Source: Neoechinorhynchus agilis (lineage: Eukaryota; Animalia; Acanthocephala). Taken from it: 64,000 bases of DNA. The notes under the pieces were generated by a model. It saw only the letters and a list, made by a program, of their open reading frames with translations, was not told where the DNA came from and made no database searches. A program made the position numbers and the translations under genes. Every line of letters begins with the position of its first letter. The first letter of the stretch is position 1. Positions 1 through 64,000 of the stretch are shown piece by piece. Where the stretch lies: contig CM121341.1 in assembly GCA_051530055.1 (NCBI GenBank), positions 2,469,561 through 2,533,560 on the forward strand, given 5' to 3'.

Positions 1-1
1 C

Positions 2-649
2 TTGAGGTGCAGCACCATCTTTATTCAGGAGTCCAAGTCTGTCTATAATGTTCATGACCTACCTCAATGTCTCAGCTCACTGACCGAACAATTTGTCATA
101 TTTTGTACCCCTCCTCATTCGCCGAATTCCCAAGGTCTACTGTCTTTTTTCCGGCCTTCTCTCGGTCCCACACAGATTACATCGTATTCCTCCGATGATC
201 TGTCCTATTCAATTTTTTCAGTTTGTTTTAATGGCTCTAAACTTTTATTAGCAAATATCTATGTCCGGCCTCATAAGATACATCTCCCTTGTAATAAGTC
301 CATACTGAAGAACATCTTAGGGTCCGGTATTGACTATTGTTTTGGCGATTTCAATGATCCTTCGCATAGATGGATCAATTCTATTATTCGTTCTGGAAAG
401 TCCCACAACATTATTATGCCCGATTATCCTACTTTTACTGACGGATCTTCATCCTCTTACTTGGATCTATGCATATACCGCAAAACTGGTTTTTACAAAC
501 CTATTTTAACTTCTCAATCTTCTCCCTTTCGGGTCGCTGGACACGACTTGTTAGTTTGGGAGCTCGACAAGAACGTTCTTTTATCGCGAAAGTTCAAATT
601 GGGATGGTTGAATGTCAGTCTCTTCAATGCTGTTACCCGACATTCGTGA
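2..649 (+). mobile_element. APE (apurinic/apyrimidinic-like) endonuclease domain of a non-LTR retrotransposon ORF2; its 5' end runs off the window
   Basis: Ordered EEP-family motifs: IFIQES (catalytic E), LLLANIYVRP, CFGDFND, PTF...SYLDLCI and GHDLLVW (SDH-like), followed by a LINE-type linker RKFKLGWLN. Stop at 647-649. Confidence 0.85.
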
Positions 650-752
650 TTCTCCAAATCCTACAGCTTAAATGAATCACAAGACCGGTCAGAGTAAGAG
701 GAATTTTCAATCGATGCTGCTAGCACGTTACCCTTAACTCTGTAACGATGAG

Positions 753-1154
753 GTGCCTCCTAGTGTCTTAGAAAGTGTACGTAATAGTCGAGTTGGAGCA
801 CACATCGTTAAGGCGACGCCTACAGCAGAGACCACTGCTGCGCACGAGCCGACCGTATCCTCAAATCGACAACCGAAAGTTCGTTTCGCTGAATGTGTAG
901 ATGTTTGTGTGTCCGACACAGAAATTGTCGCTGTTGAGAAGGCGATTTCCGAATCATATCAGACTTCTATCGCCGAGTGTGCGACTTCACAGGCCGAGTT
1001 GCCACCATCTCCCGGAGATCCTAAAAACTGGTGCATTCTCGGACTGTGTCCATTTGCTACCACTGACCAAAGAACTTTAATTGAATCGATCTTGGCAATA
1101 ATCTCTAGGTATCCAAAGAAAATCTATGATGTTTACAGTCTTGTAAGAAAGTAG
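753..1154 (+). pseudogene. Orphan 133-aa ORF, possibly a degraded N-terminal part of viral ORF1
   Basis: Same strand and frame as the 1266-aa ORF. Coding-like sequence continues past the TAG with a probable frameshift near 1225. No recognisable motif. Confidence 0.35.
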
Positions 1155-1472
1155 GTTTTGAGATTTCATCTCCAGCGTTTGGCTCCCCTCAATCGTATTC
1201 CGACTTCTTTGGGAGAGTTGCTTCACGATGTTCGCCGACCTTAGAGACTCTAAACCACTATCTGCTTTCAGCTACTGATTACTATGACTTGTATGGAATG
1301 CTTTCTACAAAAACATGTCGTAATTGCAAATGTAGTATCATTCCACAAGATGTGACGGAAACGGCCGTTTACACTTGGCCGCATTATCTTCGGATCTTCC
1401 TACATTTCTCTTCAAACGATGAGCTGTCCTCGAGAGACCTTTAGCGGCGTCACGGAAGGAAGACGAAGTTTC

Positions 1473-1772
<300 letters not shown>

Positions 1773-1967
1773 TCCGCGTGTCACGACGCTGCGCTGGGCC
1801 TGATGTCGAGCAACCGAGTTGAACCTCGGTATGATGACTGCGTGTTGCTGGCAACTGGACCTGGTTAGGACGCTGACCAGGTCGGTCTCGTCGGGGTCAC
1901 CAATTTAGCGGCGCCACGTGGTACGGACGAAGTATTATTATATTATTATTATATCTACATTGGTCAA

Positions 1968-4900
1968 ATGCTTGTTGTCCTTCATTCGGCGAAAGGAAAC
2001 TTCTTCCGGCTGTCCGTCATTCACGTGAAAGAAGTCGCAGCCACAGACCTATTCGAAGTCCCACAAGACGGACACACGGTAAGGATTAAGAGAAGCTCAT
2101 CTAACTTTATCCTCCTACAGTGCTTGGTAGTAGCCCAACTGTTCAAGCTAAAACAACTTTCTAAGGTCGAGCTTTCTGCAGGGGGCCTAGTTACAGCATT
2201 AGGCGTGTCTATGGATACATATGACGCTTTGACTACGAAAGAGGCGAGAATAGATCTGATCATCCGGACCCTTTTAAAGCGGGCTCAATCCGCCATGATT
2301 TCTAGAATGCTCGACGTTATCGAATCTGTTGCAGGACCTAAATTAGTCACTCCCGTTGCGAAACAAGTGGAAGACAAAGATTCATCTTTATCATCAGTCA
2401 CTCGATCTATCTTATGGAAAACCCCGAGCCGGCTCTCTGAAGTTCAAGGAGAATTGTCGCGAACGGTCTACACAGATTTATTAGGTAATGACAATTCTGC
2501 GAATGCACGAGCTAGATTTCGAGATAGAGCTGTTAAAATCCTTGATGACAGAAAGGCCCATTTTGTTGGTCTTAAGAAGAAACCTCGAGACACCGTGTTG
2601 AATCGAGCCTTAGAAGATTTGCGGGTTGCTCAAAATGGTATTGATGGCAGTCTGGCTATAATAGACGGGGTTATGGAGGAGATCCAAGCTACCGCTAATC
2701 TCGATGATCTTCCCATAATGAACGTCTATCGTGATGACCTAGACCTTGAATCGCTCGTGAATTGCCCGGTTGACCTCGGAACTGCGTTTATGGCCTATAT
2801 GTCCAGGGCCAAAGCTACTGTTGGGCAAGCAGAGATGGTGAGAGTTGTCAAGAAAGGGCGCTATAATAATGTCACATCTTTCGTTCCTACCGATAAGACC
2901 GGGTCTTTTACCCGTGATATGGAATCCGCTATCCGCAATATCAAATACAACGATGCTTTCGTCGGTCCGACCACTATAAACGAGAAATCGTCAGACATCG
3001 ATCATAAAATTCGTAATGATGTTAGGGTGCGAGCGCATTATTTACTGAATAAGATCGGAGTGTCCAAAAAAAGGTTGATGGGACTGTGTTACGCTCATCG
3101 TTCAAACTTACCTCTAACTTCTCGCAATCAGAATCTTTGTGCAGCTTTCTGTAGAGAGCTTGAACTATTGGATGGTCAAGGGAAGCTACTAGAAAAGGCC
3201 GAGTGGCGCGTATCTAGAAGGTTGGCTCTCCTTTCCTTTCTCCGGAACAGACACTTCAGACGATTCTGTTCTTCAAGCTGGATTTCGGCGGACGCTGTCC
3301 GTACCTTAGTAAGAAACGGTGTGAGCTCGTTTGTGAGTTCTTATATCTCCATCGTTCTGGCTGGGAGTGACGGTTATGCTGAACGCCTTTCCGAGGAGTG
3401 GAATGGTCTTATGCATGCTATTAACGGCAACCCGATGTCTGTACCCTACATTCCTACAGGGTATCAAATGACCGTTGAGCATGTCCACTATACTAATACC
3501 ACTCTTAAGATGACGACTGTCTTGGCTGGGAACTATTCCCTCTTCCGAACTCTGCCACTCGCTAGAGTGATTATCTTGACATCTGGACTTCCGGTTATCT
3601 TACATGATTATGGGTTACAGCGTATGGAAAATGGCGATTTTCTCACCGAGGATATGCGGACGATGGCTGCTGCTGCAAAGTGTGCCTTTTTTGGTGATGG
3701 TGAGACCAAAGATATTCAATATTATGCCGGAACCACAGTCAATCTCGCCGATATGCATGCACCCCTCTGGCTGGCTGGCGGCTTTTCTTATTGCACCTCT
3801 GGTGTCATCGGCCCCGGAGCTAATGATGATTGGCGTCAGATCTCCATCTCTGTGCGTCCTGGAACCGATTCACGACCGGAATCCCTACATATCTTTGCAG
3901 GAGAGCGCCCAGCAGCGCCAGTTGTTATCAAAACCAAGACATGTTGGGATCGAGTCTTTCACTTTATTCTCTCTGATGATATAGGCGTCAATTTTCGGAT
4001 GGACTTTACTCGGGTCCTAAATACAGTAAGTCATCTAAGTCCTATGCTTGGGATCCGTACGTTGTGTGGTTCAGTCTCGTTAGACCACTATAGGGATGGC
4101 TCTCCAGCAACATTTGCCAGGCTTAGAGCGTTGCTCTCTTTCGATAAGAATCCAGAAGTCACTAGCCCCCCACCAAATGGCGAGACGAATTTGATGGGCA
4201 CGATTAGGCGGATGTGGTCGTCACAGCCTTTCGAAGTGATATGGATCCGCATGTCAGTAGTTGAATATCTGAATTCTATTGCAGTCAACAATATCTCGTG
4301 GTTGGAAGGGGACAATATGCACAATTGGGCATACGACGGGAGAGTTTTGGCACTCGTGGAGCAGTATTTTCCTATTCCGCATGAGCAGCTGTTCCGTTTG
4401 GTAGCCACCGTCTGGAATCCCACACTCATTGACGAGATTTATATGAATGATTCCGGTGGAAGTTTCAACCACTTCGTCTTAATGGACTCTTTCGCTAAAA
4501 CACCTGATAAGGAATTCATGGTTATTACCGTCACTCTCGAGGAGATAGCTGTTCAGGTGCGACGTTTCACCTACGACCATTCAAACGGTATGGGCGGCTT
4601 TCCTTATGACGGAATGGGTTTATCTATTCTTAACGGCTCTCCCACGAATGAGTCTTTCGACCAGATCCCTCTCCAGGAAGAGCTTTTATCTTATATGGCG
4701 TTATCCGGTAACACATTACATCATCAGGTGATGGGTAGGTTAAATGTGCCCTACTCGTCCGGCGTTCGCCTGTTCTGGCATTATGACCCAGGCTTCTATT
4801 TCTATCCTCTTGTTCAACTTGGAATGCTTAGGGTTGAAGATCTTCCTGCTGCCCGTGATAGATGCGGGCCTCAGGATGAGTTAATTTATTACTCTCCTCC

Positions 4901-5768
4901 GAATGTCCTGCCAAGACTAAGATGTTTCCTTCATAAACTCAGCGTGAGGCTCGATACAATGCAAGTTTCTGTTAAAACTGCCACGCCGGAAGCCTCGTGG
5001 GTTCTAGGCACGGTTAGTGATACCGCATTTAAAAATACCAGAACTATTATTGGCGCCATCAGTGCATTTATGGGACCTCCGTTAGCATATGCTTTTGCTG
5101 TCTGGGCAGATGATCCTGCCGTTACTATTTCTAACGAGAGGACCACTTTACACTGGTGTTTGGTATCGAAACACATTGGAATTTCTATCGGCTCTGGAAT
5201 TACTACATATTCTGAAAGTTATGGGAGGGTTTCTTTGGGCGTGCCTTATATGCAGGCTGCTCAGACTACGAACGACGAACTCAGTACAAAATTCTTCTTC
5301 AATAATGCTGTCTGGTCCATTGTAGTCACGGACTCTTTAAAGTTGTTTAGGGTCGGGCCGATCACCCCTCTTACACGAGAAATGATGCCTTTGATCACTT
5401 TGAAAGGCTTCGTCGCGGGTGTTCGTTCGGATATCACACTTCCAGGCGTTCTACTCCCGAGGTCGTGTAGAGGTCAGTTCGATGTCATAACAATCGACTC
5501 TTTGTTCGCTATGCACATTAAGCTTAACCCTTATGTTCGCCTGTTATTTACCCTTGCTAACAACGCCAGCTGCGAAACGCGTTACGATAAGGGTACGTTT
5601 GACGTCAAAAGAGAAGAGAAATATGCTGACCCTTTTGGTATAGCGAGATGTTTCGAGGGGGACTCTCCGCTAGCACCCATAGCCCCGGGACGTCGAGTCT
5701 CTACCAAGCGTCAGATTCAAAAGGCTACTTCAGATTTAGTGGATGTGTCTGCAGAGGAGCAGAATTGA
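1968..5768 (+). CDS. Intact 1266-aa ORF1 of the toti-like EVE; putative major capsid/structural polyprotein
   Basis: Uninterrupted 3.8-kb intronless ORF in the ORF1 position, upstream of a slippery site and the RdRp. The capsid call is positional; no fold motif was recognised by eye. Confidence 0.65.
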   Translation: MLVVLHSAKGNFFRLSVIHVKEVAATDLFEVPQDGHTVRIKRSSSNFILLQCLVVAQLFKLKQLSKVELSAGGLVTALGVSMDTYDALTTKEARIDLIIRTLLKRAQSAMISRMLDVIESVAGPKLVTPVAKQVEDKDSSLSSVTRSILWKTPSRLSEVQGELSRTVYTDLLGNDNSANARARFRDRAVKILDDRKAHFVGLKKKPRDTVLNRALEDLRVAQNGIDGSLAIIDGVMEEIQATANLDDLPIMNVYRDDLDLESLVNCPVDLGTAFMAYMSRAKATVGQAEMVRVVKKGRYNNVTSFVPTDKTGSFTRDMESAIRNIKYNDAFVGPTTINEKSSDIDHKIRNDVRVRAHYLLNKIGVSKKRLMGLCYAHRSNLPLTSRNQNLCAAFCRELELLDGQGKLLEKAEWRVSRRLALLSFLRNRHFRRFCSSSWISADAVRTLVRNGVSSFVSSYISIVLAGSDGYAERLSEEWNGLMHAINGNPMSVPYIPTGYQMTVEHVHYTNTTLKMTTVLAGNYSLFRTLPLARVIILTSGLPVILHDYGLQRMENGDFLTEDMRTMAAAAKCAFFGDGETKDIQYYAGTTVNLADMHAPLWLAGGFSYCTSGVIGPGANDDWRQISISVRPGTDSRPESLHIFAGERPAAPVVIKTKTCWDRVFHFILSDDIGVNFRMDFTRVLNTVSHLSPMLGIRTLCGSVSLDHYRDGSPATFARLRALLSFDKNPEVTSPPPNGETNLMGTIRRMWSSQPFEVIWIRMSVVEYLNSIAVNNISWLEGDNMHNWAYDGRVLALVEQYFPIPHEQLFRLVATVWNPTLIDEIYMNDSGGSFNHFVLMDSFAKTPDKEFMVITVTLEEIAVQVRRFTYDHSNGMGGFPYDGMGLSILNGSPTNESFDQIPLQEELLSYMALSGNTLHHQVMGRLNVPYSSGVRLFWHYDPGFYFYPLVQLGMLRVEDLPAARDRCGPQDELIYYSPPNVLPRLRCFLHKLSVRLDTMQVSVKTATPEASWVLGTVSDTAFKNTRTIIGAISAFMGPPLAYAFAVWADDPAVTISNERTTLHWCLVSKHIGISIGSGITTYSESYGRVSLGVPYMQAAQTTNDELSTKFFFNNAVWSIVVTDSLKLFRVGPITPLTREMMPLITLKGFVAGVRSDITLPGVLLPRSCRGQFDVITIDSLFAMHIKLNPYVRLLFTLANNASCETRYDKGTFDVKREEKYADPFGIARCFEGDSPLAPIAPGRRVSTKRQIQKATSDLVDVSAEEQN
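5630..5686 (+). promoter_or_regulatory. Candidate -1 programmed ribosomal frameshift signal: C CCU UUU heptamer plus downstream stem/pseudoknot
   Basis: CCCTTTT at 5630-5636 is phased X XXY YYZ in ORF1 (GAC CCT TTT). The -1 frame opens right after a TGA at 5627-5629 and runs to 5863. Stem TAGCG-AGA (5641-5648) pairs with TCT-C-CGCTA (5664-5672). Loop GGGG (5657-5661) can pair with CCCC (5683-5686). Confidence 0.65.
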
Positions 5769-5868
5769 GAGCTTCCACTTATCCAAGTGAAAATCTTCAC
5801 GAGAATCTTCGAATGATCACAAGGTTCATGCCAACAGATGTTAAAATTATAATAAATAACTAAAAAAC

Positions 5869-8800
5869 GGTTAGGTCGCACCAACTCTTGTCTAGGCGGC
5901 GGCGATGGTTTAATATGGGACAGGCTAAATCTATTATATGCTTCTGATTTAATCATTAATACGTACTCTAGCCCTGTTAAACATCCCGGTGTCGACATCT
6001 AGCGTGAAATGTTAGTCAGCCGCACTTGGTCCACCTCTGGAGCCGCGAATTCCGGACATTATTCTTCGACAGAGAAAATCCTTCGGGTTAGTCAAAGCGA
6101 AAGAGTGGCTAGGGCGCACCAACTCTTGTCTAGGCGGCGGCGATGGTTTAATATGGGACAGGCTAAATCTATTATATGCTTCTGATTTAATCATTAATAC
6201 GTACTCTAGCCTTGTTAAACATCCCGGTGTCGACATCTAGCGTGAAATGTTAGTCAGCCGCACTTGGTCCACCTCTGGAGCCGCGAATTCCGGACATTAT
6301 TCTTCGACAGAGAAAATCCTTCGGGTTAGTCAAAGCGAAAGAGTGGCTAGGGCGCACCAACTCTTGTCTAGGCGGCGGCGATGGTTTAATATGGGACAGG
6401 CTAAATCTTATTATATGCTCCTGATCTAATCATCAATACGTACTCTAGCCTTGTTAAACATCCCGGTGTCGACATCTAGCATGAAATGTTAGTCAGCCGC
6501 ACTTGGTCCACCTCTGGAGCCGCGAATTCCGGACATTATTCTTCGACAGAGAAAATCCTTCGGGTTAGTCAAAGCGAAAGAGTGGCTAGGGCGCACCAAC
6601 TCTTGTCTAGGCGGCGGCGATGGTTTAATATGGGACAGGCTAAATCTATTATATGCTTCTGATTTAATCATTAATACGTACTCTAGCCTTGTTAAACATC
6701 CCGGTGTCGACATCTAGCATGAAATGTTAGTCAGCCGCACTTGGCCCACCTCTGGAGCCGCGAATTCCGGACATTATTCTTCGACAGAGAAAATCCTTCG
6801 GGTTAGTCAAAGCGAAAGAGTGGCTAGGGCGCACCAACTCTTGTCTAGGCGGCGGCGATGGTTTAATATGGGACAGGCTAAATCTATTACATGCTCCTGA
6901 TCTAATCATTAATACGTACTCGGCCTTGTTAAACATCCCGGTGTCGACATCTAGCGTGAAATGTTAGTCAGCCGCACTTGGTCCACCTCTGGAGCCGCGA
7001 ATTCCGGACATTATTCTTCGACAGAGAAAATCCTTCGGGTTAGTCAAAGCGAAAGAGTGGCTAGGGCGCACCAACTCTTGTCTAGGCGGCGGCGATGGTT
7101 TAATATGGGACAGGCTAAATCTATTATATGCTTCTGATTTAATCATTAATACGTACTCTAGCCTTGTTAAACATCCGGTGTCGACATCTAGCGTGAAATG
7201 TTAGTCAGCCGCACTTGGTCCACCTCTGGAGCCACGAATTCCGGACATTATTCTACGACAGAGAAAATCCTTCGGGTTAGTCAAAGCGAAAGAGTGGCTA
7301 GGGCGCACCAACTCTTGTCTAGGCGGCGGCGATGGTTTAATATGGGACAGGCTAAATCTATTATATGCTCCTGATCTAATCATTAATACGTACTCTAGCC
7401 TTGTTAAACATCCCGGTGTCGACATCTAGCGTGAAATGTTATCAGGCTCTACTTGGTCCACCTCTGGAGCCGCGAATTCCGGACATTATTCTTCGACAGA
7501 GAAAATCCTTCGGGTTAGTCAAAGCGAAAGAGGCCAGGGCGCACCAACTCTTGTCTAGGCGGCGGCGATGGTTTAATATGGGACAGGCTAAATCTATTAT
7601 ATGCTCCTGATCTAATCATCAATACGTACTCTAGCCTTGTTAAACATCCCGGTGTCGACATCTAGCGTGAAATGTTAGTCAGCCGCACTTGGCCCACCTC
7701 TGGAGCCGCGAATTCCGGACATTATTCTTCGACAGAGAAATTCCTTCGGGTTAGTCAAAGCGAAAGAGTGGCTAGGGCGCACCAACTCTTGTCTAGGCGG
7801 CGGCGATGGTTTAATATGGGACAGGCTAAATCTATTATATGCTCCTGATCTAATCATCAATACGTACTCTAGCCTTGTTAAACATCCCGGTGTCGACATC
7901 TAGCGTGAAATGTTAGTCAGCCGCACTTGGTCCACCTCTGGAGCCGCGAATTCCGGACATTATTCTTCGACAGAGAAAATCCTTCGGGTTAGTCAAAGCG
8001 AAAGAGTGGCTAGGGCGCACCAACTCTTGTCTAGGCGGCGGCGATGGTTTAATATGGGACAGGCTAAATCTATTATATGCTTCTGATTTAATCATTAATA
8101 CGTACTCTAGCCTTGTTAAACATCCCGGTGTCGACATCTAGCGTGAAATGTTAGTCAGCCGCACTTGGTCCACCTCTGGAGCAGCGAATTCCGGACATTA
8201 TTCTACGACAGAGAAAATCCTTCGGGTTAGTCAAAGCGAAAGAGTGGCTAGGGCGCACCAACTCTTGTCTAGGCGGCGGCGATGGTTTAATATGGGACAG
8301 GCTAAATCTATTATATGCTCCTGATCTAATCATCAATACGTACTCTAGCCTTGTTAAACATCCCGGTGTCGACATCTAGCGTGAAATGTTAGTCAGCCGC
8401 ACTTGGTCCACCTCTGAGCCGCGAATTCCGGACATTATTCTTCGACAGAGAAAATCCTTCGGGTTAGTCAAAGCGAAAGAGTGGCTAGGGCGCACCAACC
8501 TTTGTCTAGGCGGCGGCGATGGTTTAATATGGGACAGGCTAAATCTATTATATGCTCCTGATCTAATCATCAATACGTACTCTAGCCTTGTTAAACATCC
8601 CGGTGTCGACATCTAGCGTGAAATGTTAGTCAGCCGCAATTTCTTCGCTTTTTGGTCCACACCTCTGGAGCCGCGAATTCAGGACATTATTCTTCGACAA
8701 GAAAATCCTTCGGGTTAGTCAAAGCGAAAGAGTGGCTAGGGCGCACCAACTCTTGTCTAGGCGGCGGCGATGGTTTAATATGGGACAGGCTAAATCTATT

Positions 8801-10359
8801 ATATGCTTCTGATTTAATCATTAATACGTACTCTAGCCTTGTTAGACATCCCGGTGTCGACTAGCGTGAAATGTTAGTCAGCCGCACTTGGTCCGTTCTT
8901 GGAGCCGCGAATTCCGGACATTATTCTTCGATGAGAAAATCCTTCGGGTTAGTCAAAGCGAAAGAGGGCTAGGCGCACCAACTCTTGTCTAGGCGGCGGC
9001 GATGGTTTAATATGGGACAGGCTAAATTCCATGCATGCTCCTGATCTAATCATTAATACGTACTCTAGCCTTGTTAAACATCCCGGTGTCGACATCTAGC
9101 GTGAAATGTTAGTCAGCCGCACTTGGTCCACCTCTGGAGCCGCTAAATTCCGGACATTATTCTTCGACAGAGAAAATCCTTCGGGTTAGTCAAAGCGAAA
9201 GAGTGGCTAGGGCGCACCAACTCTTGTCTAGGCGGCGGCGATGGCTTAATATGGGACAGGCTAAATCTATTATATGCTTCTGATTTAATCATTAATACGT
9301 ACTCTAGCCTTGTTAAACATCCCGGTGTCGACATCTAGCGTGAAATGTTAGTCAGCCGCACTTGGTCCACCTCTGGAGCAGCGAATTCCGGACACATTAT
9401 TCTTCGACAGAGAAAATCCTTCAAGTTAGTCAAAGCGAAAGAGTGGCTAGGGTGCACCAACTCTTATCTAGGCGGCGGCGATGGTGGTTTAATATGGGAC
9501 AGGCTAAATCTATTATATGCTCCTGATCTAATCATTAATACGTACTCTAGCCTTGTTAAACATCCCGGTGTCGACATCTAGCGTGAAATGTTAGTCAGCC
9601 GCACTTGGTCCACCTCTGGAGCCGCGAATTCCGGACATTATTCTTCGACAGAGAAAATCCTTCGGGTTAGTCAAAGCGAAAGAGTGGCTAGGGCGCACCA
9701 ACTCTTGTCTAGGCGGCGGCGATGGTTTAATATGGGACAGGCTAAATCTATTATATGCTCCTGATCTAATCATCAATACGTACTCTAGCCTTGTTAAACA
9801 TCCCGGTGTCGACATCTAGCGTGAAATGTTAGTCAGCCGCACTTGGTCCACCTCTGGAGCCGCGAATTCCGGACATTATTCTTCGACAGAGAAAATCCTT
9901 CGGGTTAGTCAAAGCGAAAGAGTGGCTAGGGCGCACCAACTCTTGTCTAGGCGGCGGCGATGGTTTAATATGGGACAGGCTAAATCTATTATATGCTTCT
10001 GATTTAATCATTAATACGTACTTTAGCCTTGTTAAACATCCCGGTGTCGACATCTAGCGTGAAATGTTAGTCAGCCGCACTTGGTCCACCTCTGAGCCGC
10101 GAATTCCGGACATTATTCTTCGACAGAGAAAATCCTTCGGGTTAGTCAAAGCGAAAGAGTGGCTAGGGCGCACCAACTCTTGTCTAGGCGGCGGCGATGG
10201 TTTAATATGGGACAGGCTAAATCTATTATATGCTTCTGATCTAATCATTAATACGTACTCTAGCCTTGTTAAACATCCCGGTGTCGACATCTAGCGTGAA
10301 ATGTTAGTCAGCCGCACTTGGTCCACCTCTGGAGCCGCGAATTCCGGACATTATTCTTC
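5869..10359 (+). repeat. Tandem array of a 238-bp unit (18 full copies plus one 5'-partial copy) derived from the viral RdRp N-terminal coding region
   Basis: The GTCGAC site occurs 19 times at ~238-bp spacing. One frame reads KEWLGRTNSCLGGGDGLIWDRL...GVDI*REMLVSRTWSTSGAANSGHYSS. The last copy continues in frame into unique RdRp sequence (RSSQLGFKLPKTKSSLSLW). Confidence 0.95.
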
Positions 10360-11897
10360 TAGATCTAGTCAGTTGGGCTTTAAGTTACCCAAGACAAAAT
10401 CGTCTCTATCTTTGTGGGCCACAGATCAAGATATTTATGATATGATCACTCGTACCGAAATATGAAGAGTTGGGTAAAACGAGGCACATTCTAAGATCCG
10501 ATGATTCAACTTATCTGAAACAGGTTTTCGTTGAGAAGTGTCTCGGCTTGCCTTCTGCGCCCATTATCGACAATATCAAAGTGGTCTCTCCGATCTTCTG
10601 TGATCCTCACGATTGGCTCCTTCAACTTAGGGAATTTGGTTCTACAGTGAGCAACCGGGACCGATATTCCGTGCAATTAGACCACTCTAAATTTGATGAG
10701 CATCAGTCTGGACCTCTGATTAGGTGTATTATGGTGCAACTTCTCTCACACGCTAACAAGAGGTATCCGGCCATTCTGACACCTCTAAAAGATAGCTTAT
10801 TGAGCACGTTTCTCACTCGTGCGAGTGTGGAACTTGCCGCTGGCGGTCACGTCTGTTTTCATTTGGGAGGTCTTCCTTCTGGCTGGAAATGGACAGCTCT
10901 AATAGATACCGTGTTAAACTATTCCTTGAATAGGGCTGCGATTGATATTGTAGGCCTGCCTTTGCAACCCAGTATCATGGCTCATATGGGTGACGATTCT
11001 CTCTGGTTCGTTAAAACTGACAACTTAACAACTGCTATTCAGGTTCGGTCTTTTCTAAACTGGAAGGGGTATACTCTTAACGCTTCCAAGAATTATATAT
11101 CTAATGTGTCGAGCGACTTTTTAGGCTACACTTCCACCTCTGCTCTCAGTATTCGAGGAGCGCCCTCTTGGATGATACCGACCATCGTAACTTCGCATTC
11201 GCGTATAGGTTACGAGATCCCGCCCGTGTTGCGCGCTTTTTCAGCACTGTGGAATTGGGTTATGGTTATCAAGAGGCTTGAGGGGATTGTAGCTAAGAAA
11301 GTAATGATACCGCTGCTTTTAAAGGATGTCTCAGGAATTTCCAAACGATCGACTATCGATGTCATTCATTACCTTAATACTCCGATTTCACTCGGGGTAG
11401 CCGGATTGACCGGACTATCAACTTACCTTGGATTTGAGAGCGCTAACAAAGCCATCACTCTATTGCGCGAGCCTGAATATTACGATCTGTCAAAGTTGAT
11501 TACCAAAACCACTCCTTTATCTCTTTGCTTACCTCGAATACATGCCAAACTATTCGAAACAGCGATGAATCAATATTGTGAAAGAACACTCTCCACGCGC
11601 AAGGCAGCCAATTTGTATTTTCAGCGCGTCGGCAGTGTTAAAATCAGGCGCAGCAAGTGCCCTAGTATATCGCAGTTGTTACCTGCACGCTGGAGTTTGT
11701 GTTGGTCGAGGGCAATAGAATCTACATTGAAAGAGTTAACAACTAGATCTAGATCGGTGTTTCGCCTCTTGTCATTCCGAACTAAGACACTGTATGTGCT
11801 TTTTAACAAGAGGAGACATTCATGGGCCTTGATTAGATCTTGGCTCCTTGGGCGTTTGCCTACCGTACGTAAATTCGTGTTTATCCACCGAGCTTAA
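10360..11897 (+). pseudogene. Toti-like virus RNA-dependent RNA polymerase: core intact, N-terminus disrupted
   Basis: KTKSSLSL, then a frameshift near 10446-10465, then KYEELGKTRHI...D..YLK (motif F), LDHSKFDEHQ (A), GGLPSGWKWTALIDTVLN (B), HMGDD (C), DFLGY (E) and C-terminal WLLGRLP. Confidence 0.9.
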
Positions 11898-13530
11898 CGA
11901 TATCTACCATTTTCTGGCTGACGCTAGTGACAATTTCCTTACCACAGTCAGGATATCCGCAGGAATACCTCGGAAACCCAATCTATTATCCCTTTACGGC
12001 AAGGAGCTCTTCAAAGCTAAGGCAGCGGGCGACACCAGTTCCTCTAAGTTTTGGTCATCTCTCTACTGGCCGTGCAAAGCCAGATTCCAGATCGCTCAAG
12101 ATCGCAAAATGATCAGCTCTTACCTACCCCACTCATCGGAATGGTGGAGAGTAGTAAACCGGAAGCGCTCCTTCCCATGGAAAAGGGCAGCTGCCGCCTG
12201 GATCAGAGCTTTAGGCTTTGACACAGTCATCAGTGCACTTTGCTCCGAACACTCCAACGGTGCCAGTCCGATTCCCATCGCCACTAGCTTCATACTTCCT
12301 AAACCACGGAGACTTGATCTCACCAAAAAAGATTTTTTGCAATGGTGGACCTCTAACAATCTTACCTCATGCAACGGCTCTTCAGCTTGTTTCAAAGCAA
12401 CCAACGTCTTGAGTAGGGATAACATTTCATTATTGGCCAGTGTCATGCTATTAGCCTCACCTGAAGAATGGTCCGAAATTAATATTGCGAAAAGGATTTT
12501 CCTACGCAAAGGTAAGGTTCGATCAATATCTTCTCCGGGAGATGTGAGACCAATTTCCATTCAAAACTCGCTGGTCTCCATCTATAAGAGAATCCTTGCC
12601 GGGTGGATCGTCGCCTTTTCCTGTGAGCATAATCTCATCGATAAGCGCTGCCATGGCTTCGTTCCCGGCCAATCAGTTCATTCAGCTATGAATGAAATTT
12701 TACATAATTTTGGTCAGAACCGTCGATCTATGAATATCTTGATTTTATTTGATATCAGCAAGGCATTTGACAATATCGATATTGATTTTATCATGATTGT
12801 TATGCGGTATTTTAATTTTCCTTTTAACTTCATAGCTAGGGTTCACAATACTTTGAGGTCTAAGCGGTTCTTTTTCTCGGATAACCTCCGCTGGCTCGAT
12901 CTGCTTGGCCTCTCAATACATAGTTCGAAACTGCACAGTTTGTCCGGTTGACCTGACTGCGATAATTAAGGAGCGTAACTATGTGCAAGCTCGAGCGAAA
13001 CTTGCTGCAGTACTAAAAATTGTAAAAGAAAAACTACCTCACATGGGTCTTGCCTTGAATAAAAAGAAGAATAAGTTATTAATAAAATTGAGATCTGCCT
13101 TGGTAAGCGACACATTAGAGAGTTCGTCAATGAGTTTTTAACCCTTGACTTTTTCCCAGTATACCACAGACTCTACATTCTAGGCTATACCCTCACTAGC
13201 AATTTATCAGTCTTGGCCGACATGAATACGATGAAACGCCTACTGAAAATTGCCAATGCCAAGGAAAAGCGTGCTGCCCGACTAGGCCTCAATGCAGATC
13301 TATTTGGAACTCTTGGGCTATATCTGGTCTAGTCTTCTATTCTAGAGGACGGGCGCCCGAACAACGCCAGAGCTTTCGCTGCACATTCCTGAGACTCAGT
13401 TCTGTTCTCCCCTTCGCATGGGCCAACTGCGTTGACTGGACCACCAAAGTGGACAAATGAACAGCGATCGCCAATGAATGATACGTTCGATTTATTCAAA
13501 CTATCTCACATGGTCCTTCTGCGAATAAAT
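11898..13530 (+). mobile_element. Non-LTR retrotransposon ORF2 linker plus degenerate reverse transcriptase (3' half of the split LINE)
   Basis: EWWRVVNRK linker, RKGK...DVRPISIQNSLVSIYKRILA, HGFVPGQS, LFDISKAFDNID. The PQG domain is missing and YADD is degraded (CPVDLTA). GLALNKKK and YILGYTL occur in shifted frames. AATAAA near 13523. Confidence 0.85.
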
Positions 13531-13535
13531 TTTTT

Positions 13536-14000
13536 TTGATGAGGTGTCGCAGTTTACATGTAAAAACTTTTGTGCTCCCAATCCGTAATTACGAGACGCC
13601 GCGTAGCTTGTTTTTTTTATTAATTGCATTTAATTTTTTTAATGTGATTAGACGTAATAGATCCCAATTAGTCATTTATCAAAATACCGGGACACACAAT
13701 GATCGGAATGAAGCTAAAAGATTTCTGAATAACCTGAGAGGAAATATTAGGACAAATGAATGTCACGCTTACCAAGATAATCCCAGGAGTGCTTTAAATT
13801 CACAGAAAGCGTCGAGTACACAAAGTTACGACAAGAATTATAGTAGCCGGGCACATCATCGTCGGAAAATCGAGCGTTTCTTAACAAATACAGAGAGCTC
13901 AATAACCGAACGTTGGTTGATGAATGCTGCCCACGGTTTGGAGTACTATAAAAAAAGATATGGAAGAATCATGAATTTGGAGAAGAACGTCATACAATGA
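13536..14000 (+). CDS. Hypothetical 154-aa ORF or exon
   Basis: ORF only; no motif recognised. Confidence 0.25.
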   Translation: MMRCRSLHVKTFVLPIRNYETPRSLFFLLIAFNFFNVIRRNRSQLVIYQNTGTHNDRNEAKRFLNNLRGNIRTNECHAYQDNPRSALNSQKASSTQSYDKNYSSRAHHRRKIERFLTNTESSITERWLMNAAHGLEYYKKRYGRIMNLEKNVIQ

Positions 14001-14139
14001 CGTATTTAGATGTTTAAATATATTTTTTTCATGGGACTTTAGAAATCTCCTTTTGCTGTCCACATTGAAAAAAGAAATAAAATGGTAATTTATTAAAATT
14101 CTTTATTCAAAATTGCTGCAAGGTTTGCCCGGGTGCGAA

Positions 14140-14430
14140 CTAATAATAACACGTTTATTTGTTAGTTAACAAAGAAAAGGACCATGTATCTTTGGGTCCT
14201 CATAAAAACTCGGATTTAGATTTGTTCAATGAATGCGGTTGTTGATTTTGGAGTGGATTACGGTTAGTTAAAGATAAAATCCATGAGTATGTGGAAGTGG
14301 GGAAAAATTATATATCAAAGAATAACTTTAATTGAAATATTTCGTCCAATCACAATGGACTTCTTCAGTCAATTATTGTATTCTGAGGTTTCCTCACTTT
14401 CACATACTCATGGATTTTATCTTTAACCGG
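14140..14430 (-). mobile_element. 3' end of a LINE-like element with an inverted, partly duplicated 5' segment
   Basis: The minus strand shares GTAATCCACTCCAAAATC and a terminal AAATAAACGTGTT with 47260-47326. A ~40-bp inverted repeat lies at 14267-14306 / 14388-14427. Confidence 0.5.
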
Positions 14431-14769
14431 AATTATGTTCACCATCATTTAATTTCTTAAAGCGATTTTTAATTCTAAAAATCAACTATTCTAAGTTTCA
14501 TGCGTATGAAACAATTTTAATAAAATTCGAAAAAAAATCAATAATAACGTCCACAACGACAACAACACATTTCTTCTTGTTTACCAAAATCGCCTTCTTT
14601 ACATTCATTGTTTCCTTCAGACGAATGCGTCAACCGTTCAGCAACTTCTTTCAAATTCGATTTCTTGTAGAACTTCCCGTAATCATCCATAGTTGTTGAA
14701 TAATCATGAAAAATCCCTCCAGGCCTCATTTCTAAGGCCACAATGAAATACGGCACCAGCACGTCATCG

Positions 14770-14782
14770 GTTGCCTAGCAAC
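14770..14782. promoter_or_regulatory. RFX X-box (GTTGCCTAGCAAC)
   Basis: Exact fit to GTYRCC-N1-RGYAAC, next to ACGTCA (a CRE half-site on the minus strand), upstream of the 15376 exon. Confidence 0.55.
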
Positions 14783-15014
14783 ATGAAACCTATGAACTGG
14801 TCAAACACCGAAAAGGATCAAAAACTTGAAATTTCCACATTTTAAACAAAATAAGAATACATCGAAGACTTTATCTTCGTTCTTTCGTAAATTTACGTAA
14901 CGATGACACAACACCCGGAAATGGATTTTTTTAAATAAGAAGCAATATTAAACGTTCAATTCCCCGATAAAAGTGCAGCGTTTATTTAGTTTAATTGGCA
15001 TATTTTACAAAATG

Positions 15015-15326
15015 AGATATTTCAAAATTGACAGCTTCCTCAATCATCTAAAAAGGTTTTAGTTATTTTCTATCTCACGGGATTATGATCACTACATCTC
15101 CAAATCTTTAATCACGAAGGATTTTACTGTTTATTATTAGTTTCTTTGAAGATGTTGGAATCTTAATTCCTCTTGGATAAGAAATCGTTTATTTAGATAT
15201 TTCAAAATTGACAGCTTCCTCAGTCATCTAAAAAGGTTTTAGTTATTTTCTATCTCACGGGATTATGATCACTACATCTCCAAATCTTTAATCACGAAGG
15301 ATTTTACTGTTTATTATTAGTTTCTT
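15015..15326. repeat. Direct duplication of ~132 bp (15015-15146 and 15195-15326; period 180 bp)
   Basis: Near-identical sequence, seen directly. Confidence 0.9.
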
Positions 15327-15375
15327 AAATGATTAAACAGGGAGTGTGTCAAAATCCATCCTTTGATTTCATTAG

Positions 15376-16890
15376 ATGCCGTCTTCTTCTCATGAATCAA
15401 ATCTGTCATCTTCTGTTAATTTGAACACTACACCTTCTCCAAACCGCGAATCTAGCCTCGTAACAGTAATCTCCCCGTCTCTCTTGTGCGATTCATCAGC
15501 TTCAAGGTTGGAGAATGCTTCAGTTGACTCAGTGAAAGACTTTGTTACTGTCTTAGAAAATCATTTGGAGAATTTCTTGAAGGAAACAATGATCAGTCGA
15601 CTTAAAGAAGCGTTTTTACGGTCGAAAATTGTGAAACCGTTGATGGACCCGTCGTATACAGCATCGGAAAAGACCGTATTTTGTTTGAAGGAATCTCTCC
15701 ATGAGCACTTGGAACGGTTGATTGGTGAAATCGACACAAGAATTCCCCTGGATGAATATTTTGAAAAGTTACTGAAATCCATGAACCCGTTAGAGGTTTG
15801 CGAGCATGCTGAAAAGGCCTTACTTGAAATTTGTCCGAATTTGTTTGACACTGTAGTAACTGGAGGCGGTTTGGTTGATACTAAGTTCGACAATATTGTC
15901 TTGGATTGTATAAAACGCGTTATGAGTATTTTAGAATCGTTATCTGACGATAGACTGACTACTGGGCTCAAAGACGTTTCTAAATTTTTTGGAAATTTGA
16001 CATGTTCGGACGGCGAGATGAGTCTGATCGATGGAAATCAATTTAATCTTAGTAAAGTTGAGATGCCGTCGTGGGTACGAAAGTTTGCAGCCGCTAGCAC
16101 CGTTCGAAAAAAGCTTCAACAAGAACACGTACCGAGTTTTCTTGACGACGTTCCACTAATCGGTGACATGACCGTTAATCCGATTGATCAATCTTTTGCA
16201 ATGATGTTAAATGGATTTATAGGTGAAAAATCGGCAGCATGTGAATCGAAGAAACTTATCGATATGTCTGTTAACGAATTGGATGAGAGAATCACTGGTC
16301 ACAAAACGAACGGAGGTGAACAAGGAGAAGATTGTCTAAAGGAAATCACACAAACTTTGTCGTTGAGGATTAATGAAAATACTCAAAAGATCGATAGATT
16401 AGCGCATAACATCGATATTGCAGAGAAACTTGAGATTGTGATAAAGGCACTTCAGTCAAATCAAAAGACGTGCATTCATCATGATGAATGTATTCAGGTT
16501 GATGTTACCCAAGCGACTATGACGGACGCTTGTATCGGTCCAGATTATATTGTTAGTTCGGATTTGGGTACAAACACAAGTCCAGTTCTCACTCGAAATG
16601 TAAAACTTGGACAAACTCCAATTAAAAATAAAGACGTTTCAATAAACACAAGGAAAAGCTTATCAGTTAATACGAATAAAGAATCATCTCCTTTACGATC
16701 TACCAGAACTGAATGTGGAATTCAAATATGCTCGCAGGGCTCGGATGTAAAAAGTTTGCAGGATGCAGTCGAGAAGTTAAAACAGGACAAAAGGACAATG
16801 CTTTCTACAATGCAGCAACTTCATCAGCTAAATAAACGATTAAAAAATGAAAATGATCGATACAAACTTCCATCGAAAGCGAATCAGTGA
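15376..16890 (+). CDS. 504-aa low-complexity protein or large exon with a C-terminal coiled coil
   Basis: Long ORF preceded directly by TTTCATTAG (acceptor-like). Heptad-like C-terminus (LQDAVEKLKQDKRTMLSTMQQLHQLNKRLKNENDRYK). Confidence 0.6.
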   Translation: MPSSSHESNLSSSVNLNTTPSPNRESSLVTVISPSLLCDSSASRLENASVDSVKDFVTVLENHLENFLKETMISRLKEAFLRSKIVKPLMDPSYTASEKTVFCLKESLHEHLERLIGEIDTRIPLDEYFEKLLKSMNPLEVCEHAEKALLEICPNLFDTVVTGGGLVDTKFDNIVLDCIKRVMSILESLSDDRLTTGLKDVSKFFGNLTCSDGEMSLIDGNQFNLSKVEMPSWVRKFAAASTVRKKLQQEHVPSFLDDVPLIGDMTVNPIDQSFAMMLNGFIGEKSAACESKKLIDMSVNELDERITGHKTNGGEQGEDCLKEITQTLSLRINENTQKIDRLAHNIDIAEKLEIVIKALQSNQKTCIHHDECIQVDVTQATMTDACIGPDYIVSSDLGTNTSPVLTRNVKLGQTPIKNKDVSINTRKSLSVNTNKESSPLRSTRTECGIQICSQGSDVKSLQDAVEKLKQDKRTMLSTMQQLHQLNKRLKNENDRYKLPSKANQ

Positions 16891-17132
16891 CTACGATGAA
16901 AATTGCAGTAAATTTGTGCTCACGCTTAGTTCCCTCGCGATATCGGATATTAAAGCTCAATAATGTAAACCTTTTTGTTGTTTCGTTCAATACTCGCGTC
17001 TCTGACTCCTATTAAATTCCTAATATATAGTTAATTTGGCTTTATTTTGAAAAAAATCTAATATGCTCAAGATCAGCCATTCAAAATAGTTTCTTGCTAA
17101 TACATTTTAACTCTTTATTCATTGAAATAACA

Positions 17133-17909
17133 TTAAATGCTTTCTTTATATCCAAAATCGGATTCGCTCTCAACAGTGCTGTCGTAATCGGAGATACCGT
17201 CAGTACTACTTCTCTTTGAAACGTTCTGAATAGAATTTAGGACAATTCCGTCCACTCGATTAATCCAAGAATCAAACTCTTCCGATTCGGATAACTGTTC
17301 GTAAATTACATTCGCCGAGACGTTTTGAGGAAATCCCTTTTTCAATGAACTACCTTGTCTAGTTTCGCTTCGTTTAATCGCAGATCGATTTTGTGAAGAA
17401 TCACGACCGTAGCGTGGACCAGGCGATTGGCGAATATCGTTCTCGCCGTTGAACTGTTGGTTCTCACGATTTACTGACTTCTTTCGATCAGGCTTCGAAC
17501 CATCGCTTTTCCTATTAGATTCTCTCACATCTTTATCAAGAATCCGTCTTGGACCGTCGCTTTTCCTATTAGATTCTCTCACTTCTTTATCAGGAATCCG
17601 TCTTGGACCATCGCTTTTCCTATTAGATTCTCTTACCTCTTTATCAGGAATCCGTCTTGGACCATCGCGTTTCCTATTAGATTCTCTTACCTCTTTATCA
17701 GGAATCCGTCTTGGACCATGGCTTTTTCGTTCGGATTCTCGTACATTACTGTTCTGTTCTTTTGAGTTTGAGAAAAGAAACTCCTTAATGGCATTCTGTT
17801 CAGCATCGCGAAATGCAATCGGCAGAAGATGAATGTCTCCAATATACATTGGAACAAGGCGATCAAAGAAACGTACACCACAGCGCTTCAAGAGACAATT
17901 CTCGTTCAT
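17133..17909 (-). CDS. 258-aa charged protein or exon with 18-aa tandem repeats
   Basis: About 4.5 copies of KSDGPRRIPDKEVRESNR, a 54-bp unit at ~17495-17740. Confidence 0.55.
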   Translation of the reverse strand: MNENCLLKRCGVRFFDRLVPMYIGDIHLLPIAFRDAEQNAIKEFLFSNSKEQNSNVRESERKSHGPRRIPDKEVRESNRKRDGPRRIPDKEVRESNRKSDGPRRIPDKEVRESNRKSDGPRRILDKDVRESNRKSDGSKPDRKKSVNRENQQFNGENDIRQSPGPRYGRDSSQNRSAIKRSETRQGSSLKKGFPQNVSANVIYEQLSESEEFDSWINRVDGIVLNSIQNVSKRSSTDGISDYDSTVESESDFGYKESI

Positions 17910-18241
17910 TTAAACTTCAATCGATTCCCATGACTTTCATCATTTTATTCTTGTGGTTGCCCAAGCAACAGATTGTTAAAAAATTCACCAAATTTACAAT
18001 GTTTTTCCCCAGGACAAAAACAGAGATTTGGCGATTAAAGGATACCCTAAAATGTAATTAACTTCACGGGGGAAATTCACAAAAGTTTTTGGTGCATTTT
18101 GAAGAGTTGAAATATATTACACTTTTTATTTTGTTCGGTATAAATTATGAGCGCCCGCCCGATTGCCACTTTGCGCAACGAAATCTAAAAGCTTTTCGAG
18201 TAAAGATTTGTGCTTATTTTAGGGAACTTTAAAAACGCGTT

Positions 18242-19231
18242 TTAACAAGCGTCCATACTAATAATGTCGATAAACTCATTGTTGGCTACGATGTGATTGT
18301 TCAAATCGCAGAATCCATCGTACGTGCGATTGTCAGATCCACAAATCGATTCTTGTCTTTCACGACACATTTTCGATTGTTTAATTCTTGATGGATCGTA
18401 ACAGACTGGAATGCTGTTAGATCGACTTCTGTACTCAAAACAAGAATCTGATTGACAAAGAGCTTCTTTACACGTAACTCCTTTACGACATGGACCAAAG
18501 TAGGCCAATTGACGCGGCTGACCGTTCCTACGGCCAGTGTTTAGCAAGTAACATTGATTGATGTGAGTTTCATTTTCCGTGTCACAAACTGGACTAAAGT
18601 CTTCGCAATCTTTTGAACTCTGTTTTTTCACACAAGACGGTCTTTTGTCTATCAGAGACCGGAGACATATTTGACTCAATGATTGACAATAAGTCTCAGA
18701 ACAGTCCGATGAACAAAGTCCGAAATGTGCAACTTGAACGTTCTTATACATTTCCCGATTCGAGAATTTCATCTTCATAAAAGAGCAAAAACTTGCATGA
18801 TTATTTCCCAATGTGTCACAAAGTCGTTTTGGTTCATAAAAGAAACTCTCGTGCTCTCCCGTCAAACATTTTTGATAATTAAACTCTGTACATTCATATC
18901 GCATATTTAATTCACGAACCTTTTGGGTCAAATAGTCGTCCAAGCAGCCGGCACACGTGACTTGAAGACATCTTCCATTACTATAAATATTGCTTATTTC
19001 AAGGATTAACTTAGAAATATTCTGTTTAATCGTCAGTTCATGACTAAGCGTAAAATACGGTCCGCCAAAACTCGCAATATCTTTATAGGCCATACACTCA
19101 AATCGAGTCATTAATTTACGATTTACGGGAATGCTGCATTGTGATTCGCTGGATCTTCGTAGAAAACAGTGTCCACAGAGTTCTAAATTAAAGGGAGCTT
19201 CACTTCTAGTTAAGTAAAAAGATTTTCGCAT
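18242..19231 (-). CDS. Cysteine-rich extracellular protein with Kazal/follistatin-like domains
   Basis: PVCDTENETHINQCYL...LAYFGPC and ICGSDNRTYDGFCDL are Kazal-type motifs; the first resembles RECK-type Kazal domains. Confidence 0.6.
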   Translation of the reverse strand: MRKSFYLTRSEAPFNLELCGHCFLRRSSESQCSIPVNRKLMTRFECMAYKDIASFGGPYFTLSHELTIKQNISKLILEISNIYSNGRCLQVTCAGCLDDYLTQKVRELNMRYECTEFNYQKCLTGEHESFFYEPKRLCDTLGNNHASFCSFMKMKFSNREMYKNVQVAHFGLCSSDCSETYCQSLSQICLRSLIDKRPSCVKKQSSKDCEDFSPVCDTENETHINQCYLLNTGRRNGQPRQLAYFGPCRKGVTCKEALCQSDSCFEYRSRSNSIPVCYDPSRIKQSKMCRERQESICGSDNRTYDGFCDLNNHIVANNEFIDIISMDAC

Positions 19232-19269
19232 AAATATGAGAGAGAGGAATATTACGAGGACGCTGAGTT

Positions 19270-19986
19270 TTAATTGACTTTTGAATAAACTGTAAAAATG
19301 AAGCTCCTTTTACGGAATTCTATTGGAAGATTCGTCATTCGATTTCGACATCTTCCACTAACCTTTTGGTCGACTGCATCGATTCCGGATAATTTTGATC
19401 GAATTACAATCCATTGATGGTCGCAACTATTGCATCCATGCTCGTGATTCAGTTCGAAACGATCAAGGGAATGTAGATAATCGAAAAGATCCATTGTAAG
19501 ATCTTTGAGGTTCGTATGAAAGAGTTTGAGCCATCGGATTTTTGTTTGATGTCGAAAAATGCTTAAACTTAAAACGCCGGTATTTAAAATTGCAAGATAT
19601 TCTAGGTTTTTGAATGGACTTCGCAACAAGTCCGTGACGTTCACACGACAGCTATCGATGGCTAAAGTGTGAATGGTGGATTGCGATCCCCGAAATCTGG
19701 AATCAATAATAATTTGACATCTTGAAAAGATATAAACGGTTGTTAGAAATAACCACTTTTCGTTCTTTAGAACAAAATTTGTGTTTTGAAGACGAATGGC
19801 ATTGACGTTCGGTTCGTAATTTTTCGCTACTTTTGTTGGTGAAAATCGATTTGAGAATTCACAATGAAGGATTGGCTTTATTATGAATGTATTGTCATCA
19901 ATGGACAAAGGACTCTTTAGTATTTGACATTCGGATTGAACATCGATTGGAAATACCAAAATAAGAATTGCGGTTACGCAAATCAT
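19270..19986 (-). CDS. Signal-peptide-bearing leucine-rich-repeat-like protein
   Basis: Hydrophobic N-terminus MICVTAILILVFP; LRR-like LEYLAILNT, IRWLKLFHTNLKDL, LHSLDRFEL; LRRCT-like CNSCDHQWI. Confidence 0.45.
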   Translation of the reverse strand: MICVTAILILVFPIDVQSECQILKSPLSIDDNTFIIKPILHCEFSNRFSPTKVAKNYEPNVNAIRLQNTNFVLKNEKWLFLTTVYIFSRCQIIIDSRFRGSQSTIHTLAIDSCRVNVTDLLRSPFKNLEYLAILNTGVLSLSIFRHQTKIRWLKLFHTNLKDLTMDLFDYLHSLDRFELNHEHGCNSCDHQWIVIRSKLSGIDAVDQKVSGRCRNRMTNLPIEFRKRSFIFTVYSKVN

Positions 19987-20389
19987 TGAGATAATTTGTG
20001 TTTTTTATCCATGGAAGCCTCCAAGCGCAATATTTTCTGAATCATCAATCATTCGCAAAAGTGACATTTTTGGCAATTCATGCATAAATCTTTTTCATTA
20101 TTGTTTTTTCCCTTTAAAGTAAATCAGAACCGAGTTTTTAATCTCGTCGTTTTATTCGAAAAGTAAAATTTAGCAGCAGTATTTTCAACTTAAAAACTTG
20201 CAATGTTCTCCCAAGTTTATAATTTGGTAGATACAGAAATTAACTGTTTAAATCGCGAAATGTTCTGCTCATTCGATACTAAAAAGCCCTTTGTCCGCCG
20301 ATGACAACACATTCATAATAAAGTTAATCCTTTTTTTCTAGATTGTGTTCTTTATTTTAACTTTACAAAAATAGTTTATAAACATTCAC

Positions 20390-21021
20390 GGCGCTGCTTT
20401 GAATCACTATGCTGCCGTCCTGGTCAAATGGACGAAAGGACGGATGTAGCGTTCCCAAGTTGCAGAGCCAGGCTTTTGTTTTGCAGAAGGAATGCTCCTG
20501 CCCTCGCATTTTCAGTGATTCATCTAAATCGCTTGGACAATTGATTGACCACGTCTTGAGCCGCCGTACCAAACGACCCGAGTGCCTCGACCCCAAAGGG
20601 AACGAAATAATGAATTTGACCCAAGTACCTGTATTTGGTCTTTTTTGCGATCCTCTGAGGAGGTTACTGCTCTCCCTTCGGTTTAAGGGCGGCGAATTTT
20701 ACGTTGCTGGCTGGCGTCCCAGAGAACCCATTTGCTTCCCCTCGGCACGGGAATACTGTGACATCATCTGGAGGTATTCATAGAATTTAGGGCCTTCGGA
20801 GTATCGAGACTACCTCCCGCCTGATTGCCTGCAGACGGGACCATGGCGACCCGGTTGCTCCACGGTGGCTCCGTAAGGGCAACGACAGGATGTTGGTATC
20901 CCAAGTCTCAGTGGACAATGCAATCCTTACTGTCTCGTCGGAGAGTACCAACAGAAGATGCAGCCAATGGAGTTCGGTTCACAAATCCTGTTGAGAAGCC
21001 CCGTCATGTGGTATCCTTGGT
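20390..21021 (-). mobile_element. Degenerate 3' portion of a CRE-like (RLE endonuclease) non-LTR retrotransposon
   Basis: Minus-strand frames give RLGIPTSCRCPYG...GRHGPVC (zinc knuckle), IPVPRGSKWVLWDAS, and KYRYLGQIHYFVPFGVEALGSFG...FLLQNKSLALQLGNATSVL. Confidence 0.75.
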
Positions 21022-21919
21022 GGAATGTCAAACTATCAGGACGAACATGGAGAAAACGGAAAAAGACAGGCGAAACAGACAACATTGCTTGTCCGTTTGG
21101 AACGAAATTGTGCATAAATCCGGTTTCAATGATATTACAGATGAGGTTTTTAAAGCAGCATTCACTCACATCGATCGTTGTTTGTTGGACGAAGCCAAAA
21201 GTGCTGTAAATGTTCACCACGGATTAAAATCCGGTTCTTGTGCAATTTCGGCATACTTAAACGGTGATACCCTGGTTGTTGCTGGTCTTGGCGATTGTAT
21301 GGCAATCATAGCATCAATATCACCGGATGATGATACCAAATTACAGGCTCAATTATTGATAGAACCACATACTTCGATGAATATAAAGGAACGAGAAAGA
21401 GTATTTTCAGAGCATCCAGAAATCGAACGCTGCAATATTCTCTATCAACAGCGATTACTCGGTTATCTCGCACCACTTAGATCATTTGGCGACTTACGGC
21501 TTAAAGCAAGTCTCAAGGATATGCAAGAAATATTCGTACCAGCATTAGGAAATCGTTTTCTGCCTAAAAATTACGAAACTCCACCATATCTGACGGCGAT
21601 TCCTGAAACGAGGACTATCAAGTTAACAAAACGCGACATGTTCCTGATCTTGTGCACCGATGGTGTCTCTGATAAACTTTACGCTGATGACATTGTGGGA
21701 GCCATTCAAAGTTCGTGCAAATTTGATGGAAACCAGTTTAAATCAAACCAAAATATCGCTACGGATGTTCTTAAACATGTTTTAACGGGAAGTCCGAATC
21801 GGATAGACCAAACAGCAATAATCGAAGAGATTCTACATCCACATCCAAGGCGCTCGAGAGATGACATGACGATCATTGTAGTTAAGCTCCCATGGGCTTT
21901 TAATTTTGTAAATTTGTAA
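21022..21919 (+). pseudogene. 5'-truncated inverted duplicate of the pyruvate dehydrogenase phosphatase gene, lying within the chimeric ORF 20825-21919
   Basis: Reverse complement of 52087-52984 with no differences seen by eye. Lacks the N-terminal leader and the VLDGHGG motif. Confidence 0.85.
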
Positions 21920-22009
21920 AAAATAAATCGTACTGCTATTTAGATTTTATACTCTATTTTTTGATTTCGCTCGAATTGAAAAAAGGTCAGTAAACCAAGA
22001 CGCTTAAAA

Positions 22010-24000
22010 TAAAACACGTTTTATTAATTAAGAAGAACGATCCATAAACTTGCCAGCATCAATCCCTGCTGAAGGTGTCTGGATGTCGAATGTTGAGGCA
22101 GGGAGGTGCGACTTGTCTTTGAAGGAGTTTTACAGGAGAATGACAGATTAGGAGTCTTTCTTTGTTCTTTGGTTATTAAGGAAAGATTGGGCTTGAGGGA
22201 AGAAAGATTTTTGGTAGAGGGTGGTACGAGCGAGGGGGGGGATGAAAAAGGTTGGGGTTCCGGGTGTTTACTAAGGACGAGTATTTAGAGATGAGGGAAG
22301 AAAATTGTGGAGGGGGTTGAAGAAGACGGAGGGCGTTTTTGGAGAAAATGGAGTGGAGGTGGGCGTCGAGGGGAGGGAGTGAAGTCCCGCATATTTTAGC
22401 TGCTCTCTTGTGGAAGGTTTCGAGGGAATGGAGAGCATTGGCGGAATGGGCGAGGAAAGTGGGGAAAGCGTATGTAAGGATAGGAAGGATGTCAGAGAGA
22501 TAAAAGTGGGCAAGGTGTTTAAGGGAAACGCCGAGACGCCGGAGGAGTTTGAGAAGGTAAAGACGAGGGTTTGCTTTAGAGAGCGTAAATGAAATGCGGG
22601 CATTCCATTTAAGGTTTTCTTGTGAAATCTGGCAAAGTATCCGGAGAAAAGAGGAGCGTTGGATGGGGAGTGGGGCGGGGATAAGATTGCGTTTGGGAAT
22701 GTGGGGGACAAGCTCAAAAGATTTGGATAAATTTAGGGAGAGGTTTAGGGTGGAGGGCGAGGAAATGAGATGGTTGAGCTCGTTCATGGTAGTGGAGAGG
22801 GAGAGAGAGGGAGATGCGATGGTAATGACTGTGAGGTCATCGGCATAGAGAAAATATTTCGTAGGGGTAGTGAGGGGATGAAGGTCATTTAGAAAAATGT
22901 CAAAGAGGAGAGGGGAAAGTACGGCGCCTTGGGGGACCCCTTTAAATATGGGTAGAGAGGTGGAACAAGAAGTTCCACATTGGATATATTGTTCGCGGTT
23001 GGAGAGGAAAGAGGAAATCCAAGCGAGTTGCCAAGTTGGGAGGCCAAAGGAAGCATATGATTGGAGGAGAATGGAGTGATCTACCGACTCAAACGCCCTG
23101 GAAATATCCAGTTGCACGAGACGGACGGTTGATTCTGGATTGGAATCTAAGCTGCGCACAAGGGTATCGTAGATGCAGAGGAGGGCATCAGAACAAGAGT
23201 AATTTGGACGGAAAGCGAATTGGGAGGGGGAGATGTTTTTGAGGAAGAAGGGAAGTAGCCGGGTTTTAAAACATTTTTTTATGATTTTAAAGAAAGGTGA
23301 GAGGATAGAGATGGGACGAAACTATGTGGAGGAAATCCGTTTATTGTTTTTGGGTAGGGGACGACACGGGCTTCCTTAAGAAATAGAAAGCTAAGGTTCG
23401 TTATGTGCGTTAGAGGATCGATAAGTTCCGGGATGATGAAACGAATGGCCCAATTTGGAATAGTCGAATTAGTGGAAGAATGGCGGGGCAGGCGTTTGAG
23501 GATCTCTAGGATTTCGAGAGGGGAAACTAAGAAAGGGTATGTATGAATGGGCGGGTCCGAAAGTGAGAAGGGAGGTTGGGACAATGGAGAGGAGGTTTAA
23601 GGAGGACATAGGTTTTTATTCATGGTGTTGAGGATTGAGAGGAGATCAGATTTGGGGAGATATGCGAAGGGGTGGATCTGCCAAAACCAGTGACATTTTT
23701 TATTTCACACCACCAGTTTCGATTGGGAACGGACGAGAGGCGAGATGAGAAAAGTAATTTGCGGGCTATACGGATGCGTTTTGTCAGTGTGGAGTGGAGG
23801 GAGGGGTAAGCAGGATTACCTGACCGGAAAGCTTCGGTGACCTGTATTTGAAGGGTTTTTAGAAAAGGAGAGAACCATGGAGGGTCGCGGTTCGAGATTC
23901 GTATTGTTTTGCGAGGAAAGGAAGCCTTCATCGCACATTCTATTAGATTTGACAAAGAGCCCATTGCAATCGAGAGTCGGTGCATCAGATATGGGGAGAA
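22010..24000 (-). mobile_element. 5'-truncated, frameshifted APE-type LINE (CR1/L2-like) with reverse transcriptase
   Basis: VRLVQLDISRAFESVDH, GVPQGAVLSPLLF, YADDLT and PPWFSPFLK; 3' end AATAAAACGTGTT. Confidence 0.9.
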
Positions 24001-24004
24001 TAAA

Positions 24005-24400
24005 ATGTTTTATTGTTCAAAGTATATTTTAGAGTGTGGATGACGGTTCCGCTGAGTTGGGGGGGGAGCGTTTGTGAGATTGGGTCTTTCCTCACTCCCT
24101 CTCTAATGAACACTCGAACGATAGGATAGGTTAAATGAATGGGGCTGTTTATTTTGAAATTTATAATGACTCCGATCGAGTAGGCGAAAGTTGGTGGTTA
24201 TTTTCTCTTCTTAGGTCTTTTTCCTGAGGTTCATTTCGGTTCTTGATATCCTAGAAGAATGGGTAGTATGGGATAGAGGGATAATGGAAGGAATTGTGAT
24301 TACGAGCGTTGTGCTCCTGAGAAGTCGGGACATCTTTAGATTGTTTAGAGGCAGTTTAAAAGCTGTACGACTTCTATCCATCGGTGTGGTATTCAACGAG
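24005..24400 (-). mobile_element. Fragment of a second dispersed repeat (LINE 3'-end-like)
   Basis: 24125-24259 matches 47336-47470 in inverted orientation with one mismatch; the two copies also share a TACTTTGAACAATAAAA terminus. Confidence 0.55.
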
Positions 24401-24515
24401 AAGAAAAAGTGCTGTTCAATTTGAACATTAGACGAGTAGTGAACTGATTTTGTGAGAAAAAAAGACAATTCAATTGAACGAGTTCTTTCTACCGATCTCA
24501 AATAAAACAGGATTA

Positions 24516-25069
24516 TTAGTCTGATAGAGAAGTATTGTTCAATGAGTCCCGATTGAATATGAGGACATAAGCGTCGGGTGGATCTAGACCTTGATAGTAT
24601 CCGTCTGCCGTTGCCTCTTTAACAAATCCATTCTTCTCATAAAATCGGATCGCAGTTTCATTGCTCACATGAACATGAAGTCGAATGCAATTGCATTTTG
24701 CATCATTTTTGAATATATTGAGTGCATGTTTGAGAATACGAGTCCCGATTCCTAATTTCTGATAGGCTGGTAAAACGGCTATCGCCATTATGTACATTTG
24801 ATGATCGTGGGAACCTTTCTTGAGCTCCACTCGATAAACCAACTCACCAACGATCATATCACGATAATAAGCTAAATGAAATTTTTAATGGAAAACGAAA
24901 AGCTCAACTAACCAAAATATCCGAAACAGTTCCGCTTTACAACGTTCTCGTAGTAAGAATCCGAGTACCGAACAGGGAAAACGATCCGATCAATCACTCT
25001 CAGATTCTTTATGTTATGAACATTCACGTTTCCAATCGTAGTGAATCCGTCCCGGGTCAATTCGGCCAT
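24516..25069 (-). CDS. NAA50: N-alpha-acetyltransferase 50 (GNAT), two exons with a 41-nt intron at 24872-24912
   Basis: MAELTRDGFTTIGNVNVHNIKNLRVIDRIVFPVRYSDSYY...FAYYRDMIVG...YIMAIAVLPAYQKLGIG...LHVHVSNETAIRFYEKNGF. The GT-AG intron restores the frame. Confidence 0.88.
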
Positions 25070-25164
25070 TCAAACGACTGAATCGGTTCAATCGACCAAA
25101 TGCACCTTTACAAATATCGATTCTTTCTTGCATATTAACTTTTAACTTTCCTCAATCTACTTTT

Positions 25165-27340
25165 AATCTTTTTAGAGAACGTTAACGACGATTTCTATTA
25201 TCTTATTTATGTCTCTGATGAAATTCATCAATAGAATTTCTTCAAAAAAGGATTTCCAAGCGTTTAGAGTTTACCCTTGGAATCATTAAAAAAATATTCA
25301 ATTTATGTCTTTAATGTAATTCATCAATAGAATTTTTAATTTCTTCTTAAAAAATCAATAATGTTTAAGAATTTACCCTTGGAATCATTAAAAAAACATT
25401 TAGCCTTTTAGAGACGATTTCTATTATCTAATTTGTGTCTTTAATGTAATTCGACAATAATTTAATTTCTTCTTAAAAAATCCATAAGTGTTCAGAATTT
25501 ACCCTTGGAATCATTAAAAAGACATTTAGCCTTTTAGAGACGATTTCTATTATCTAATTTATGTCTTTAATGTAATTCATCAATAGAATTTCTTCTAAAA
25601 AGGATTTCCAAGTGTTCAGAATTTACCCTTGGAATCATTTAAAGAACATTTAGCCTTTTAGAGACGATTTCTATAATCTAATTTGTGTCTTTAATTTAAT
25701 TCATCAATGGAATTTCTTCTAAAAAGGATTTCCAAGTGTTCAGAATTTACCCTTGGAATCATTAAAAAGACATTTAGCCTTTTAGGGACGATTTCTATTA
25801 TCCAATTTATGTCTTTAATTTAATTCATCAATAGAATTTCTTCTAAAAAGGATTTCCAAGTGTTCAGAATTTACCCTTGGAATCATTAAAAAGACATTTA
25901 GCCTTTTAGGGACGATTTCTATTATCCAATTTATGTCTTTAATTTAATTCATCAATAGAATTTCTTCTAAAAAGGATTTCCAAGTGTTCAGAATTTACCC
26001 TTGGAATCATTTAAAGAACATTTAGCCTTTTAGAGACGATTTCTATTATCTAATTTATGTCTTTAATTTAATTCATCAATAGAATTTCTTCTAAAAAGGA
26101 TTTCCAAGTGTTCAGAATTTACCCTTGGAATCATTAAAAAGACATTTAGCCTTTTAGGGACGATTTCTATTATCCAATTTATGTCTTTAATTTAATTCAT
26201 CAATAGAATTTCTTCTAAAAAGGATTTCCAAGTGTTCAGAATTTACCCTTGGAATCATTAAAAAGACATTTAGCCTTTTAGAGACGATTTCTATTATCTA
26301 ATTTATGTCTTTAATGTAATTCATCAATAGAATTTCTTCTAAAAAGGATTTCCAAGTGTTCAGAATTTACCCTTGGAATCATTAAAAAAACATTTAGCCT
26401 TTTAGAGACGATTTCTATAATCTAATTTGTGTCTTTAATTTAATTCATCAATGGAATTTCTTCTAAAAAGGATTTCTAAGTGTTCAGAATTTACCCTTGG
26501 AATCATTAAAAAGACATTTAGCCTTTTAGGGACGATTTCTATTATCCAATTTATGTCTTTAATTTAATTCATCAATAGAATTTCTTCTAAAAAGGATTTC
26601 CAAGTGTTCAGAATTTACCCTTGGAATCATTAAAAGAACATTTAGCCTTTTAGAGACGATTTCTATAATCTAATTTATGTCTTTAATGTAATTCATCAAT
26701 AGAATTTCTTCTAAAAAGGATTTCCAAGTGTTCAGAATTTACCCTTGGAATCATTAAAAAGACATTTAGCCTTTTAGAGACGATTTCTATTATCTAATTT
26801 ATGTCTTTAATGTAATTCATCAATAGAATTTCTTCTAAAAAGGATTTCCAAGTGTTCAGAATTTACCCTTGGAATCATTAAAAAGACATTTAGCCTTTTA
26901 GAGACGATTTCTATAATCTAATTTATGTCTTTAATGTAATTCATCAATGGAATTTCTTCTAAAAAGGATTTCCAAGTGTTCAGAATTTACCCTTGGAATC
27001 ATTAAAAAGACATTTAGCCTTTTAGAGACGATTTCTATTATCTAATTTATGTCTTTAATGTAATTCATCAATAGAATTTCTTCTAAAAAGGATTTCTAAG
27101 TGTTCAGAATTTACCCTTGGAATCATTAAAAAAACATTTAGCCTTTTAGAGACGATTTCTATTATCTAATTTGTGTCTTTAATGTAATTCATCAATGGAA
27201 TTTCTTCTAAAAAGGATTTCCAAGTGTTCAGAATTTACCCTTGGAATCATTTAAATAACATTTAGCCTTTTAGAGACGATTTCTATTATCTAATTTGTGT
27301 CTTTAATGTAATTCGTCTACATAATTTTTAATTTCTTCTA
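25165..27340. repeat. AT-rich 124-bp minisatellite, ~17-18 copies, degenerate at the left edge
   Basis: ACCCTTGG recurs every 124 bp from 25501 to 27237, with degenerate copies further left. Confidence 0.97.
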
Positions 27341-27403
27341 AGAAGTTCAAAGTATTTATTGATAAAATCGTCGAGACTTAGACTTGTAACCGCCTTTTTA
27401 GAT

Positions 27404-28700
27404 ATGCACCATGACGGTCTTATGAGTGAGATACCGAACGTGAGTGTTGATAGCTTCCTTCCCCATACTCGTCATTGTGTGGTTTATCTACTTAGTCATT
27501 TCCACATGGACCACACCCGCGGTCTTTTTGACTATGAAAATGGCTTCAACCTCGAAACTATTGATCATATCAACAATAAAGACGCAAAAATAATATGTTC
27601 ACGACTAACCATGAACTTTCTGCTAAGTCAAAATGGCGAAATTAGCGATCGATTGATAAAAATATTAAAAAGTATTGAAGTGCAGGACACTATTTACGTT
27701 GATCTAAAAGGATGTAGAGCTTTTAACCTTACTGCACTTTCGGCTGGACACTGCCCTGGATCATTGATGTTTTTATTAGAAATTCAGGATTCTACCCATG
27801 ATACTAAAAACGTGCTTTACACTGGTGATTTTCGATACGATAGCTCACAAATCGAACCCGTAGTTCGTGGAATAAAACGTAGGGTCGGTGAAAGACCAAT
27901 CCATACGTTGTATTGTGACATGACATTCTCCAATAAACATGAACGTCAAAGAACTCGGCATTTCCCATTGAAACAGAGTTCCTTGCTTTGGGCTTTCTGA
28001 TTTGAATTCTGCTGTACGGGAAAAAGCCATAGATGTCTTGATCGATTTCTTAAAATCATTGGATCAAACAGTCCAAGTTTTTTTGAAGACAAGTGCAAGA
28101 TTAGGTTATGAATATGTTTTTGTTCGACTCCATACCGCTGGCTATAAAGTTCATGTAACTGAAGACGATTATAATCTATATTCAAATATCAGTAAAGTTA
28201 AAGAAACCTTAACGACTAAATCAAACGGTGTCATGGTTCATGCGTGCTGCAGACGAGTCGATAATGAGTGGAATTTCCAGTGTTCGAATAAGTATCACTC
28301 AATCGAGAAAATTCTGATTATTCTATCGGCTGATTGGTTCAATCAGTGTGAAAAGATTCTTAGGGGTCGTCGGTACGAATCTTTTTATTGTAGAAAAAGA
28401 GTCAATGAACCGATGGTTGAAATCGAAGTTCCTAAGAAAGTCAGGGATCTAACGACTGAAGACTTTAGTAAAGTATTCCGTCTTTGTTTTCCTACTCATT
28501 CTTCAGATCACGAAATTAGTGAATTTATTAAACGACTTGGTGCTCTAAAAACCGTACCTATCGCCGGCACAGATAAACGGAAAACGCCCACGAATGCAAA
28601 AGTGGAAAATTCTTCTATGAACAGCCAAACGGAGTGCTTGTTCGCTAAGATCGTTACTGAAGAAGATGAACATTTACCTACTAATTTGAAATTTGAGTGA
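27404..28700 (+). CDS. DCLRE1C: Artemis/SNM1-family metallo-beta-lactamase/beta-CASP nuclease; probable 49-nt intron at 27978-28026
   Basis: MSEIPNVSVDSF, YLLSHFHMDHTRGL, SAGHCPGS, LYTGDFR, LYCDMTF, ARLGYEYVF and FPTHSS match Artemis. Confidence 0.8.
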
Positions 28701-29206
28701 TGATTTTAACAGTGTCGACTTCAATTTGTACAGCCCCCGGAATCCCATTGGAAATTTCCGTGGATTAGATAATGCTTATCCCACTTCCTGAATTGAATCG
28801 TATTTTCAATGGATGAACGATGAAGGCTGAGAAATTACGTAAAATGTAAAATATAACAATTTCTAATCTGGTGATTGGAATGAAAAACTTTCATTTTTGC
28901 AGTTACAAGAGTTTTGACAGTAATGTTCAACGCTAACCTTTTTCCATCAAGTTTGTATAATAGTTCGATTTCAAAATAATTGAACAAAACTACGAAATTT
29001 TATTGATGCTTAACGAATTTTTTTATTTTCAGCCAATCGATTTTAATGGTTTAAAATAGTGAATTTTCTGTATCTCGATTTTTTGTACAGAAACTTGGAC
29101 CGTAATATGTTCGTTATCGATCTTTTATGACGCTGAGAATAATTTTGCAATAATATATGTATTTTAGTGATGAGAGTAATAGAGATTGATTTATTGATTC
29201 TCAATA

Positions 29207-29295
29207 TTTCGTTCGTCTCGTCGGACTTCTTCAGGTCGAAAAAAGTAGAGATAGGTCCCATTTAGACCTGAAGAAGTCCGATGAGACGGACGAAA
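29207..29295. other. 31-bp inverted repeat whose arms contain a hammerhead-core-like motif (Penelope-type)
   Basis: Arms at 29207-29237 and 29265-29295; both mismatches are G-U compatible. The right arm reads CTGAAGA-A-GTCC-GATGAGAC-GGAC-GAAA. Confidence 0.55.
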
Positions 29296-29661
29296 AATGA
29301 ACAAATTCTTAACTAACAATGCCAAATCAATGACAGTGGATAAATCACTGATACATTCATGAACGTTGTTGATGTTTGGTTAAGTCATCGACAACTTTTA
29401 AAGTTAACTAAATGAAATGGCACATCGCACTTTACGTCTGTGTCTGAGCTGTCGATCTTTATTTAGAAATTTCATTATGAGAACTTTTTGATAAAATTCC
29501 CCAAAAAGTCTCTAGTTTTTACCAATTTTTAAAATTTTACAAATGAGCATCTTTTTGGAATAACTAATTGTTATTTAAAAATTCTCATATTGTTATGTTT
29601 GTCTATATGTATATTGAAAGGGGATCTGCTTGATATCCACTATTTTAGATTAATCAAGAAA

Positions 29662-32600
29662 ATGGACTGTGAGCCTGATTCGTTGAACGAATCTGATGTA
29701 ATGGACGATAATCGTACCCTAAATCTAATGAAATTCAACGATCAACCGTTATTAGTACCTAGACGTTCTAATTCCCAACGCTTGAAGTATTCTAACTTTA
29801 ACTTCGATCAAGTTCTCTCACATCCCTGCGATTCGGACAATGATTTATTTCAAGAAGACGACGGTTGCGACATTTTGGGCTCTAAAATCCGTTCAAGTAA
29901 CAAAAGTCACATGGATAGTCGTATTGATTGCTCCAAATCAGTGTCATCATCATCAAATTTGAGTGGAATCGCAGGTAAGACAAAAAAAGTTATTTGAGTC
30001 TCAAACATTGTGCTTTAAGCCGTATTTGAAATGAGAGGACCTGTAGAACGCGGATGCATCGGAATTGCATTCATTGATATTCGATGTCCGACTCTTTTGT
30101 TAAGTCAAATCATTGACTCTTCTTACGGCTACGCAAAAACTGTCAATAAACTGATTTGTTTAGAACCAAACGAAGTATTTCTCGAAATTTAAATGTTTCA
30201 ACGACGATTTAATATTAAATGTAGGTGGTACTTGCATGCTCCCAAGCGGAAGCAACGTCCGGATCAGCACCAACTGGGTTACTTGCCATTTTGCAAGAAT
30301 ATATTCCATCCGTGAAAACATGGAGCAGGCGTAAATTCGATCTTGATATTGGTATAATTCATGCTTATTTAGTGCTTTTAATTCTTTTGCCGAAATTAGG
30401 CCGAAATACGGTTAACTTTTTGTGCGCAAAGGACTACCGATCTATCATTAGCGAATTGAGGTTACCTACGTTTTGCATTTTTTTGAACTAAATTCCTCAA
30501 TTGATTTGCAGTGATGCTTGTTTTTGTGCATGTGGTGGCTTATTGGACTATTTACAAGAAACAATGCAGATTTGTCTTACACATAATGATAGAGACCGAC
30601 CTTGGCTTAAAATCGTTTACCAGAGTGCAGACTGTTCAATGTTCATGAGTAAGTATTGCTTAGTTGCATTTGCCGTTAGAAAAAATCGCTCAATTTTTAA
30701 AAGCCAACGTAAAATCTCATCGCATTATCTTTGTGATAAAACGGTTTTATATAAATAATACTTTGTTCTTTGAATGGCTACTTATCTTTTACTTATTTTG
30801 AAGAATAATTTCATTTACACTATATTTCTAAAAAGTTTATATCTTCTTTTCGCTTAAACATTAGTATCATTGAATTGGTGAAGGCGACGGAAATTCATCT
30901 TGAAAGGAACATTGTTTAAGTTGATAAACTTTCCGCCACTGGAAAGTTGATCGATATTTTTCAAAGCATTTCCATGAACTGATTAGAAAAACATGTCAAA
31001 AACCTTTTCAAGTTCAATTTTGACGCCGTAAATTGCCGCTATTAACTTTTGAGCTATCCTTTAAATGAAGATCTACAAACTGTTTAGATTCCAGTACGTT
31101 TAATGATCTGAATATCGTCGGTACTCATGGATTATACTCGCTTCTTAAGTTTACTTATACCGCCGCCGGAACTCGACTTCTTCGTTGCTCTCTGAGTCAG
31201 CCTCTTTCCAATTACACTGTAATTGAGCAACGTCTTGATGCAGTCCAAGAACTGCTAGATTCGAACAACCGACAAATCTTGAGCCAGTTGAAGACATGCC
31301 TACAATCGTTCCCTGACCTTGAGAAGGCATTGTTCTCGCTAGCTACAAACAGCCGTATTGTCAATGTTGGAATTCCTTCTCGTTCGAAACAAAGCCGTGG
31401 ATCTGCTGCATTGAATGCCACAAAGTTTGAGAAAATTGCTGAACGTTTGATTGGTGATGTGATTATGGTCAAACATAGTTTAGACTTGATTAGGCCTCTT
31501 TCTGATTCACTTTCACTGTGTAAAACTCATCTATTATCTTGTTGTTCAAGGGTATGAAACTTTTAAAAAATTTCGTGTTCATTCTTTAAAAAAATGAAAG
31601 ATGCTGAGTGACGATAAGCGATTTAATAATCTTTCAAAGACCTTGGCAAGTGTAATTCATTCTGACGCAAAATTCCAAGAAGGATTAATGAAATCGCGAA
31701 CTCAAAAGTGCTACGCTATAAAGGTATTTTCAAAATAAAAATGATCGAATACGTTCTTGACTATTAAGCCCGGGATAAATCAATTATTGGATGTGGCTAG
31801 AAAGGCGTATTCCGAAGTGGTCGATGATATCATCGGTAAAAAAATTTTTTATTTAATTAAGAAACATTTTTTTCTTAGAATATATCGCTGCTCTAAATGA
31901 AAAGCATGGCGAAACAATGGAAATAGCTATAAATTTCTCACAAAATCGAGGATTTCACGGGAAACTTCGCTGGCTACCTGTGACTCGGGTGGAGGACCGA
32001 ACACTTCCCAATGGATTCATGTATCTCGACGCCTCAAATAATAAATGTGTTTCCTCTAAATGGCAAACATTTACTACGCCCATTTTAATGCGGCTCAATG
32101 AACGATCGAACGACTCAATAATGGATGTATTCCGCCTGTCTCATTGGTACGTTTTAAATATCGCTTACCCATTAATTTTCTTTTTTTAAGTGTACTCGTT
32201 GAAGTGATTGAAAGTGTCATAGTGAACGATGAGTTGGCATGCCTTCATCGACTGCTCGAATGTGTTGCTCTTGTTGATCTTATCCAATCTCTTTCTCATA
32301 ATGCCAAATTGCGGCGATACACAAGACCGATCCTTCGACCTTTAGAAAGTGGCGATTATATTTTGAAAGCTAAAAATGCCCGACATCCAATGCTGGACAC
32401 ATTAGCGTCTAAAATTGCGATCACTGCAAATGATATATATTTTAATACTACAGAAAGCCCAATGCTGATAATCACAGGTAGGCGGGAATAAATTACATCC
32501 GCACGAATCCTATGCGAATTTGAAAAAAAATCAATCGATTTATTTGATTACCTAGGGGATTTTCGTCGATGAAATTTATCTAAGTATGCTTTAATTGATA

Positions 32601-35034
32601 TTGGAAAATATTATCTCTTTGTTTTTAGACTTTTTAAATCGTTGCACGTATTGACTTCTAAAAGCTTTTATATTAATGTATAGCGATAGCAAGATTTTAA
32701 CATTGATTTCATTTTTTTAATACAATCAACTTCTTTTTCCTTTGTAACAAGTACTGATTTCCCTGTTTTTCTTTATTAATTCTTCATGTCTCAGCGAGTT
32801 CGACAACTGATCTTTATTTTTACTTCCATTTTCCATCTCCGATTTTTTTTTAATTGTTTTTATTACTTCCATTAAAATCCTGAAATTTAAAACAATAACA
32901 GTTTTACACATAATTTTCTAATTTACTATAAAAATCATTAACTTCACGTAAGAATAAAGTACTGATTCCCTGTTTTTCTTTATTAATTCTTCATGTCTCA
33001 GCGAATTTGACAACTGAGCTTTATTTATACCTTATTTTTCATCTCCGATTTTTAAAAAATTGTTTTCATTACTTCCATTAAAATCATGAAATTTAAAACA
33101 ATAACAGTTTTACACGTAATTTTTTAATTTACTTTAAAAATCATCAACTTCACGTAAGAATAAAGTACTGATTTCCCTGTTTTTCTTTATTAATTCTTCA
33201 TATACTCAGTAAGTTCAAGAACTGAGCTTTATTTTTACCTTTATTATCTATCTCCGATTTTTTTAAATTGTTTTTATTACTTCCATTAAAATCATGAAAT
33301 TTAAAACAATAACAGTTTTACACGTAATTTTCTAATTTACTATAAAAATCATTAACTTCACGTAAGAATAAAGTACTGATTTCCCTGTTTTTCTTTATTA
33401 ATTCTTCATATACTCAGTAAGTTCAAGAACTGAGCTTTATTTTTACCTTTATTATCTATCTCCGATTTTTTTAAATTGTTTTTATTACTTCCATTAAAAT
33501 CATGAAATTTAAAACAATAACAGTTTTACACATAATTTTCTAATTTACTATAAAAAATCATTAACTTCACGTAAGAATAAAGTACTGATTTCCCTGCTTT
33601 TCTTCATTAATTCTTCATGTCTCAGCTAGTTTGACAACTGAGCTTTATTTTTACCTCCATTTTCCATCTCCGATTTTTTTTAAAAATTGTTTTTATTACT
33701 TCCATTAAAATCATTAAATTTTAAACAATAACAGTTTTACACGTAATTTTTTAATTTACTTTAAACTTTAATAAAAACATATTTACCGGGTGAAGACTTC
33801 TAAACAATATTTAGTGGATTTATTTAGCCAAATAGTAGGGGATTCAAGTTAAATCATTCACAGCACCGCTCTGAATCACTCAGCTGTCATCTTAAATAAA
33901 ATTCAAAAACATCATTTTTATTTCATACATTAAAGCACGTGATATCTCAGTTTTCTTCAGAAATAATCAACTACAGGTAAAGATAATTTTAAATCTGTGT
34001 ATTTTAACAAAATTGTGCTCCACTTACAATTGTTTGTAAATAATACTATTTAAAATAAGCAATTTGATTAGTTTACCTATAACATAGGCCCGAACATGAC
34101 TGGCAAAACTACAATCTTAAAAATGATTGGCTTAATTACGGTAATGGCACAAATCGGTTCATACGTCCCGGCCGACGAAGCTACACTCAGCATTACAAAT
34201 CAATTATTTACTCGAATGTGTCACGATCAGCTTGTTCCTCAACTGAATGTGAACATTTCATCGATGGGCAATGGCATGTTAAATTCTACCTCGTCCCATA
34301 TCCATGAAATGCAAGAAATGGCGTTTATTCTCCACTGCCTCAACCCATCGATCGTTGCTCGATCAGAAAGGACCGTATGCAATAGTGGCAACAATCTTGT
34401 TCTAGTAGATGAACTGTGCCGAGGGATCGAACAAAAACAAGCACTTGCATTAAGTTTTTGTATTTATGAGCATTTACTTGTGTTCGGCAGGACAATGACT
34501 ATTGCTACATCGCATTTACCAGCGATGGTGACTAATTTATGCTGTTTGTACCCACAAGTTTCAGTTTCTCAGATGGATGAGCTTTTTAGAATATTTCCCG
34601 GTCAATGTGATAAGCTCGACTATGGTTAGCCTCTTCTTTTTATCGCCAAATATCTCTCTTCTTTGGTCCTTATAGGTATCCGTCTTGCTGAAAAAAGTAA
34701 ATTGTTTCCCGATTCAGTGATTAGTAATGCCTTGAAATCGTTGGAAGAGCACAAAAACGAAGAATTAACTTTAATAAAAGTTACAAAAGACGTCGAGAGA
34801 GTGAGAATGGTAGTGAAGTTTTGGCGTGAATGGGAATCCTTTAAACAGGAATTGAAGAGTTGTGAACGCAGGGACAATGAAGTGATTGAAGCAAAATGCC
34901 TTGAGTTTTCTACTAAGATAGAAAATTTTGTTCGTCGATATTCTGCATTGTTGAGCAGTTTAAAGGCAAGCAAAGAATCCGGATCAACACAATCGGGAGA
35001 CACTGTACGGTGTTCGGATGAAGAATGTCAATGA
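29662..35034 (+). CDS. MSH4: MutS homolog 4 (meiotic), multi-exon
   Basis: RGCIGIAFIDIRCPTLLLSQ, CYAIKPGINQLLDVARKAYSEVVDDI, ARHPMLD, GPNMTGKTTILK (Walker A), QIGSYVPA and LVLVDELCRG. Many short GT-AG introns and one ~1.6-kb intron. Confidence 0.9.
32751..33765. repeat. ~208-bp tandem repeat, 5 copies, in the large MSH4 intron
   Basis: GTACTGAT at 32751, 32959, 33165, 33373 and 33582. Confidence 0.93.
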
Positions 35035-35152
35035 TGTTATATTTATTTTTTGTTCCGATTTTGGTTTCGTTCAAAAAACTAAGTTTACGCAATTTTTAGG
35101 TGATAGCTGTAAGGATCGAAATCAACAAATAGTTTAATTGGACACATTAGAA

Positions 35153-35626
35153 TCACAAATATCTATTTCTTGCTGATCTGAATAAAGACCGGGATAATCT
35201 TTTGCATACTGATACCCGATCAATACTGTTAGTTAGACGAATCATTGCAGAAACCACATGATTTGCTGCAGAAAACTTTAGATAAAAGATTTCTCGTAAT
35301 CTCAGAACTGTCCACACTACAGAGATTTCTTTTAGTTTAAACCACTTGTCCGTTTTGCACAAATATAATGGTACATTGAGGCATCCTCGTCTGCTCCAGT
35401 TTTCACATTTATTTGGATCCGGCCGATCGTAGCGCATACCCACGTGAATTATATTCATATCAGTCGCAGCCCTCTTAAATGTATTGTCTTCATCTTTATT
35501 GATTTTTGACTTTTGTCCTAAAGTTTTATCAATGGATAAAGTTAATGCAAAGATGAACAGCATATAAATGTGCATTTTTTGATGTAAAAGTAGATTCATC
35601 ACTAAATGTGAGATCGCAGTGCGCAC
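35153..35626 (-). CDS. Hypothetical protein, possibly secreted
   Basis: 157-aa ORF with a hydrophobic MHIYMLFIFALTLS segment, convergent with MSH4; no family recognised. Confidence 0.3.
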   Translation of the reverse strand: MRTAISHLVMNLLLHQKMHIYMLFIFALTLSIDKTLGQKSKINKDEDNTFKRAATDMNIIHVGMRYDRPDPNKCENWSRRGCLNVPLYLCKTDKWFKLKEISVVWTVLRLREIFYLKFSAANHVVSAMIRLTNSIDRVSVCKRLSRSLFRSARNRYL

Positions 35627-36380
35627 TTCAACAAAGTCGAGCTATGATTTATGATCATCGTTGTAGCTTTGAGTCTAGAAAACTCTCAAGATCAAATCAG
35701 AAGTTTCTTGCAATTATAATTGCATATTTATTTGGTATAGAAACTAAGGCATATCTCACTTTAAAAAAATTCGTTCAACAGCTAAATTATACAAGCGGTT
35801 TTTTTATTGTTGATCTAACATCATTCTTTTAATCCGTTAACATGATTTTAATCATTATCACTGTTATTTCCCCCCCACTGTGAATTTTGTAAGCCAATAA
35901 GATCGCTTGTATTTGATCTTAGAAGAATAACGTAAAACAAACGACAATGACTTATCACATTATATCGAGCTACTTTTATTGATCGTAAAGAAATTATTCA
36001 TTATAGTTTCAATTAGCGATGTTTGATTCAGAAAATAGATTTATCTTGAAAATTTTCGGCCTTTTCGTTTTCTTCAATCACTTTAACAATTGATTGAAGA
36101 AGGCCAACAAAAAAACCGAAAACTTCCAATATAAATCTATTGATCGGTTGCTTCCTCAGGGTGGAATTCCATGACTTATAGAATGCGGTAACTACAGCTT
36201 TTGGATAACGTTTAACTAAAACGAAATTAAAAAAATGACTTTTGGGTAGCATCATGAACGCGAATACAAGGATTTTTCAAGATTCAGCGGTTCAAAAACT
36301 GTGAAGAAAACTAGCTTTGATCAAGTAAAATCATTGTGTCACACCACGAGTTTCACAATTATTTTATCCATTGTCAGCGG

Positions 36381-36790
36381 GACGATCTCCAATGCATGCT
36401 GAAATCAATGCCATTCTGAGTAGGACCCTAAAAACGCTTTTCCTCCCAAACATTCTAGAACCCACTGATCTTTGTAGATTAGATGGATTCCTTGGCGGGA
36501 GGGAAAATGCTTTGGCAAACTCCAACATCAGCCACTCGAAAAAGGTGCAGGAGGAGCGGTGACGGCGGCAGGGGATGGGAAATGCTTAAAATACAGGGAG
36601 CTAATCCGAAACTACCATTTTGTCCCCTTCGGTGTGGAAACGTACCTTGGGAGGGTCGGCAAGGACTTGGGGAAACGAATCAATGCGGCGACTGGAGAGC
36701 CAAGATCAACTTCGTTCCTAGCCCAAAAAATAAGGATTGCGGTGTAGTGGGGCAATGCGGCCTGCATTTTGGCCAGCGCCGATGAATAGG
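36381..36790 (+). mobile_element. Degenerate CRE-like RLE retrotransposon 3' fragment
   Basis: HAEINAILSRTL...LEPTDLCRLDG, KYRELIRNYHFVPFGVET and FLAQKIRIAV*WGNAACIL. Confidence 0.75.
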
Positions 36791-37237
36791 AGCGGAGAGG
36801 TTTAGAAATTAGCGAAAAAGTTTGAAAAGTTCCGTGAGTTTATGCACCTCTAAGCGTTCAGTTTGAGTTTTCCCATGTTGATAATATTAGTAAAAAAAAT
36901 TTAGTAACAATTTTTTGGTGCAGCTTAATAAGATCGATTTGGTGAAACATTAATAGATGACATAAACAATTTGATAGATTTTATGAGAATATTTAGACAA
37001 TGAATGGATTTTAGAACGAAGCCAACAAAATGACACAATTGACTAGTTTGTTGTTGTTTTTATAATTCAGCATTTAAAAGTATTAATCGATCATGATTTC
37101 CTCCGTTTCCACCATAGGATTTTCTTTCTTTAAAATCCTTTTATATGCTGCTGTAATGGGTGAAATCAGTTGTTTTGTATAACCACTTAGACCCGATATC
37201 CAATCGATTCTGTACTTCTTTTCAGGTATTTGGTCAA

Positions 37238-40102
37238 CTACATTTGATGGAATAAGTACAAATTGGGTGAAAGATGATACCTACATCCTTCGAACGTGAT
37301 CTGAACAATCGACGCCAATATACCAACCAAGACACATATCACACAACCGGATAATCCGTACCATAGAAAACTCATTCCGTACATTGCAATCAGTCCGCTC
37401 GAATCGGTTACATACGTCGGCTTAGAAGTTGTCAAAAAGGGAGGATCTGTCGTTAAAAACGAACAATTGGCTATTGAAAGTGGTTTATATGGCGATTTTA
37501 CGGCGTAGCCATTCTCATTCTAAGACGCACACGATCAAGAATAGCTATTTTAGCGAGCTAGAAAAAATGATTGATCCAGCCAAAATCCAAATTTGGAAGG
37601 ATAGAGATAAAACCAGACCAATTAGTGCTGCCTAAGAAAATGTTTTGCATTTCAAAACCTATTATTTCCAACCATTGGTTTGCAGAAATGGACAAAAAAT
37701 CCAAGGACATATACGCCCATCACTGGTCCATTGAAGACGCCAAAAATTGAAAGTGCTGCCTATGGGCACGAAATAGACCTTATTTTTCAACAAACGATTT
37801 TTGTCACTTACTATTAAAACGCCTTGAAAATTTTGAACAATAAGCACCATCAGAAGCGCAAAAACTCCAAACAATACAGCTATTTTTTTTATCGATGAAA
37901 AAAAATTAGCTTCGTAAGTTTCAAAATCAATTCTAACTTATTATTCTTAGCAGTGCAAGATAATGGTTAAATTTTATCTTTAAAACATTAACAGTCGGTT
38001 TTATTAGATCGTTGACAACGACTGCTGATAGACTGTTCAAACATGAAGAGATTGTGCTAAAGAAATTCTATAAACTAAATTTTTTGTATATGCTCAAATA
38101 CCTTAAAGTGCCACTAAAGATGGTTGCAAGGAAAAGTCCTCCAAATCCATTAAGATTCTTCATGGTTGTCATAATGAACAATGGATAAAGCTTTCAGTAG
38201 ATAATTTTAGAATCTTGAACAAACACAGAAACAAACCTGATCAATACTGGATATTTGTGAACTTGTTAAAGGATCACAACCTTCGTAATAAGTGTACATT
38301 ATTAATCCAATGGCAATACAAACGCTTATTGATACGATTATGCCAAGACAGTTGAGCCATGCCGCCCTTTAAAGAATAACTTTTAGAACATTTTTTGTGC
38401 CTTCACGAATAAACCTTTTACATAGCGCATCGTTTTTTATTGATAGATATCGTTGAACCTGAATTTGGTTAAAACTAAACAGACTAATTGTTGTGAAACC
38501 GTGTCCAATTACAGTTGACCAGACAGTAAGTTTTATTCGTGGATTAACGTCAAAACTAGAATTGTGAGTTTGATTATAAAAATTAAGATTATAAGAAAAA
38601 TTCTCACTCAAAAAATTCGAGTCGGTCGCTTTCAATGCTAATTTTTAAGACATTCCAAAAACCATCGACTTTATTAGAGCCTAATGTTAGACTTATAGAA
38701 GCCTTAAAAGTAATATCGGACATACGTACCTAATATCGCAGTCAATAAAAGTCCTGTAAGGATGATAAGAAATTGAAAGACGTCGGACCAAACAACTCCA
38801 CGAACTCCTCCCTGGACGATTATCGCGAATCGGGATTTACAATTTAGAAAAATACCAGAGTAGAGTAAGCAATGCAGACAAGAGTGAGAAGCGACGCAGG
38901 GAGCCAAATATTTAATCCAGTGACTAAATCAATGATTATTGTCTTCATTTATCCGATATATACCTTGATTTAGAGCCTTCGAAGGAGCATAAATCACAAC
39001 TCCGAGGTACAATGTCTATTTTTTGGTTTAGAAGGGTACACAATTTTCAAATTAAATTTGCGTTCTTACAGTTTGACAGATAAAACAAATCGAGGCCGCA
39101 ATTTTTACATAGACATTAAATCGAAGTCGAAGATACTAAACACTTTATCTATTTATGTTCATAAAAACGAAACTTACATCGTAAAGAGATTCAATCTCAG
39201 ATGATCTTAATTTTGGAATGAAAAGATGAGCCGTTGCGATTGTGCCCAGTACGTTTCCAAAACCTAAAATGAGGAAGTGAGCGTTTGTAAGAACATTACG
39301 AAAACTAAACTTCCTCCCTATAGTTTAGAAAAAACACGCTTTAGTTTTCTTGGAGACGAAATAAAAGTAGGTTAAATAACAAATTCCGATGGATTCTCAT
39401 AACTTTAGCTTTTTTCTTTGAGTGAATATCATGAAACTTCAAACGTTATTGTTCTTCTTTAAAAAAAGTCAATTATGTTCTATGTTTTGGACCGATCAAA
39501 AGCTCCTTTGTCTAAGTACCGACCGAAATCGCTTTAATTTCTCTATGAAGAGACTTTTCATGCTTTAGAAAATTCAAATTTTTTTATGAGCGTGTAAGTG
39601 GAATAGAAGGATAAAGATTATCTTTGATGTAGCTCAATTATTACAAGACGAAATAAAGTTTTTCACTGAACAAGAAAAGTTCATCGGTATTAGAAACATT
39701 AAAATGTAAAAAGCAACTAAACAAAGTTTGATCGCGTTTTGAGCCTTACATGTCATCCAAAACATTGTTCCATAAAAATAAGATTCAGCCGAATATCCGA
39801 GAATTGCAATAGCGGACCAAAACGAAGCTATCAAACTCATTGCCACTGGGAAGGCCTAAAACACAACGAGGTAGATATAATTACAAGCTTCGATTTTCTC
39901 ACTCCTAACTTCCTTTCAGCCAATACATAATCCAAAGGAGTCTGCTTGCGCCGGCATCCTGTACAATTTAAATTCTAATGTAACCCAATGCTAAGGTTTA
40001 TAAGAATTTAAATATAAAAGCACCAATCGTAAGTGAAAGTATAACGAAAATGGCGAAGAGTGCCCAATCAACAGTGGTGAAATATTCTTTGTCTTCAATC
40101 AT
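37238..40102 (-). CDS. Sodium:solute symporter (SLC5A6/8/12-like), multi-exon
   Basis: DWALFAIFVILSLTIG, DYVLAERKL, PVAMSLIASFWSAIAILG, GGVRGVVWSDVFQ, NQIQVQRYLS and SFLWYGLSG. The 3' end is approximate. Confidence 0.85.
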
Positions 40103-40899
40103 AATGGTTTTCTTAAATATATAGAAAGGAAACCAAAAAGTTGATGTACTAAGAAGGAAAAGAGTTGATAAACGCGTAAAATGAGTCAGATCCCTCTAAA
40201 ACAAACGAAACGCATTTTTCATTAAATGGTCAATACGTTTTGAGACTAACGATGTGAATAAAAAAATTAAGAATATATCAAATGGCAAAAAGACGGAGAG
40301 CGTTTTGACAATGTCAAGGAGATGTGTGAGGAAATGTCGCTTCGTGTCTTGCTAAACTAATTTGTGAAATGGATTACCCGGAACGAAGAGAAACGGATGA
40401 TGAGCAATTCAAAAATATCAGCTCGATTTTGAGCTGATCGCTCTACAAGTGCTTCGCCTAGTTATCTCAACGATTTTCGATAGCAGATATCAAGATCTTT
40501 TAAACGTCTATTCTTCATAAGTGTTTGGTTAAGCTAAAAAATTAAAGAATCAACCATGAACATTAACCCGACATTCGATACATTGAGCTTCAGTCCAAGA
40601 GATGGTCACATTTCGCCATATTAAAATTCAACTCGATTCTACGGCTCGATGCATGACATGAGCAATTTATCTCCCCTTGGCTAAAGACGATAATCAGCAA
40701 TCGTAACCTTCAGATTATGCCTAGTTATTGGACTTCGAGGAAAAGTTCCACTGTAATCGAAGCGAACAGGAAACCTGAAGGCAGAAGTCGATATAAAGGA
40801 TGCGCTACCGAAAAGTAGCCGCTACTTTCAAGGTAATGAATTAAAGTCCCATTTAAATGATATAATCCGAAGGGTTTATAAGGTTAAAAAATGCCCTTC

Positions 40900-42350
40900 A
40901 TTGTAGTGTGAGCAGGCCGAAATAGATGTAAATTTGACAAACTGCCAATTGGATGGTTCACGGTTCGTGTAACCTCTAAATGTCATGGGAATTTGGATAA
41001 GCTGCGAGTTGATTTTGCAATCTTTTTAATCTGATCAACTCGGACTAAGGTCTATACATTCATTGAATATGAATGACATTGACTATTTTGGGTTTGGTTA
41101 TTTATCTGGACGTAGTAAGAAGAGAAGGTTCAGGCTAAGAAGGATACAACAAGGGCACATCTCGACACCCATTCCCAACAAAGGTCACTGAAAGTTGTCC
41201 AACATGGAACTCTAACGAAGGACAGAGAGGTCATCGACAATGTGGATCTTCAAGACACCAAAGGGTGAAAATGCACAATAAAAAATATTACGATGGTAGA
41301 TTTGTGCATCAATGCATCTTGAGAAACGACTCTGCAAACACTTTGACTCGTTGATGGCAGCTAGTCTTGATTGCAGCAACCAGGCTACAGGCTCTGAAGG
41401 AAAGGTCGACTTGCGCCTCCGCTAGGAGCATTATGGAAACAAAGTTAACCGAAATTGAGTAAAGATTTCTTTAATTGATGGATCCGAAATCCTAGACTGT
41501 ACTTGGAAATACTTAAAGGAAGTTTACAGCCTAAAGGTATGTCTGAACACATCTATTAAGATCTATCCTGCGTAGTTTTTTCAGACTGTCTTTAAGACAA
41601 ATATAACACTTAACCTCCAAGGAGTAAATATGTTCCTTAGTGGCTTTAACGACCCGTCCGCCCTTTTCTGCGTAAGTTGTACAGTGCCGAATTATGAAAA
41701 GCTTAACTTAATATCACGCATTTGTGAAGAACTTCTTGGTGCTCGCTCTCAGGATGATATTTTTCTGACACAATTTTGGGATTCCATTAATTGACAGTGT
41801 CGTGCAAGATATCGACTGGTCGAAGATTGTCATTCGCAAGTCCTTTCGACCGTGGAAAATACAAGCTCGGATTAAGAATTCAAGTAGAAATGCAAAGATA
41901 AAGCTATTCATTTCGCTGCATTATCAACTTGCCTTTTCTCCTCTCACAAAGGCTAATTCTTAGGTTTTAAAGTCTAGAACTTTCTGATATTGCCAATTTT
42001 GAATTTTTCTACCAACAAATGATTTCTGTTTCACTGTGGAATGGGCTTTTTTGAAGAATAAGCATACAAACGGTTCTCTCTCTGTAAACACAAATAAAAC
42101 GAAATTTATCATTAAATCAAGACCCGTAATAGGCAACCGCAAATATTCTGTTTTTAAATCAAATTCGTTTTGTGGTATTTTTCTTGAATTGCTATCTTTA
42201 AGTACTCGTTTATCACCAATCTCATGGCCAATAACGATCCAAATAAAAATTGAACTGCTTTAAGTTGCGTGATTTTGATCACGTGTCCACGTAGCTTCTT
42301 CAACATTTTAAATCCATTCTCTCTTAACCCTAGGCTATATCCCGGCTGGG
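40900..42350 (-). mobile_element. Possible highly decayed DIRS-like retrotransposon relic
   Basis: Weak RT-like EFDLKTEYLRLPI...FVLFVF...FVCLFF, plus downstream FSPF and VPCWTT resembling the DIRS FPPF / P.W motifs; many stops. Confidence 0.3.
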
Positions 42351-44509
42351 TTCCCAATGCTCAATTGTGCCAATAGTCAGATTTTCGACAAGTTTATTAT
42401 ATTCTCACTTATCTCGCATGCACACTATTCAAATAAATCTTCTTCGAGTGAAAATGAACGATTTCAAAGCACATGCAATATAATTCTTAAAGAATAAAAT
42501 TGAACGCTAAAGGTTCCCTACTAAGAGTCAGCCGGCCAATCTTATTATTAATTTTTTATATTTTACCAGCAATAGAAGGTGCTCATTCAAAGTCATCTCT
42601 GTATTTGCAGTACCATTGGTTTTTTAAAGTGTTGAACAACCCTTGGAAGCTTCTAGTATTTATCCATTTCACATAGAATTATTGTTCAGGTCTACAATTG
42701 CGGTGAACTTCGTCGATTTCATCATCAGTTTGTTAGTTAGTATGAACCCGATGATATTCAAAACATCTTTAATCCAAATAATCATTTACTGCGGGTGTAG
42801 ACTTCTAAACAATAATTCCAATCACATTCCCCAATACCTCACATATCGACATTTACATATTAAAAGATTCTACTGATTTTTCTTCACAGCAAATAATTTT
42901 ACAACACGCCCGACTAATCCTGTTTGATAGCGATAAGCACTCAGTCCAGAGCGCGGATCAATGCTTACAAATCAGCTCATTAGAAAGCATTAAGGGAATT
43001 ATATTCTTTACAGGTTATGCAATTCCGATCTTATTGTTATCAACGTTATCAAACGGCCTACAAAGAATGGGAAACTCAATAAAAGCGTGTTTTTAGTAGT
43101 CCATTTCGATTTTCTGTGTCATTAACTATAATGAGCTTCATGTCTTTGTACCTTGATGGTAACGAATTCGAAGAGTATCAAAGATAAATGGTTTTGAATA
43201 TTTAATTTATCACCTTTTAGGTTTTTGCAAGCGGCAAAATAGCTGTGTAACCCGGTAAAAGGACGCATTTTCCGCTTTCAAACTTTCAAAGTTGCCAACG
43301 ATTTAGAAGATGTAAAAGATTGCTTTTCAAAAGTATAAAAACTACATTAGAAACCTTTAATCACAAGCCACGATTTGTTATCCGATTAAGACAAAAATCC
43401 TCAAGATTCCTCTTATAAATTGTAATGATGACGGACGATTGAGGCAAATAATGAACTGAAAGCTTTTGGAGAAATCATTTGTTATAAGAGACAAACATGA
43501 GCGAATAAACAATAAGTAAATTTTAAGGAAGCCGTACAAACTCGCCCAAGCAACCTTTTGTCTGTTCTACCAACGACATAAGATTCGATAAAAATAATAT
43601 GTAGACAAAATGGTACGAAAAGGTTTCGTTAATAATCCATATTATTGACATAAAAAAATCCTATTCGTTTGTTAGATTCATTTCTTACAAGCCATTAATC
43701 CAATTTATAAAAGTTCCGATGGGAACGGTGAAATATCTTTACGCTCAATTGTCTCGAGGATGTATTCAATATTCCCTTTCTAAATCGCTGATTCTCTAAT
43801 AAAAATAGTTAGCTGCTTTGGCGTCTTCTCCTCTTGTTGTTGCGACCAACCATTTGGCTGGAAAATAAAGTAGTATTTCACAAGATTCTAAACATTCGGT
43901 TGGACAAACTGATCTTTAATACTGTCACAAACTAAATGGCGATGTTTGAGAGGTTGAAGAGTCCAGAATAGCGAATTCTATTCCTCGAGGGATGCCTCTG
44001 AAACAAATCAATTGCGCGTCCTAAGAGAATCTTCGTTCGTTGATGGATAATTTAACTACGAAGCGGATTGCGAACTAAACAAGCGGGACGAACTATCCGC
44101 TTTGAAGTCACCACTTTAACACGCTCCATGCACTTTAATGGTAAAAGCTCGAAATAAAGATTTTCTTTATACAACCCAAGTGTCCATTTCCGAAAACTTT
44201 ATCAATTCTGCTGCTGGAAAATCGCATTATTTTAATTTAATTAACGTAAGGTTTGAAATTTTCCAAATTAATTCGAAATTTCGATTGTAAGTCAAATTGG
44301 TTTTTTGTTTTAGTAAAAAAATTCGATCGACCGAAACTTTGAATCATTTTTTTGAATCATTCTTTACATGGCAATAACGTGACAACTAGATCCTGGTACA
44401 AGTGCAATTTTCATGCTTTAAAAACAAGCATCAAATGATTCACAGGGTGAGAACGCAAGGATGATGTCTCAATTTTCGAGGTTGAATTTTCTCACCACTT
44501 CTTTGTTCG

Positions 44510-46483
44510 ATGCGAAATATTATTGATGCCGATAGTCTTAAATATTTGCATTTAACTTTTCTTATTACATTCTACACGGCATTTGCAAACAAATGGTATA
44601 TTGAGTATCCGTTAAAGACTGCTCCTAATTTCTTCAATCATTTGACTGGCGCACTGGTGATTGTCGGATTTGTTGTAGCTTTCGGTGCTGTGATAAAAAC
44701 GCTTGTTTTTCTAATTGCTCAATCGAAAATACTAAAAGGATCAACACCGTTTAAACGGAAAATATTATGTGAACTTTTGATGCTCACCTACTTGTTGGCT
44801 GGTACATACCTTTGTAGTCCTTGGAACTTTGTTGTGAAGAGAAAACACGGTTCTATTCGATTTGGCGCTTATATCTTTGTTATAGTGGTGCCTATCAAGC
44901 TTGCTTCTTATTTAACGTTTTGCTTTAAACTTAAACGAGAACGGCATTTAACATACAAACATTTTACCCAGAAGTTGTCAAGGCATCGGGGTTTTATCTC
45001 CATCTTAACAATGTACGAAAATGTTGTTTCATAAACGAACATTCGTACAGATAAATTGGCTTTTCGAAAATGAATCCGATCCATAAATATGGAATAGTTT
45101 TATTAGAACCTGCAACGCATTTGTTCTACATTCAAACTATAGTTATCGACCATGAAGTTAATCTTTAAGATAGTTGTTAAGTTTAACTGGCCAACATTGA
45201 TTAGAATAAATTTGTGGTTTTTGAAATTAAGAATATAGTCGTCGCGAACTCAAGAAACAAAAATCCTAATAAACAAATGGGCAAGCGAATTATATAGTTT
45301 GACTGGCATTCGTCCAGGTTTTGGGATTTCGTTTTTCAAAGATGCAATTTTTTCATCAAAGTCAACATACCGCTGGTTCATTGGTTCAGCCTTCAAATCA
45401 ATATTGATAATCGCTACACGTTTATAAGGAAATTAAGACGTCGGCCTATTTTTGAGATCTTAAAATATACATTTTTTTTAATAAAGTGTGTAACGCATTC
45501 TTTTTCTATTAAAAATAATAAGGTTGCCTTTAAGCTTTCAAAGAGAAGCCTCTGATGTCCGTGGATTTCCCAAAAGATAACGGGATCGAGGAAAATTAAA
45601 ATGCTGAAAAAAGATATGTTCATTTTAATTTACGATAAGTAAATCTCTTAGAATTCGAGTCAGAAAATGCAACTTCTTTTTTTGAAAAGTTTAATCCTTA
45701 GTCATTCGTTCTGAAACCAAACATCCAAGGGGCCTTCAACAAGTGAGACATTTCTTAAACTTAAAATGGTACTGTAAAACTACTTGACGACTTCTTCTTA
45801 TGATCACAATGTACAATCCATGGCTTGCATTTATTCCACCTCGTCGACTTTACTACCGTACCCGCATTCTAATGGCCATTCGGTGTATCGCTGAAATTTT
45901 AGCTCTGTCGATCTTCAATGCAGTCCTAATCAGACACTGGATGATGCCATTAGTAGACAATTTCAAGACGATATACTCAAAAAACGATTATTTTCGGGCG
46001 TTCACTCTTTCATGTCGAATGACATTATTCGGTTCGGTGCTTTGGATCTCTGGATTCTATATTCTCTTTCAATCATTGATGAACCTCCACAGTGAAGTGA
46101 CCGGTGGACTTGACCGCAGGTTTTATTTTGATTGGTGGCAACTTAAAAACGTTATGCAGTTTTGGAACCGTTGGAATCGTGTAGTTCATCAATATTTGAA
46201 GCAAGCGATTTACACGCCAATAATCGACGAGCTTGGATATAAGCAAATTACCGCTGCTGTGGTTGTGTTTGGTGCCTCAGGAATATTCCATGAGTTAGGA
46301 CTCGATGTCGTCTTGGGAAAGGTGTCATATTCCATAGTTGCGTTCACGTTTGGAAACCCTTTCTTAATGCTTATAACCAACAAATTGCAGGATCGATTTC
46401 CGACACTTAATGTGGTTCTATGTAGATTTTCAATTCCGATTTTAGCAGGTACTACATTTGTACACTGCAATGCTCTTATCTAA
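44510..46483 (+). CDS. MBOAT-family acyltransferase (DGAT1/SOAT-like), multi-exon
   Basis: FYFDWWQ...FWNRWNRVVHQYLKQAIYTP and VVVFGASGIFHE (catalytic His); multiple transmembrane segments. Confidence 0.8.
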
Positions 46484-47214
46484 CGAAACCCGATCAAACA
46501 AAATTTGCTTCGTTCTCTTATTTTTAAGTTCATTGAAATAAATGACTCGATTGTTTTGATGTTTTAATTAAACACCGATTTTTGAATACTTTGAAATGCA
46601 CAGATTAATTTCATATCTTTAAATTCTGATCTGTTGTATACTCCATTCATCGCGCGTCAAAAACACTTTTTAGGCTATTGAACACTTAAACAACGCTAGA
46701 CAAAAAAGATCACGTTGTAAAACTTACAAAGAAATCAATGAACAATGAACGGGCTTATCGATGTCCCACTAGAGAAATTCTTTGAACGAGTTACTGAAAC
46801 TCTAAAGGATTCATTAATTGAGGCGATGAGCACAGTTAAGGATATCTTAACGGATACTATCCAGTTTGATTAAGAAACTCTTAGAAGTGAACAGTTAATC
46901 GAAGTCAAAAAGCGCAAAAGGGCACAAATCCATCGTCTTGAAACGTTTCACGGGAAGAGCCTCTAAATTTTGCACCGTTGATTTTTCAATGCTCACCGAA
47001 TGTCTCTATATGATTTACAACAAACAATCAAAACGCCTCTCAACCACACAATCACAATTTAAAACACATTTTATTTCCCTTTTAACACGAACATAATACT
47101 CAAAATCCCAATTCATTTCATCCTCCCTCTACTTATTTTTTCATGCTGCCCAATCATCTAGGATTTCATGATACGAAATGAACAACCTCACAAATTCACC
47201 TTCAAACAACAATT

Positions 47215-47530
47215 ACCTCCTTTCCCACTCGACAGGATATTCCCACCCAACCGGACTAGTAATCCACTCCAAAATCGATAACCATATTCGTCCTGTTCTT
47301 TGTGCATTAACAAATATAACGTGTTATTGTTATATTTCTTCTAGGATATCAAGAACCGAAATGAACCTCAGGAAAAAGACCTAAGAAGAGAAAATAACCA
47401 CCAACTTTCGCCTACTCGATCGGAGTCATTATAAATTTCAAAATAAACAGCCACATTCATTTAACCTATCAAAACTCGAGTGTTCGCGAGGACCCACAGG
47501 TGCATGGTTCCGCTACTTTGAACAATAAAA
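47215..47530 (+). mobile_element. Two stacked LINE-like 3'-end fragments
   Basis: 47215-47326 resembles 14140-14300 (minus strand); 47336-47470 matches 24125-24259 (minus strand). Confidence 0.5.
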
Positions 47531-47850
47531 AATGTGCTATTATGTATTTAAAGAGCTATCGAAAGATCAATTTTGATGACCAATAATAATCATTCGGCGA
47601 TAATCGTTATGGAAGGTTTGATGGCTTTCTGATTTGACGAAGATAATTTTGATTACAAGAAAATATTCAAAATTGTTCGATTCTACTTTGACTTTTTCGT
47701 TATGAGTGTACACAAATAGAGCTTTGACTTTTTATTTTAGATGCCAAACACACAATTTCTATTTTTTTTAAGAAATACGATTTAAACTAAAATTTAATGA
47801 AGCATTTTATATCTTTCCGTGATTTTCCTAGCAATCGGTATTGTATTAAT

Positions 47851-47864
47851 AATACCATGGCAAC
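47851..47864 (+). promoter_or_regulatory. X-box-like RFX site upstream of the WD40 gene
   Basis: AATACCATGGCAAC with a perfect CCATGGCAAC half, ~57 bp upstream of the ATG at 47921. Confidence 0.4.
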
Positions 47865-47920
47865 GACCCTTCATTTCTTCAACTTACACGAGATATTTGT
47901 TTTAAAAGAATCGTTTAACA

Positions 47921-50900
47921 ATGCAGGATACTGCCATTTCAGAATCTATGCCAGCGGACGAACAATTAGAAACTGATCTTAAAGAATTGTTATCGCCACT
48001 TGAGTTCCCAAAAATTAATCCTAAACCTTTCCTAGATCATCAATCACTCGTATACTGTTTACACAAGCAAGAATTCGTTTATAATGGGAAACGATTGTCA
48101 CCGTGTACTTCTGATTTAACCAAAGAAGTAAAGAAATATTTAGCATCTGGGCAAAACAACTTTTCCCGCTTCCTTCATCAACTATGTCTTCTAAATTCCG
48201 ATACAATGGCAAGTATTGAAGACCAATTAGCAGAGGAATTTCAAGAAATTGAAGGCGCAAGACGTCCGGAGTGGCATGCCGTAAATATAGTTCCGGACGT
48301 AGATATAACTGACATTATTCCACTAATGCGTCCACAGAAATATCGTATACTTATTGGTAATATAATCGTCCCACCACTCAATATCGCAAACCAAGATTCA
48401 CCGCTCTTACTCCGTAAAAGAATAGAATCAATAAAAAATAAAATCATAGATCCAAGAGATCAAAGTCGACGCGAACTAGCCTGGCAAGAATACAGGAAAA
48501 GACTTTTACGTCTAATAGACACCAATATGAGATTTAGTGAAAATTTAGAATCGATTTCCATTGGAGTAGTATTTTGTGCCTGTTATCCATCTACAATCCT
48601 TAACATTAATTGCGCCGTTATTCTATCATTTGATGTGGGTAAGATGATTGCTGTTGTAGAAAAACGCGAACTATCAAGTTATTTGACAATTATCGGATAC
48701 GGCGCCGTTTTCCCTACATTAGCGACGGTTTTAACAAAGAAAATGAACTTCAGCCCTTCAAATATCGCTGTATCAAAAAACTTTGGATTTATGGTATATA
48801 CTGAAACGGTATCCGACAAGGCGGATCGTCTTTAAACCTACAATTTCGCTTTCCGGAAAAAAAAGCTACTTGGGAAAGCAAATTTTTAGGTAAATACTTT
48901 TCAGGGCCCTTCGCCTTATTTTAACATAATTTCCTACCAATTTATACCACCTTGTTATCTATTGCACTACTTGGAAGATCTAAAAATAATTTTGACTTGT
49001 CATTTGGAAAAAATGCAAGGATGGCAAGTATTTACAGGGACATCGAAGCAACCGAAACACATTAAAACATTCGATCTGGAATTCGAAAAGCATGAAAAGG
49101 TTCTGAAGCTAGATTCAAAAAAACGTCGTGGTTTATTGTTTGTTCTAACTAATGCGAGGTTGATTTTATTGGTGTCAACTAGCAAAGGATTCACTTTTCA
49201 GTGTGGAATTTATGCAGGCGGTGAAGTATTCACCTGCTTTGACTATGGAATTACGACTGAGAAAATTGTTATAGGTTACGAATCGGGACGGGTAGATCTT
49301 TTTGTAGAGCAGCGTGAGGTTTTAGATCGTTTACAAAGGGAATTTTATCAAATTGCTATGTTCGAAATGACCATCAGTATTTCTCTTTATTTTTAAATAT
49401 AATTTTTAATGATTTAATAAGAATATAAAAATTTTAAGATCAGCTTTATACCTTAGCGATAAATCCCAACATCATTTTATTAAATTAATTTCCCATTCTC
49501 AAAATAATACTGATATTAACTTATCATATAAAAAGCTCATTTGCTGCACGAAAAATCATCAAACGAGTTCAATCTCGAATACACAAAAATACTCATGGCA
49601 TCAATCATGGATGTGGGTATTGACAAAATGGAGGAATTGGTAGCTGCTTGTGATGCTAAAAGAAATCTTCACGTTCTTGATATGCGAACGTTACAGATTT
49701 TAAATCAATCGTTTGAACTCCTCAAGGAACAAATTCTAAGGGTCGAATATGCTTTTGATGATTTGTGGATAATATTAACTGTAGCTGGCGTGTATGTTTA
49801 TCAAATCAAAGTGATGAAAGTGAGATTATATCAATTACTTGAATCTCCAATCATTGAGTGTGGATCGCTCATGCAGTTGTTTAAGGGGGAAATCTTCTTT
49901 TAATCATTAAAAAGATATAGTCTTCATTGAAACTTGTACACTTTTAGACTTTTTAATTCATATTTTTGGGAAGATTTTTTTTAAAACCTGTATAATTTTT
50001 GAAATTCAATCAATCTTCATTTCTCGACAATTAACACACTCACCACCTCCCGCCGAATTCCAGCTTTTGTCCTTCCTAATGGTTTAACAATGCAAAAAGT
50101 TAACTAGTTCGCAAATATCTACAAAGTGCAAATTCTTTAATTCAAAATCCTTATTTTTTTCAGCTTAATTAAATAATTGAATGATCGAAGTAAACAATTT
50201 AGAGAAACCACGCTGTTCCCTCCATTAATAGCCTACAAGTACGAATCGGGATCGTTCACGCTTTTGGACATGGTAAGTCTTAGTGAAGACATCTGTATGA
50301 AAAGACTTATGAACGATCAATCATCATTGGAAGTTAAAGATATTGAACATGACCCAATCAAAAATATCACATATTTACTCACGACTGATGGCATTGTTTG
50401 CATTTTTAAGCACACGAATCTGGAAGCTGAGTTGATCAGTGTGATTTCGGTAAGTAAGCCTGGATTCAATGTGACTTCAATTGGATATTTGATTACTGTA
50501 GATGAAGAAACATTCTTGAATCGATTGTCAGACATGCAAACCACCATGGTGTTCGGTCACGGGAACGGCTTTTTATCCGTATTTCAAAGTAGCACATTTA
50601 ATCAGGTGCCTCCAATGCAAATACACGACGGAGCTGTTTTAGGAATAAAAGCAGTTGAACGATTTGATGAATTCAAAGTACTGAAGACAGGTAATCGTGC
50701 TCATAATCACTGTAAACGACTTTACACTTACGGAGAAGATCAAAATATCAAACTTTGGTCATTTTATGCTTGTAAAGAGAGTGATAAATTCACCTTACTC
50801 TTATTGGCTGTACATGCTGCTAATTGCATTCCAGTGTCACTTTTTGGTTTTACCCGAAAGCTTATTTACTTTGGAGAAAGTCATTCAGAACCAATAATAC

Positions 50901-51472
50901 TAGAATACATGGGAACAAAAATCTTAGACCGGATAGATAAAACGGATAGACCAAAAGTTTTCTATACTATTGAAATCGAAAATAAAATATTGTCGATTAT
51001 TAAAGAAATGGCGCTTGTTGGATATTCCAAAAAATTCGTTACAATCCATGAAGATTTTTCGCTTCGCCTGTGGGATGCCAGCGGGCACGTTAAGCGCTGT
51101 ATATTCTTTGAACATTTGCCTCGAGCTGTTTCATTTCAACGTGATTCTCATGACTTAGTGGTTTCATACCAAGGAAGGAGATTTATGATTGATGTTGAAC
51201 TTTTCGGGGATGATGATCTTATTGAAGATATGTTTAAAAATAAGATTCGGATTTGTTTTTCAGATCCTGAAAATTTTGCATCTGTACAACCTACTCGCCC
51301 GAAAATAATCGAAACTAGTGTGGATATCAATACAGTTCAACGCTATGTTTATGAACCAAGTGTTTATCATAAATCAAAAAAATTATCCAAGTTAGAAAAT
51401 CTTTCCTTCTATGAAAACAAATCGCAATATGATGATCTGCAACGAAGAAGCAAAGAACATTACAAGGCATAA
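47921..51472 (+). CDS. Large multi-exon WD40-like beta-propeller protein (possibly WDR87/WDR97-like)
   Basis: Four consecutive same-strand ORFs; IHDGAVLGIKAV...LYTYGEDQNIKLW and FVTIHEDFSLRLWD. The 3' end may continue in another exon. Confidence 0.55.
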
Positions 51473-51628
51473 AAAAATATGATGTGCCGAGAAATTAATT
51501 TTTGTTTGACGAAGATCGATAATAAAAAATATTTGCTTGCGTTTTCCCAAATATACTCAAAAAAAGACAATGCAAATTTCGCATTCAAGTAACCGGGAAA
51601 TAATCGCTGACTAATGCAAAGTATCGTT

Positions 51629-51996
51629 TCTCCTCCCCTCGACGCCCACCTCCACTCCATTTTCTCCAAAAACGCCCTCCGTCTTCTTCAACCCCCTCCA
51701 CAATTTACTTCCCTCATCTCTAAATACTCTTCCCTAGTAAACACCCGTAACCCAAAAATTTTTCATCCTCCCTCGCTCGTACCACCCTCGACCAAAAATC
51801 TTTCTTCCCTCAAGCCCAATCTTTCCTTAACAACCGGAGAACAAGGAAAGACTCCTAATCTGTCATTCTCCTGTAAAACTCCTTCAAAGGCAAATCCCAC
51901 CTCCCTGCCTCAACATTCGACATCCAGACACCTTCAGCAAAGATAGATGCTGGCAAGTGTATGGATCGTTCTTCTTAATTAATAAAACGTGTTTTA
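51629..51996 (+). mobile_element. Short 5'-truncated 3' end of the same LINE family as 22010-24000
   Basis: PLDAHLHSIFSKNALRLLQPPPQF; ends in AATAAAACGTGTTTTATT. Confidence 0.85.
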
Positions 51997-52086
51997 TTTT
52001 AAGCGTCTTGGTTTACTGACCTTTTTTCAATTCGAGCGAAATCAAAAAATAGAGTATAAAATCTAAATAGCAGTACGATTTATTTT

Positions 52087-53358
52087 TTACAAATTTACAA
52101 AATTAAAAGCCCATGGGAGCTTAACTACAATGATCGTCATGTCATCTCTCGAGCGCCTTGGATGTGGATGTAGAATCTCTTCGATTATTGCTGTTTGGTC
52201 TATCCGATTCGGACTTCCCGTTAAAACATGTTTAAGAACATCCGTAGCGATATTTTGGTTTGATTTAAACTGGTTTCCATCAAATTTGCACGAACTTTGA
52301 ATGGCTCCCACAATGTCATCAGCGTAAAGTTTATCAGAGACACCATCGGTGCACAAGATCAGGAACATGTCGCGTTTTGTTAACTTGATAGTCCTCGTTT
52401 CAGGAATCGCCGTCAGATATGGTGGAGTTTCGTAATTTTTAGGCAGAAAACGATTTCCTAATGCTGGTACGAATATTTCTTGCATATCCTTGAGACTTGC
52501 TTTAAGCCGTAAGTCGCCAAATGATCTAAGTGGTGCGAGATAACCGAGTAATCGCTGTTGATAGAGAATATTGCAGCGTTCGATTTCTGGATGCTCTGAA
52601 AATACTCTTTCTCGTTCCTTTATATTCATCGAAGTATGTGGTTCTATCAATAATTGAGCCTGTAATTTGGTATCATCATCCGGTGATATTGATGCTATGA
52701 TTGCCATACAATCGCCAAGACCAGCAACAACCAGGGTATCACCGTTTAAGTATGCCGAAATTGCACAAGAACCGGATTTTAATCCGTGGTGAACATTTAC
52801 AGCACTTTTGGCTTCGTCCAACAAACAACGATCGATGTGAGTGAATGCTGCTTTAAAAACCTCATCTGTAATATCATTGAAACCGGATTTATGCACAATT
52901 TCGTTCCAAACGGACAAGCAATGTTGTCTGTTTCGCCTGTCTTTTTCCGTTTTCTCCATGTTCGTCCTGATAGTTTGACATTCCAATTGTTTGCTTTGAT
53001 TTAAAGTCATAACAAGACATTCATGGATACGGTTGCTTACTGTGTCCGCACATTGTCCCCCACCATGACCGTCTAACACGCTGAAAAGGAAACGACTGCT
53101 GGAAGCATCGGAGCCAACTTGGGAAACTATAAAGCGGTCTTCGCAAGGCAAGTTGGCTGCTAAGTAATTGCTGTAGATTTTTAAATTATCGAACTGGTGC
53201 ATTCTTGCATTTTCACTGAGAATACTGGTTACTGATTTTGGGGTTAAGTAACGTTTCACTAGCCATGGATGCTTCTTTAAAGGTGGAAGCAAATCTCTAC
53301 GAAGTTCGAGCGAAACGAATCGAGGTACCTGTTGTGCTAAAAGATTCGCTCTGTACAT
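52087..53358 (-). CDS. PDP1: Mitochondrial pyruvate dehydrogenase phosphatase (PP2C family), single exon
   Basis: SNYLAANLPCEDR, VLDGHGGGQC, AGLGDC, RLLGYLAPLRSFGD, TPPYLTAIPE, LCTDGV and RDDMTIIVV; Arg-rich N-terminal leader. Confidence 0.88.
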   Translation of the reverse strand: MYRANLLAQQVPRFVSLELRRDLLPPLKKHPWLVKRYLTPKSVTSILSENARMHQFDNLKIYSNYLAANLPCEDRFIVSQVGSDASSSRFLFSVLDGHGGGQCADTVSNRIHECLVMTLNQSKQLECQTIRTNMEKTEKDRRNRQHCLSVWNEIVHKSGFNDITDEVFKAAFTHIDRCLLDEAKSAVNVHHGLKSGSCAISAYLNGDTLVVAGLGDCMAIIASISPDDDTKLQAQLLIEPHTSMNIKERERVFSEHPEIERCNILYQQRLLGYLAPLRSFGDLRLKASLKDMQEIFVPALGNRFLPKNYETPPYLTAIPETRTIKLTKRDMFLILCTDGVSDKLYADDIVGAIQSSCKFDGNQFKSNQNIATDVLKHVLTGSPNRIDQTAIIEEILHPHPRRSRDDMTIIVVKLPWAFNFVNL

Positions 53359-54824
53359 GTTTACAAATAATGGAAAAATTAATTTTTAAGGAACAGTGAC
53401 GAATGAGGCTGAACTTGATGAAAAGACCAAAGTTTGAAGGATAAAGCTATGAAGGTTTGAATTATACCGTTCCATAAAAATAAGTCTATAGATGATACCC
53501 ACAAGCACTAATGCACGTGACTGTTGATTAGACCTTAATGGCATTAAGAAATGCATTAAGGATATCTCTAATTAATGCACATTTCTGTCAAATCATTTTA
53601 AAATAGCATTAATCTTAATGCCAATTACGAATTATTCGCATGGTCACTTTGTCTATTTTGCCTAAAACACGGGATTTCCATTGCCTGTAATTGCCATGCT
53701 CGTTTACGTTTGAGGCTTAGAGCCCACGCTCCCACGGCTTCAATTCTTGCAATTGTTTCTCAAAAATTGTATCGTTTAAGGGATCTATTGAGTGGATCAG
53801 ACGTTATTCGGCTATTGCTAAAGCAAGTTTCTCTAAAGTTCCTATACGAACTCCAAATTTTCCCCACCAAATGACGAAGTAGATCAATGGCATCCTAAAG
53901 GTGTTCACAATGAAGATGCTGATTGACATGAGTTCAAACGGCACCAACATTTTTAATAACTATATTCACGCTGCGAATTTTCTATACAACTCTTAGATAT
54001 TAAAGAATTCGTCATTGCAACAAATTGATTTCACTAATTATGTCCGAAATCAACGTACATTTTTAAAAGTAGCAAAAAACGGAGTTCCCATTAATTTCTA
54101 GAAAAAATACTCACATTGAGACGCTCAGACGCCTTTTAGTCGGCACGAACGCACAACCATCCACTACAAAGTCGCTCAATTCAGCAAAGAATAAAACAGA
54201 ACGACAAGAAGAACACGAAAGCAGCCATAAAAAGCGGATGGCGATTTGGAAGGTACGAAAAAACCGAAGAATTCATGGTCCATGTAAAGATTTGGTGTGC
54301 GATTAAATTTTTTTAATCTATTTGTGAAAAATAGCCATGTAGTCTTTGTGCTCGATATCTTTTCGAATTAAAATCGAACTTACTCGCTTTCGAGAGTGTC
54401 GTGTGAGAAACTTACATTCGATTTTAAAGCCGCTTCGGTCGCTTAACTCAGTTCATTAATCGCAGCTTAATCGGAAATGAACAAAAAACGCTTTTTCCCA
54501 ATCGAATAGATCGATTGGAGCCGTAAACCGAAACGCTAAAAACCATTGAGTAATGATTCTACTTAACGCGGTGATTTTAACGATCCATCGCTAAAATGGT
54601 TTAAGGCCCATATTGTAATTTCGCCGGACTACGTTACATTCACCGACGGTATTACCAAATTCCTATTTGAACCTTTACGAGAGAAAAAACTCATGTTAAA
54701 CAGTCACTGCGATCTGAAGCTGTCCTTTTTTCGCATTGTCGGGCATCGAGCTCTTATAAAGATTCACTTGCCCTCGAAGCAAACATTGCTCTCTCGCTCC
54801 TTGGCTTCGAAAAAAGAAACTCGG

Positions 54825-55495
54825 CCCCCGCGCCTCTCCCCATCCAACGCTCCTCTTTTCTCCGGATACTGGGCCAGATTTCACAAGAAAACCTTAAATG
54901 GAATGCCCGCATTTCATTTACGCTCTCTAAAACAAACCCTCGTCTTTACCTTCTCAAACTCCTCCGGCGTCTCGGCGTTTCCCCTAAACACCTTGCCCAC
55001 TTTTATCTCTCTGACATCCTTCCTATCCTTACATACGCTTTCCCCACTTTCCTCGCCCTTTCCGCTAATGCTCTCCATTCCCTCGAAACCTTCCACAAGA
55101 GAGCAGCGAGAATATGCGGGACTTCACTCTCTCCCCTCGACGCCCACCTCCACTCCATTTTCTCCAAAAACGCCCTCCGTCTTCTTCAACCCCCTCCACG
55201 ATTTACTTCCCTCATCTTTAAATACTCGTCCTTAGTAAACACCCGTAACCCAAAAAATTTTCATCCTTCCATCGCTCGTACCACCCTCTACCAAAAATCT
55301 TTCTTCCCTCAAGCCCAATCTTTCCTTAACAACCGGAGAACAAGGAAAGACTCCTAATCTGTCATTCTCCTGTGAAACTCCAAAGGCAAATCCCACCTCC
55401 CTGCCTCAACATTCGACATCCAGACACCTTCAGCAAAGATAGATGCTGGCAACTGTGTGGATCCGGCATTTTTTTACATAAATAAAACGTGTTTA
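54825..55495 (+). mobile_element. 5'-truncated LINE copy (same family as 22010-24000)
   Basis: High similarity to the reverse complement of ~22030-22680; ends in AATAAAACGTGTT. Confidence 0.85.
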
Positions 55496-55872
55496 TACAC
55501 CTAATTCTATAAATTATCGGATTTTTATAAATTTAAAGCGCAATCTAATTTAATGCTGAACATTTATAGGAAATATTTCTATTTCCAACTTGATTTTTTT
55601 ATATTTCACAAACTTAAACGAATGTTCCGATCAATTGAACTTATCATTACATTTCTACTTAAAGACCACTAACGATTCAAATCATTATCATATAAACACT
55701 CCCAGGATAAAATTTTGATGCAAATTTACTTTTCGTTGTTTCACCTACTCACTGAAAATGCACGACGGCGCAATAGATGTTTGAGACTTTTAAGCGTTCT
55801 TAAAACAATTACAAAAATTTAAATGCATTAGCTTTACATTTGGTTCTTTGAGTAAGATTTCTTCAAATTGAA

Positions 55873-57400
55873 TTGGAAGACGAAGTAGTCGAGTACTCGC
55901 TTATCGCTGTAAAAACCCATGAAGCTCTCAAAGTCTCAGCACATTTTTCTCTTCTTTTTATTGTGACATGGAACGGTTTGCTGTACTTCATAAATATACG
56001 TGCTTTTTTCCTTCGAGCTCACTTGAACGACATCGTTTTCCATCGTCTCCGCTCGACGTCGAAGGCACTCTCAATGATCGTCGCCTTCTTCATTGTTTTC
56101 TTATCATTCGAAAATACTTACGGTTACAAGTGGTACTACGACCGAGCCAATTATACTCTCTTCCGTTCAAACAAAAAAGTAGATCTTACTAAGCCCAGGT
56201 TTCAAGCTATCAATGGCGACGAAGTTGCATTTGGTCGTAATCGAACTCTTGTAAGACTTATCGAATTTAGTGAATCGAATAAAACGTACCAGGGCTGTAC
56301 TCAGAAAACTCCTCGATGTAAGGAACGTGCACATTTCAATGAAGAACTTAAACTAAGGATAAATACACCTCCTTGTTGTCGGCGCAATCTTATTTTAACT
56401 TATTACGATGTGCTGGATGTTCTCGAAAAGTTTAAATTTTCTTACAGTCTATACGGCGGCAGCTTATTAGGTGCATATCGAGACAGAGGACACATTACGA
56501 TTGGTGATTTCTTCATATTTCCTATGAAAATGCCAATTATCTAGCAATCGGTATTCATTTTTTGTCGCAATTTTTAATAGAAACTTGTAATTAGCTTTTA
56601 AATGTGTCCTTTCTTGAACCAAAGATTTTTTGCTTTAATAGCCAACATTCATATTTTAATTCTTGCGAAAAAATCTAAAAGCAAAAGTTCACATTATTTT
56701 TATTCGAGACTTTTCGTTTTTTTTCTGCATTTGAATATTTAAATTGATCGTTTCTCCTTTTTTTACCTTAAAGTCTACGAAGAAATTACTTGTATTCCAT
56801 ACGACGATGATATAGATTTTATTGCGAATTCAACGGAATACGATCGGTTCATGGCAGAAGCAAAACCAATTCTTGAGCAGAAAAAGGGACGCAAAGTTAA
56901 GGATGTTAGAGCAAGAAAGCAAACTCATATTCAAGTAAGCGATAAGAATAAGCTGTCGGTTGATATCTTTTGGTTCATCGACAACGGCACTTCAATTGAT
57001 ATTCAGTTCAATTGGCTAAAGTTCGACAAGAAGATGCTCTTTCCGACTAAACCGATTGTTTTTGAGAACAGATCGCCACAAAGTCCATTAAAGGTGAAGG
57101 AACTCATGGAACGACTTTACAAAAAATGGCAGTATCCCCTGGATTGCAGTATCAGAAGAGGTCATAACTGCAACGGGAAATACCTTTTTATTAATGACCT
57201 TTAAATGAGTGGTAAATGTTTCCGCGAATAAATAAAAACCATAAATATTCACTTATAAATATTATGAATCTCATGTTTAATTTAGGAACTACGATCATTC
57301 AAAAATCCCGACTGCACGGTGTATTTAGGCCATCGGTACAGCGTGCAATTAAACGATAATTTTAATCAAAGAAGGGTTATAAAAAGTTCCAACACCAGGA
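55873..57400 (+). CDS. LicD/fukutin-family nucleotidyltransferase, copy 1 (intron 56504-56773; likely ATG at 56074)
   Basis: Splicing gives YGGSLLGAYR...CIPYDDDIDF (LicD DxD motif); type II anchor MIVAFFIVFLSF. The 3' end is approximate. Confidence 0.75.
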
Positions 57401-57764
57401 CTAAGGGGTTCCAGAATTATAATTTTTGTTTTAATACCAATTTCGGAAAGGTTTTTGTGGATTGACGGTCACGATCGTCCATTATTCAATTTAATTATAA
57501 GTATCGTTATTGTATTGGGCTGCCGTTTGCGACCTTCCGCCGCAACAAGTGGTTGTGAAAACATTGACTGATTCTGAAAAAAATTTATTCGGCAAAGGCA
57601 AACCATGGATCTGATTCTCAAACTATAAACAATTCGCCTAAAACGTATGCACGAAATCGATTGATCAATATACGTTTTTGGGCGGTAAAAGTGAATAAAA
57701 ATTCGTAGACTTAATCTGATTAGCTTTACCTTTCAAAGAATCTAACAAACTCTACTTGATCAAA

Positions 57765-60332
57765 ATGAAAGATTGGTCTCCCGATGACGATCTAATGTTA
57801 CATCTACTTAAAACTCTTGAACTAATTCAATGCTCTCATACTGTGCACAAACTTGAAAAATCCCATGTAAACTGTAGTATCGAGAAGTTCACTTGTCACT
57901 TAATGTTTATTTTTTCCAAATCCATCAAACGAGATGAAAGAGTTCGATTCGAAGCAGGAATCCTAGCTAAAACTAGTATTATGGAAAGCTTTGTTTCGTT
58001 TTCTAAAACCGGACAAAATCAAGTTCTTCAAGCGGCTTTAGTTGCCTTAGGTGACACTTCGACAACGATAACAATTGCGGCAAGCTCGATAATATCGGCA
58101 ATCCTTTTATTTGGAGACTTTTCATATTGGAAACCCGTATTCGATGCACTTTTGTCCAGTGTAAGGAAAGTAACGACAGATACTCCATCGTCTAAACGAG
58201 CATTTAGAGGAGCTTTATGTGCTTTTCGGCAAATTTGTATTGACACCGACGGATCATTCGGATCGATTTTTACTAGATCGAGGGATATTCGAAGATTAAT
58301 TTCTCAATGTGTGTATATACTGAGGCGTAAATGTCCCGGCACTGAAGAGCCAATATTGGAACTTTTGATAGAATTTACGAACATGCGTTTAATCGAAATG
58401 AACAGTTTTATCGAGCAAGGTTTAGTGTGGGCTTTAAAACTGTCGAAATCGCCTTGTTTATGTGTTCGAGTTTTAGTTATGAAATTGCTGACCTCTTTAA
58501 TGGCCAACAATGAATTTAACCTTGAAGATCACATTATTCAAATTCTGAGATGCGCACTTGATGCCATGCAAGACAATGAGCTCGTTGTCTCCGAATGCTG
58601 TAAATTTTGGACAAAACAAGCAAAATCTGACCGTTGGTGTGAATACATGGACGTAAAATGGTATCATGAATTAGCATTCCATTTGATTCAAACCATCAGA
58701 AATACTGATGGCTCTCCGAAAATTCAAAGAATGGAAGACGATGAAGACAGTTCTGAAGTCAAAGTGATGTCTTGGGTTGTAAGACGATGTGCAATTGAGG
58801 CAATCGAAGCGTTATGCATTGAACATGAGTTTGTAAACGAATTGTTACCGACGATTGAAGATATGATTTATGGTCAAACCAGTTGGATTTGTAAGGAAAC
58901 AGCAGTTTTGACGTTCGGAATAGTTATCCAGAATGCGAATCAATCAATGCAACCATTGTTTAACGATCTTTTTCCATATTTTGTGGATTATACGGAACAT
59001 AATATATCTATGATAAGATACGCCGCCTGTGAGACAATCGGACACTGTTCTTACCTTATTTCCAGCAATTCTGAATTTGTGGATAAATCACTAAAAGCAA
59101 TAGTAAATCGAATTGCCGACCAGGACGAACGCGTTCAATCAAGCGCATGTCAGGCTCTATGTGATCTGCTAGCGCATATTCCAGTTAAAGCAACAAAAAG
59201 CTTTTCAACGAATATTATAACCGCCTTCCAGGAATCCTTCGGTATTTACGAATCCTCCAATCTTAGAGGATTATATGAAGCGCTTGGAAGCTTTTGTACA
59301 AGCGTAGCAAAACTCATGCCACCGGACCAAATTCAAAACGATATAATAAAGTATTTTAGCCAGAAATGTAAAGTGTCTTTAGCATACGATGAATCTACTC
59401 CGTATCTTTTAAAATGTATACGCAAAATAATGGAAGTGAACTCTTTTATATTTCCGGCATACGCTCCAAAAATAATAGAATTTTGCGTTTTTATGATTTC
59501 ATCCTCTAATTCAGACAACAATGTGGACTATACCATCCTACCATTCCAGCTTCTTCTTTTGATTTTGGAAAACTCGACAGGTATGGTATCAAAGACTTTC
59601 AATTGCAAAATTGTTACAAACATAGTTTCCTGTTCGTTTTTATTCGAACATGACAATATCGTTAAAGGATACACTTTCCGGCTACTAAGAATTATAGCAA
59701 CCGAATCATTCATACTTCTCCATCCAAGCCTAAAGAAGATCATTGAAATTTGTCTCGAAGAAATTATGGATTTGGAATACTCACATGATTGCGAACAACT
59801 TTGCACCGACGTTTTTCGGACGTTCAGTGTTATTTTAAAGCGAAGTAGCAACCTTGAGTTGGAAATAATCGCTAATACACTCGAGCCCATGATTAATGCT
59901 GCGACTAGAATTGCAATGAAAGTGTCTCATGAGTACTTCAATTCTGAACAAATGAAGGAATATGCTATTCTACTTACGGCAAATGCGGCATATTTCTGTG
60001 TCGCGCAGGTTTCTGGTATAGTAGACCAATACTTTGGAGAAATTTGTGAGAAGTTGTGCCAAATAGTTGATATGGACGAAAAGAGCTTGGCTGTGAAGGG
60101 GCTTATAAAAGTTGGTCGAACAAGCATTTGTCATGTACATCGATATTTTGCCGTTTTTTGTAGAGCTGCTCTATCTACCAGAGATATTTTGGCATGGAAT
60201 ATGTTAATTTTTGTTCTTCATGAGGCTCGTAAGGCACTCGAAGACGATGTATGGTCAAGAAAGATCGCTGAACTTTCACCGGATATTATGATAACTGTAA
60301 ACATTATTCTATCTAGAAATCCAAAGAAGTGA
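57765..60332 (+). CDS. Divergent intronless transportin-1/2-like (importin-beta family, HEAT repeats)
   Basis: EDDEDS...WVVRRCAIEAIEAL, WICKETAVLTFG, MIRYAACETIG and DERVQSSACQAL correspond to TNPO1 motifs. Confidence 0.7.
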   Translation: MKDWSPDDDLMLHLLKTLELIQCSHTVHKLEKSHVNCSIEKFTCHLMFIFSKSIKRDERVRFEAGILAKTSIMESFVSFSKTGQNQVLQAALVALGDTSTTITIAASSIISAILLFGDFSYWKPVFDALLSSVRKVTTDTPSSKRAFRGALCAFRQICIDTDGSFGSIFTRSRDIRRLISQCVYILRRKCPGTEEPILELLIEFTNMRLIEMNSFIEQGLVWALKLSKSPCLCVRVLVMKLLTSLMANNEFNLEDHIIQILRCALDAMQDNELVVSECCKFWTKQAKSDRWCEYMDVKWYHELAFHLIQTIRNTDGSPKIQRMEDDEDSSEVKVMSWVVRRCAIEAIEALCIEHEFVNELLPTIEDMIYGQTSWICKETAVLTFGIVIQNANQSMQPLFNDLFPYFVDYTEHNISMIRYAACETIGHCSYLISSNSEFVDKSLKAIVNRIADQDERVQSSACQALCDLLAHIPVKATKSFSTNIITAFQESFGIYESSNLRGLYEALGSFCTSVAKLMPPDQIQNDIIKYFSQKCKVSLAYDESTPYLLKCIRKIMEVNSFIFPAYAPKIIEFCVFMISSSNSDNNVDYTILPFQLLLLILENSTGMVSKTFNCKIVTNIVSCSFLFEHDNIVKGYTFRLLRIIATESFILLHPSLKKIIEICLEEIMDLEYSHDCEQLCTDVFRTFSVILKRSSNLELEIIANTLEPMINAATRIAMKVSHEYFNSEQMKEYAILLTANAAYFCVAQVSGIVDQYFGEICEKLCQIVDMDEKSLAVKGLIKVGRTSICHVHRYFAVFCRAALSTRDILAWNMLIFVLHEARKALEDDVWSRKIAELSPDIMITVNIILSRNPKK

Positions 60333-61287
60333 CTAAATGTGCCTGTAATTGAGCATTGAACAATTACATTCTTTGTGAATATTACATAAGGAGAACCTAG
60401 AATACCAGGCTGGACGAAAAGCTTTCGGCTGCAGTATTGACGAAACTCGCTTAATATTTGAAAGGTTTAAATAGAAACGAAAAAAGCACTCACTCACTAA
60501 TCTTTGCCAATTTTACAAATCACAACTTTTTTGGCTAACATTCAAAAATGGCATTTTTCAGACTAACCTGAGAAAATATTCTTTATGTATTGACAACTGA
60601 ACTTCTGAAATCAAACCTGTTTTATAGACTACAAATAATATTGAAACGCTAAAAATAGCTTCACTTTTGATTCTGAATAAAGCAAACGGGTTTAATGAGA
60701 ATTTCTTCTCCGAGCTTTATATGGCTTAAATTGTAAAATTCGGAAATGAAAATTGTGAAGCGAATGTCTAGGTCTAAATTGTTTCAATCATTTTTCTAAA
60801 ATTTATCTACAAATGCTATTATAAGAAATTATGCCATATGAGGTGTAAAGTTCAAATTATTAGAAATCAGATATTGACGATCATAAAGGATCGATAGCTG
60901 CAACTAAATCTTCAAATATCGAATAGAGGAAAATCAACCGCAATAGATGGACTGTTGATTAGTTTTCCTATTTTAAGTCGAAGCCGACGATAAAGTTTCA
61001 GGATATTTGCGTACTCATGCACGATGGCAAAATGCATATCCAAGCATGTTTTGATCATAAATATTTTTATTTTGGTATACGAGCCATATAAAAGTTTAGA
61101 ACAAATATCTTTGATTTCCTTTTTAAGTAAGGAAAAAGCATGAACTTTTCGTAATTTCACCTACTCACTGAAAATGCACGACGGCGCAATAGATGTTTGA
61201 GACTTTTAAGCGTTCTTAAAACAATTAAAAAATTTAAATGCATTAGCTTTACATTTGGTTCTTTGAGTAAGATTTCTTCAAATTGAA

Positions 61288-62815
61288 TTGGAAGACGAAG
61301 TAGTCGAGTACTCGCTTATCGCTGTAAAAACCCATGAAGCTTTCAAAGTCTCAGCACATTTTTCTCTTCTTTTTATTGTGACATGGAACGGTTTGCTGTA
61401 CTTCATAAATATACGTGCTTTTTTCCTTCGAGCTCACTTGAACGACATCGTTTTCCATCGTCTCCGCTCGACGTCGAAGGCACTCTCAATGATCGTCGCC
61501 TTCTTCATTGTTTTCTTATCATTCGAAAATACTTACGGTTACAAGTGGTACTACGACCGAGCCAATTATACTCTCTTCCGTTCAAACAAAAAAGTAGATC
61601 TTACTAAGCCCAGGTTTCAAGCTATCAATGGCGACGAAGTTGCATTTGGTCGTAATCGAACTCTTGTAAGACTTATCGAATTTAGTGAATCGAATAAAAC
61701 GTACCAGGGCTGTACTCAGAAAACTCCTCGATGTAAGGAACGTGCACATTTCAATGAAGAACTTAAACTAAGGATAAATACACCTCCTTGTTGTCGGCGC
61801 AATCTTATTTTAACTTATTACGATGTGCTGGATGTTCTCGAAAAGTTTAAATTTTCTTACAGTCTATACGGCGGCAGCTTATTAGGTGCATATCGAGACA
61901 GAGGACACATTACGATTGGTGATTTCTTCATATTTCCTATGAAAATGCCAATTATCTAGCAATCGGTATTCATTTTTTGTCGCAATTTTTAATAGAAACT
62001 TGTAATTAGCTTATAAATGTGTCCGTTCTTGAACCAAAGATTTTTTGCTTTAATAGCCAACATTCATATTTTAATTCTTGCGAAAAAATCTAAAAGCAAA
62101 AGTTCACATTATTTTTATTCGAGACTTTTCGTTTTTTTTCTGCATTTGAATATTTAAATTGATCGTTTCTCCTTTTTTTACCTTAAAGTCTACGAAGAAA
62201 TTACTTGTATTCCATACGACGATGATATAGATTTTATTGCGAATTCAACGGAATACGATCGGTTCATGGCAGAAGCAAAACCAATTCTTGAGCAGAAAAA
62301 GGGACGCAAAGTTAAGGATGTTAGAGCAAGAAAGCAAACTCATATTCAAGTAAGCGATAAGAATAAGCTGTCGGTTGATATCTTTTGGTTCATCGACAAC
62401 GGCACTTCAATTGATATTCAGTTCAATTGGCTAAAGTTCGACAAGAAGATGCTCTTTCCGACTAAACCGATTGTTTTTGAGAACAGATCGCCACAAAGTC
62501 CATTAAAGGTGAAGGAACTCATGGAACGACTTTACAAAAAATGGCAGTATCCCCTGGATTGCAGTATCAGAAGAGGTCATAACTGCAACGGGAAATACCT
62601 TTTTATTAATGACCTTTAAATGAGTGGTAAATGTTTCCGCGAATAAATAAAAAGCATAAATATTCACTTATAAATATTATGAATCTCATGTTTAATTTAG
62701 GAACTACGATCATTCAAAAATCCCGACTGCACGGTGTATTTAGGCCATCGGTACAGCGTGCAATTAAACGATAATTTTAATCAAAGAAGGGTTATAAAAA
62801 GTTCCAACACCAGGA
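61288..62815 (+). CDS. LicD/fukutin-family nucleotidyltransferase, copy 2
   Basis: Part of a ~1.77-kb near-identical direct duplication (55739-57509 vs 61155-62924). Confidence 0.75.
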
Positions 62816-63289
62816 CTAAGGGGTTCCAGAATTATAATTTTTGTTTTAATACCAATTTCGGAAAGGTTTTTGTGGATTGACGGTCACGATCGTCCATTAT
62901 TCAATTTAATTATAAGTATCGTTAATGAAAAAGAATGAGCTAGTCGATATACTGAAGATAAAAAAATAAAATTTAATATTAATTAAACGTGCAATTATCG
63001 AAATGTCCGATTAGATGAGTTCACGTTTTTTTACGAAAACGACATTTTAATTTTTTTAAATTTATCTGCTTAGAAAAAACATTAATCGAATCCTGAATTT
63101 AAAGGTTAGAAAAAATGCACCTTACGCTGAACACAAAAAGTCGAATTATTAAATCTATTAAAAAAATTGAATTTTTATCTCCATTGCATATATCTCATCT
63201 TTGATGAAGAACTAATAAAATCCTGAATTTTCAATTCAGACGATAAACTGAACATAGAAAATATCCATTCTTAAAAGTCATGATTTTTA

Positions 63290-64000
63290 TTTACAAAAGC
63301 GTTCAGCAGGCAGTTGTAATGTGCAAGCACCACCGTCCGCAAAATCTTAGCTTCCCTCCTTCCTCGGCTGTCGCTATCACGCTGGCAGCATTGCCTCGTT
63401 GTACTGCGAGCGAGATATTTTGCCGCAGGAATACACCTGCTCGTGCGTCGTCGGCTGTTTTTCTCAATTTCTTCGAGAGATCCTGGCGCAGAGTGAATTC
63501 CGAGCTGCTAAGGGCTCCATACGTCTCTACTCCAAAGGGGACAAAATAGTGGGGTCGACGACCGTCTAATCGACATGGGCGGGTTACAAGATTTTGGGGA
63601 AGTTCGCCGTTCTCAACACCCGAGGCAAAATTCACGGGAACATGGTTAGCGCCTGCCTGCTGGCATCATTATTCAACCGCCACCACGAAATCCCGGTCAA
63701 GACAGAACTTTTCCTTAAAAATTTTCTTCGATACTGGTAGGCTCCCCTCAAACGATCCAAGAAAGGCCGGCAAAGCAAGGTCCACTAGTGCCCGAATCCC
63801 CAATCCCCCAGATGACACAGGCAAAGTAGCTTGTCGCCACGCCTCATCTGAGAGCTGGGCATTTAAAATACTCTCGAGACAAGCCCTCACCTTGCCGTCG
63901 AGCTTAGCCAATCCTTTCTTATGTTTGAAGAATGTTGCTGTGCGAACCTTGTACAATAATTTGGGGATAAATAGTGCGTTCTTTATGAGAAACAAGACTT
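63290..64000 (-). mobile_element. CRE-like RLE non-LTR retrotransposon, internally deleted, running off the window
   Basis: WRQATLPVSSGGLGIR...LALPAFLGS (post-RT region), PCRLDGRRP fused to HYFVPFGVETYG, and FLRQNISLAVQRGNAASV. Confidence 0.85.

Follow-up and report, generated by a model that had tools for sequence, protein, structure and literature searches.

Non-retroviral RNA viruses have mostly left short fragments as endogenous viral elements (EVEs), from which their mode of entry can no longer be read. The bornavirus-like N elements of mammals are EVEs produced by the LINE machinery from polyadenylated single-gene mRNAs, and they have kept the poly(A) tail. 5'-truncated LINE-1 insertions and processed pseudogenes carry a short target duplication, a truncated 5' end and microhomology at the 5' junction. 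The LCMV-IAP recombinant described by Geuking in 2009 is reportedly a virus-retrotransposon chimeric cDNA, and insect viral DNA forms are further cDNAs of this type. Toti-like EVEs of arthropods and fungi (e.g. Armadillidium vulgare) are mostly fragments, 173 residues long on average, at which target-site duplications were not observed (PMC4231630). Schistocephalus solidus toti-like virus 3 (SsTV3) is an exogenous dsRNA virus of a fish tapeworm, in whose genome no endogenous copies of its viruses were found (PMC7305300). From Acanthocephala only Mononegavirales-like RNA-dependent RNA polymerases (RdRps) have been reported (PMC12548735).

The locus described here is located on chromosome CM121341.1 of the acanthocephalan Neoechinorhynchus agilis, from which a stretch of 64,000 nucleotides (the window) was analysed. 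All features given below are on the + strand. A LINE ORF2 breaks off at 641/648 and continues on the same strand at 11873/11880. The nested arrangement proposed in the first-pass annotation was confirmed: toti-like sequence of near-genome length, ORF1 followed by RdRp, lies in the same orientation between the LINE endonuclease and the LINE reverse transcriptase (RT). The locus is an EVE, a known kind of element, and not a virus-retrotransposon hybrid. Probably, RNA of a toti-like (Ghabrivirales-type) virus was retroposed into a LINE that the N. agilis chromosome already contained. The element is incapable of replication or movement.

SsTV3 has two genes in the same order as the window, coding for an ORF1 protein of 1624 and a polymerase of 840 residues, and the size of ORF1 agrees. 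The SsTV3 proteins are the only named non-host relatives of the window ORF1 and RdRp, but identity is just ~30%, and the copy in the window, part of the host DNA, is broken and lacks both viral ends. Like the bornavirus-like N elements, the locus is RNA-virus sequence in host DNA, bordered by a target-site duplication and truncated at the 5' end; unlike them, it represents a two-gene transcript without poly(A), apparently primed internally. The traits listed above for LINE-1 insertions and processed pseudogenes are shared by the locus, which differs by the lack of poly(A) and by the viral template. As in the LCMV-IAP recombinant and the insect forms, viral RNA would have been copied by a host RT, and viral and retroelement sequences are adjacent. 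However, those molecules are template-switch products with the retroelement fused on one side, whereas in the window the retroelement is the interrupted target and is continuous to the base. The toti-like EVEs of arthropods and fungi resemble the locus in being endogenised ORF1 and RdRp sequences, present several per genome and some with open frames (PMC4231630); they differ from it in host phylum, and in the window viral sequence amounts to ~7 kb and both junctions are readable.

The 5' piece of the LINE ORF2 (2-641), cut by the window start, encodes the C-terminal ~210 codons of a putative APE-type endonuclease domain and the first codons of the linker. The open frame 2-646 is 37% identical to residues 31-239 of a LINE protein (P0003) of Pomphorhynchus laevis (E 2e-43), and the frame starting at 11833 is 36% identical to residues 297-507 of the same protein (E 2e-36). 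By tblastx, window positions 80-631 matched positions 6166-6714 of the P. laevis locus L007, and the 3' piece matched positions 6889-7728, 8098-8220 and 8242-8316. Thus both pieces map to a single uninterrupted APE-RT frame of 825 codons, in native order and with identical spacing, which settles in the affirmative whether the two halves belong to one LINE family. The P. laevis frame contains a full-length RVT_1 domain (2.7e-29) and an Exo_endo_phos match of E 2e-4, below the cut-off (21.7-22.9 bits against 24.5). Neither the endonuclease piece of the window by itself nor a profile combining it with its relative matched anything in Pfam or the PDB. The translation of the piece shows motifs of the GDFN, PTF and HD types. 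Its assignment as APE is putative and depends on the P. laevis relative, whose own match does not reach the Pfam threshold. The AlphaFold2 model of the P. laevis protein (pLDDT 41) was too poor for a fold search.

The 3' piece (11880-13510, the end being estimated from the relative) comprises linker and RT and is a broken gene. RVT_1 was recognized by Pfam (E 7e-11) for positions 6-99 of 205 only, the remainder of the RT being decayed. The frame is open to 12948; beyond this point there are at least two in-frame stops and at least one frame change, and the catalytic part is ~90 nt short. Among solved RTs the nearest are R2 proteins (E 0.008-0.02). Of the APE-RT identification made earlier, the RT part was borne out directly and the APE part only by way of the P. 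laevis relative. No second copy of the same LINE was found within the window; an RT at 22176-23159 was unrelated by BLAST.

The heptamer ATTCGTG is present at both borders of the insert (642-648 and 11873-11879), and the two copies have the same phase relative to the codons of the LINE frame. In P. laevis the two blocks of homology are separated by 174 nt; in the window, with a single heptamer counted, the separation is likewise 17 + 157 = 174 nt (58 codons in each case). The first-pass annotation had noted that little linker was missing, and in fact none was lost. The heptamer can be read as a 7-bp target-site duplication with an intact target, or as microhomology. Its presence on both flanks, together with a spacing equal to that of P. 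laevis, points to retroposition into a LINE already present. In favour of this, only 3.5% of random zone pairs have any 7-mer in common. The 7-mer match by itself is modest evidence, and if the two copies each included viral bases, it would have to be called microhomology instead of a true duplication. Homology to viral sequence sets in with the first base of the left heptamer (ATGCGTG in the paralogous locus L004, 6/7 bases identical), and on the right side the alignment with the SsTV3 polymerase extends into the first bases of the heptamer and ends inside it. These apparent junction microhomologies are deduced from a paralog of ~50% divergence and from SsTV3. Where the viral sequence of L004 differs, the left heptamer has the LINE-side base. 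Neither poly(A) nor a LINE tail is present at the 3' end of the insert; viral coding sequence abuts the right heptamer. A longer, diverged duplication of ~25 bp, which would include a second shared 7-mer (AGCTTAA), was rejected: it requires ~30% divergence, at odds with the open LINE frames, and its left copy is collinear with the viral sequence of L004.

The junctions also bear on the possibility that a free viral cDNA was captured by end joining at a chromosome break in the LINE, through microhomology and without target-primed synthesis. Such an event would be compatible with the lack of poly(A), with the few bases of homology at both junctions and with truncation of both viral ends. However, end joining usually deletes target bases; here none was lost and seven were duplicated, so that a staggered break with fill-in would be needed, and this route is considered unlikely. 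Still somewhat less likely is a copy-choice chimera, in which the LINE RT, while copying its own RNA, jumps to the viral RNA for ~7 kb and returns at the same heptamer, LINE-virus-LINE entering the chromosome as one insertion. RT template switching onto viral RNA is known in other systems, virus and LINE have a common strand and order, and heptamer-like sequences at both viral switch points could steer both jumps to one LINE position. Against this, the two internal jumps, out of the LINE RNA and back, would have to hit an identical set of 7 bases without loss of a single one, an outcome that insertion into DNA produces automatically. The LINE-side base of the left heptamer at the viral mismatch also argues against copy-choice, and decay has gone much further in the flanking RT half than in most of the viral insert, as expected if the LINE is the older of the two. 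The LINE-mediated capture suggested previously can thus be retained as ordinary retroposition into a resident LINE with a 7-bp duplication; the chimera is unnecessary for the data.

While the anatomy, the homologies, the duplication and the exact collinearity of the LINE are direct observations, the enzymology and the order of events in the retroposition into the resident LINE are inferred, as follows. A (+)-sense RNA from a dsRNA virus of the toti-like kind, a relative of SsTV3, would have been reverse-transcribed in trans by the RT of a host retrotransposon, and inserted into the linker between the endonuclease and RT of a pre-existing LINE copy by a target-primed mechanism similar to that producing processed pseudogenes. 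Cleavage of the two strands 7 bp apart would have yielded the duplicated ATTCGTG. First-strand synthesis was probably primed within the region coding for the RdRp C-terminus via a few bases of homology, and because of this internal priming the poly(A) and the viral 3' end would be missing. Joining of the 5' end by microhomology would leave the copy truncated within ORF1. After insertion, the early part of ORF1 would have been disrupted by stops, by a frame change and by a host repeat, the RdRp gene would have lost ~0.8 kb, and one 238-bp RdRp segment would have been amplified to a 4.5-kb array. The absence of poly(A), unlike in classic L1-mediated retrocopies, counts against this explanation. 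Comparison with an uninterrupted relative of the target places both junctions to the nucleotide, and the locus would document a germline entry route for a dsRNA-virus transcript without poly(A), involving internal priming, 5' truncation and a 7-bp duplication.

Illumina, ONT and HiFi DNA reads were combined in the N. agilis assembly; the DNA came partly from ~50 pooled worms and the long reads are error-prone (PMC12690905). The pooling and the read errors could favour an assembly chimera or contamination, and tandem arrays are hard to assemble, so that the copy number of the array described below may be wrong. This explanation is nevertheless highly improbable for the locus, since a dsRNA virus is absent from DNA libraries, and a misjoin would not yield a flanking duplication together with exact in-frame continuity of the LINE. 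Moreover, the window is gap-free (no N runs) and ORF1 paralogs occur at several chromosomal sites. The insert lies in host chromosomal DNA, in contiguous sequence of a 19.4-Mb chromosome record with host genes close by. An Rfam search of the window gave no matches.

The toti-like ORF1 (649-5768) is a broken gene recognized by homology to the SsTV3 ORF1 protein and to paralogs. Its last part is the open frame of 1266 codons (1968-5768) that had been pointed out earlier. The part before 1968, collinear with the paralog loci L004 and L006, contains at least two in-frame stops, at least one frame change and one nested ~0.6-kb host repeat that includes a run of (TAT)n; at the 5' end roughly 90-170 codons are missing. 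When a profile built from ORF1 and its paralogs was compared with 1.84 billion proteins, it matched the SsTV3 ORF1 protein QJD26159.1 (E 2.4e-6), and the relationship was also detected by hhalign (probability 96.9%, E 1.5e-10) and tblastn (E 5e-10). No relative was found in Pfam or the PDB, the ORF1 profile giving only chance matches against the latter, and the AlphaFold2 model of residues 251-900 (pLDDT 31) was too poor for a fold search. By position only, ORF1 can be called the capsid gene. An exact look-up of the 1266-residue product gave no match; the annotated gene model has 1246 residues. Every paralog alignment begins at residue 22 of the frame. The 1266-codon frame is the sole part of the element that could still make protein. 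An unlikely further reading takes this frame for a domesticated gene, with the start codon and initial ~21 codons supplied by a host repeat. Outside two decayed patches lesions are rare (~1 per 3.3 kb), therefore the 3.8 kb of open sequence is not significant evidence for selection on ORF1.

The unique remnant of the RdRp gene (10310-11879), also broken, was identified by Pfam and by alignment to the SsTV3 polymerase (P0002). The open frame 10446-11894 matched RdRP_4 (2e-10; 40.5 bits, cut-off 22), and RdRP_1 was detected in the remnant (9e-8). The same frame is 30% identical to the SsTV3 polymerase over 98% of the query (E 9e-66) with palm motifs A-C aligned, confirming the viral RdRp of the first-pass annotation by the profile comparison. 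Homology extends N-terminally beyond the open frame; in total the remnant corresponds to residues ~226-766 of the 840-residue polymerase and contains one frame change. Missing are the first ~275 codons and, relative to SsTV3, the last ~74. In the PDB only weak matches to picornavirus 3D polymerases were obtained. A slippery site between ORF1 and RdRp, claimed earlier, could not be substantiated: the junction expected to carry a -1 frameshift site has not survived, and the one canonical heptamer of this region is situated ~94 nt past the ORF1 stop, in the wrong phase. The paralog L002 does have a ~140-nt overlap between ORF1 and an ORF2 read in the -1 frame, but no in-phase canonical site occurs there.

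The locus shows that acanthocephalans carried relatives of the tapeworm toti-like virus. In N. agilis there is a family of such ORF1-derived genes, comprising at least 20 gene models. Five other ORF1-paralog loci, with 44-59% identity, were located at several chromosomal sites, and in three of them (L002, L003 and L004) ORF1 is followed by RdRp N-terminal pieces. These loci were informative about a composite mobile element, a LINE spreading as a unit with viral ORF1 and RdRp as cargo. The sole points in favour of such an element are the arrangement as such and the length of the open ORF1. At none of the five loci does an APE or RT adjoin the ORF1 paralog, the sole trace being a faint linker match 7 kb away in L005, and no second APE-virus-RT composite was found among them. 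The RdRp core occurs once among the annotated proteins. With no other copy of the LINE in the window, the catalytic part of the RT decayed beyond detection and the RdRp broken, the composite element put forward in the first-pass annotation is the least probable explanation, close to being discounted.

The sequence between ORF1 and the RdRp remnant is a tandem array (5872-10359) of a 238-bp unit repeated 18.8 times, as determined by TRF. It originates from one RdRp N-terminal segment of ~79 codons and, with ~4.5 kb, makes up 40% of the insert. The insert was previously taken for a whole viral genome, which does not hold: neither gene is intact, neither end is complete, ~0.8 kb of RdRp has been lost, and this satellite-like array accounts for 40% of the interval. 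The units are mutually 91-100% identical, and each corresponds in translation to residues 276-351 of the N-terminal RdRp gene in L002 (60-66% identity, E down to 5e-29), where the segment is single-copy. No RdRp reading frame exists within the array (no frame is longer than 78 codons), and the array runs in register into the unique RdRp remnant. The array, which had been overlooked in the earlier annotation, is a clear example of satellite-like sequence that arose from a segment of a viral polymerase gene.

On the forward strand, the LINE frame is open from the window start to 646 and again at 11833-12948, beyond which shorter frames of changing phase run to ~13.5 kb. The toti-like viral copy (~642-11879) lies between the two LINE pieces. 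It contains several short frames (650-1967), the 1266-codon ORF1 seen by the first-pass annotation (1968-5768), a region with no frame longer than 78 codons (5769-10445) and the open RdRp frame (10446-11894). A tandem array at 5872-10359 (238-bp unit, 18.8 copies, 95% matches), not noticed earlier, makes up 40% of the interval claimed as viral. In the annotation of NCBI assembly GCA_051530055.1 (record CM121341.1, 19.4 Mb) the RdRp fragment has a product of its own; the Neoechinorhynchus agilis entry for ORF1 is hypothetical protein ACOME3_000485.

The sole database relative of the right-hand LINE frame was a 509-residue protein of Pomphorhynchus laevis, also an acanthocephalan. The right-hand frame matched its residues 297-507 (36%, E 2e-36), and the left-hand frame its residues 31-239 (37%, E 2e-43). 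At the P. laevis locus (L007) both LINE parts are within one unbroken 825-codon frame containing a complete RVT_1 domain (2.7e-29). Because both halves map to this single frame, they represent one LINE family in native order, as had been proposed, rather than different clades. The proposed APE domain stood in part: the left piece is homologous to the P. laevis LINE, but the endonuclease call is weaker than was implied. Profile searches gave no endonuclease match for the left piece, the Exo_endo_phos match in the L007 frame was below threshold (2e-4; 21.7 bits, cut-off 24.5), and a structure model of the P. laevis LINE protein was unusable. In the right-hand frame RVT_1 was detected with 7e-11 (profile positions 6-99 of 205). 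Past 12948 two or more stops and one or more frame changes interrupt the RT; its catalytic part is ~90 nt shorter than in L007 and gives no RT profile signal. Judged from its sequence, this RT is dead. Close 5' of the 825-codon frame, L007 has a 430-codon open frame (4673-5962) without a Pfam family, probably ORF1 of this compact LINE family.

The two LINE flanks were compared separately with L007, without joining them beforehand. The aligned blocks stopped at 631 (L007 6714) on the left and resumed at 12037 (L007 6889) on the right. These block ends are separated by 174 nt (58 codons) in L007. The heptamer ATTCGTG is present at both insert borders (642-648 and 11873-11879), in identical codon phase of the LINE frame. 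When it is counted once, the spacing in the window is 17 nt (632-648) plus 157 nt (11880-12036), that is, also 174 nt. By this alignment, zero LINE bases were lost or gained at insertion and the frame was kept, bearing out the view that little linker is missing. A common 7-mer occurred in 3.5% of random same-size zone pairs in the window; the agreement in phase and the identical spacing make a chance heptamer unlikely. The genome of the fish-parasitic acanthocephalan N. agilis is a MaSuRCA hybrid of Illumina, ONT and a little HiFi DNA data with Hi-C scaffolding, and its description does not mention viral elements (PMC12690905). The window contains no N runs. An assembly artefact is unlikely: a misjoin would give no duplication with in-frame continuity.

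The junctions are consistent with target-primed reverse transcription in trans, in which a LINE copy already in the chromosome would be the target of DNA insertion. Insertion into resident LINE DNA would by itself leave the target continuous to the base and create a short duplication. The steps would be a staggered cut of 7 bp, priming inside the viral RNA via a few complementary bases, and joining of the 5' end by microhomology, with truncation. At the left border viral homology starts at the first base of the heptamer, where a locus with an ORF1 paralog (L004) has ATGCGTG; at the right border the polymerase alignment stops inside the heptamer, and poly(A) is absent. The T in the left heptamer in place of the paralog's G would be expected if the target strand, as primer, supplied those bases, which is a weak indication. 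Capture of a free cDNA by end joining seems improbable, since target bases are usually deleted in that process. A copy-choice chimera, as pictured in the first-pass annotation, would require the RT to leave the LINE RNA for the viral RNA and then return, with both internal jumps at the same seven bases, and is an improbable explanation.

The frame 10446-11894 passed RdRP_4 (40.5 bits, cut-off 22) and also RdRP_1. Its alignment with the polymerase of Schistocephalus solidus toti-like virus 3 (SsTV3; 840 residues) covered 98% of its length and viral residues 285-766 (30% identity, E 9e-66). This alignment took in the DxxxxD, SG-T-N and GDD regions of the palm, confirming the viral motifs described earlier. 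A different frame carries the homology further upstream, to about residue 226, so there has been one frame change. The copy stops ~74 codons before the end of the polymerase (relative to SsTV3) and lacks the trailer.

The array starts only ~90 nt after the ORF1 stop. At another N. agilis locus, L002, a gene of 364 residues that matches polymerase residues 73-240 (E 2e-7) comes after ORF1; the 238-bp segment is single-copy in it. Because every array unit encodes residues 276-351 of this gene (60-66% identity, E down to 5e-29), the array is, by homology, an amplified internal polymerase segment, its 3' end in register with the unique RdRp remnant. The window has nothing that corresponds to residues 1-275. 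The units are 91-100% identical to one another. Two unit subtypes alternate loosely, and TRF also gave a 475-bp period; the 99-100% identity of some units suggests that the array expanded or was homogenised recently.

No Pfam family matched ORF1. When a profile of ORF1 and its paralogs in N. agilis was run against 1.84 billion representatives, the matches were N. agilis proteins and just two others: the 1624-residue SsTV3 ORF1 protein (QJD26159.1, E 2.4e-6) and an unnamed 1613-residue protein (P0028) on a 5.7-kb contig of a public sequencing run. P0028 has the EWN-LMH-INGN-type conserved block common to the ORF1 of the window and of SsTV3, and probably is ORF1 of another virus of this lineage. 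In direct comparison, hhalign placed ORF1 residues 344-511 on viral residues 759-939 (96.9% probability, E 1.5e-10), and tblastn gave E 5e-10. Since ORF1 and RdRp each match SsTV3, both genes indicate one virus lineage. By its position alone, ORF1 is a putative capsid gene; its structure model had a pLDDT of 31 and no PDB relative was found.

The ORF1-SsTV3 alignment is offset by ~415-428 residues, thus the 1266-codon frame lacks the start of viral ORF1. This start lies upstream: 642-1441 is collinear with sequence 5' of the ORF1 paralogs in L004 and L006, and is interrupted by two or more in-frame stops and one or more frame changes. Between it and the viral part of the open frame a ~0.6-kb host repeat, also found in L005 (82-92% nucleotide identity), is nested in viral ORF1 (within 649-1967). 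The repeat copy of the window includes a long (TAT)n run; those at L005 2416-3350 are partial and scrambled. All paralog alignments start at ORF residue 22, therefore the ATG and the first ~21 codons derive from the host repeat. Relative to L006 and SsTV3, the 5' truncation amounts to roughly 90-170 codons plus the leader. The insert originally comprised perhaps 85-90% of a ~7.9-kb genome. The claim of a whole viral genome thus did not hold: both ends are truncated, the segment for residues 1-275 is gone, 40% is array, and both viral genes are now broken. Nor did the proposed slippery site: near the end of ORF1 there is just one canonical heptamer, ~94 nt beyond the stop codon and out of X XXY YYZ phase. 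The second frame of L002 overlaps ORF1 by ~140 nt and is shifted by -1 against it, which fits the usual plan of the virus family; the overlap contains no canonical slippery site in phase.

A domesticated gene would be a tempting reading of the open 3.8-kb frame, and at least 20 gene models of N. agilis are related to ORF1. Lesions outside the two decayed patches are rare region-wide (~1 in 3.3 kb in LINE flank and polymerase remnant), so the open frame by itself is not significant. A composite mobile element with viral cargo, the other possibility raised earlier, is very unlikely: the ORF1 paralogs at L002-L006 (44-59% identity) have no APE or RT neighbours except a faint linker match 7 kb away, the RT of the interrupted LINE is dead, and no second polymerase core occurs among the annotated proteins.

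L002 and L003 are the two ends, in inverted orientation, of unplaced contig JBMGUZ010000012.1 (58,976 bp), each with an identical open ORF1 paralog (1267 residues) and an RdRp N-terminal gene; small unplaced contigs carry several more ORF1-like gene models. In L004 (CM121341.1, ~9.68 Mb) the toti-like ORF1 and RdRp N-terminal pieces are directly followed 3' by a 1129-residue gene (13106-16539) with Noda_Vmethyltr and a weak RdRP_3 match, a nodavirus-like replicase. Remnants of two unrelated RNA viruses thus adjoin, suggesting clusters of endogenous viral elements (EVEs).

The insert is an EVE of familiar type, but unusually long and with unusually legible junctions, and it contains an array that arose from a polymerase segment. 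Toti-like EVEs are well known from arthropods and fungi. Bornavirus-like elements, which entered by LINE activity, have a duplication and poly(A), whereas this insert has the duplication without poly(A). The toti-like EVEs of Armadillidium vulgare, which are short, showed no target duplications (PMC4231630), in contrast to the long insert with a 7-bp duplication found here. SsTV3 is described as a two-ORF toti-like virus of a fish tapeworm, with no endogenous copies found in its host (PMC7305300). For Acanthocephala the only viral report found was of Mononegavirales-like RdRps in P. laevis (PMC12548735).

Elsewhere the window contains ordinary host genes (two PP2C phosphatases, a Kazal-domain protein and a HEAT-repeat protein) and, close 3' of the LINE remnant, a 504-codon ORF without a Pfam family (15376-16890, +). 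An RT fragment of another retroelement (22176-23159, -; RVT_1 4e-21) has no BLAST similarity to the interrupted LINE. Two further tandem arrays are located at 25300-27314 (124 bp x 16.2) and 32749-33765 (208 bp x 4.9).

What the first reader, a model, noticed from the sequence alone, without database searches (positions are those of the whole stretch)
5869..10359. Virus-derived satellite: a 238-bp piece of the RdRp gene amplified 19 times in place
Seen: the unit encodes the LGR... and WSTSGA region that precedes RdRp motif F, and the last copy reads straight into unique RdRp sequence. An in-frame TAG is shared by the copies, so it predates amplification. The unit length (3n+1) destroys the frame. 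Inference: a conserved viral polymerase segment has been turned into a tandem array, which could act as a dose-amplified source of antiviral piRNA/siRNA or as a silencing seed for the locus. It could also have arisen by rolling-circle or repeated RT jumping on a viral RNA during capture. I do not know of a described equivalent.
Basis: partly seen in the sequence, partly recalled or inferred. Interest (0 to 1): 0.9.

Follow-up and report, generated by a model that had tools for sequence, protein, structure and literature searches.

The report
Tandem array inside a viral fossil
A 238-base piece of a virus polymerase gene, long ago integrated into the chromosome of the fish-parasitic worm Neoechinorhynchus agilis, has been copied head-to-tail about 19 times, most likely by the same host process that litters this small genome with similar arrays, so it is a real curiosity whose proposed immune role is untested.

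Summary
Window 5872-10359 is a 238-bp tandem array of 18.8 copies, 91-100% alike. The unit is a piece of a toti-like RNA-virus polymerase (RdRp) gene, and the last copy runs colinearly into unique RdRp sequence. All 19 copies share one in-frame stop, and the unit length (3n+1) breaks the frame.

The host is the acanthocephalan Neoechinorhynchus agilis. The array lies in an endogenous viral element (EVE): an intact 1266-codon ORF1, then the array, then the catalytic part of the RdRp, then a LINE-like reverse-transcriptase fragment. About 270 N-terminal RdRp codons are missing.

Three results point to ordinary stepwise DNA-level amplification after integration:
- Two unit variants mostly alternate, giving a 475-bp higher-order period.
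- The same segment is single-copy in a paralogous EVE.
- Non-viral arrays of 54-454-bp units fill about 10% of the 218 kb examined, roughly one per 18 kb.

The antiviral small-RNA role is untested. The host does have PIWI proteins and ping-pong piRNAs, and public small-RNA libraries exist. Copy number rests on a hybrid nanopore assembly.

I found no described array built from a sub-genic piece of an RNA-virus EVE. Analogues exist, namely retrotransposon-derived satellites and tandem endogenous geminiviral arrays. Verdict: a new variant of a known kind, of moderate interest.

The parts
1968..11897 (+). Endogenous viral element (EVE) derived from a toti-like dsRNA virus: ORF1, a short spacer, then the RdRp remnant that contains the array. 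Homology to paralogous copies starts near ORF1 residue 22.
   Evidence: The ORF1-then-RdRp order recurs in paralogous loci of the same genome. The RdRp part hits Pfam RdRP_4 and exogenous toti-like polymerases. It lies on the 19.4-Mb chromosome-scale record CM121341.1 of N. agilis, with no gaps and flanked by host genes.
1968..5768 (+). ORF1: an intact 1266-codon reading frame of unknown function, presumed to be the upstream (capsid-side) ORF of the virus. It is annotated as hypothetical protein ACOME3_000485.
   Evidence: ORF listing. No Pfam or PDB match. Seven paralogs at 44-59% identity, all from N. agilis, and no outside homolog. The AlphaFold model was unusable, with mean pLDDT 28.8.
5769..5868 (+). 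Spacer of about 100 nt between the ORF1 stop and the array. It ends in AATAAA plus an A-rich run. Only its first part resembles the post-ORF1 region of the paralogs.
   Evidence: Sequence read; alignment with L003 and L009.
5869..10359 (+). The tandem array: 238-bp unit, one 5'-truncated copy (about 43 nt missing) plus 18 full copies. Two unit types mostly alternate, giving a 475-bp higher-order period.
5869..11897 (+). RdRp gene remnant, given as one part because the gene is broken. The breaks are: loss of about 270 N-terminal codons (one deletion); the 19-fold amplification of a 3n+1 unit; one in-frame stop present in every copy; further frame-changing length differences in 10 of 18 full copies; and one frameshift 3' of the array. 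A 475-codon stretch with no stop follows, and it keeps the G-D-D motif.
   Evidence: The N-terminal part is absent from the whole window.
10668..11186 (+). The stretch matching Pfam RdRP_4 (profile positions 299-460 of 465), that is, the catalytic palm region.
   Evidence: E 2.1e-10; 35% identity to the 'Molussus totiviridae 1' RdRp; 31% to the Schistocephalus solidus toti-like virus 3 polymerase.
11848..12951 (+). Fragment of a non-LTR (LINE-like) retroelement ORF on the same strand. It abuts the 3' end of the RdRp homology. Only the first half of the RT domain is present.
   Evidence: Pfam RVT_1, profile positions 6-99 of 205. Weak match to the R2 retrotransposon protein 9nl2. Related fragments occur in locus L008. 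No RdRp homology.

Best explanation
**Integration (inferred).** A toti-like dsRNA virus was copied into DNA and integrated into the germline of Neoechinorhynchus agilis. Its nearest named relative is a tapeworm toti-like virus. The copying was probably done by a retroelement reverse transcriptase that switched templates. This step is inferred from the same-strand LINE-like fragment fused to the 3' end of the element.

**Amplification (shown in part).** In the integrated copy, whose polymerase gene was already broken, a 238-bp segment of the RdRp gene was duplicated in tandem. It then expanded in several rounds by replication slippage or unequal exchange, some of them at the level of two-unit blocks.
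- The multi-step nature is shown.
- The enzymatic route is inferred.

**Host process.** The same process has produced many non-viral arrays with similar unit sizes and similar copy identity in this genome.

**Missing 5' part.** Either a further deletion or an original rearrangement of the cDNA removed about 0.8 kb of the RdRp 5' part and the first 43 nt or so of the first unit.

**Consequence.** The array is most likely selectively neutral. Any small RNAs it yields would be a by-product of its being a repeat in an animal with a piRNA pathway.
For: 1. Two unit types, defined by shared variants, mostly alternate (A B A B A B ...), and TRF also finds a 475-bp period. Shared variants in a periodic pattern need duplication after mutation, so amplification was multi-step in DNA and not a single burst.
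2. All 19 copies share one in-frame stop. The founder was most simply already non-coding.
3. The homologous segment is single-copy in the paralogous EVE, at 67% nucleotide identity over 207 nt.
4. The 3' end of the array is colinear with the rest of the gene.
5. Tandem arrays are common here.
   - Eleven non-viral arrays were found: units of 54-454 bp, 4-19 copies, 89-100% matches.
   - All twelve arrays, this one included, fill 10.6% of the 218 kb examined. The non-viral ones occur about once per 17.7 kb of non-array sequence.
   - Three lie elsewhere in this window.
   - Unit sizes cluster at 115-135 and 208-239 bp, and 238 falls in the second cluster.
   - With at least 8 toti-like EVE loci in the genome, about one array arising inside EVE sequence is expected by chance.
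6. The unit RNA has no unusual fold on either strand, with z-scores of +0.55 and +0.92.
7. The window is gene-rich (PP2C, Kazal, HEAT-repeat genes). It is not an obvious transposon graveyard.
Against: - The 5' flank is not colinear. The array abuts a spacer after ORF1 and the first unit is truncated. An extra deletion or a rearranged cDNA must therefore be assumed.
- ORF1 (3.8 kb) and the 475-codon RdRp stretch have no stops or frameshifts. The array shows 14 indel events and 44 private substitutions in 4.5 kb. At the array's indel rate, about 12 indels would be expected in ORF1. Either the flanking ORFs are constrained, so the locus is not simply decaying, or the array mutates faster or carries assembly noise.
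- Private changes pile up in three mid-array units. The assembly is a nanopore/Illumina hybrid from pooled worms, with gap closing by long reads (PMC12690905).
- No read-level, expression or small-RNA evidence was available.
Confidence: 0.6

Rival explanations
1. The array is a selected, dose-amplified template for antiviral small RNAs. Transcripts of 19 copies of a conserved polymerase segment would feed the PIWI/ping-pong pathway and target a cognate toti-like virus.
For: - N. agilis is reported to have PIWI orthologues, piRNAs with a ping-pong signature and clustered piRNA loci (PMC12256650).
- EVE-derived piRNAs limit a cognate virus in Aedes (PMC7522710).
- Satellite repeats inside a mosquito piRNA cluster have been proposed to amplify piRNA output (PMC7919454).
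- Tandem endogenous geminiviral arrays in yam carry abundant siRNAs (PMC5014472).
- The unit covers residues that are invariant among related RdRps.
- The flanking viral ORFs are unexpectedly intact.
Against: - There are no small-RNA or expression data for the locus.
- Non-viral arrays of the same kind are abundant, so amplification needs no selection.
- The other toti-like EVE copies examined (8 loci) have no virus-derived array.
- The locus sits among ordinary genes.
- No cognate exogenous virus of this host is known. The nearest relatives are only 31-35% identical in protein, too far for small-RNA targeting.
Confidence: 0.13
2. The repeats were made at the RNA/cDNA stage. The possible routes are repeated backward template jumps or rolling-circle copying by the capturing reverse transcriptase, or a defective viral RNA that already carried duplications. 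The array would then have been integrated ready-made.
For: - A LINE-like RT fragment is fused on the same strand to the EVE 3' end.
- Paralogous copies show internal joins, for example ORF1 joined directly to the RdRp N-terminal part in L004. These suggest template switching during capture.
- The missing 0.8 kb 5' of the array could be another jump.
Against: - Eighteen jumps at identical points are improbable.
- A single burst would give identical units with only private changes. Here shared variants alternate as a higher-order repeat.
- A stop common to all copies argues against a replicating template.
- The host genome makes such arrays from non-viral DNA.
- A first duplication at capture, followed by DNA-level expansion, cannot be excluded.
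Confidence: 0.1
3. The array exists, but its length and internal variants are partly an assembly product: mis-estimated copy number, pooled haplotypes, or an unpolished long read used for gap closing.
For: - The assembly is a MaSuRCA hybrid of R9.4 nanopore reads from a pool of about 50 worms plus Illumina reads. Gaps were closed with TGS-GapCloser (PMC12690905).
- Private changes and odd unit lengths concentrate in units 11-13, mid-array.
- None of five array ORFs tried is present as an exact sequence in the 15-billion-protein collection.
Against: - The structured, alternating shared variants and clean colinear edges are not what collapse or expansion errors produce.
- There are no gaps in the window.
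- Reads of at least 5 kb were used, long enough to span 4.5 kb.
- Other arrays of similar size are assembled in the same way.
Confidence: 0.12

Closest known systems
Satellite or tandem repeats born from internal parts of LTR retrotransposons (for example in Lathyrus; Vondrak et al. 2020, PMC7004042)
   Same: A short internal piece of an integrated element is amplified head-to-tail in place. The arrays are short to medium in length, and the parent element is still recognisable around them.
   Different: Here the source is a coding fragment of a non-retroviral dsRNA-virus EVE, whereas there it is a retrotransposon (often a non-coding region). Only one locus is seen here, and there is no sign of spread or high genomic abundance.
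Tandem endogenous geminiviral sequences (yam EGV1; Nicotiana geminivirus-related DNA; PMC5014472)
   Same: Virus-derived DNA sits as a tandem array in a host chromosome. For yam, the authors suggested that the tandem repeats help maintain a small-RNA silencing response.
   Different: Those units are about genome length (2.6 kb) and come from a rolling-circle ssDNA virus, so the tandem form can stem from the replicative form. Here the unit is a 238-bp sub-genic piece of an RNA-virus gene, amplified stepwise in host DNA.
Non-retroviral EVEs as piRNA templates in mosquitoes (PMC7522710) and satellite repeats inside a conserved mosquito piRNA cluster (PMC7919454)
   Same: The host here has the pathway (PMC12256650).
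   Different: Nothing here shows small RNAs from the locus. In mosquitoes the EVE and the satellite are separate things, and I found no described case that combines them.
Toti-like viruses of parasitic worms (Schistocephalus solidus toti-like virus 3; PMC7305300) and toti-like EVEs in invertebrate genomes
   Same: The polymerase remnant is 31-35% identical to these RdRps, with conserved motifs and the same ORF1-then-RdRp order.
   Different: This copy is chromosomal, lacks the RdRp N-terminal part and is interrupted by the array. ORF1 has no detectable homolog outside N. agilis.

Membership tests
Non-retroviral endogenous viral element (toti-like, Pfam RdRP_4 group) | Protein-level homology to an exogenous RNA-virus gene | tested here: met
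   Pfam RdRP_4, E 2.1e-10. HMMER hits to named toti-like polymerases, E 1e-39 to 1.6e-53. The G-D-D motif and other invariant columns are kept.
Non-retroviral endogenous viral element (toti-like, Pfam RdRP_4 group) | Embedded in host chromosomal DNA next to host genes | tested here: met
   The sequence lies on a 19.4-Mb record of N. agilis. Kazal, PP2C and HEAT-repeat genes are in the same gap-free window. Integration was not verified at the level of raw reads.
Non-retroviral endogenous viral element (toti-like, Pfam RdRP_4 group) | Incomplete or disrupted relative to the viral genome | tested here: met
   The RdRp N-terminal part (about 270 codons) is absent. The array, a stop shared by all copies and one frameshift break the gene.
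Satellite DNA in the classical sense | Head-to-tail monomers with concerted evolution or higher-order structure | tested here: met
   18.8 copies at 95% matches, with alternating A and B unit types and a 475-bp period.
Satellite DNA in the classical sense | High genomic abundance, with long arrays or many loci | tested here: inconclusive
   Only one 4.5-kb array was seen. The unit is absent from the rest of the window and from about 150 kb of other loci, except for a single-copy homolog. The whole genome could not be scanned with these tools.
piRNA cluster or EVE-derived small-RNA source | Dense 26-32-nt small RNAs with 1U bias and ping-pong overlap mapping to the locus | not testable with these tools
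   No read data could be reached. Two N. agilis small-RNA libraries exist under PRJNA1127840 (PMC12256650).
piRNA cluster or EVE-derived small-RNA source | Host has a PIWI/piRNA pathway | not tested
   Taken from the literature only. PIWI orthologues and ping-pong piRNAs are reported for N. agilis, along with absence of a cellular RdRP, Dnmt1 and Dnmt3 (PMC12256650).
piRNA cluster or EVE-derived small-RNA source | Location in a region dense in transposon or virus fragments | tested here: inconclusive
   A few RT fragments are present (11848-12951, 22176-23159, about 51.6 kb and about 54.8 kb). Most of the window is ordinary genes.
Element-derived tandem repeat (retroelement- or virus-derived array) | The unit is homologous to an internal part of an integrated element, and the parent element flanks the array | tested here: met
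   The 3' flank is colinear with the gene. The 5' flank is ORF1 of the same element, although about 0.8 kb is missing between them.

The most novel reading that the evidence does not exclude
The array is a selected 'amplifier'. Under this reading, a conserved polymerase segment of an integrated RNA virus was multiplied 19-fold because this raises the output of antiviral piRNAs in a parasitic worm. The intact neighbouring ORF1 and catalytic RdRp stretch would be retained as part of the same co-opted locus. This would be the first case of an EVE sub-fragment turned into a repeat-based small-RNA generator, and the first antiviral EVE function outside arthropods and vertebrates.
Probability: 0.12. 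Interest if true: 0.75.

Novelty: new variant of a known kind. Interest (0 to 1): 0.4.

Why it matters
**If the neutral reading is right.**
- The locus is a clean, datable snapshot of how a tandem array is born from unique sequence. The parent gene still flanks the array, and an unamplified paralog serves as a control.
- It documents toti-like EVEs at 8 or more loci in an acanthocephalan with a very small (46-Mb) genome. One of these loci has an intact 1266-codon ORF.

**If the functional reading is right.**
- It would extend EVE-based small-RNA immunity to Syndermata.
- It would show that copy amplification can tune such immunity.

**Testability.** The question can be tested directly with existing public data: small-RNA, mRNA and long-read libraries of the same species.

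Tried and rejected
**Searches that returned nothing useful**
- Pfam on the unit peptide alone and on the last 422 residues of ORF1: no hit. The RdRp identity of the unit had to come from a paralog and a profile.
- PDB sequence searches with ORF1 and with a profile of its paralogs: nothing.
- AlphaFold2 on ORF1 residues 201-1266 with 8 paralogs: mean pLDDT 28.8, unusable, so no fold search was run.
- tblastn of a distant RdRp (P0002) and of the paralog's RdRp N-terminal ORF against the window: the N-terminal part is simply absent.
- Exact look-up of five array ORFs in the protein collection: none present.
- The last homology search, with the paralog's RdRp N-terminal ORF: only its own annotated protein came back.
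- Look-ups of contigs encoding P0002 and P0012: not on record.
- Search of the genome paper's supplement for RdRp annotation or expression: nothing.

**Ideas tested and rejected**
- The 121-bp array that abuts a truncated ORF1 copy in L009 might also be virus-derived: no homology.
- The 239-bp array in L002 might be the same repeat family: no similarity.
- The unit might be a structured RNA: z-scores of +0.55 and +0.92.
- The ORF at 11848-12951 might hold the missing RdRp C-terminus: no, it is a retroelement fragment.

**Not attempted**
- dN/dS between ORF1 paralogs, because 64-65% nucleotide identity means saturated synonymous sites.
Full report
**1. The observation**

Tandem Repeats Finder reports a single array at window 5872-10359. 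It has period 238, 18.8 copies, 95% matches, 1% indels and score 8249, and fits a 475-bp period equally well.

Cutting the array at a conserved anchor gives one 5'-truncated copy and 18 full copies of 233-252 nt. Full copies are 90-100% identical to one another. The first copy joins the register about 43 nt into the unit. Upstream of that point the sequence is unrelated.

The window has no N runs. The feature is real in the assembly and far beyond chance.

**2. Where the window comes from**

The proteins encoded on either side of the array are on record from Neoechinorhynchus agilis, an acanthocephalan (thorny-headed worm). The assembly is GCA_051530055.1 and the record is CM121341.1, 19.4 Mb long.

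- The rest of the window carries ordinary host genes: two PP2C phosphatases, a Kazal inhibitor and a HEAT-repeat protein. It also holds a few reverse-transcriptase fragments.
- The published genome is 46.2 Mb. It was assembled with MaSuRCA from R9.4 nanopore reads (5 kb or longer, from a pool of about 50 worms) plus Illumina reads. It was scaffolded with Hi-C and gap-closed with long reads (PMC12690905).

**3. What the unit is**

The long open stretch 3' of the array (475 codons) matches Pfam RdRP_4 at profile positions 299-460 (E 2.1e-10).

- An exhaustive HMMER search finds 245 relatives.
- The best named ones are the Schistocephalus solidus toti-like virus 3 polymerase, 'Molussus totiviridae 1' RdRp and Triaenono virus 1, at 31-35% identity.
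- The alignment to the Molussus RdRp keeps the G-D-D motif.

The peptide read from the last unit into unique sequence gets no Pfam hit on its own. Two other comparisons identify it:

- It aligns at 62% identity over 74 residues (E 4e-30) with an RdRp N-terminal ORF next to a paralogous ORF1 on another contig of the same genome (L003). That ORF aligns with exogenous RdRps (E 3e-12 pairwise; hhalign E 3e-20).
- Against a profile of six exogenous RdRps, the unit-plus-junction peptide scores 96% probability (E 1.7e-9) at profile columns 238-337. This lies immediately before the region matched by the open stretch.

Several columns that are invariant among the six relatives fall inside the unit. The next invariant cluster falls just 3' of the array in unique sequence. 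Calling that cluster motif F rests on general knowledge of RdRps and was not tested by a tool here.

The unit is a polymerase fragment, the last copy reads straight on into the gene, 238 = 3n+1, and all 19 copies carry one stop at the same columns.

**4. Anatomy of the element**

From 5' to 3' the element consists of:

- ORF1, 1968-5768: 1266 codons, intact, with no Pfam or PDB match.
- A spacer of about 100 nt ending in AATAAA and an A-rich run.
- The array.
- The rest of the RdRp, ending at 11897.
- A LINE-like retroelement fragment at 11848-12951, directly abutting on the same strand. It matches RVT_1 positions 6-99 of 205 and weakly matches an R2 protein.

Counted breaks in the RdRp gene are:

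- one loss of about 270 N-terminal codons, which are absent from the whole window;
- the amplification itself;
- one stop common to all copies;
- frame-changing length differences in 10 of 18 full copies;
- one frameshift 3' of the array.

ORF1 has seven paralogs at 44-59% identity, all from N. agilis and none from elsewhere.

- I fetched eight further loci.
- In those that keep any RdRp sequence, ORF1 is followed by the RdRp N-terminal part, which supports ORF1 and RdRp being one viral genome.
- Only the window keeps the catalytic part.
- The same-strand LINE fragment, and internal joins in the paralogs such as ORF1 joined directly to the RdRp N-terminal part in L004, fit capture by a template-switching retroelement RT. 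That is an inference.

**5. How the array arose**

*Alternating variants.* Nine alignment columns carry variants shared by two or more units. They define two unit types that mostly alternate along the array, which explains the 475-bp period. A periodic pattern of shared variants requires duplication after mutation, partly in two-unit blocks. This is the signature of stepwise unequal exchange or slippage in DNA. It is not what a single burst of RT jumps or rolling-circle copying would leave.

*Shared stop.* The stop present in all copies, in both unit types, most simply means the founder was already non-coding. Homogenisation within the array could also have spread it.

*Unamplified control.* At nucleotide level the unit matches only one other place in the material examined. 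That place is the homologous, single-copy stretch of the paralogous EVE, at 67% identity over 207 nt.

*Base rate.* Tandem arrays are a general habit of this genome.

- In 218 kb of non-redundant sequence there are 11 other arrays. Their units are 54-454 bp, with 4-19 copies and 89-100% matches.
- All 12 arrays together make up 10.6% of the sequence.
- Non-viral arrays occur about once per 17.7 kb of non-array sequence.
- Examples are 124 bp x16 and 208 bp x5 in this window, 135 x19, 129 x19 and 454 x10.5 elsewhere, and one with a 239-bp unit.
- None of them is virus-derived.
- Given 8 or more toti-like EVE loci, about one array inside EVE sequence is expected without any selection. These loci are not a random sample of the genome, so the estimate is rough.

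*Structure.* The unit RNA has no unusual structure on either strand.

**6. What does not fit neatly**

- The 5' side is not colinear, so a deletion or an already rearranged cDNA is needed.
- The array has 44 private substitutions and 14 indel events in 4.5 kb, yet ORF1 and the 475-codon stretch are unbroken. At the array's indel rate, about 12 indels would be expected in ORF1. Either the flanking ORFs are constrained, or the array mutates faster, or part of its variation is assembly noise.
- The last option is plausible. Private changes concentrate in three mid-array units, and the assembly used nanopore reads and long-read gap closing.
- I could not distinguish these possibilities.

**7. Function**

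No sequence feature argues for or against small-RNA production.

- From the literature, N. agilis has PIWI orthologues, piRNAs with a ping-pong signature and clustered piRNA loci. It lacks a cellular RdRP, Dnmt1 and Dnmt3 (PMC12256650). A piRNA role is therefore possible, while a DNA-methylation route is unlikely.
- Precedents exist for the separate halves of the idea: EVE-derived piRNAs that restrict a virus (PMC7522710), satellite repeats thought to boost piRNA output (PMC7919454), and tandem endogenous geminiviral arrays rich in siRNAs (PMC5014472).
- The nearest known exogenous relatives are only 31-35% identical in protein, so no present-day target is known.

**8. Comparison and novelty**

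The array works like the element-derived tandem repeats known from retrotransposons (PMC7004042). It resembles the tandem endogenous geminiviral arrays in being viral. It differs in its source (a coding fragment of a dsRNA-virus EVE), its unit (238 bp, sub-genic) and its stepwise growth in host DNA.

- It is not a classical satellite as far as tested, since only one locus was seen.
- Literature searches found no described RNA-virus equivalent.
- EVEs of another virus order have been noted in a different acanthocephalan (PMC12548735).

**9. Verdict**

- The best explanation is neutral, host-driven, post-integration amplification inside an EVE (confidence 0.6).
- A selected small-RNA role remains open at about 0.12 and is cheaply testable with public libraries.
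- Interest is 0.4: a new variant of a known kind.

Noticed in passing
window 22000-24400: A 2.4-kb stretch has extreme GC skew (+0.4 to +0.66; the plus strand is G-rich and C-poor). It overlaps a minus-strand reverse-transcriptase ORF at 22176-23159. Related RT fragments lie at 51632-51830 and 54812-55329 and in loci L004-L006. The cause of the strand asymmetry is unexplained.
   Followed up: partly
L004 10001-16539 (CM121341.1, about 9.67 Mb): A truncated toti-like ORF1 copy is joined directly to an RdRp N-terminal piece. Within about 750 nt there follows a called gene with Noda_Vmethyltr and RdRP_3 hits. Two unrelated RNA-virus EVEs therefore sit side by side.
   Followed up: partly
L002-L009 (eight loci of GCA_051530055.1): In most paralogs, ORF1 homology starts near residue 22. 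It ends at residue 352, 444, 722, 812, 891, 1247 or 1264. This is largely a nested series of 3' truncations with a common 5' end, the opposite of the usual LINE-type 5' truncation.
   Followed up: no
window 1968-5768: ORF1 is an unbroken 1266-codon frame with no homolog outside this species. A paralog on contig JBMGUZ010000012.1 is also intact at about 1290 codons. This could reflect recent integration or co-option.
   Followed up: partly
L009 8942-10150: A non-viral 121-bp x10 array ends 5 nt before a 5'-truncated ORF1 copy. An array therefore forms the boundary of another EVE fragment.
   Followed up: yes
window 17499-17726, 25300-27314, 32749-33765; loci L002, L006, L007, L008, L009: Tandem arrays make up about 10% of the 218 kb examined. 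Unit sizes cluster at 115-135 bp and 208-239 bp, with one of 454 bp, which hints at a preferred duplication length in this compact genome.
   Followed up: partly
window 5850-5868: An AATAAA followed by an A-rich run lies directly 5' of the array, about 85 nt after the ORF1 stop. It could be chance, or a remnant of a polyadenylated ORF1 copy.
   Followed up: no
window 1473-1755: A (TAT)n microsatellite of about 95 copies lies just upstream of ORF1.
   Followed up: no
L002 and L003 (both ends of JBMGUZ010000012.1): The 59-kb contig carries the same ORF1-plus-RdRp-N EVE in inverted orientation at both ends, with identical ORF1 protein. This is either a large inverted duplication or an assembly effect.
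   Followed up: no
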